A stretch of DNA of 32,000 nucleotides, taken from Pyrobaculum aerophilum str. IM2 (lineage in GTDB: Archaea > Thermoproteota > Thermoprotei > Thermoproteales > Thermoproteaceae). A program made the translations under genes and the position numbers. This document shows positions 1 through 32,000 of this stretch, piece after piece. Under the pieces are notes generated by a model. It searched no databases. It saw nothing but the letters and a program-made list of their open reading frames with translations, and was not told where the DNA came from. How positions within the stretch are numbered: the first letter of the stretch is position 1; every line of letters starts with the position of its first letter. The DNA lies in contig NC_003364.1 in assembly GCF_000007225.1 (NCBI RefSeq), positions 270,001 through 302,000 of the forward strand, read 5' to 3'.

Positions 1-132
1 AGAGAATGATACAAGGCGCATTGGTGCGTTGTTAACTATGGCAACCTCTTTAGCAATGGGGCAGATGTCTGGTATCATCGCCCGCGAGGGGGACATAACG
101 CCTACTTGCCTCCAATGCCACAGGTTTAAACA

Positions 133-700
133 GTGACTTTAATGCCTGCGTATAACGAAGAGGGGCAGGTGGTGGAGGGGGTGGGGAATACGTTGACTTG
201 ATTGTAGACGGCGGTTCTCAAGATATGAGGGCGCTGAGGAAAGCGGGTCGTTAGCCATAAGACGCGGGCAGAACATGGGCCGTGAGAACTCTCGTGAGAA
301 CAACCTTGGCCTCAAGCGCTCAGTATGCAGTATTGCTAGACGCAGATGGACAACAAAGTAGTGACGATATTCCAGTTTATAAACGCGTAGCGCTGATATG
401 GCTGTGGGCAACAACTCTACGCCGTTTTATCGGAAGGTGGGGATTTACATAATAGTACTATATTCGGCGCGGATACGGGGTTCCCGAAAACAGATACCGG
501 GCGTTCACCCGCGATGTGCTTGCAGAAATAGAGCAGGCCCTAAAACGCGACTGGGGGATTCTCCCACTAACTAAAAATAGTAGATGCGGCAGCGTCCTAC
601 GGCTTGGGCGCGTCAAGTGAAAAACCCTATCCCGCGGCCGTATTTAATGTGGCCGTGGCCGACTGAATACCCCGCACGCACAACAACTCCGAGTGCCTCC
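133..700 (+). pseudogene. Decayed family-2 glycosyltransferase (dolichyl-phosphate sugar transferase-like) remnant
   Basis: Hand translation over three frames recovers ordered GT2 blocks: VTLMPAYNEEGQVVEGV (from GTG 133), VDGGSQD, AQYAVLLDADGQ (DxD region), YRAFTRDVLAEIEQ, then VDAAASYGLG and VKNPIPRP. The blocks are separated by stops and frame changes, and no intact ORF exists. End coordinate is approximate. Confidence 0.6.
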
Positions 701-783
701 TACCGGCCATCTCCACAGCGGTATTGTTGGCTCCAACGGCTTGTCTTGTGGCTAGTAGTGGACGATTTTTTGGCGCTCGGAAT

Positions 784-794
784 ACTTATATACC
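784..794 (+). promoter_or_regulatory. TATA box for the AbrB-type antitoxin gene
   Basis: acttatatacc is centred about 25 nt upstream of ATG 814, with no room for a leader or SD. Confidence 0.45.
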
Positions 795-813
795 TCTGAA
801 CATGGTGGTGTAG

Positions 814-1062
814 ATGGAGAAGTTGAGGGTGAGGGTCGGCAAGAGGAGGACTTTGGTTATCCCTAAGCTCGTGGCCGAGAGGCTTGGCATTGACGAGGGC
901 TCTGTCATCGAGCTGGAGGTATACGGCGATTACCTCGTCCTCAGGCCTCTGCCTACGGCTATTGACGTCGCTTTACGCGGCAAGAAATATGTAAAAGTTT
1001 CCCTGGAGGATATTGAGAGGGTTAGCGTTGAAGAGCAGGGGAGGCTTGCGACAGGGTGTTGA
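814..1062 (+). CDS. vapB: AbrB/SpoVT-fold antitoxin (VapB-like)
   Basis: 82 aa. The N-terminus VRVGKRRTLVIPKLVAERLGIDEGSVIELEVYGDYLVLRP matches the swapped-hairpin AbrB/MazE pattern. Its stop overlaps the GTG of a PIN-type reading frame. Confidence 0.8.
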   Translation: MEKLRVRVGKRRTLVIPKLVAERLGIDEGSVIELEVYGDYLVLRPLPTAIDVALRGKKYVKVSLEDIERVSVEEQGRLATGC

Positions 1063-1451
1063 AGATCGACACTTCCTTTTTACTCCCAACACTGGGTGTT
1101 GACGTTGAGGGGGAAGTACACGACGTCTGAAGCAATTAAGGGACAGTAAGCTTTACTATCTTGAAGAGGGGCTTCTCGAAGCTCTGTGGGTTGTTATAAG
1201 ACATTGACAAAATCCCCATGAGTGTTATTGAGGAGGGGTTGATTAGAAGATACTACGAGTTGCTAAAGCCGAGCGGAAAGGCTGTTATTGAAGCGGTGAA
1301 GATTTATCGCCTCGGCCATAGAGACTACATAGATTCTCTTCACTGCACAACGGCCCTCTACCACGGAGTTAAATGGCTTACGCTGGATAGGAAATTAATG
1401 GAGTTCTTGAAAAAACACAACTGTCAAAGGCGTAATTATAACGCCAGATGA
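1056..1451 (+). pseudogene. vapC: PIN-domain toxin (VapC-like), disrupted
   Basis: GTG 1056 gives VLKIDTSFLLPTLGVDVEGE (first PIN Asp), then stop at 1128. The sequence continues in another frame (KQLRDSKLYYLEEGLLEALWVV, 1130-1204). It then returns to the first frame (ORF 1218-1451: YIDSLHCTTAL and LTLDRKL carry the later acidic residues). Two frame changes and several in-frame stops. Confidence 0.7.
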
Positions 1452-3215
1452 TCTTCTTACATAACCATAGCTGTTCTTGACGCTATAATTTAAAGCTTGT
1501 TCGGGAATTCGCGTATGGGAGGGGCTTAGACATTCCGAGGGGAGTGTTTAATAGCGCATAGCGAGGTATTGTGGAGGGGTAGTGAGGTGGCTGGGGATTT
1601 GCATCTAGAGTTGATATTGTTGAGTGGGTTTACGTCCTTGGGAGTATTAGAAATGTTGATAAGTGAATTAAAAAGCGGACTGGATTTAAGCAACTCCTCC
1701 CTAGCGGTTGTAGAGCTTGGTAAGTTAGAGAGGAGTTTGTCAGAGGCGTTAAGATCATTCCACATAGGCACATACAATCTAGCGCGTTAAGAATTGGAGT
1801 TGGCTGAGAGAACGAGAGAGCCTTTCAGCTCCAGCTTCCTGTAGCGACTGTAATGGGAGCGCTAGCAGACAGCGGGAGTAGGACGTACTTCCATGTGAGT
1901 GTCCTAGGGGAGCTCCGAGGAGGGGTATGAGAAGTACGGCAGTCGGTTGACGCTGTAGGCTTCTCCAGAACATCATTAACCGGTTATAAAAGGCTTTGAA
2001 CCCACACGGCCTCCCAGCTTTGGTGAGGGCTGTCTATATGGCTGAGTCTCGTCTGGTTTAATAGCGACTGCCCTTGTCCGCCTGTATTCCTAGGGTTTTC
2101 AGTCATTAGCTGTACGGCGTCGTTGTAGTGCGCCTGGAATATGCCGTGCGCGAGTTTCCGCTTCTCAGAATATTGGTTGCAACGCCGATTCTATATCGCA
2201 TACGGTACAGAGGGGGCGTCTTTTAGAAACGATGAATGACGCTGGCGGGCGGCTTAAATTTCATTAAACCGCTTCTTCAACTCGCCGCGCGTTGCATTGG
2301 GGTGGGATTAAAGGCCTTTGCCTATTCGAAATAATTCGCATATTCGCATTTTCATCGCCAGCGGCGCGAGTTTCGTCGGCCGTTGCTTGACCTTGCTGGA
2401 GTTGGGCGCCAATTACTTAGCTAGAGAGATCTGCTGAGCTCGCCATCAATATGCTTGGGAAACATCGCTTTTGCTGACAGCGACTGTAGCGACCGCCTTG
2501 GCATCGCCGAGGTCGCCATAAGCGTGGCGGGAGTAGCGCAAAGCTGCTTGGGCCTTGCGGCGTTGACCTCACGGCTGTTTCGATGTTGTAAGCGGCGCAT
2601 CTCTTGTCTGGAAAACTTGTGGGCGGAGGAATATGCAGTCCAGAGCGGCGCCACTAAGCGCATCCGCCACAAGTCTCTGGAGGAATTGCCCCAAGGGGGT
2701 TGTCGGCAAGCCCCGGCGTGATTACATATATTAGATGAGAGTTTCGACGTATAATTACTATGAACTAAATTATTGTGTATAGCGCTTTTAACCGTTAAGG
2801 CGGAATTGAAACTCACAAAAACTCGCCGAGCACATTGCGGCCAAGACGTTGGCAACCAAACGGAGTAATGATTAGCGCTGGGTTGGGAAACGTGGGCTGT
2901 TGCAGAACTGGAGGATATCGGCTAAGCCGCTTAAAGTCACTCTTTCATAAGCTAATAGCGTTGCTTTTTGCCTCAGTCTGCTATACCCGTAAGAAAGCGG
3001 GTTATAAGACAGCTGACAGCTAGTGCTATGTCTTTATAGAGCTCACAGTTAGTTCTGTAAGCATATAAATATACCTTGAGAGTTTTAACGTGAATACCTC
3101 TAGCAGATCTCAAACATTAAAGAGGGGAAAAAAGTCGTTCTTAGCGAGAGAGTTCTTAGACTTATTATAGAGGGGAAGGTCAAAGTAATACAGGGCAAGA
3201 GGCTGAAGTTCGGGA

Positions 3216-3227
3216 AGTATAAAATAA
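3216..3227 (+). promoter_or_regulatory. TATA box upstream of the retropepsin-like gene
   Basis: agtataaaataa lies about 30 nt upstream of ATG 3252. Confidence 0.4.
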
Positions 3228-3251
3228 GGCGGCGATCTAGAGGCGGGGACA

Positions 3252-3663
3252 ATGGCAGTAAGAGTTAGAGTAAGGGTTTTAAACGAGCGTACTGGTAAGG
3301 CGGAGGAGCTCGTGGTGTTGGTCAATGGCGGTGCCGAGAGCGAAGAACCGGTGCTGGCGGTTGATCCAGAGACTGGGGTTTTCTAATAACGATTTTGAAT
3401 TAATTGAGGTAGAGCTGGCCTCCGGCGCGACACACAGCCTCATATCAAAAGAGAGGGTAAGGGTGGAGCTCTTGGATGAAGGGGACCGGCCGCTGTCTTG
3501 GACATATGCATATTTGGCAGTAGATGAAAATTTAACTGAACCGCTTATCACCGACGCTACAATAGATGAACTTGGGATACAAGTCGTTAGCTTTAGAAGG
3601 GGGTTGTGGAGGCACATCAACGACCCTCCCGGCGTAGTTAGAAAATCCGCGTTAAGAGGTTAA
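3252..3663 (+). pseudogene. Retropepsin-like (clan AA aspartic protease family) gene, frameshifted and with degenerate active site
   Basis: ATG 3252 opens MAVRVRVRVLNERTGKAEELVVLVNGGAES...DPETGVF, with a stop at 3384-3386. ORF 3325-3663 continues in another frame with ELASGATHSLIS and ITDATIDELGIQV. These align to VDTGATFTVL and VIGVDTLETLGLRV of the intact paralog at 14293-14643. The frames meet at the G4T4 run 3375-3382. The catalytic Asp position reads Ala (LASGAT). Confidence 0.55.
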
Positions 3664-3946
3664 CCTACGACACATCACAATATTTTTCGCTATGTGGTAA
3701 GGCTACTGCGAGTGCTTTCACGTCTTCTTGGGTAAGGCCTTCCTCAGCGTCTGTTGTGTGTAGCTTTAGGCCCATTCTCCCTATTGTCTTCTATTCACGG
3801 CGTCAGGCGTTTGTGCCAGCTAGCTTAAAGAATTCGCCTAGAACCCGACCGATATTTGTCGCTGGTTTAAAGCCGGCGGCATGTGTAAAGGATTGTATCT
3901 CTTTTGCCAGGAAGAGGGAACTGTGCTGAGACGCTTATGGCGGAAA

Positions 3947-3956
3947 GTATAAATAT
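3947..3956 (+). promoter_or_regulatory. TATA box for coiled-coil repeat gene
   Basis: gtataaatat is centred 24 nt upstream of GTG 3975. Confidence 0.5.
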
Positions 3957-3974
3957 CGCCTTGGCCTTTTCTTT

Positions 3975-4706
3975 GTGTCCGCTGATCTTGGTGCTTTGGC
4001 GCAGGAGGCGCTTAGAGTCGCCGTTGAGTCTGTTCTGGGCAAGTTAAAAGAGGGCAAGAGGCTATCCACAGAGGACATCTTCCTCCTCTACCTCGCGACA
4101 ATCAGCAGAGAGCTAGACGAGATAAGAAAGGAAATAGCCGAGACAAACCAAAGAATAAACGAGACAAACAAGAGAATCGACGAGATAGGTAAAAGAATAG
4201 ACGAGGTCAACAGGAGGATCGACGAAACAAATCAAAGAATTGACTCCGTGGTACAAGAGCTAAATAGGCGAATAGATGAGACTAACAAGAGAATTGATGC
4301 AATAACACAAGAGCTGAGTAGGCGGATTGATGAGAATAACAAGAGGATTGACACCGTGGTACAAGAGCTAAATAGGCGAATAGACGAAACAAATCAAAGA
4401 ATCGACGAGACAAATAAGAGAATTGATGCAATTATTCAAGAGCTTGGGAGGAAGATTGACGAGACGAATCAAAGAATTGACGCAGTTGCACAGGAACTAG
4501 GGAAAAGAATCGATGAAACTAATAAGAGGATTGACGCAATAGCCCAGGAGTTAGGCAGGCGGATAGACGAGACTAACAATAAAATAGACAAAGTTACTCA
4601 AGAACTTGGGAGGAGAATTGACGAGACTAATAAGCGTATAGATGGGGTGTACGCGTTGCTTCTAGACATCCAGAAGTTGTTAATGGAAATTGCGAAAAGG
4701 GGCTGA
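3975..4706 (+). CDS. Coiled-coil protein built from RIDETNK heptads and 18-aa RIDETNKRIDAIAQELGR units
   Basis: 243-aa ORF with about eight near-identical 18-aa units plus extra heptads. It ends in a hydrophobic helical tail (GVYALLLDIQKLLMEIAKRG). A TATA box sits at the leaderless distance. A paralog lies at 11977-12447. Confidence 0.85.
   Translation: MSADLGALAQEALRVAVESVLGKLKEGKRLSTEDIFLLYLATISRELDEIRKEIAETNQRINETNKRIDEIGKRIDEVNRRIDETNQRIDSVVQELNRRIDETNKRIDAITQELSRRIDENNKRIDTVVQELNRRIDETNQRIDETNKRIDAIIQELGRKIDETNQRIDAVAQELGKRIDETNKRIDAIAQELGRRIDETNNKIDKVTQELGRRIDETNKRIDGVYALLLDIQKLLMEIAKRG
4107..4643 (+). repeat. Intragenic tandem repeat, 21-nt and 54-nt periodicity
   Basis: Protein units repeat every 7 or 18 residues. 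At DNA level a 31-nt exact repeat, ccgtggtacaagagctaaataggcgaataga, occurs at 4246-4276 and 4354-4384 (spacing 108 nt = 2 x 54). Confidence 0.85.
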
Positions 4707-5592
4707 TCGGCATCGAGGCGAGGGGCCCGCGAGGGTAGGGTGGACAACGAGTTGTCGCGCTGGGTGACAATGTGGCGTATAAAGCATGAGAGTAACGGCG
4801 GGATTCGTCTGGGGGCTTAGTAGCACGGTTTTTATTTCGGCTTTTGTCTTAGGCCGACGTCTGCGTCTTAGTTCCGACCGATTGTCCCCGCCTAGAGGCG
4901 CCAAGCTTGGGGCCTCGGCGATCAGATACTGGCGTCGTGAGTGCCCGGATCAATTGGCTCGTCGCCTATCCTTACGGCCAGCGGTCGGCCTCAATCGTCC
5001 TTCCCGCCGGCGTGAGTTCGCCCAGCGAAAGCCAGTCGTTCCGCCTCGCCTTCCGCCCGCGGGCTGCCTCGCGAGATCTGCCCCAGACCCCTCCCTATTT
5101 CTAAACTACGCTGGTGCTATGTCTGGATCAGGCCATTATACCGATAGCCGATATTGGCGAGCATTTGGGACCATCTCACCGGTAGGCACCCTGGGCACGG
5201 CCTTTCCTCGGCGTTCCCCCGCCTTCACCGCTTTATTCGGCTTGTCTGGCTTAAATCTCGACAAGTGGTTTGCGATGCTTTCCATGCCTGTGGGCTGGCG
5301 GCGTCATATTTCGGTTAAGAGCTGATTTAACCCCCGGGCGTACATCAATAAACCTCGCTTTGATCTCTGCCGCGCCCTAGTAGCGCTGAAAAATGCGGCT
5401 ATCTCTGGCGCTAGCGTCTTTATACATTCATCGTGGCCGCGCCCGAGGGTTCTTCCTGTATGGCATAAAGTCCCGTGTTGAATATCCCTGCAGAACGTCT
5501 TAGAGGCACTTGAAGCAAATCGATAGTTTTAGTTGTTTTTATTAAAAAGATGATATACGGCCGACGTGGTTTACTTGTGGATCGTGTGACGC

Positions 5593-5802
5593 GTGGCAAA
5601 GAGACTACGCGGCGAGGGTATGCTTTCGCTTTATAATCTAGCTGAGGCTTTGTTCATCGTAGAGAAAGAGTATGAGAAGAAGTTCGGGCAGAAGCTAATT
5701 AGGGACGAGTTAGTGTGGCGGCGCTGCGGCCCCTATCCGTGGCGTTTAGAGGTGGTGTTAGATGAGCTGAGTAGAAACGTCTACATCAATACCAAGTTAT
5801 GA
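5593..5802 (+). CDS. Panacea/DUF4065 (SocA-like antitoxin) domain fragment, probably truncated
   Basis: The 69-aa ORF contains LSLYNLAEALFIVEKEYEKKFGQKLIRDELVWRRCGPYPW. This resembles the KLxKLLY...G.pl....f.aw.yGPv core of DUF4065 as I recall it. Downstream frames (to about 6090) carry plausible but interrupted continuation (AEQVEEVLEAVWDKIRLFS). Confidence 0.3.
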   Translation: MAKRLRGEGMLSLYNLAEALFIVEKEYEKKFGQKLIRDELVWRRCGPYPWRLEVVLDELSRNVYINTKL

Positions 5803-6320
5803 TTAGAGTACCCGAGGTAAGGGGATGCCCGCAGGGCTATGTCGACTTTGTAGATACTTAGTGAAGCTGTCTGAAGCCGACGCCTGAGCCGGCTACGTAC
5901 GCGCCTTTATTGAGCCAGTCGCCGAGCCTCCGAGGCCTGACGCGGCTGAGCAAGTTGAGGAGGTGCTGGAGGCAGTCTGGGATAAAATAAGACTCTTTAG
6001 CATGAGACAAGAGGAAATCAGACAAGGAGATAATCAGGGAATATGCCGCAATTAGGCGGGGTTATAGGATAGTATCTTTGGCGTTAAAGCGGTGACTTAT
6101 TGGCAACTCATTGAAACCGTGGCGCGCCGCTGGGATGATGTATTGTTCAATTCCGAAAACCGCCTTTGTTAATATACCCAGTGGGAGGGGTTCCCTAGGC
6201 ACGCAGGGCGGCCTCACCGCCTTGCGCTTATCTGTCCCCTACCGCGGGCCTAAGGAGGGGTCGCCCGGCACTGGGCCACTGAAGGCTACGCCGGTTCACG
6301 CCTCGCTAATAGGCGCCTTC

Positions 6321-6530
6321 TAGACCCTTCTCGCGGCCACTCTGTGTAGCGGCGTCTGTCGCTATCCAGCTTTGGCCCCACCCCCGTTGCCTTCTGGCAA
6401 GGGCGAGGACTACATATGAGGTGCTCTGAGCGTTTAGTTGATTATCCCTCAAGTGCCAGGCGTCACTCTTTCCAGCGCCGGGCCTGCGCGCAGAGCGCTC
6501 TCCTGGTAATTAAGAACATAGTCTGAAAAG
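6321..6530 (-). pseudogene. 3-prime remnant of an Arch_ATPase paralog
   Basis: The minus-strand translation RQTPLHRVAARRV-stop matches WQTPLHREAVRIALEGA-stop of the intact gene at 9434. DNA ctctgtgtagcggcgtctgtcgct compares with ctctgtgaagcggcgtctgccagg at 9463-9486. Further upstream, DYVLNYQESALRAGPALER resembles NLIVYNMFVRDSRFWAGEPPPER. Broken by stops. Confidence 0.35.
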
Positions 6531-6684
6531 CTTTGCAACTAGAAGCTTTCAGCGATTAAATTCCTTGAACAATGTCTAATGAAGTTTTAAATAAAAATAT
6601 ACATTAATTAATACTGAAATTGACATTTTAATCTTTATCTATTTCTATTGCCTATTTATAACTCTCCAGGACTTTTCACGCCTT

Positions 6685-7545
6685 TTAAGTCTCTAAGATT
6701 TCCAGTAGCCATTCTAAGGGTTTTGCAAGCCCTATCATGAAGTCCTCTACGTCGCTTTTCATGCCGCTGAAGACGTAATAGGCTGTGCCTAGATCTAGCC
6801 TGTGACCCAGTGAGGCCAGCGCCTCCTCATATGCTTCGATTAGGTTTTTAAGCTCCCTCATGGTCCCCACGTCCATGGCCAGGGCCTCTAGTGCCACTAC
6901 GTATTTTAGACGGCCCGACGCGTCTAGTAGCTTTAGATATGAGGAAACGGCGTCTGCCCCTTTGGCTATGCGATACGCGAGGGCGTAGCCTAAAAGCGTG
7001 GGCCTCCCCTCGGGGTTTAATAAGTGTAAGTTGTATAAATAGGCCTTTCTAAACCTTTTCTCCCTTCGATACGCGTCTGGGTCGACGTTGCGGGGGATCT
7101 TGTCGGCGTCAAAAGCCGAAATGCTCTTCTTTAAATGGAATCTATCCGACTTGGCTAGGGCCTCCAGCAGGACTACTTTCTCGGGGAGGGTTAAGACTGG
7201 AGGCAGCAAGGCCACGTCCTCCGGCCTTCTCGCGTTTGCGGCTTTCAACGCCGCTTCTACTGCTATTATTAGTCTGTTAATATCGAGAGATAGGCGGCTT
7301 GCCAGCTCCTCCACGGCGCTGAGATCCGGCTCGCCGCCTTTCTTAGTGGCGTAACCAAGGTAGCCGAGCCTGTGGAGTATCCAGCTTTGGTGGGGGCCCA
7401 GCCTCTTGACTCTGTCCATGTGTCTCCTATAAATCGCCCCCTTGTCCAGTTTTCTCGCCTCCGCGTAGGATAGGATGAAGAGAATGCGCGGGGATTGGTA
7501 TATCCAGGTCCCCCTGCGGCCTTGGAAGAGAGACGGCAGGCTCAT
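6685..7545 (-). CDS. Hypothetical protein, N-terminal winged-helix-like segment plus all-helical body (operon gene 3)
   Basis: 286-aa ORF whose ATG overlaps the upstream stop (ATGA, 7542-7545). RILFILSYAEARKLDKGAIYRRH...SWILHRLGYLGYATKKGG reads like a wHTH. No enzymatic motif was recognised. Confidence 0.8.
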   Translation of the reverse strand: MSLPSLFQGRRGTWIYQSPRILFILSYAEARKLDKGAIYRRHMDRVKRLGPHQSWILHRLGYLGYATKKGGEPDLSAVEELASRLSLDINRLIIAVEAALKAANARRPEDVALLPPVLTLPEKVVLLEALAKSDRFHLKKSISAFDADKIPRNVDPDAYRREKRFRKAYLYNLHLLNPEGRPTLLGYALAYRIAKGADAVSSYLKLLDASGRLKYVVALEALAMDVGTMRELKNLIEAYEEALASLGHRLDLGTAYYVFSGMKSDVEDFMIGLAKPLEWLLEILET

Positions 7546-8759
7546 GCCAAGGAAAGCTCTAGGGCGAGTTCGTAAAAGTCGCCGTAGGCGGCCAGGGCCC
7601 TCTCTTGGAAATCTTTTTCGAATAGCGTGTCCCGCAAGTGCGCTATTGCTACGGCGGTTAGAATATACCCGCCTGGAACTTTCCTCATTAGCGCCTTCCT
7701 CCTCTTTGACAGCTTCGAGATCAGCTCCTCGACTTTAATCTCCGCGTCTAAGAGCCCCAAAACTCTTAAGACGCCCTTTGCCTGGTTTATATCTGTCTCG
7801 GTGAGAGTGTTGTAAATATTTTGCTTCAGCCAAGAGGCGAAATATGCTATGAATAAGTATTTCTTAGTTTTGTCTGACGCCCTGTAGAAATAGGCGATTT
7901 TCTGCAAGAGAGAGGCCCTGTCCTTGACTATTTTCTCAGGGGCCTCGCCTCCTTTTAACAACTTAGCTATACGCATTACAACCCTCGGGTTCCTAAACTC
8001 CACATAGCTCAACGGCTCGCCTACATCTCCCCCTAGTTTATTCCTAAGGAATTTTTTCATATCCTCTGGCGTTACGTCTTGGTGTAAGTAATAAATAGGC
8101 GCAATTCTGCTCTTGATTTGTAAATCGAAGTGGATCCACAACGAGGTAGGTATGGCAAGGCCGGCGGCGCCGCCCCAGCGATCTACTAAGTTGAAAAACT
8201 CCTCTACTAAATGTATCACGTCTTTATAGCCGTAGATATGTGGCTGTTCTACTAGTCTTTCAAATTCGTCAACTACTATGAAGAAGCCTCTCTCCCTAAG
8301 TTGCCTAACGGCTGAGTATACTCTGTCTAGCCTCTCCCCCTCGATTTCTAACTGTATATCTCCTAAAGCCTTAGGCTTTGTTATACTCAGCCCCTTGTCT
8401 CTCACCCAATCAAGCTTGTTGAACCATTTCCGATACCCTTCACATTCAGACGCCTTGGTGAGCTCGGCCAAATTCGAAACCTCTGAAAGTCTCACCCGCC
8501 TCCCCGCCAAGAGGATTTGATTTACCTTTAGCACTACTCCAGGTCTGCCGCTGAAAATTTCTAATAGGGCCGACAGCGCGGCCGTCAGACTCTTACCTTG
8601 ACCGTAATGTCCCGCCACGGCGCCGCCCACTTTTAATACGCCATATGCCCTCTCCAACATTCTCCCCAGGGCTGGGTTGGCGGGCTCTCCCAGCCTCTCT
8701 ATTTCTTCGCATATCTCCTCAAGAGCTGGCGTGACTGACAAGGGAATTATATTACGCAC
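7542..8759 (-). CDS. Divergent P-loop NTPase (ORC/Arch_ATPase-like) (operon gene 2)
   Basis: 405-aa ORF. It has a Walker A-like GHYGQGKS, a Walker B FIVVDEFE, and a helical C-terminal half. Its GTG start overlaps the upstream gene by 13 nt. Confidence 0.85.
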   Translation of the reverse strand: MRNIIPLSVTPALEEICEEIERLGEPANPALGRMLERAYGVLKVGGAVAGHYGQGKSLTAALSALLEIFSGRPGVVLKVNQILLAGRRVRLSEVSNLAELTKASECEGYRKWFNKLDWVRDKGLSITKPKALGDIQLEIEGERLDRVYSAVRQLRERGFFIVVDEFERLVEQPHIYGYKDVIHLVEEFFNLVDRWGGAAGLAIPTSLWIHFDLQIKSRIAPIYYLHQDVTPEDMKKFLRNKLGGDVGEPLSYVEFRNPRVVMRIAKLLKGGEAPEKIVKDRASLLQKIAYFYRASDKTKKYLFIAYFASWLKQNIYNTLTETDINQAKGVLRVLGLLDAEIKVEELISKLSKRRKALMRKVPGGYILTAVAIAHLRDTLFEKDFQERALAAYGDFYELALELSLA

Positions 8760-9388
8760 AGCTTCTCTCCCAGCAGGCGCTTTAAAATATTTTCATAGTC
8801 AACTCGCTTTTCTTCAGCCTTCTTGTCCTCCGGCTTGGCTTTGAGGTGAGAGAGCAATGCTGCATAATATGCGACTATGTCGCTAAGCGATACAAAGTAG
8901 TTTTTCCCTAATACGATCTTTACGCCTATTTTCTCCCTGATCTCCTGTAGATACGCCTCCTCTCTGCGATCTGGCTGATCTACGAGCAACAGGTCAATTT
9001 TGTAGTCTTTCAACACTTCAGTTATTCGGTACGCCGTGGGCGATATTACGGCACATGCCTTTTCCACAGCGGTGATCTTAATTGCTGAGAGAAACTCTTG
9101 CAAAACAACTCTATGTTCGCGTAGATGTACGCCATAGAAAGCCAGCCTTAAGGCGGAGCCGAGATGGCGCCTCCTCTTCAATAGGGATGTTGCGGCTTTA
9201 TGGCTGGCAAGCGATAGGTAGGCGCTCTGGCGAATAAACCTCCCGCCAAATATAACGACTCCAGCGCCTGAGCCTTGTTGAAAATATGAGAAATCTAACG
9301 ACGCAACGTAGCGAGTTGGCGCAGTCTCCATATGCCGGGCAATAGCCGTTCTCTCTGATCCCGCTGACTGCGAAATTCGCATATGCAC
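8747..9388 (-). CDS. Hypothetical protein, possible RNase H-like fold (operon gene 1)
   Basis: 213-aa ORF (GTG 9388; an alternative ATG lies at 9382). YVASLDFSYFQQGSGAGVVIFGGRFIRQSAY resembles the strand(Asp)-turn-strand-turn-strand opening of RuvC/RNase H-like folds. A later acidic strand reads LLLVDQPDRREE. No family was recognised with confidence. Confidence 0.7.
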   Translation of the reverse strand: MHMRISQSAGSERTAIARHMETAPTRYVASLDFSYFQQGSGAGVVIFGGRFIRQSAYLSLASHKAATSLLKRRRHLGSALRLAFYGVHLREHRVVLQEFLSAIKITAVEKACAVISPTAYRITEVLKDYKIDLLLVDQPDRREEAYLQEIREKIGVKIVLGKNYFVSLSDIVAYYAALLSHLKAKPEDKKAEEKRVDYENILKRLLGEKLCVI

Positions 9389-9409
9389 GTTTTAACCCCT
9401 TAAGACCGC

Positions 9410-9420
9410 GTTTTTAAAGC
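9410..9420 (-). promoter_or_regulatory. TATA box for the three-gene operon
   Basis: The minus strand reads gctttaaaaac about 26 nt upstream of GTG 9388, inside the 45-nt gap after the Arch_ATPase gene. Confidence 0.45.
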
Positions 9421-9433
9421 GCTGGCGCATTCG

Positions 9434-10438
9434 CTAAGCGCCCTCCAGCGCTATCCTCACCGCCTCTCTGTGAAGCGGCGTCTGCCAGGCGACGCGCTTG
9501 CCAATGCCCAGCTCTGCGTCTCTCTCGGGCGGGGGCTCCCCGGCCCAGAAGCGGGAATCTCTGACAAACATGTTGTATACAATTAGATTTTTCTCAATTA
9601 ACTCGTCTATTAGCTCTCTCGGCGCGTCGGGACTCCAAAGCGCGTCGGGATCCTCCACCGCCTTTGCGAGCCAAGTGCGCCACCTCTGGACGTATTCCGG
9701 CGTCAGCTCTTTGCGCCTAACTAGCTCTTCAACGACTTCGTTGATGTCCCATCGTGATCTGTACAACTCGGCGAGAAGGCCGGGGTTTCCGCCAGTCGCT
9801 CGCCACGCCTCTTCAAAGGGCGGCTTTTCGCCCGGTATCTGCTCGTACAGCTGTTTAAAGCCCTCCTTTGGCATATTCCACATTGGCCTGTGATTTGCCC
9901 ACCGGTGCCGCCCGATCTCCCTCCTCGTAACCCCCTCGCTAGTCGCTACCACTACTACTATGGCATCTACGCTTCTGGGCGGGTATTCAATAATTCCAAG
10001 AAGCGCCTTGACATAAGAGGCCGCCTCCCCCAGCCCTATTGCTTGAAAGACGTCGTCGGCCAAGATCGCTATTTTCCTTTTCCTCCGCCTTATCAGCTCG
10101 TCGGCAAGGTCGATGACAAGAGACGCCAGCTTAATCTTGGCCTCGCCCAGCGCCTCCGCGGCGGCATCCGCCAGTCTCTTCACAACCTCTTTAACATCAG
10201 TATACGCCTCGAAATACTTACGCAGAGGGTCGACGTAAATGACGTGGAATTCCAGCTCCTTGAGCAACACTGCGCTTTGTCTCAGCCAAGCCGTCTTGCC
10301 GCAACCCTCTGGCCCGAAGACGAGCTGGGGGAGGCGGGTGCTCTCCCTGGCCCACTCCTCTATTTTCTTAAGCGCCATCTCGCGGTCGGCGAATTGGACC
10401 TCTAAGCCTGGGGCGAATAACAGTTTTAACCGCTCCAC
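9434..10438 (-). CDS. Archaeal ATPase family protein (Arch_ATPase/PF01637-like)
   Basis: 334 aa. It has a Walker A GPEGCGKT and a Walker B IAILADDVFQ. The ATSEGVTRREIGRHRW block is shared with the remnant at 14660-15210. This is the typical Thermoproteales ATPase paralog architecture. Confidence 0.9.
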   Translation of the reverse strand: MERLKLLFAPGLEVQFADREMALKKIEEWARESTRLPQLVFGPEGCGKTAWLRQSAVLLKELEFHVIYVDPLRKYFEAYTDVKEVVKRLADAAAEALGEAKIKLASLVIDLADELIRRRKRKIAILADDVFQAIGLGEAASYVKALLGIIEYPPRSVDAIVVVVATSEGVTRREIGRHRWANHRPMWNMPKEGFKQLYEQIPGEKPPFEEAWRATGGNPGLLAELYRSRWDINEVVEELVRRKELTPEYVQRWRTWLAKAVEDPDALWSPDAPRELIDELIEKNLIVYNMFVRDSRFWAGEPPPERDAELGIGKRVAWQTPLHREAVRIALEGA

Positions 10439-10454
10439 GGCAGATACGATCTAC

Positions 10455-10464
10455 GCATATATAT
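10455..10464 (-). promoter_or_regulatory. TATA box for Arch_ATPase gene
   Basis: gcatatatat is centred about 22 nt upstream of GTG 10438. Confidence 0.45.
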
Positions 10465-11067
10465 CGCTTCCGAAACGTATCTCTTAGGACTTTTCGGCAA
10501 GCGTAGCGTATACGTTAGATGCGCGTTTGAGACATCTGTTAAAGCCAGAATTTGCCTATGCTCTGCGTAGCTGGGCACTCTTTAGTCTTTTAGCTTTTCT
10601 TTTGTATATCTCAATAGCGCTTTGGCTATATGTAAAGGTATTTTTATGCCTTCTCCCAGAGCTTTAGTAGACCTCTTCGGCGCTGGATAGGAGGCTTTTC
10701 CACTCGGCCGCGCTATTAAATACGCGAGCCTTAACTCTGTCTTCCTTACTGCAGACGGGATTGTAAATACCCGGCGAATTGTTACGCGCTTTCCTCCTCT
10801 AAAACAACTCGTCTGACCGCGCCCATTATCTCGTCGACAGCTTCATATGCTCGTCCTTAGTAATGGGAACATACGGTTTTGTAGGCGTTTTCTTAAAGGC
10901 TGGGCTCTGCACCTCCTATAACCCCGTCTCCTGTCAGTTTGCACAACGTCGTAACGCCACGAGTGTGAATTGTCAGCTTTAACAACGCACAGCTGGCGGC
11001 GTGCCCGGAGTTAAAAAGCCGTGAAAACAGCGCTGTGTCGCGTAAATCCCGTGCTCATTGAGGCGTG

Positions 11068-11526
11068 TTATAACACGATATCTGGCGTGAGGTACCAGGC
11101 GAGCTTCCAGCCAGCCTCTTCTTTTTCTAGTTTAACCACGCCTGAGTACCTAAATTTTACCACCTCCTTCTGGGGGTTTCCCGTCAGCAGTAGCGACGCC
11201 AGCCTAGACAAGTGGGGCAGGTGGCCGACTATAAAGAGATCCTCTGTGAGGGCCTCCGCCTTGGCCGCCCATATTGCCGGGTCGTCGTTTGGATTCAGCC
11301 CCTCCTCGGCGCGGATCTCGGCGCCTATATGCCTCGCGAATATTTCGGCGGTTTGCCTAGCCCTCGTCTTGCCGCTGTGAATTACTTTTCTCACCCTTAC
11401 GCCTATTTTCGCCAAATACTCGGCTATTTTCTCCGTCTCGTAAATCCCCTCTGGCGTCAGCCTCCTCTCGGGATCCTCCGCCTCTGTAAAAGCCCTGCCG
11501 TGTTGTGCGAGGTAAAGAGCCGGCAT
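11068..11526 (-). CDS. sixA: SixA-like phosphohistidine phosphatase (histidine phosphatase superfamily)
   Basis: MPALYLAQHGRAFTEAEDPERRLTPEG...HSGKTRARQT...IVGHLPHLSRL aligns to the E. coli SixA pattern (RHG, SPxxRAxQT, SHxP). The start is moved to ATG 11526 because a TATA box (11543-11554) lies inside the longer ORF-track extension to 11571. Confidence 0.8.
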   Translation of the reverse strand: MPALYLAQHGRAFTEAEDPERRLTPEGIYETEKIAEYLAKIGVRVRKVIHSGKTRARQTAEIFARHIGAEIRAEEGLNPNDDPAIWAAKAEALTEDLFIVGHLPHLSRLASLLLTGNPQKEVVKFRYSGVVKLEKEEAGWKLAWYLTPDIVL

Positions 11527-11542
11527 GTATATGTTAAAGAGG

Positions 11543-11554
11543 TATTTTAAAAAA
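11543..11554 (-). promoter_or_regulatory. TATA box for sixA-like gene
   Basis: The minus strand reads ttttttaaaata, centred about 22 nt upstream of ATG 11526. Confidence 0.45.
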
Positions 11555-11950
11555 GTATCTGACTCCTGCAAGGGCTTTGACGTATTGTTGCGCCGAGCGG
11601 AGTTGAGACAAATTAATTCTAGCCGTTAACCCATTTACCGCCAATCCGGCGCCCCGGATTAGAAATAAGCGCGAGTAAGAGGGAGTTTTTTAAGCCGCCT
11701 GGTCGCCTAGATATATCATTACTCGCCCTAAAGTGCCTTGAAGCCCCGGCTCTCCAGGAGTTGTTACTGCGCCTTAAACCCGTCTATTGTCAAAAACTGC
11801 GTTTTCAGGGCGCTCGCCGTTGCGTAGCCCAGGGCGTTAATGTCTATGCCCCTTACCTATGATCTCCTTATATAGGCGTTAGATGGCGTAATAACTGGGC
11901 TCCCTTGTCTCTACCTGCCCTTCTCCTGTCTCTTATTGTTGGCGTTAAGT

Positions 11951-11962
11951 TTTTAAAAAATA
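11951..11962 (+). promoter_or_regulatory. TATA box for second coiled-coil gene
   Basis: ttttaaaaaata is centred about 21 nt upstream of in-frame GTG 11977. The geometry matches the paralog (TATA 3947-3956, GTG 3975). Confidence 0.4.
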
Positions 11963-11976
11963 TGGCGTGCATTAAT

Positions 11977-12447
11977 GTGATATCTGTTTTGACTCAAGCA
12001 CTAGACAAGGTGATAGGGAACTCGTTGGATTACGTCGTGGAGAAGATCTCGAAGGGTGAGAGGTTAAAGGCTGAGGATATGCTTGTCGCAATGATGGCTT
12101 TGTTTAGAGAACAGTTGAGGAGAATTGATGAAATGAGCAAGCGGATTGACGTGACGAACAAACGTATCGACGATATGTATAAACGCTTCGATGAGACTAA
12201 CGCCCAGATGGATGAAATTGCCGCTGAGTTTAATAAAAGAATAGATGAGGTGAACAAAAGGATAGATGCGTTGACTGAACAACTTAACAAGCGGATTGAC
12301 GAGACTAATAGGCGTATTGATGCTGTTTTTCAAATAATAGGTGATGCGCAGAAAACACTTTTAGAGTTGCAGAAAATAATGCTTGACATACACAAGACTC
12401 TTCTTGATATACATGCAACGGTTATAACGGCATTGACTAAACAATAA
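11977..12447 (+). CDS. Coiled-coil KRID-repeat protein, shorter paralog of 3975-4706
   Basis: Shares SKGERLKAEDMLVAMMALFREQLRRI (compare KEGKRLSTEDIFLLYLATISRELDEI). It also shares KRIDxTNKRID repeats and the tail LLELQKIMLDIHKTLLDIH. From GTG 11977 the pre-repeat N-terminus has the same length (24 aa) as in the paralog. The ORF track extends to TTG 11905, and ATG 11962 is also possible. Confidence 0.8.
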   Translation: MISVLTQALDKVIGNSLDYVVEKISKGERLKAEDMLVAMMALFREQLRRIDEMSKRIDVTNKRIDDMYKRFDETNAQMDEIAAEFNKRIDEVNKRIDALTEQLNKRIDETNRRIDAVFQIIGDAQKTLLELQKIMLDIHKTLLDIHATVITALTKQ

Positions 12448-12998
12448 CAATCTAACGGCAATTATCCCTCAGATTAGGACTACGTGCCCGTCCTGCCACT
12501 TAGTGCTGGGGGAGTATCAGACACAACGATATGCGTCTAGGCGGCTTAATACGGCGACGCCACAGCGCTTGGGAGTAGGGATCATCTCTTGCAACAACCC
12601 CCTCGGCAGACATAAGTCCGTGGCCGGGCCCTCTGAAGTACGAAGCCCCCTGATAAGTCGCTCACCTTGAGGGAGTGACGTGCTCTTTACGCCGGCGTCC
12701 TTACGATCTCATCGCGGCGGCGAGGCGCGGAGGGCGAAATAAGTGGTGAGGCCAAAGCGGCTAGAGGGGATTCCCCAACGCCGCATGTCGGCGTCGAGAG
12801 GCGCCGCCGCCCGGGTTGCCACGCCCCGGTGCGCCGCCAACTAACAGCGGCTTTTTATTCGTAACTCCTATGCGTCAAGCGCTTGCGGCTTTTAAACGCC
12901 GGGTAATCCGCCTGGCGTTTCCCAGAAGCCACGGCGGAATAGCTGGAGAAGAGTTAGGCGCCTTTCTGACAGAGCCCCAGCGGCCAGAGGCCGCCGTG

Positions 12999-13562
12999 TC
13001 ACTGTCTTATCCATTTTCCCAACTCCTCTTTGAGCTCGCCGAGGGTTTTATCTAATTCGTCGCTCCACTTCACCCTCGGCTTAATGCGCTCGGCGTATTT
13101 AACAACGCCTCCCACTAGCTTGACCACGTCGTAAGCGGCCTCCACCCTACTGCTGTATTTTGACATGGCCATGTCGGGATCCGGGCCGTGGTATTGATAG
13201 TCGTGGAGATTTAATGATAGGGCTGTCCACAGAGACACGTCGTCGTAGCCAATTGCCTCGAGCATTTGGGAAAGCGCCTTTATTCTGCTTGTGGGCACTC
13301 TGGGCACAGCAGTTGTCTCGAGCCACTTCCTCTCCTCGTCGCTTTTCACAACGGCCTTCAGCCTATCCAGCTCCAGGCGTAGCAGAGCCGCCACCAACGC
13401 CCTCCAAGCCTGAAAGGCCTTGCCGGCGGCGTTTCTCACGAGGCCCTCTTTGAGAAATCGCAACGCCAATCCGCCCTCCGCGAGGGCCTCTAAAAGCCTA
13501 GCTGAGACATAGCCCTCATCCGAGGGCTTGGGGAGCGGCTTTTCTAACACTTCAACGTTCAT
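12999..13562 (-). CDS. PaREP1-family protein
   Basis: FLKEGLVRNAAGKAFQAWRALVAALL and LHDYQYHGPDPD match my recollection of the PaREP1 domain of Pyrobaculum. The start is moved to ATG 13562 (MNVEVLEK) because a TATA box (13581-13592) lies inside the longer ORF to 13610. Confidence 0.75.
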   Translation of the reverse strand: MNVEVLEKPLPKPSDEGYVSARLLEALAEGGLALRFLKEGLVRNAAGKAFQAWRALVAALLRLELDRLKAVVKSDEERKWLETTAVPRVPTSRIKALSQMLEAIGYDDVSLWTALSLNLHDYQYHGPDPDMAMSKYSSRVEAAYDVVKLVGGVVKYAERIKPRVKWSDELDKTLGELKEELGKWIRQ

Positions 13563-13580
13563 TGACAGTGGCGGCGCACC

Positions 13581-13592
13581 CCTATTAATACT
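13581..13592 (-). promoter_or_regulatory. TATA box for PaREP1-like gene
   Basis: The minus strand reads agtattaatagg, centred about 25 nt upstream of ATG 13562. Confidence 0.4.
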
Positions 13593-13866
13593 TTCAGTCA
13601 AGGGGCGCATTAATGCATAAGCCTAGGCGGCCAGTACAACAGACCGGCGGTTATGGAAGTGGGCAGAGCCCGAGGCTCCTCCGCGGGGCTGGCTTGAAGA
13701 GACGTAGATACGTGAGGCTATTCCAGTAAGGCGGGGCTTGACGTAGTTATAATAAACGGCGTAGTTACTGCCGTGGGCTGTGTACAAAAGCCTCTAGGAG
13801 GCCGTCAACACAGTTATTCTAACGCTGTGTATAAGCGGTGAAAATCCATGAAAGTTATGGCGGAGG

Positions 13867-13893
13867 GAATTGAAACGAAGAGGTCATTGAAAG
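13867..13893 (+). repeat. Solitary CRISPR-repeat-like sequence (degenerate)
   Basis: GAATTGAAACGAAGAGGTCATTGAAAG has a 5-prime GAAT, a central AAGAGG and a 3-prime ATTGAAAG. This is the block structure of crenarchaeal type I-A/III repeats, whose last 8 nt give the AUUGAAAG crRNA handle. There is no second copy at repeat-spacer distance. Confidence 0.3.
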
Positions 13894-14260
13894 GCCTCTT
13901 TAAATTACAATGCCACAGCACGTCCGCTGGGCTTATTCTTGTGACAGAGCGAGAGCAGAACTCTGCGCAATAGAAAGAGAGGGCTTTTCAGGGATTTAGC
14001 CTGGCGTGCCATGAAAGATTAGCCAATTAGTGTCATAGGTCTCAGCGCGCGGGGGAGCTGTAGACGCCTCGTAGTGCACGGCGTATACGGGCGGGATTCC
14101 CGCCTCTGGCTCCGCCGGATGGCGCCAGCTGGCTTGTCAAACCCCTAGCGTTGCCAACAGGACTTTGACGAAATGGCTGTGTGCTCTAGTCCACCCAGTT
14201 CCACTCCAACGGAGCTCCCCCTATTGAGATGTAAGGGGTTCTGAGCATAAACTGACGCGG

Positions 14261-14275
14261 TTAAAGCTAAAAAGG
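14261..14275 (+). promoter_or_regulatory. TATA-like box for retropepsin-like gene
   Basis: ttaaagctaaaaagg is centred about 25 nt upstream of GTG 14293. Confidence 0.35.
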
Positions 14276-14292
14276 GGGGCGGCTATTTTGAC

Positions 14293-14643
14293 GTGGGCCA
14301 TGTATTTGTTAAGGCTAAGTTTAGAGGGAAGGGGGAAGTCGTCTACGACGAAATTCTAGTGGATACAGGTGCTACCTTCACAGTGCTCCCCTTAGAGGTG
14401 GCTGATAAACTTATAGAGACTCCTTTTACTGTTGAATTAAAACTAGGCAACGGCGAAAAAGTCGTGGCAAAAGTCTATGTAGCCGAGGCGGAAATAGAGG
14501 GGAGGAGGGGGCCTGTCCGTATTGTGGCTTTTAAAGGGGCCATTCCCGTAATAGGCGTAGACACCCTAGAGACTCTCGGACTCCGCGTGAACCCGGTAAC
14601 TGGCAAGTTGGAGAAAACTGAATACTACATGCTCTATGTGTGA
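14293..14643 (+). CDS. Retropepsin-like clan AA aspartic protease (small archaeal type)
   Basis: 116 aa. The LVDTGATFTVLP active-site motif (DTGA) and C-terminal IPVIGVDTLETLGLRV are typical of single-domain retropepsin-like proteases that dimerise. Confidence 0.8.
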   Translation: MGHVFVKAKFRGKGEVVYDEILVDTGATFTVLPLEVADKLIETPFTVELKLGNGEKVVAKVYVAEAEIEGRRGPVRIVAFKGAIPVIGVDTLETLGLRVNPVTGKLEKTEYYMLYV

Positions 14644-14659
14644 CCACACCGCTCCCATC

Positions 14660-15210
14660 CTACTGGAGCCGCTTCAGAGCTAAAAGGCATCTAATAAGCC
14701 TTTCCTCATGGCCTCTCTGTAAGGCGACGTTTGCCAAGCTACCGCCCTCCCAATCTCCAGCGCCACGTCTTTTCAGCGGCGGCGGATCTGCCCGGCTCTC
14801 CACGGGGGTATATCTGGCGCTAAGTCGAAATCCACTATTTTGCAGTAGAGAGATGTCGTCTATCTCCTTTAACACGTCGGGATCTTCCAAGGCTCTTTAA
14901 TACTGTCTTTTCGCTGTTGTTTAGGAATAAGATCGTAGAGTCGCTTAAAGCCCTCCCTCGCCATATTCCACATTGGCTTTGGGCTAGCCCACCTGTGCCT
15001 TCCTATCTCCCTCCTGGTCACCCCCTCGCTTGTGGCCACAACCGCCACGATGTTTTCATAATCCCCCGGCGGGTATTCAATTACGCCAAGCATCCACTTC
15101 ACATAAGAGGCGGCTTTTCCAGCCCCATCGCTTGGAAGACTTCGTCGGCGAGAATGGCGATTTTTCTCCTTATGGCGTATTTGGCCTGCTGTATTGCCAA
15201 ATAGCCGTAT
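14660..15210 (-). pseudogene. Truncated, frameshifted Arch_ATPase paralog
   Basis: Minus-strand fragments in three frames: YLAIQQAKYAIRRKIAILADEVFQAMG, ASYVKWMLGVIEYPPGDYENIVAVVATSEGVTRREIGRHRWASPKPMWNMAREGFKRLY, and EDPDVLKEIDD...ADPPPLKRR...ALQRGHEERL. These align to residues about 105-334 of the 9434-10438 product. The Walker A part is missing and there is an internal deletion. Confidence 0.7.
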
Positions 15211-15424
15211 TCTCTTTACATACATCAACTTGTTACAAGCGCGTATGGACGCGCTTGAACTCACATCAAGAAATTTCCACGGCCGCTTTGTTTCAAATCT
15301 CACGGCCTCTCCTACCGCATTTTAAATGGGTAAAACTAAAGGCCTATGCCTTATGCGATCGAGGTGTTTTATGGGGGCTTAATCGCCAAAGGCGGGGCAC
15401 ATATGCTCCAGACACCACGGCGAA

Positions 15425-15437
15425 AAAGTATTATAAG
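15425..15437 (+). promoter_or_regulatory. TATA box
   Basis: aaagtattataag abuts ORF-track ATG 15440 and is centred 24 nt upstream of in-frame ATG 15455. This favours 15455 as the start. Confidence 0.45.
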
Positions 15438-15454
15438 AAATGCCAAGTCCTTTT

Positions 15455-16018
15455 ATGCGACCTGGGGCTATGATGAGGCTGCTAGAAGACGGCTCTTTCC
15501 TATACCTTAAAGGCGACGTGGAGGTTAAGTTGAGAATTAGATCGGTTGCCACCGGCGACGACGTAATCAAGGCGCGGACCGCCGGCGTCTCTGCCCTGGC
15601 CGCCAAGCTCTTCCTCCCCGAGGCAGTGGAGGCGGCTAAGAGGGAGGGAGTTGAATTAATAAATTTGGAAGACGTGGCAGAGTCCTTGGCGAGGGTTCTG
15701 GGCGATTTGTTAAGGCAGAGGCGGGCGGATCTCTTAGTTAGGTTTTTCCAGGAGCTCCTCCCGAGCGAAGTGACGCGTAGCTATTCGTATTACGAATACT
15801 CCAGTATTCTCACAGGCGGCGCCGTATCTTCAGTGAGCTTCAAAGTAGAAATAGAATTTAAAAAGTCGCTGGAGCTATTTGAAGACGTCTTGGAATTCAT
15901 CTCAGCCTTAGCCGCCAGGGCATCAGACCTCGGCATGGCAACCTCTCTCGACTCGAGAACGGACCCGAGGTATAAAGAGCGTAAAATTAGGCTGGAGATA
16001 AGCCTTAATCTATTATGA
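15455..16018 (+). CDS. Hypothetical protein with possible N-terminal PD-(D/E)xK (Mrr-like) nuclease core
   Basis: LEDGSFLYLKGDVEVKLR fits the D...(D/E)xK pattern. It is followed by AAKLFLPEAVEAAKREGVELINLEDV, like the C-terminal half of small restriction-endonuclease-fold domains. The C-terminal about 100 aa are unassigned. Confidence 0.6.
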   Translation: MRPGAMMRLLEDGSFLYLKGDVEVKLRIRSVATGDDVIKARTAGVSALAAKLFLPEAVEAAKREGVELINLEDVAESLARVLGDLLRQRRADLLVRFFQELLPSEVTRSYSYYEYSSILTGGAVSSVSFKVEIEFKKSLELFEDVLEFISALAARASDLGMATSLDSRTDPRYKERKIRLEISLNLL

Positions 16019-16522
16019 GCGCCCTTTGTAATAATCTGCACGCCGCGTTATCGCTATGCCCTCACAATAAACAGCTCAACTGACACAATCGCCGCACATT
16101 AGCGGCGGATTCCCTCTCTTTCCCAGGGGGACATATCCGTACGCCTCACTGTTTTGTGATTATTTTTATTGACGATAGCGGGTTGAAAAGGCCTTGTAAC
16201 TGCCTCTCTCTTAGCGCAATTGCATTTCCACAGAGGCGCGGCGTTTCGTACCTTGAGCTCGGCTACCACTGGAGAGAATAAGGCGTTTTTAAAAGTGAGT
16301 TAAAGTGGAGAGGTGTGAAGTGAAGGGGCCGGAACCGAATTAGTCTTATTAAACAAGCGGCTGAAATCAGACACATCGTGTTTCACTACAGAGGCCCAGA
16401 GGATGTTGCAAGGGGCGTAAGGCGGTTGCTAGAGGGGGCCACTTGTGGCGGTGGATAACCAGCTACTCCGGAGCGCGATTTTGTCTAACACAACGTACTG
16501 TACTTTATATGTGCAGATTATC

Positions 16523-17941
16523 TTAGTTTGATCTCCTTTTCAAGATGTTTATAATTTCTTTTAGTAGTTTATTTACAATAATTCTTGCTGGTTTTGATGA
16601 AACATAGAAATATAATAGAGTCGTTAATGCTATTATTATAGAATTAGGAATATATGTTACTATGCTTGAGATTACATCTTCCGTAGAATAGGGCAGTAAG
16701 GGTAGTGGAGTAAGGTACATTGCTACGATGACAAGAAAAGAGGGTACGTAAAGCTTAGTAACAATATCGTAATATTCCCTGCCTAGGAGAAAGATCTTGT
16801 ATGTGGTTGAGAGGGCGCTCCATATGGCGAATACCCACACCATTCCCACAGCTCCCTTGATGCTTACAGCATAGTGCATAAGAAATATTATCAAGAAAGA
16901 AGTAGCCAAATCGTATATTGCCGCTCTAGCCGGTTTATCTTTTAGTGTAATCACTATGTTTTTTTCTACCCCTAGCAATACAGTGTTGGAGTGAAGTGAA
17001 AAACTGCCTATTACTAACGCTATGGCGTTGAACTTCACAGCGTCTAAGAGCTCCTTATTGTCTAATTCAGATGGTCTTAACAGTGCAACATACCACTCAG
17101 GTGTTTTCATCATAATCGACGCTACTAAGAGGTGGATGTAGATTATAATCGCGCCGTCTAAAAGCGCTCTTCTAGTTTTGTCCTCTTCTTTAAGCAGAGA
17201 TCCGTACATTAAGGAAGTTAGGATCCAGCTTGGGTACACAGTTTTTGTGATTTGGAATAGTAAATAGTAGTATGCAAGCATCACTGAACCTCCTCCAGTT
17301 TGAATGACGTATATAATGCCTGCATTCGCAAAACTTACGAGTAATAAAAGCGTTTGGTACGGCGCACCTTTTACCGCCATTTTAAGAAACCTTACCGCTT
17401 GTGTAAAGTTAGGCCTTGCGACTTTAGATAAAAAAGTGGGTAGGGACATCGCCATATTGATGAGTAATACTAGGTAAACTGTTGGGTTGTTTCTAATGAG
17501 AAATGCGCCTATAATTTTAATTATCTGTGAAATAAATGTAAGAACCCCACTCAAACGTTGTTTGTATATGCTTAAATAGGCACCGGCAGGCCAGCTGTTT
17601 AGTAAAATTATAAAATACCCTATTGCAAATAATGCGACGTCCCACACCCCTATGAGGACAAGGTAGATAGCGTATAACGCCCAACTTATTACTGACGCCA
17701 TAAAGTCAGCGGCGATAAGCTCATTATATCGCTGAGGTTCTCTTGAAAGTAACCGGGGGTACCAAGTGGTAATATAGCCCATAAATGCAAACGCCACACC
17801 AAGCGCAGTATTTACCGCAGTTAATACGGCGAGATCTCCGGTGCTTAGCCGTCGCGTTATGACGAGAGTATAGGCGATAGAAGCCAGTAGGGTGAACAGT
17901 CCGGCGCTGAGTGCTATAAATCGCGAACCTAGTAAAGGCAT
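16523..17941 (-). CDS. Polysaccharide/oligosaccharide flippase (MOP/Wzx-like multi-pass membrane protein)
   Basis: About 470 aa made almost entirely of hydrophobic segments (a dozen or more). It sits at the head of a glycosyltransferase cluster. ATG 17941 is preferred over TTG 17950 given the TATA at 17963-17972. Confidence 0.8.
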   Translation of the reverse strand: MPLLGSRFIALSAGLFTLLASIAYTLVITRRLSTGDLAVLTAVNTALGVAFAFMGYITTWYPRLLSREPQRYNELIAADFMASVISWALYAIYLVLIGVWDVALFAIGYFIILLNSWPAGAYLSIYKQRLSGVLTFISQIIKIIGAFLIRNNPTVYLVLLINMAMSLPTFLSKVARPNFTQAVRFLKMAVKGAPYQTLLLLVSFANAGIIYVIQTGGGSVMLAYYYLLFQITKTVYPSWILTSLMYGSLLKEEDKTRRALLDGAIIIYIHLLVASIMMKTPEWYVALLRPSELDNKELLDAVKFNAIALVIGSFSLHSNTVLLGVEKNIVITLKDKPARAAIYDLATSFLIIFLMHYAVSIKGAVGMVWVFAIWSALSTTYKIFLLGREYYDIVTKLYVPSFLVIVAMYLTPLPLLPYSTEDVISSIVTYIPNSIIIALTTLLYFYVSSKPARIIVNKLLKEIINILKRRSN

Positions 17942-17962
17942 GGATCGCAAAATACAATATAC

Positions 17963-17972
17963 GTTTATATAC
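17963..17972. promoter_or_regulatory. Shared TATA element in a 47-nt divergent intergenic region
   Basis: gtttatatac is centred 27 nt from ATG 17941 (minus) and 21 nt from GTG 17989 (plus). No other AT-rich box fits both genes. Confidence 0.4.
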
Positions 17973-17988
17973 TAAACAATTATCTTCT

Positions 17989-19197
17989 GTGGCTGATAGC
18001 TGCATAATTGCTCATCACTTTTGGGACAGACCTGGCGGCGGAGAGCTTGTAATGGCAAGCTTCGCAGTAGCAACAGAAAGACTGAATTGTTTGCCAGTAA
18101 TTACGTCTCTAACAAAATTTAGTAAAAGAGAAAAATACCGTGATTGGTTTGGAATAGATATGTTGAAATACCCCTCTATAGAGGGTGGTTTTAATATCCG
18201 ATCTTTTGGCCTCTATCTTCGCCTTCTAGTTTGGCAACCAGTAAAGAAGGCGTTAAGGAAATATCATCCCAAATTCGTCATAATAGACATGCCAACTTAT
18301 CGGCCATTAGTGGGGAAAATACCAATAGTAGAGTATATCCACTTCCCTCTAGATGCCGCGTTTGACAAAAAATTCCGCCAAATTGGCTTTTATTACAAAG
18401 ATGATCCTTACACAGCTGAACGATACCGAAAATTTCCATTGAATATCTATGCTTGGGGGTTTACAAGACTATACCCACTTTTTTCAAGGCGCAACCCTTT
18501 TGAAGATGCAGAGGTAGTATTGACAAATTCGCAATGGACCGCGGAGATTGTCAAATCTTTATTTGGGGAAATGCCATTAGTTTTAAACCCGCCACTTCCG
18601 CCCAACATTGAACTCCTAACGAGCCCTCCCATATATGAGGACCGGGAGCCTTGCATCGCTATGCTTGGAAGATACTCCCACGAAAAACGATACCACTGGG
18701 TCCTTCAAAAAATAGCGCCTTTATTAACAAAAGAAGTTCCGGAGACTTCGTTATTAATAATGGGAGACGCCTCTACGCCAACAAGCGCCAATTATTTTCA
18801 GGGCCTAGTAAAATTAATAGAGAAGAGCGGACTGAGACACAGAGTAATATTAATGAAAAATTTAATAAGAAAAGAAATAAATAATATTTTAAGACGGTGT
18901 AAAGTGTTTTTCCATGCCACTATAAATGAGCATTGGGGAATTGCAGTTGCCGAAGCCATGGCTCACGGATTGCCTGTCGTTGTTCACAAAAGCGGAGGTG
19001 CGTGGACAGATTTGGCAGAGAGAGGACAGGTAGGTATTGGATACGTAGATGAAAATGAGGCGGTAGAGGCGCTCTCTAAGTTACTGACTGACAGGAAAAC
19101 TTGGGAGCGCTATGCCATGAGATCGCTAGAAAAGGCAAAGGACTTACACTTCGATAGATTTATAGAAAGAGCTGTTAAACTCTTAACTGATATATGA
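17989..19197 (+). CDS. GT4-family (GT-B fold) glycosyltransferase
   Basis: 402 aa. It carries the canonical EX7E motif EHWGIAVAEAMAHGLPVV and an N-terminal HHFWDRPGGGE. Confidence 0.9.
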   Translation: MADSCIIAHHFWDRPGGGELVMASFAVATERLNCLPVITSLTKFSKREKYRDWFGIDMLKYPSIEGGFNIRSFGLYLRLLVWQPVKKALRKYHPKFVIIDMPTYRPLVGKIPIVEYIHFPLDAAFDKKFRQIGFYYKDDPYTAERYRKFPLNIYAWGFTRLYPLFSRRNPFEDAEVVLTNSQWTAEIVKSLFGEMPLVLNPPLPPNIELLTSPPIYEDREPCIAMLGRYSHEKRYHWVLQKIAPLLTKEVPETSLLIMGDASTPTSANYFQGLVKLIEKSGLRHRVILMKNLIRKEINNILRRCKVFFHATINEHWGIAVAEAMAHGLPVVVHKSGGAWTDLAERGQVGIGYVDENEAVEALSKLLTDRKTWERYAMRSLEKAKDLHFDRFIERAVKLLTDI

Positions 19198-20345
19198 AAT
19201 GGTCATATATTACTATATTTGATCCTAGGTATTATCCACGTCCATTATTCTTTTATAAATGTTGTAAACTACCGGTGTTTTATCTTAGAACTTTTATTGG
19301 ATATCTGCGTAACCCCTCTAAAAAACCCAATATACAAAAATATCCATCATCTGGAGTCAGTAGCAATTTCATAAGAGATCCACTAGAATCTATTTATAAA
19401 TGTCAAAGACAAGATAATAAACTACTTATCGATTCATTAATTTTTGAAGCGCTCTATGCCCCTTATGTTAAAAAAATTGATAGCAATGGCGTAATAGTCA
19501 TGAACCCCCACGGCGTTTTTGCCGCTAAAGGCTTGCGGCGAAAGGTGATACTTGACTTAATGGATCTATGGAGTTGTGAAGATAATAAAATGTACATTAA
19601 CGCTGTAGATTATAAAGCGATGAAGAAAGCCGATTACGTAATTGCGTGGTCTAAAGCCATAAGAGAATTTCTACGGAAAATCGGAGTGAAAAACGTCGTA
19701 TACCTACCATTAGGTATAGATCTCACATTTTTTGATCCCACAAGATACGAGCCCTACCTCTTTTTCAACAAATATCCCCATGTAATTGACAAATTTAGAG
19801 TTGTCTATAGTGGAGGCCTCTGGTACGTGAACAATAGAGAAGTCCTCGGAGTATTAAAGCTGTTAAAAGCATTTAAAATTATAGAAACAAAAAGGCGGGA
19901 TGTCGCTTTGTTAATACAGGCGCCTTCAAAAGTAGTAGAGATGGCAAAAGAAGTTGGCGTGAAGAACTTCATTTATGTGGAAAGGACTGCGAATTCGAAC
20001 GACCCTCTACGTTTGTCGTTCCTGAGATCGGCAGATATTCTAGTATTGACGGGCTCTAAATACCCTTCTGTTTACCTAGCAGAGAGGACTACGATGTTTC
20101 AGTATATGGCGACTGGCCGGGCCATTTTGGCAGAAATGACTCTTGGCGTTAGGGGAGTTTTGCGCCACGGAGAAACGGGCTACCTAGTAGAGATAGATAA
20201 GCCCGAGAGCATCGCCGACGCCATCCTGGAACTCGTAAAAGACGATGGTTTAAGGAAGTACATAGGGAGAAACGCAAGGTTTCAACTTGAGCAGTATTAT
20301 ACATGGGACAAGCTATATGAGAGAGCTAAATTTATTCTAACATGA
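19194..20345 (+). CDS. GT-B-like glycosyltransferase, atypical (paralog of 21498-22664)
   Basis: 383 aa with an ATGA overlap to the upstream gene. The C-terminal VYLAERTTMFQYMATGRAILAE...GVRGVLRHGETGYLV sits where the GT4 nucleotide-sugar site would be, but EX7E is not canonical. It shares its N-terminal FDPRYYPRPLF with the paralog. Confidence 0.8.
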   Translation: MKWSYITIFDPRYYPRPLFFYKCCKLPVFYLRTFIGYLRNPSKKPNIQKYPSSGVSSNFIRDPLESIYKCQRQDNKLLIDSLIFEALYAPYVKKIDSNGVIVMNPHGVFAAKGLRRKVILDLMDLWSCEDNKMYINAVDYKAMKKADYVIAWSKAIREFLRKIGVKNVVYLPLGIDLTFFDPTRYEPYLFFNKYPHVIDKFRVVYSGGLWYVNNREVLGVLKLLKAFKIIETKRRDVALLIQAPSKVVEMAKEVGVKNFIYVERTANSNDPLRLSFLRSADILVLTGSKYPSVYLAERTTMFQYMATGRAILAEMTLGVRGVLRHGETGYLVEIDKPESIADAILELVKDDGLRKYIGRNARFQLEQYYTWDKLYERAKFILT

Positions 20346-21508
20346 TTTGTATATTTTCTCCCGCGGGAGAGTTAACTGGAGGAACCTATAGATCTCTTCG
20401 ATCTATGCTAGGCTTCCCGCGTGGAAAATTCCGTCTATTTATGCCCCTAGACGTAAAACTCTCATTGCTAAACGCACTCAAACAATTGATTAATGATCCG
20501 TTACTTTACTCACTAGTAGCTTCAGCTGAAGAGTTGAACCCAATAGGTACATGTAAAGGAAAGTGGAGATGTTATGTCAATTATGGAAAGAAGTTGATAC
20601 CGCAATTAAAAGAGAGTAAATGTGAAGTCATATATGTACCTCATGAACATCCCTACATCCCGCTGGGGTTTGGGAGCTCTGTGAAATGGGCAATGTTGCT
20701 CCAAGTCACGCCAGTGGTGGGATCCCTTATAACAGAAGAGGGGCGCGGCTTCAGACTATTCTGGAAAAATATGAAACTTAAGTATGAGACATCTCCCATA
20801 AAGATACTGAAAGGATACTATAGGCTACTGACTTATAAAAAGTTATTTAAAATAGGTAAAGTATTTGCAGTATCTAAATCGATCAGCTATGAACTGGAGA
20901 AGTTAGGAATTGGAAGTAATGTGGAAGTTTTATGGCCTGGCGTAGGCGTTGATCCATGTCAACAAAAGAATCCTCCCAATAACCGTGATATTGATGTAAT
21001 TTTCTTCGCAAGACTGCTCCCCGAGAAAGGAATTTACGACTTCCTAAAGGTGGTTAAAATTCTGCAACAACAGAGCCCTAGAATTAAAGCGATCGCCATA
21101 GGCATGGCTGATGAACAAAATTATCAAAGGATAGTCACTTACTCTAAGAACCAAAATATTAATGTTAATATAGTTCACAATCTAAAAAGAGATGAGGCTA
21201 TGAGATTGCTCGGGAGAGCTAAGTTGATGATATACCCCTCAAAGTTTGATGCCTTTCCTCTTGCCGTGTTGGAAGCCTTGTCATGTGGTACTCCTGTTAT
21301 AGCTTACAATATCCCAGCTATACGTTTAAACTTTGAAACACCAGCTGTAATGAAAGTGAGGCCAGGCGATATAATAGAGATGGCAGAATTAGCCTTAATC
21401 ACTTTGTCTAATTACTATGAGTTTGCAGATGAGGCAATTAAATTTGCATCAATGTTTACATGGGAGAATGTGTCACAAACTGAGTGGTCTAGGATCTCTA
21501 GTCTGTAA
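20342..21508 (+). CDS. GT4-family glycosyltransferase
   Basis: 388 aa. FDAFPLAVLEALSCGTPVIAY is an EX7E-type site with Asp at the first position. ATGA overlap with the upstream gene. Confidence 0.85.
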   Translation: MICIFSPAGELTGGTYRSLRSMLGFPRGKFRLFMPLDVKLSLLNALKQLINDPLLYSLVASAEELNPIGTCKGKWRCYVNYGKKLIPQLKESKCEVIYVPHEHPYIPLGFGSSVKWAMLLQVTPVVGSLITEEGRGFRLFWKNMKLKYETSPIKILKGYYRLLTYKKLFKIGKVFAVSKSISYELEKLGIGSNVEVLWPGVGVDPCQQKNPPNNRDIDVIFFARLLPEKGIYDFLKVVKILQQQSPRIKAIAIGMADEQNYQRIVTYSKNQNINVNIVHNLKRDEAMRLLGRAKLMIYPSKFDAFPLAVLEALSCGTPVIAYNIPAIRLNFETPAVMKVRPGDIIEMAELALITLSNYYEFADEAIKFASMFTWENVSQTEWSRISSL

Positions 21509-22664
21509 AAATTTCCCTGAAAAACCTCCTTGCCTTCTCGCCAAGAAGCCCATCCCATCTATACTTCTCCTCGAGTTCAGACCTGGCGTTTTGGCCGAGC
21601 TGATGAGATAAATTAGAGTCGTCTATTAGCAAATCTAATGCATAGGCCAATTTTTTCACGTCATTAAAAGGAACGATATAAGCTGTACGTAAATGCTGTA
21701 AAACGCCCCTTACGCCCGGGGTGTCTTCAGCAACAATAGCGTTCCCCGTCCCCATATACCAGTACATAGTAGTTCGTTCTGCTAGATAAACGCCGGGCAT
21801 TTTTGAAGCAGTCAGTACTAGAATATTCGCAGCTTTTAGAAAGGCCATTCTGAGGGGGTCATTAAAAATTGGAGCAGGCGGAAGAACAACTGCACGTTTT
21901 AAGCCATAATGTCGTATTAACATTTCTATTCTTTTTGCATGGCCCCAAGTTTGCAAAACAAGATATGTGTCTCGACGTTTTTTCTCTAGTATTGAATACG
22001 CCTTAATTAGTTTATCCACACCGTGATACCACTCACCGCCTCCGCTGTACCCTATTATTATATAACTATTTATATTTTTATATTTTTCAAAGAAATATTT
22101 AGTTGATACTTTTTTAGGATCTGATAATGTTAGATCTAAGCCAAATGGTATATACCTTATACATTGGTGTCTTAAATACCTACGCAAAAAGGCATAGATT
22201 GCCTTAGACCAAACAACTATGCATTTGGCATTTCTTAAGGCGTAATAATCAATAGCGTTGAAAGTAGCATACATTTTATCACAATGCCAATAATCCATCA
22301 TATCTATTACAATATTCTTATTTGCCAATTTGGCACCTATGGCGCCTATTAAATTCATAAGGATTATGTTTTTAGTAGGAAGTCTCCGAAAGAAATTAAC
22401 ATATTTAGTTTCAAGGAAAAGAGAGAGACCGTCGTACCACTTGTTTTGTCTATAACAAGGCTCTATAAATTTAAAGGGATCTCTCTCCCTCAATAAATCT
22501 ATTAAGCTTTTTACACGCCCGGTTCTATCTTCGCCGTGAAATATTTGTTTAATTGAAATGGCGTTTTTACCCAACATATAAATCTCTAAGTCGCGAATCG
22601 CCCTTGCCAAAAAGATGGGTCGGGGGAATATCAGTGGGTTAAATCTTGTCACATATGCCTTCAT
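21498..22664 (-). CDS. GT-B-like glycosyltransferase, atypical (paralog of 19194-20345)
   Basis: 388 aa. It has an N-terminal FNPLIFPRPIF and a C-terminal VYLAERTTMYWYMGTGNAIVAE...GVRGVLQHLRTAYIV. Its 3-prime end overlaps the convergent gene by 11 nt. Confidence 0.8.
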   Translation of the reverse strand: MKAYVTRFNPLIFPRPIFLARAIRDLEIYMLGKNAISIKQIFHGEDRTGRVKSLIDLLRERDPFKFIEPCYRQNKWYDGLSLFLETKYVNFFRRLPTKNIILMNLIGAIGAKLANKNIVIDMMDYWHCDKMYATFNAIDYYALRNAKCIVVWSKAIYAFLRRYLRHQCIRYIPFGLDLTLSDPKKVSTKYFFEKYKNINSYIIIGYSGGGEWYHGVDKLIKAYSILEKKRRDTYLVLQTWGHAKRIEMLIRHYGLKRAVVLPPAPIFNDPLRMAFLKAANILVLTASKMPGVYLAERTTMYWYMGTGNAIVAEDTPGVRGVLQHLRTAYIVPFNDVKKLAYALDLLIDDSNLSHQLGQNARSELEEKYRWDGLLGEKARRFFREIFTD

Positions 22665-23611
22665 ATCTCTTCCAGCACGCCGCAGATGTCTTTAAATATT
22701 ATTATGCTCTTAGCGAAAATCATCGTTGTGTACAGAAGGAGCGACTTAATCCACATCTCAGCGCCTTTTCTAAACCCGTACTTTATAGTAAAGAACGCCA
22801 AAGGAACCATCTCCAAAGTTGCCACAATTGGATGGTAGAAAAGCGCGGTAAAAGCTAAGGCATGAAGCGTTCCGTAAAATACCATGTTTCTTTTATGCCT
22901 AGGAGAGGGAGAAAAGGCGTAGATAACACCCTTTTTTAACAACCCTCTGGCATATTGTCTTAGTGGGGTCATAACAGGTACGTCGCTTTTAAGCCTACGG
23001 TTAATGTCGTACGCAACACTACCTCTTAAAAGATAGGACTTGTACCCTTTGCACCTCGCCCGGAGACCAAAGTCGCGATCTTCTGCTTGAGTCATTCTTT
23101 CATCAAACAGCCCAACTCTTTCAAAAACTTCTTTTTTAAAAGCAGTAACGCTGAAGACAACGTAAGGTACGTCAACTATTTGAACATTTATCCGTTTTTC
23201 ATGTAACACTATGTTAAGAAACTTCTCTATCTCCTCTTCGCTTCTTATGTAAACATCTTCTCTCTCAGGTGCTACGATGGGCAACTCAGTACGAATCATA
23301 CGCAGAAGAATACTAGGCGGCGCCAGAATATCACTATCCCAAAATACTATATAATCACCCTTTGCATTTTTGACAACTATATTACGCGCCTCCGGAATAT
23401 TTGTATTTTTTGCTTCGATTATCAGCGTATCTTTTCCTAACATAGTTTTAACTAGATCTACCGATCTATCACTAGAACCTCCATCTACATAAATGACTTC
23501 AAAACTAATACCTGACTGCTCAATTACTGTAAGAGCTTGTTTCACAGCTTTTAAGCTATATTTAAGAATCCATTCACTATTTTTACCTAATATTCCAATA
23601 GTTATTTTCAT
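22661..23611 (-). CDS. GT2-family (GT-A fold) glycosyltransferase with C-terminal membrane segments
   Basis: 316 aa. It has YVDGGSSDRS and a DxD at IVFWDSDIL. The hydrophobic C-terminus reads MVFYGTLHALAFTALFY, LLLYTTMIFAKSIIIF. Confidence 0.85.
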   Translation of the reverse strand: MKITIGILGKNSEWILKYSLKAVKQALTVIEQSGISFEVIYVDGGSSDRSVDLVKTMLGKDTLIIEAKNTNIPEARNIVVKNAKGDYIVFWDSDILAPPSILLRMIRTELPIVAPEREDVYIRSEEEIEKFLNIVLHEKRINVQIVDVPYVVFSVTAFKKEVFERVGLFDERMTQAEDRDFGLRARCKGYKSYLLRGSVAYDINRRLKSDVPVMTPLRQYARGLLKKGVIYAFSPSPRHKRNMVFYGTLHALAFTALFYHPIVATLEMVPLAFFTIKYGFRKGAEMWIKSLLLYTTMIFAKSIIIFKDICGVLEEI

Positions 23612-24663
23612 TTTCTAATATCTTCAACAAATTTCTCTTTATTATTCTTAAACCATTCTATCATGTAAAAACGTTGAGGCGCATATGCTAAGTGTCCTGC
23701 AAAAGAGTCTAACGCTATAAATCTTCCTGCCATATATATATCAGCAAAGAAATTCATACTTTCCTCATCGCCAAAAGGTACTAGAAGACGTGGCAATTTT
23801 ATGTTATTTTGAGGTGTCTCCTGAGGGTTTTCATCGCCTAAGAACTTAGGGCCTGGAGATACCATTCCCCCAATGAATTCTAAAAATGATTTTTCAAATA
23901 AAATTAGTTGAATTGAAAATCTAACAGGTATTACATCAATTTGTTCTTTATTTTTATAGTTAAATTTTTCAGCTGTTTCGTTTAAAGGTAATGACCTTTC
24001 CCATATCCAGCGCGCAACTTGTGGATCGAGCCAAATTGCCTGCTTTGTCCAATTTCTAATAAATATAGCCTTTTCAAAAAGAGCCTCATATTCACTTAAC
24101 AAATCCAAAGTCTTTAAAAAATGATAATACGTCACATTATTAACATTGAGCACAGGAGCGACAAAACCTATATCAAATCCAGCTTCACGCAATCTTTTAT
24201 ATGCATCTAATAGATTTTTTAATGTATAATTTGTTAAAAAAACATCATCATCCATTTTTATAATAATTTTATGCGATGAATTCATTATATAATAATTTTG
24301 TAGCGCTACATAGTTATTTGGAGTCCCTTCCAAATAGCTAAAACCAAACTCCTCAGAAAGCCTTATTGCCTTTTCTCGATTTAAGCCACCTGCATTTAAC
24401 ACCGTTACGTCAAAATTCCCCGAGAATTCATAAACACGCCTAAATACCACATCCCACGTAATAGGGTATAGGCCAGTTAAAATTACGACACCTACTTCTT
24501 TTCCTTGCGATCTGTCAATGTAGTTTACTTTTTTTAAATGAGTATTGTAAGTAGTCTGCATCTTTACAAAAATACGTCTTAAGAGAAACATTACATAATC
24601 ATAATATGTTATTTCACGCTTTAATAATTTAGTAGTCCAATGACGTAAAACTTCTAATCTCAT
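23608..24663 (-). CDS. Unassigned GT-A-like glycosyltransferase candidate (DDD motif)
   Basis: 351 aa and very AT-rich. VGVVILTGLYP...IIIKMDDDVFL looks like a Rossmann-type GT-A core with an acidic DxD. No family was recognised. It is translationally coupled (ATGA) to both neighbours. Confidence 0.7.
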   Translation of the reverse strand: MRLEVLRHWTTKLLKREITYYDYVMFLLRRIFVKMQTTYNTHLKKVNYIDRSQGKEVGVVILTGLYPITWDVVFRRVYEFSGNFDVTVLNAGGLNREKAIRLSEEFGFSYLEGTPNNYVALQNYYIMNSSHKIIIKMDDDVFLTNYTLKNLLDAYKRLREAGFDIGFVAPVLNVNNVTYYHFLKTLDLLSEYEALFEKAIFIRNWTKQAIWLDPQVARWIWERSLPLNETAEKFNYKNKEQIDVIPVRFSIQLILFEKSFLEFIGGMVSPGPKFLGDENPQETPQNNIKLPRLLVPFGDEESMNFFADIYMAGRFIALDSFAGHLAYAPQRFYMIEWFKNNKEKFVEDIRK

Positions 24664-25943
24664 ATTAATTCATTTATTTTTTTGTATATCATGTCTGTGT
24701 TCCAGTAGTGCCAATTGCCCCATCTGCCTACGGTCGTTATGCCTATCTGTCTTAAGTGGGACTCCACTGCCTCTCTATCCTCGGCGTGGGTTAAGGTGTA
24801 GACGGGGTAGCCGTATTTGTGGATCCACGCCTCGGCCGCCTCCACCTCCTCCGCCTTGAAGAGGCCAAGCTCCACAAACCCCTCCAAGGTCCTCTTTATG
24901 AGCTCCTCCCGGTCCACCTCAGAGCCAGGCGGTATGGTTATTTCGGCTATCAGCGAGGCCTTATCGGTCGGCGGCACCGGGAGGTAGTTGGAAATCCAAG
25001 CGTAGCGGTGGAATATAAAACGCCTATCAGGCACGTAGACCCAGTGTTGATCAGGCGCCTTGGCCCTAAGCCCTATCCCCACCACCGCCACGGAGTTGTA
25101 ATCGAGCCTCCCGGCGGCTTTAAACACCTCCTCGGGAGGGGGCGGGTCCAACATGGCGGGGACCTCCCTCAGCGAGAGCGTAGAGACGACGCGATCGGCC
25201 TTCAAGCGGCCGTTGATTAAAAAGCCGTCTTCCGTCTTTTTAATCTCCCTCACCTCCTCCCTTACGGGGATCACGCCGGCCTCCTCAGCCTTTCTCAAGG
25301 CAGAGAGGTATTGGGTGATAATGCCGCCCTCTGGGTAGTAGAAAACCGCCTGCTCCCTGTAGCCCTTAGTCTCGATCCCCGCCACGGCTTTCACAATATC
25401 CTCCAGCGATGGCAACGGCAGCCTCCCCGGCGTATAGACCCAGTCGGCCGAGAGCTCCTCGAGGGGCCTTTTCCAGATCTTCTCGTTGTAGGGAATGAGG
25501 TAGTCGTTGGCCACCTCCTCGCCGAAGGTGTTCACTATCCACTCCTTGAAGTTCGAGGGCCTCTTGCCGCCTTTGGAGTTCTCCACGACGGCCTTTAAGA
25601 GGGAGAGGCCGTACCTCGCCCTCCTCTCCGGCGGCAACACGTAGATCCCGTTCTCAAAGGGGTAGGGGACGTAGGCGCCGTCTAGCAACACGAAGGCCCT
25701 CCTCTCCTTAGCCGCCCAACGGCCTCCGAGAGAGAGAATGCCCTCAAGGACGGAGCGGTCCCGGCTGAAAACCACGTGAGAACCGCCCACGTCGAAGATA
25801 TGACCGTTAACTGTTACGCTACGGAGAAGACCGCCCGAGAAATCTCTATCAAGGCAGACCACGTCGGCCGAGGGATACCGCGTCTTCAACCTAAACGCCG
25901 CCAACACGCCGGACCAACCACAGCCAAGAACAACAACCCTCAT
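24660..25943 (-). CDS. FAD-dependent oxidoreductase, UDP-galactopyranose mutase-like
   Basis: 427 aa. It has an N-terminal dinucleotide-binding VVVLGCGWSGVLAA. PYNEKIWKRPLEELSADW and FYYPEGGI resemble flavin amine-oxidase-fold UGM/HemY-like proteins. Its position in a glycan cluster supports this. Confidence 0.75.
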   Translation of the reverse strand: MRVVVLGCGWSGVLAAFRLKTRYPSADVVCLDRDFSGGLLRSVTVNGHIFDVGGSHVVFSRDRSVLEGILSLGGRWAAKERRAFVLLDGAYVPYPFENGIYVLPPERRARYGLSLLKAVVENSKGGKRPSNFKEWIVNTFGEEVANDYLIPYNEKIWKRPLEELSADWVYTPGRLPLPSLEDIVKAVAGIETKGYREQAVFYYPEGGIITQYLSALRKAEEAGVIPVREEVREIKKTEDGFLINGRLKADRVVSTLSLREVPAMLDPPPPEEVFKAAGRLDYNSVAVVGIGLRAKAPDQHWVYVPDRRFIFHRYAWISNYLPVPPTDKASLIAEITIPPGSEVDREELIKRTLEGFVELGLFKAEEVEAAEAWIHKYGYPVYTLTHAEDREAVESHLRQIGITTVGRWGNWHYWNTDMIYKKINELI

Positions 25944-25960
25944 GGCACACCATATAAATT

Positions 25961-25972
25961 GACTTTATAAAT
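25961..25972 (-). promoter_or_regulatory. TATA box for the minus-strand glycan operon
   Basis: The minus strand reads atttataaagtc, centred about 24 nt upstream of ATG 25943. Confidence 0.45.
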
Positions 25973-26070
25973 ACTCAAACACTAATTCATACAGCGTAAA
26001 AACATATCTGACAAGAGTAATCATACCCATTGCGCTCTTGACAATACTTGACTTACTCTTAAACTTAATC

Positions 26071-26583
26071 TCAGTACCTGTACACCTCCACCCCCCTCCC
26101 CTTTGCGTATTTCTCCACGTCGTCTCCTATTCTCACGCCGGCGAGTATTGCAGTTGCCGGCTTGGCGTAGGCCTTCGCTATAGCCTCTGCCTTTTTCACA
26201 AGGGCGTCTATATCTCTCCTCCTCGGCTTTACCTTTATCTCCACCACGTAGACCCTGCTCTCCCCCTCAACGAGCAGGTCCACGTCAAAGCCGTCTACTC
26301 GGGCATTGCGAAGACGTCGCAAAACCCCCTCGCCCCTAGCCGCGAGCTCAGCCCTCAAATCCTCCCACACATAACGGGAGAGAGTGGCCTCAGTAAGAGC
26401 GCCGAGGCCTTCCTCAAGATTCGATACCCTTTTCCCCAGCTGGGCAAACCCCGCCTTGGTATAATCAGCAAGGGCCTTCAGAGCCTCTGCCACAGCCCTC
26501 AACTCCTCAGAGCGGGCCTCAGCCAAAGCCCTCTTCACGGCCCTCTCAACGACCTCCTCCAAGGTCTTGAGATCTACGTCCAT
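26071..26583 (-). CDS. Coiled-coil (DUF3782-like) plus PD-(D/E)xK nuclease-fold protein
   Basis: 170 aa. The N-terminal helical LEEVVERAVKRALAEARSEELRAVAEALKALADY is followed by VDGFDVDLLVEGESRVYVVEIKVK (D...ExK), then a Rossmann-like tail. A paralog lies at 27210-27857. Confidence 0.85.
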   Translation of the reverse strand: MDVDLKTLEEVVERAVKRALAEARSEELRAVAEALKALADYTKAGFAQLGKRVSNLEEGLGALTEATLSRYVWEDLRAELAARGEGVLRRLRNARVDGFDVDLLVEGESRVYVVEIKVKPRRRDIDALVKKAEAIAKAYAKPATAILAGVRIGDDVEKYAKGRGVEVYRY

Positions 26584-26600
26584 TGGAGTTATATTGCGTA

Positions 26601-26610
26601 GGTATATAAA
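26601..26610 (-). promoter_or_regulatory. TATA box
   Basis: The minus strand reads tttatatacc, centred about 23 nt upstream of ATG 26583. Confidence 0.45.
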
Positions 26611-27181
26611 TCCGTACGCGGCTTAGCTGTGTTGGGTGTGGCGGGCGCATAAACTGCTGGCGAGCAACGGCTCAAGAATATTCTGCCAGTGGACTCCCCT
26701 GGTATGACCCTTAGAACGGCGTTTTGATACCGTCATTATCCACACTGATTTATGCCGCCAGCGGGACGGCGTCGCTTTTGATTTTGCGGTGTGCCCCGAG
26801 TTGCGTCTTGTTTGTAATGGGCGCCGGGCGCTGATCTGTAGTACTTTAAGTGGTGCTTGACATCATGTGTTGAGGCTTCTCAGCTACAAGGCCCGCTCTG
26901 GCCGGGCGACGTTGATGTCTAGAACCTCAGCTGTGTCATCTCAAGGCCTAGCCCCAGCAAGCCTCTGCAGAATAACGCGCTGTGACTTTACCAACAAGCG
27001 CTGTGAGTTGGCTGTTTTGCATATGCACGCCGTGGGCGCTTTCGCTCTCCACTGCCCTGTCGGGAAGGCGATTTGGAACGGCGCACGCCGTGTAGTTAGT
27101 CTAGAAGTGGGCGCCAATCCCTAAGGCTCGTCAACGGGTCGCTTGGCAACACGCCGACAGAAGGTATTGTAGTTTAATGTC

Positions 27182-27193
27182 ATAAAATATTTA
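27182..27193 (+). promoter_or_regulatory. TATA box
   Basis: ataaaatattta is centred about 23 nt upstream of GTG 27210. Confidence 0.45.
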
Positions 27194-27209
27194 ACGCTAC
27201 AAATTTTCC

Positions 27210-27857
27210 GTGAGCTCAATAGACATCCGCCAGCTCGAGGAGATTGTGGCGAGGGCCGTAAAGAGGGCTTTGGCAGAGGCCCGTTCTGAGGAGATGAAGG
27301 CGGTGGCAGAGGCCTTAAAGGCTTTGGCTGAGTATGTAAAGACAGGTTTCCAAGTGGTAAATAAAGGCTCGACGCTCATGAAAAGGCGTTGGAGAGTCTT
27401 ACAAAAGAGGTCGCCGAGCTGAAGGTGACAGTCGCCGAGATAAAGGCGTCAGTTGCTGAGTTAAAAGTGGCTGTGGGCTCGCTGGGGAGGAGGTGGGGGC
27501 GGGATACTTGAGCTGACGGTGCTCGAGATTTATAAACATGCGCTTGAGGAGAGGGGGATTGAGCCCGGGAGGGTGGAGAAGTTTGTCTACATTGACGATG
27601 GCAGGTATTACCGGCCCGGCGCCAGGATAGAAGTGGACGTGTATATCCACGACGGCAAGACTTATCTCCTTGAGGTTAAGCCCCGCGCTGAGTTAGAAGA
27701 CGTAGAGTGGTTTTATGAAAAGGCGCAGATAGTCGAGAAAATCCTGGGAAGGAAGGCGGATAAGCTGATAATTGTCGCAGTTAATATTGACAGAGAGGAG
27801 TTGGAGAGGGCTGAAAAACTCGGCATAGATGCAATATATGGGGCTGTCATAGAATAG
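27210..27857 (+). pseudogene. Coiled-coil (DUF3782-like) plus PD-(D/E)xK nuclease gene, two frameshifts
   Basis: Three frames join into one protein: MSSIDIRQLEEIVARAVKRALAEARSEEMKAVAEALKALAEYVKTGFQVVNK, then RLDAHEKALESLTKEVAELKVTVAEIKASVAELKVAVGSLGRRWG, then GILELTVLEIYKHALEERGI...IEVDVYIHDGKTYLLEVKPR...GIDAIYG. The shifts fall in the A-rich run near 27357-27367 and the G-rich run near 27484-27503. Confidence 0.75.
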
Positions 27858-28456
27858 CGCTATTGGCGTAGCTCCTGCGGCTAGTACTTTTGACAGCTCC
27901 CGCGCAAACAAAGGCCTCTGTTTGGCCTTATCCGCCACGCCCTCTTAAAGGCCTCTCTGCACAGGGCCGCGTCTCTCCCAGCTCCAAATGTCTTTTGGGG
28001 GCAATCCGCCCAGAGCCAGCCACTTTAAGGCCCACAATTAGAACTGAACAGGGTTCTCCGCTAACGTCCAACGGCCTCTGCTTTCGACAGCCGAAAGACT
28101 GGGGACGCAACAATGCCATTAAGCGAGCACACAGAGTTGGGCATTTCGCTCTAATCCCCTCAAGATCGGCCCGTTGCATTGATTAGTGAATTCACAACGC
28201 CGGGACGATCAGTTCGGCTGTGCCCGCGCTGAGTTTTTAACAAAGCGCTTAGTTCCATGTGGCGAGGGCAATCCGCTGGTAGCGCGACGCAATATACTTT
28301 TCTAATCCCTGCGCCTCTTCGGTGGCGAAGGAGTTTCGGCGCCGAGCCTAGAATACCTAAAGCGTTTCTTAAAAGGGCCTTCTCCTTTGTCTCTCCAGCC
28401 TTTGCATCCTCACCCGCGTCTCTGCACATTGGGCTCTAAACTCTTCTAAACACGCC

Positions 28457-28470
28457 GTTTAAAATTTTTA
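28457..28470 (+). promoter_or_regulatory. TATA box
   Basis: gtttaaaattttta is centred about 28 nt upstream of ATG 28492. It overlaps the region just before ORF-track GTG 28474. Confidence 0.4.
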
Positions 28471-28491
28471 TGTGTGCGACACGCCGAGGAT

Positions 28492-28839
28492 ATGTGGCGC
28501 GCTGTTTTAGCCGTCATAGCGGGAATTGCGGCGCTTTTCGCCTTGCTTTATGGAATTAGCTTGGTCTCGCCTCCCAGTTTGAAAGCAGATTCTTTTAACA
28601 AGACGCTCGTCTTGGAGATAAACGCGGGCAGTGTACTGTATGCAAGCAAGCTGGAGGCGAGGTTGGTGAGGCTCGTGGGGAGTCGTGCTGAGTACGTCGT
28701 TGAGTGTCGCCTACATTCTATTTACGGCGGCTTTAAGTTCGCCCGTTATCTCTGTAACGCCAGCGCCGTTGAGCCCGGGATCTACTCTCTGGAGATTAAC
28801 TGGCCGTTGCGGGCGGAGGGCACTGTAATTATTAGGTAA
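28492..28839 (+). CDS. Small membrane-anchored protein, unknown function
   Basis: MWRAVLAVIAGIAALFALLYGISLV is a single N-terminal transmembrane or signal-anchor segment. It is followed by a beta-rich about 90-aa domain. The ORF track starts at 28474. Confidence 0.65.
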   Translation: MWRAVLAVIAGIAALFALLYGISLVSPPSLKADSFNKTLVLEINAGSVLYASKLEARLVRLVGSRAEYVVECRLHSIYGGFKFARYLCNASAVEPGIYSLEINWPLRAEGTVIIR

Positions 28840-28880
28840 ATATTTCGATATGGTTGTATTTATACCTATGCATATCTGCA

Positions 28881-30179
28881 GTGGTGGCTAATGAGCTATC
28901 ACGACAGTGGCTTAGGCGGCGGCTAGGCGTTTTTGACATATACGCTTTGGTGCATTCGGATATTCAAAGTACGTACTACTTCCTCGTAGGCTTTATCGCA
29001 TTGGCGGCCGGACAGTGGGGGTTTGTTGGCGCTTTATATGGCGTATTATTAATGGCGGCTATAGCCTTAACATATGGCGAAATGGGATCTCGGTTTCCTG
29101 AGACCGGCGGCTCTTACCTCTACGTAAAATATGCATTTGGTAGTAAAATCGCTTTCTTATCGGCTTGGATACTTGCCTTTGACCAAATTATTATGGTTGC
29201 CTATGGGACAATAGACGCCTCTAAAATACTTGCAAAATTATTCCCCGCGCTAGGCGCGTGGGAGGTGATCGTAGCAATAGCCCTCTCCACAGCGCTCTTC
29301 TTGCTTACCACTTTAGGGATTAGAGAATCTGCTAACTTGGCGAAATTTGTAGCTATTCTCGATATGGTTATAATTCCCTCTCTTATTCTACTCTCGCTCT
29401 TCTACTACCCGGCCACGCCGCCGTTTTTCAACTGGAGTAATGTCGAGGGAGTGAGCCTTCTCTTTGCCTTTTCTCTACTATCCCGTGGCTTTACTGGCAT
29501 TGACGCCATTGGGCAACTGGCTGGAGAGGCAAGAGAGCCGCTGGTACAAGTGCCTAGGGCGACGTTATTAGTAGTCGCCATGGGGACTTTTTACGGCATT
29601 GGCCTAATGGCGGCAGTCATGTCAGCGCTGACGCCAGAGGAAATCGGCGATCCAGCCGTAGCGCCTTTATATCTAGCTGAGAAAATTCATCCTTTATTTC
29701 TCTATCTTGTGGCATTTGATATTTTCACAGTTATGATGGTGGCTGCCCTCGCAGGCTATATATCTTTCTCACGAATGACGTATATACTGGCAGATGAGAA
29801 GTTGCTTCCCGCTTTTTTCCACAGATTGCACAAAAAGTTTAGAACACCGTACATTTCGCTTGCGATTACTTACGTAGTATCGCTTCTTTTAATATCAGCA
29901 GGAGGAGTAGAAACAATTCTCGCTATTTACGCCATAGGTTCATTAATAAACTATATAATGATTGCAATAGCTTTAGCCAAGGCGTCTAGAAGCGGAACTC
30001 TCCACAGCGCCTTTAAGACGCCACTAATTGCCGGAATTCCGCTGTCAGCTTGGATCGCTCTCGCCTTACTCCCTGTGGGCCTCGGCTTAACTCTGATAGA
30101 GAAATATCCCTATCTGTGGATGTGGATCCTGTGGATAGCTGCCGGCGCCCTCTTCTATTATATTAAGAGGCACGCCTAG
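28881..30179 (+). CDS. APC-superfamily amino acid/polyamine permease
   Basis: LTYGEMGSRFPETGGSYLYV is the APC signature region, and there are about 12 hydrophobic segments. LRRRLGVFDIYALV is the typical N-terminal start of helix 1. GTG 28881 is preferred over TTG 28854 because gtatttatacc (28856-28866) would otherwise lie inside the gene. Confidence 0.85.
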   Translation: MVANELSRQWLRRRLGVFDIYALVHSDIQSTYYFLVGFIALAAGQWGFVGALYGVLLMAAIALTYGEMGSRFPETGGSYLYVKYAFGSKIAFLSAWILAFDQIIMVAYGTIDASKILAKLFPALGAWEVIVAIALSTALFLLTTLGIRESANLAKFVAILDMVIIPSLILLSLFYYPATPPFFNWSNVEGVSLLFAFSLLSRGFTGIDAIGQLAGEAREPLVQVPRATLLVVAMGTFYGIGLMAAVMSALTPEEIGDPAVAPLYLAEKIHPLFLYLVAFDIFTVMMVAALAGYISFSRMTYILADEKLLPAFFHRLHKKFRTPYISLAITYVVSLLLISAGGVETILAIYAIGSLINYIMIAIALAKASRSGTLHSAFKTPLIAGIPLSAWIALALLPVGLGLTLIEKYPYLWMWILWIAAGALFYYIKRHA

Positions 30180-30832
30180 ATGATTTGTAATAGGGCTTTT
30201 CCGTTGTTGGAGAGGACTTTTGCCCCCTCGTCTATACTTTCGCAATGATGTTATAACTACCGTCTGTCTAGATCGCCTTAATCCAAACCCCTACGTCTGC
30301 TATTGAGGCTTTAATTTTTAAGTCGTGATGATAATCACGAGGTTGTTAATCACAGTCGCCTCTAGATAAGAATATCGAGTTTTAATTATGGGATATGAGA
30401 AAACGGAGAAAAGGGGGGATGTGACTGTTTAGTCGTTATCTGAGCATATTTTTGATCTTTGGCGTACCATCTCAATTGCCCCTGAGTTTCACTAAGGCGT
30501 ATAAGTGCTTTTCTCCAGTAAGTATCGCGCTTTTTTCTCCTTCATTGCCTTGTCACAATTAAAGCGGCCAGCACCAAGCGGTCGGGTATGGCTATCGCCA
30601 GCTGGCTACGTCTAGGCTAGCCGCCCGGGGGCTACGCCCTATTACGGTACGAGGGCTCCAGCTCCTATGGTATTGTTTGCTACAGGGCTGGGGCCTGCGA
30701 CGTGCGCGTTCCGGCTATTTATCGCGGGAGAAAGGCTCGTGGCGATAGACCAGGACGGCAACGCGACAATCGCCATGAGGGCTGAGAGGGACTACTTGCT
30801 ATACTGCCCGAGGTCGGTGCCAGCGGAGCAGG

Positions 30833-31762
30833 TTGGCAGTAACGGCGGCCTCGGGCACGTATTTAACCCCCCTCTTTTTCAATTTCTCCATGCCAACAGA
30901 TGCGCCCGTGGGTTGTGCCACAGTCCTTGACCGCGCGCTTCCCCCATTTGCAACGGGGACTGTGCTGGCTGGTCTCGGCTACTCAGCGGCGGCCGGGATC
31001 GCCCTCGCTGGCGGATGGCCGCTGGCCGTAGTGCTGGCGGCCGCGCCTACAGCGTACATCGCCAGGCGGGTGCAGAAACTGCGCACCCTCAGGAGGGTGG
31101 CAAAGGTTATAGACTGCGACGGGCGGCTGGCGAAGCCCCTTAGAGTTGTGCCAGGCTACGTGGCGTCTGCCTACACGCTGAGGGCGGGCGTGCCCCCGGC
31201 GGCCGTCCGGGGGCTGGAGTTCCGCCCCGCAGGCGGGGAGCTCGTAGCCCACTCCCTCACCTGGGAGCACGCCCGGGGCTACGAAGTGCTGGCGACCGTA
31301 CCGTCGGTCTACGCGTGGCTTCCCGCCTATCAGGTGCTGGATCCCTGCTGTGCCTACGTGGCCAGGTTGGGGCCGGAGCTCGTGCCGCAACGCGGCCCCG
31401 TACGGCTGAAGGCGGAGTCCCCAGACGGCGATTACGCCGAGGCGGCGGCCGAGGTGCGGGGTAGCTCCCTGTGCGCGCAGGTGCAGTTCGCCCCCGTCCG
31501 GGCGAGATCTGCGCGGGTGGATCTCTACGTCCGCGGCGCATACGCACTCACCGTGATCTCCACCAGCGGCGGGACTGCGGAGGCGTGCGTCGACGTGGCC
31601 GGCAGGCCGGGCATCTACGTCTTCCGCGAGCCGATTAGCTCCGCCCGCCCCTTCGGCCTCAACGACTACGGCGTGCTGGGCCTGGGCGCCGCGGGCTACG
31701 CAGTGCGGCTGGTCATAGACATGCCCCGGCGCCGCGACTACTACACTGAGGCGGAGATCTAG
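30833..31762 (+). CDS. Hypothetical membrane protein in a GC-rich block (probably the 3-prime part of a frameshifted gene starting at 30667)
   Basis: 309-aa ORF with strongly G/C-ending codons in this frame. It has two hydrophobic helices (GTVLAGLGYSAAAGIALAGGWPLAVVLAAAPTAYI) followed by a Y/V/A-rich domain. The antisense ORF is G/R/H/P-rich and looks like a shadow. Confidence 0.55.
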   Translation: MAVTAASGTYLTPLFFNFSMPTDAPVGCATVLDRALPPFATGTVLAGLGYSAAAGIALAGGWPLAVVLAAAPTAYIARRVQKLRTLRRVAKVIDCDGRLAKPLRVVPGYVASAYTLRAGVPPAAVRGLEFRPAGGELVAHSLTWEHARGYEVLATVPSVYAWLPAYQVLDPCCAYVARLGPELVPQRGPVRLKAESPDGDYAEAAAEVRGSSLCAQVQFAPVRARSARVDLYVRGAYALTVISTSGGTAEACVDVAGRPGIYVFREPISSARPFGLNDYGVLGLGAAGYAVRLVIDMPRRRDYYTEAEI

Positions 31763-32000
31763 CGCCCCCTGGATCTCAGTATCCTGACCCACTCGTTTTC
31801 TACGCCCGTAGGCTGGGGCGTCTGTTGCTGTTGCTGAACGCCGGGCGCCACCTGCGCTCGCAACGCCCTGTACGTCTTCCTCGCCCTCCTCGTCACCTTG
31901 CCCTGGATCAGCCCAGTGGCCCAGAGAGCCTCCACAAGTATCCCAGCGCTTGTCGCACAGGTGCGCCCAGAAGGCGTAGACTGGATCATACGTTGAGAGT

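Follow-up and report, generated by a model that had tools for sequence, protein, structure and literature searches.

A group of three overlapping genes in Pyrobaculum aerophilum str. IM2 forms one translationally coupled operon behind its own promoter. Purifying selection acts on all three genes, which are inherited together without exception, and the trio is rare and patchily distributed, being confined to few hyperthermophilic archaeal lineages. The explanation we favour, at a probability of about 40%, is that the trio represents a self-contained module of three proteins, horizontally exchanged in hyperthermophilic Thermoproteota, and that this module would act as an ATP-dependent, nucleic-acid-targeting conflict (defence-type) system. 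In the curated libraries searched (Pfam, NCBIfam, PADLOC, PHROG), none of the three proteins has a significant match, in agreement with the original prediction, which had been unable to assign the trio to a named system.

Organization of the operon

The trio lies in a window of 32,000 nucleotides (the whole stretch of DNA analysed); coordinates of the genes and of associated features are collected in Table 1. An overlapping minus-strand operon with a TATA box of its own had been predicted, and this is what we find: the three reading frames, an overlap of 13 nt between genes 1 and 2 (8747-8759, given the gene 2 start at GTG 8759), a 4-nt overlap, ATGA (7542-7545), at the gene 2/gene 3 junction, and the TATA-like box TTTAAAAA. 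The NCBI start for gene 1 is the shorter of the two alternatives, ATG 9382 (211 aa). The box precedes GTG 9388 by 27 nt and ATG 9382 by 33 nt. Because this is the typical archaeal TATA position, we read it as the putative promoter of the trio, and TATA-like A/T boxes are present 20-35 nt upstream of gene 1 in 8/8 lineages. At the other end of the unit, the oligo-T tract TTTTTATTT is possibly its archaeal terminator. With Rfam, the window yielded zero RNA genes, and this includes the GC-rich end and the gene-poor stretch that follows gene 3.

Table 1. Features of the three-gene locus and its surroundings (positions are those of the window).
Feature	Position	Strand	Description
Gene 1	8747-9388	minus	ORF; 213 aa from GTG 9388, 211 aa from ATG 9382
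D32 of gene 1	9293-9295	minus	invariant residue
D137 of gene 1	8978-8980	minus	invariant residue
D170 of gene 1	8879-8881	minus	invariant residue
Gene 2	7542-8759	minus	ORF, 405 aa, start GTG 8759
Walker A of gene 2	8589-8612	minus	GHYGQGKS, G50-S57
Walker B of gene 2	8259-8282	minus	FIVVDEFE, F160-E167
Gene 3	6685-7545	minus	ORF, 286 aa
TATA-like box TTTAAAAA	9411-9418	minus	sequence read; putative promoter of the trio, near-leaderless transcript
Oligo-T tract TTTTTATTT (coding strand)	6588-6596	minus	sequence read; about 90 nt past the gene 3 stop
PF01637 (Arch_ATPase / ATPase_2) gene	9434-10438	minus	334 aa; Pfam E=1.2e-79; 45 nt upstream of gene 1
PF01637 3'-end remnant	6330-6358	minus	29 nt, from the conserved end that codes for the PF01637 C-terminus; 86% identical to 9456-9484; some 330 nt past gene 3

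At the two junctions, the genes overlap by 4 nt in 7/8 lineages compared. Judged from the sequences, the 13-nt overlap of P. aerophilum is a derived state: ATAA is present where orthologues place the gene 2 start within a 4-nt start/stop overlap, the orthologue start positions being taken from protein alignment. We infer that a single G>A change would have kept the gene 1 stop and moved the gene 2 start three codons upstream.

The three protein families

Gene 1 encodes a small alpha/beta protein for which an RNase H-like fold had been predicted, and the modelling makes such a fold plausible. Its invariant residues (213-aa numbering) are D32, H88, D137, E143, G161-K162 and S169-D170. The Asp of 'SLDFS' and the Asp of 'LLLVD' are invariant across 7 divergent homologues, and to this extent the predicted first-strand Asp and 'hhhhD' strand stood. 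In an RNase H-like fold carboxylates are expected on beta1, on or after beta4, and on the C-terminal helix, and the candidates for them, D32, D137 and D170, are invariant in the 7 homologues. The three-layer alpha/beta fold with its beta1-beta2-beta3 meander and its parallel beta4 and beta5 was sought in an AF2 model, which was built from a 3-sequence alignment and is of low confidence (pLDDT 47.6, pTM 0.46). About 47/50 of the top Foldseek PDB matches of this model are RNase H-like folds (the list was read by eye), and many retroviral integrase cores are among the matches; zero matches reach E<=1e-3. The top one, RNase HII of A. fulgidus, extends over the full length (E=4.2e-3, probability 0.97, TM 0.34), and the likeness to RuvC that had been suggested gives way to RNase HII as the closest structural match. 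On the other side, the model itself is unreliable, and sequence searches of Pfam (including RNase_HII), NCBIfam and PDB found no match to gene 1. Alignment by hhalign to an RNase HII profile, built from a sequence 100% identical to PDB 1i39/3p83, yielded a score of 17.0 (P=0.12), as compared to 13-18.6 for unrelated control pairs. Because this score is at control level, specific homology of gene 1 to RNase HII is rejected for now.

Gene 1 behaves as a cassette that can be exchanged without genes 2 and 3. Between two loci that are otherwise 95-97% identical, gene 1 alone is swapped for a 60%-identical allele; amino acid identity is 60% for gene 1 as compared to 95-96% for the remainder, and in terms of DNA, the same two loci share 63-76% identity in gene 1 and 93-98% in the remainder. 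Local diversification of this sort is typical of arms-race components.

Gene 2 had been read as a divergent P-loop ATPase whose C-terminal half is helical, and this was borne out. The protein carries an intact Walker A/B NTPase core, as recognized from its motifs, with G50, G53, G55, K56, D164 and E167 invariant across 14 sequences, down to 23% identity. The family possesses a unique and invariant N-terminal GEPANPAL motif, and W112, P204, D212 and 'RNPR' are conserved as well. A polar 'TS' is located approximately 38 residues past Walker B, followed after some 12 residues by a conserved 'SR' and then by the helical half. The former belongs to a conserved 'IPTS' (203-206) in which P204 is invariant, the latter to a 'KSR' with nearly invariant R218, and R281 in the helical half is invariant. 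'IPTS' would be a candidate sensor-1 and R218 a candidate Arg finger, both assigned by motif spacing alone.

The best Pfam match of the gene 2 family is AAA_22 (E=2e-4, bits below the gathering score of 27), and the sub-threshold alignments to this model are full-length in many members. Matches to AAA_16, ATPase_2, TniB and BrxC_BrxD are all sub-threshold; Pfam gathering scores are attained by none of the family members. When the PDB was searched by sequence and by profile with the trio proteins, it gave noise or, for gene 2, P-loop stretches only. PADLOC matches in the family are weak and inconsistent (PDC-S27 E=0.0047, SspC 0.0011 and AbiLi 3.9e-4, each in single members; BrxD is weak too). 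The ATPases weakly similar to gene 2 (BrxC/D, SspC, PDC-S27, TniB) belong to conflict systems. The Pfam ATPase_2 (PF01637) model matches 2 distant members of the family with E=0.012-0.056; the possibility that gene 2 is a diverged PF01637 paralogue was rejected, as the hhalign alignment of the two was confined to 57 columns at Walker A, with a probability of 11%.

Gene 3 is essentially all-helical, as predicted: its confident all-alpha model (pLDDT 90.0, pTM 0.91) comprises 15 helices and one small C-terminal beta-hairpin. A winged-helix segment had been proposed at its start. Three helices (19-30, 35-47, 51-57) followed by a loop (58-74) are present there; the loop is free of DSSP strands, and the segment has no structural or profile match. 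Comparison of the whole model with PDB structures (best E=0.6, TM<=0.22) and with the viral structure predictions of BFVD gave no match, and the sequence has no significant match in Pfam or PADLOC. Pfam matches in the gene 3 family are at noise level (KorB, 0.043; wHTH-HSP90_Na-assoc, 0.013 in one member). The N-terminal tail is highly conserved (L6, R11-G12, W14, Y16-R20), yet it is modelled with low confidence.

Distribution and inheritance

The original prediction left room for the three genes not being syntenic outside P. aerophilum. An HMM scan of all loci fetched found gene 1, gene 2 and gene 3 complete and in the same order wherever the flank suffices, so the unit is not genome-specific, and the arrangement is far beyond chance. 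Complete trios come from Pyrobaculum, Thermoproteus, Caldivirga and hot-spring metagenomes, and dN/dS is 0.13-0.39 across all three genes. The families are small. In 5.8e9 proteins there are 3 to 7 homologues per gene (for gene 2 only 3 close ones), and among 1.84e9 representatives the gene 2 ATPase has 19 relatives; distant copies occur in Pyrodictium and Pyrofollis. A metagenome scan with a 10-sequence alignment recovered only the class of 40-60% identity. Between P. aerophilum and the Caldivirga-like lineages, the identity of the trio is 41-43%.

Each genome or fetched locus has a single copy, and in six P. aerophilum assemblies the trio, nearly invariant within this species, occupies the identical site. 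No relative was found in IMG/VR contigs, tblastn with genes 2 and 3 found no match in 50,697 phage/virus records or 72,556 plasmid records, and PHROG matches of the trio proteins are noise.

Such a chromosomal, single-copy and nearly invariant locus, absent from the plasmid and virus collections searched, could also suit a cellular role outside conflict, in DNA or RNA metabolism. The trio would then be a lineage-specific add-on, an accessory replication, repair or R-loop-processing complex in which an AAA+ ATPase akin to ORC/Cdc6 is joined by two further subunits, one of them RNase HII-like, the other helical and DNA-binding. RNase HII as the top full-length match of the low-confidence gene 1 model points the same way, as does the motif spacing of gene 2, which seems to resemble that of ORC/Cdc6-type AAA+ proteins. 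We nevertheless consider this role quite unlikely: the trio is extremely patchy, found in just a few lineages across databases that contain billions of proteins, its genomic location differs from lineage to lineage, gene 1 is replaced in a cassette-like manner, and profile similarity to RNase HII or ORC is absent.

The different genomic contexts of the trio across lineages could also suit a mobile element. The trio might be a relic or an active core of a Mu/Tn7/Tn5053-like transposition module, with gene 1 as an RNase H-fold catalytic subunit of DDE/DDD type, gene 2 as an AAA+ regulator similar to TniB/MuB and gene 3 as a target selector that binds DNA. Sub-threshold TniB and AAA_22 matches in the gene 2 family, the abundance of retroviral integrase cores among the Foldseek matches of gene 1 and its D32...D137-(32 residues)-D170 spacing, similar to DD35E/DDD, are consistent with such an origin. 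The anatomy of the locus speaks against it. The repeat search turned up no terminal inverted repeats flanking the trio. Upstream, the next gene is just 36-45 nt away from gene 1, and the downstream gene of loci L001, L004 and L005 overlaps or abuts the gene 3 stop, which leaves no room for transposon ends. Moreover, gene 1, at about 200 aa, lacks a DNA-binding domain, there is one copy per genome or fetched locus, at the same site in all six P. aerophilum assemblies, and plasmid and viral collections lack the trio. The missing inverted repeats and the gene spacing lead us to reject the transposon reading, which we regard as very improbable.

Genomic neighbourhood and PF01637 ATPases

Returning to the conflict-system interpretation, five unrelated neighbourhoods surround the trio across lineages. 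In 4/5 of them there are CRISPR type III/Csx1, HEPN-NTase, PIN, MazE, PaREP1 or PF01637 genes. The three CRISPR-adjacent loci of P. ferrireducens type represent a single evolutionary context. TA and HEPN genes are very common in Thermoproteales, and adjacency to them is for this reason weak evidence. With respect to the defence setting that had been proposed, the contexts are mixed: some loci have CRISPR type III, TA and PaREP1 genes nearby, and in others the neighbours are metabolic (Nramp, PRAI and PALP at L013, polysaccharide synthesis at L020).

A further neighbour is the PF01637 gene located upstream of gene 1 in P. aerophilum, which the original prediction had set apart from the trio. 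This separation is valid for transcription in P. aerophilum; in Caldivirga-like loci, genes of the same subfamily directly follow gene 3. There, in L014, L017, L019 and L020, they form tandem arrays of 3-5 overlapping or abutting genes, and this recurrence means that the neighbour is not random. The subfamily flanking the trio in the two distant lineages is 50-63% identical, the P. aerophilum gene being 63% identical to the one directly after gene 3 in L014. No PF01637 gene is found near the trio in L001, L004, L005, L012 and L013, and a 5-nt deletion has frameshifted the gene in two P. aerophilum assemblies in which the trio is intact, with 0-1 SNP. The PF01637 gene is a recurrent yet dispensable neighbour of the trio. 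It also weakly matches PADLOC PDC-S01 (E=0.0019). A second, complete PF01637 pseudogene past gene 3 is unsupported; only the 29-nt remnant, corresponding to 10 amino acids, is detectable, and the support for it is weak (a repeat search, blastn with E=3.5e-5 in a local search space and a tblastn match of 10 aa only).

It can be argued from this linkage that the trio is not autonomous and constitutes the conserved core of a larger system with arrays of PF01637 paralogues, of which P. aerophilum and others keep reduced versions. In one variant, the trio would load, regulate or be triggered by the STAND/AAA+-like PF01637 ATPases. The association of one subfamily with the trio in two distant lineages favours this, particularly as its 63% identity exceeds the 41-43% of the trio between the same lineages, and the 29-nt remnant downstream of gene 3 fits as well. 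However, five loci have no PF01637 gene near the trio, the frameshift in P. aerophilum leaves the trio unaffected, PF01637 forms a large family of paralogues in these genomes, and its position varies between upstream and downstream of the trio. We find a larger system of this kind unlikely.

Proposed function and significance

We suggest that the trio functions as a self-contained conflict module in the following way. The three proteins would form a complex, in which the AAA+-like ATPase encoded by gene 2 would be the sensor or switch. The gene 1 product, which has the invariant residues D32, H88, D137, E143 and D170 and probably a topology like that of RNase HII, would be the effector and cleave DNA, RNA or hybrids. 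The gene 3 product may be a scaffold or DNA-binding adaptor, its conserved flexible N-terminal tail docking a partner. PF01637 ATPases adjoining the trio could contribute as facultative accessory components. The defence role in this scheme is what we infer. A more specific proposal has to be put tentatively and seems to us rather doubtful, namely that the trio is an undescribed Thermoproteota-specific immune system of three new protein families, functionally linked to the PF01637 arrays. It would unite an RNase H-fold effector whose active site is non-canonical and which is exchanged as a specificity or arms-race cassette, a new AAA+ clade with GEPANPAL at its N-terminus and a subunit of new all-alpha fold.

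There are several reasons why the trio deserves attention. The viruses of Thermoproteota are diverse. At the same time, according to a 2026 survey covering 7,747 genomes of archaea, few recognizable defence systems are present in Thermoproteota beyond RM, CRISPR-Cas and Argonautes (PMC12988326). Taken together, this suggests that lineage-specific immunity awaits discovery, and the trio is a clean candidate for it: compact, strictly co-inherited and made of three proteins outside the curated families searched. Its recurrent physical linkage to PF01637 provides a first genomic handle on the large and functionally opaque Arch_ATPase family, whose biological role, to our knowledge, has never been established. 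If gene 1 does encode an effector that derives from RNase HII and has had its active site remodelled, it adds a new case in which a conflict system has taken over the fold of a housekeeping nuclease. Should the trio turn out not to be defensive, it still represents three new families of proteins and perhaps a new fold.

Comparison with known systems

The three-gene module is not described by Makarova et al. 2014, and PADLOC-DB v2 gave zero matches for genes 1 and 3 in 12 sequences. Among known ATPases, gene 2 is closest in layout to the AAA+, ORC/Cdc6-STAND-like group of AAA_22, AAA_16, TniB, BrxC-BrxD and ATPase_2, with which it shares Walker A GxxGxGK[ST], Walker B hhhhDE, 'TS', 'SR' and the helical C-terminal half; it differs by staying below the Pfam thresholds and by its own GEPANPAL, W112, P204, D212 and 'RNPR'.

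The likeness of gene 1 to archaeal RNase HII (A. fulgidus, PDB 1i39/3p83) includes the length of about 200 aa, an Asp that closes the first strand ahead of a Gly-rich hairpin, a 'hhhVDxPD' strand and helix at the same relative position, and an invariant Lys followed by a helix that contains Ser. In the prediction, the secondary-structure elements also come in the same order. The active sites differ. The Glu of the 'DE' pair (Glu7) is Phe in gene 1, the fourth catalytic Asp is without counterpart at the aligned position, and the Glu of 'AVEKA' is not conserved; instead, H88, E143 and D170 are invariant.

In the order of its genes (RNase H-fold candidate, AAA_22-like ATPase, DNA-binding-like protein), the trio resembles TniA-TniB-TniQ of the Mu/Tn7/Tn5053 elements. 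Unlike them, it is single-copy and without transposon ends, its catalytic candidate is tiny and devoid of DNA-binding domains, and similarity is not significant.

Finally, the logic of a P-loop ATPase with a putative nuclease is shared with PADLOC PDC-S01 and PDC-S27, archaea-enriched defence candidates (PMC12988326). The matches of gene 2 and of the PF01637 neighbour to PDC-S27 and PDC-S01 are far below significance for membership. Both candidates are single-gene fusions with a PD-(D/E)xK domain, whereas the trio keeps its putative nuclease as a separate protein, possibly of RNase H fold, and adds a third, all-helical subunit.

Operon architecture

Genes 1, 2 and 3 form an operon with translational coupling. 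The three minus-strand open reading frames coincide exactly with those of the original prediction, and both overlaps that it described, one of 13 nt and one of the ATGA type, are present in the window sequence. The product of gene 1 is identical to the NCBI entry 'hypothetical protein CGL51_12750 [Pyrobaculum aerophilum]'. A spacing of 27-33 nt, as seen here for the TATA-like box, is that expected for an archaeal TATA box ahead of a leaderless or nearly leaderless mRNA, and an A/T box lies 20-35 nt upstream of gene 1 in all eight compared lineages. In almost all of them both junctions are 4-nt overlaps. Protein alignment places the gene 2 start of the orthologues within such a start/stop overlap; at the aligned position the window reads ATAA. 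The 13-nt overlap in the window (8747-8759) appears to be a derived state, and a single G>A change might account for it, retaining the gene 1 stop and shifting the gene 2 start three codons upstream, to GTG 8759. An oligo-T tract about 90 nt past gene 3 may mark the end of the transcription unit.

Genes and promoter element of the operon in the window, and arrays of PF01637 genes in Caldivirga-like loci (L014, L017, L019 and L020)
Feature	Position	Strand	Remarks
Gene 1	8747-9388	-	ORF, 213 aa
Gene 2	7542-8759	-	ORF, 405 aa
Gene 3	6685-7545	-	ORF, 286 aa
TATA-like box TTTAAAAA	9411-9418	-	27 nt upstream of GTG 9388, 33 nt upstream of ATG 9382
PF01637 array	L014:3319-6987		starts directly after gene 3
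PF01637 array	L017:4286-8368		starts directly after gene 3
PF01637 array	L019:5331-7752		starts directly after gene 3
PF01637 array	L020:8065-12093		starts directly after gene 3

Inheritance and distribution of the trio

The three genes are inherited together. Their order is unchanged in P. ferrireducens, Pyrobaculum sp. 3827-6, a Pyrobaculum MAG, a Thermoproteus MAG, Caldivirga sp. MU80, six P. aerophilum assemblies, three divergent metagenomic contigs and seven further metagenomic loci. A profile scan of all fetched loci detected the trio wherever the contig was long enough, and no stray copies of its genes, so the synteny on which the original prediction depended holds outside this genome. 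Pairwise dN/dS values of 0.13-0.39 indicate that all three genes are maintained by purifying selection.

Among 5.8 billion proteins, gene 2 and gene 1 are represented by only three 90%-clusters each and gene 3 by seven. Scanned exhaustively with HMMER, 1.84 billion representatives yielded only 19 relatives of the gene 2 ATPase; the named ones belong to Pyrofollis japonicus (WP_317894566.1) and Pyrodictium abyssi (WP_338248319.1). No relative was found in IMG/VR, and tblastn with genes 2 and 3 gave no match among the phage and virus records of INPHARED or the plasmid records of PLSDB. The module is therefore rare, chromosomal, patchily distributed and limited to hyperthermophilic Thermoproteota. 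An origin in transposition, which would make the trio a transposition-derived module, is very improbable, since no ends were found, the trio is present in single copy and its genes are tightly packed.

Two short metagenomic contigs carry isolated 58-aa pieces (L023:696-869 and L024:1060-1233), which match residues 142-199 of gene 2, the surroundings of Walker B, at 78% identity. The rest of gene 2 is not detectable beside them, and they may be decayed copies.

Genomic neighbourhoods

The trio occurs in five independent contexts. Its neighbours are a PF01637 ATPase, His_Phos_1, PaREP1, MazE and pseudogenes in P. aerophilum; a Thr-rich 450-aa protein upstream and three small genes, Csx1 and type III CRISPR-Cas downstream in the P. 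ferrireducens group; radical SAM, PIN and HEPN-NTase on the divergent metagenomic contig L012; Nramp, PRAI and PALP on another, L013; and, in Caldivirga-like loci, polysaccharide-synthesis genes upstream with PF01637 arrays and PaREP1 downstream. Conflict-type genes are thus frequent near the trio but not found in every context. Because they are also common in these genomes anyway, the setting that the original prediction took for a sign of defence lends this role only moderate support. That the trio is a lineage-specific accessory complex of DNA or RNA metabolism, with no part in conflict, we regard as improbable.

Elsewhere in the window, a block at 16000-25000 has 35-43% GC, as against 47-58% in the remainder up to 31000. 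It holds a run of genes of 316-475 aa, annotated as Glycos_transf_1/GT4 in three other P. aerophilum assemblies (L008-L010), and is likely to be a glycosylation cluster gained by horizontal transfer. Between 31000 and 32000 GC rises to 69% and long open reading frames overlap (30833-31762 on the plus strand, 30983-31792 on the minus strand); no Rfam match was obtained in this stretch, even at permissive thresholds.

Association with PF01637 ATPases

In the Caldivirga-like loci, 3-5 overlapping PF01637 paralogues stand in tandem; they share 50-63% identity with the window copy and seem to be transcribed together with the trio. The array of L017 is followed by a PaREP1 gene. The PF01637 gene upstream of the window trio is 63% identical to those directly 3' of gene 3 in these loci, and a 29-nt remnant of a PF01637 3' end persists downstream of gene 3 (6330-6358). 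The association of the trio with PF01637 is therefore recurrent. Short direct repeats at 6330-6358 and 6454-6488, in an ORF-poor stretch, copy the end of the PF01637 coding sequence (9456-9518) and specify part of the conserved 'AWQTPLHREA' motif at the C-terminus of its product; they may be what is left of a lost paralogue.

The trio and the PF01637 arrays might together constitute a larger system, as this recurrence would allow, but we consider it unlikely. No PF01637 gene lies near the trio in three other lineages, and in two P. aerophilum assemblies (L007, L011) the gene bears a frameshifting 5-nt deletion (window 9912-9916) while the trio differs by 0-1 SNP over 2.7 kb. The PF01637 neighbour is thus dispensable to the trio.

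Inter-strain SNPs in the PF01637 gene cluster at 9965-10030, a stretch that shares 74% identity with a paralogous fragment at another position in the same loci, which suggests gene conversion. A fragmentary PF01637 pseudogene lies at 14695-15321 on the minus strand, with residues 120-213 at 64% identity and a piece of the C-terminus in a different frame. In assemblies L006-L010 this region is also annotated with PaREP1, an Asp_protease_2-like gene and MazE.

Allelic replacement of gene 1

Between P. ferrireducens (L004) and Pyrobaculum sp. 3827-6 (L005), the proteins of genes 2 and 3 share 96% and 95% identity (dS about 0.10), against 60% for gene 1 (dS 0.76, dN/dS 0.38). At the DNA level, the flanks agree at 89-99% of positions (mostly 93-98%) and genes 2 and 3 at 93-97%; the value falls to 63-76% over a segment that coincides exactly with gene 1 and its promoter (L004:9950-10620, same coordinates in L005). 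The divergence is confined to this segment, and it looks as if gene 1 has been swapped for a divergent allele by recombination, in the manner of a cassette. Two further loci (L001, L016) carry the L005-type allele. A component that determines specificity or takes part in an arms race would be expected to behave in this way.

Features of the three proteins

Seven homologues of gene 1, 30-38% identical to the window copy, share D32, F33, S34, G41, G43, V44, G86, H88, D137, E143, G161, K162, S169 and D170 (213-aa numbering). The 'AVEKA' Glu was rejected as a catalytic Glu because it is not conserved. The AlphaFold model, built from three sequences, is not reliable (pLDDT 47.6); Foldseek searches with it match almost exclusively RNase H-like folds, the best being A. 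fulgidus RNase HII over the full length (E=4.2e-3, probability 0.97, TM 0.34), ahead of RNase HIII, ASKHA kinases and retroviral integrase cores. Gene 1 parallels RNase HII in the order in which its strands and helices are predicted and in its 'hhhVDxPD-helix ... GK ... S-helix' motifs, whereas the Glu of the RNase HII 'DE' pair is Phe in gene 1. Alignment of gene 1 with a verified RNase HII profile by hhalign scored 17.0 (P=0.12), on a par with control pairs of unrelated proteins, which leaves the RNase H-like lead without sequence support. The RNase H-like fold originally predicted for gene 1 is still a reasonable lead, one we would rate somewhat above even: the structural matches agree with it, but they come from a weak model. 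If it is true, the Phe substitution implies a non-canonical active site.

Gene 2 reads as a P-loop ATPase with an intact NTPase core. Walker A G50, G53, G55 and K56 and Walker B D164 and E167 are invariant in 14 homologues, down to 23% identity, as are the N-terminal GEPANPAL motif, W112, P204 ('IPTS'), D212, P258 ('RNPR') and R281; R218 ('KSR') is almost so. Motif spacing points to a candidate sensor-1 and Arg finger. No curated model reaches threshold with the family. Many members independently align to AAA_22 below threshold, often at full length, and single members give sub-threshold matches to AAA_16, ATPase_2, TniB, BrxC_BrxD and nSTAND3, or, in PADLOC, to PDC-S27, SspC and BrxD. PDB profile searches returned P-loop stretches only; likewise, hhalign with the PF01637 neighbours aligned only the P-loop (probability 11%). 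We read gene 2 as a new small clade of ORC/Cdc6-STAND-like AAA+ ATPases.

In the predicted model of gene 3, the proposed winged helix-turn-helix corresponds to helices 19-57 and a loop. The N-terminal 20 residues of the protein (window 7486-7545) are among the most conserved positions of the family, with a tail, LxxLxxGRRGTWIYQSPR, that is near-invariant across homologues of 43-88% identity, and they are predicted without secondary structure at pLDDT below 70. This combination of high conservation with a low-confidence, unstructured model would fit a candidate inter-subunit docking peptide. One of the three families possibly represents a new fold.

Possible function and relation to known systems

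We suggest, with a probability of roughly 40%, that the trio is an ATP-dependent conflict module targeting nucleic acids. The three proteins would then form a complex in which the gene 2 ATPase acts as sensor and switch, the gene 1 protein carries out cleavage and the gene 3 protein serves as a scaffold or DNA binder. What was first observed is borne out, and the interpretation put on it is borne out in part, the key nuclease assignment of gene 1 being tentative. With its notable cassette-swap signal and its link to PF01637, the trio is a robust and clean example of an orphan operon, in a phylum that has few known defences.

Compared with named systems and families, the trio matches nothing beyond 'P-loop NTPase with Walker A/B', and it is not described in Makarova et al. 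2014 (PMC4158269). It is a multi-gene module of an ATPase and a putative nuclease, whose three families are missing from every library searched. Its logic resembles that of ATPase-plus-nuclease systems; PDC-S01 and PDC-S27, archaeal-enriched PADLOC candidates, are fusions of an ATPase and PD-(D/E)xK (PMC12988326).
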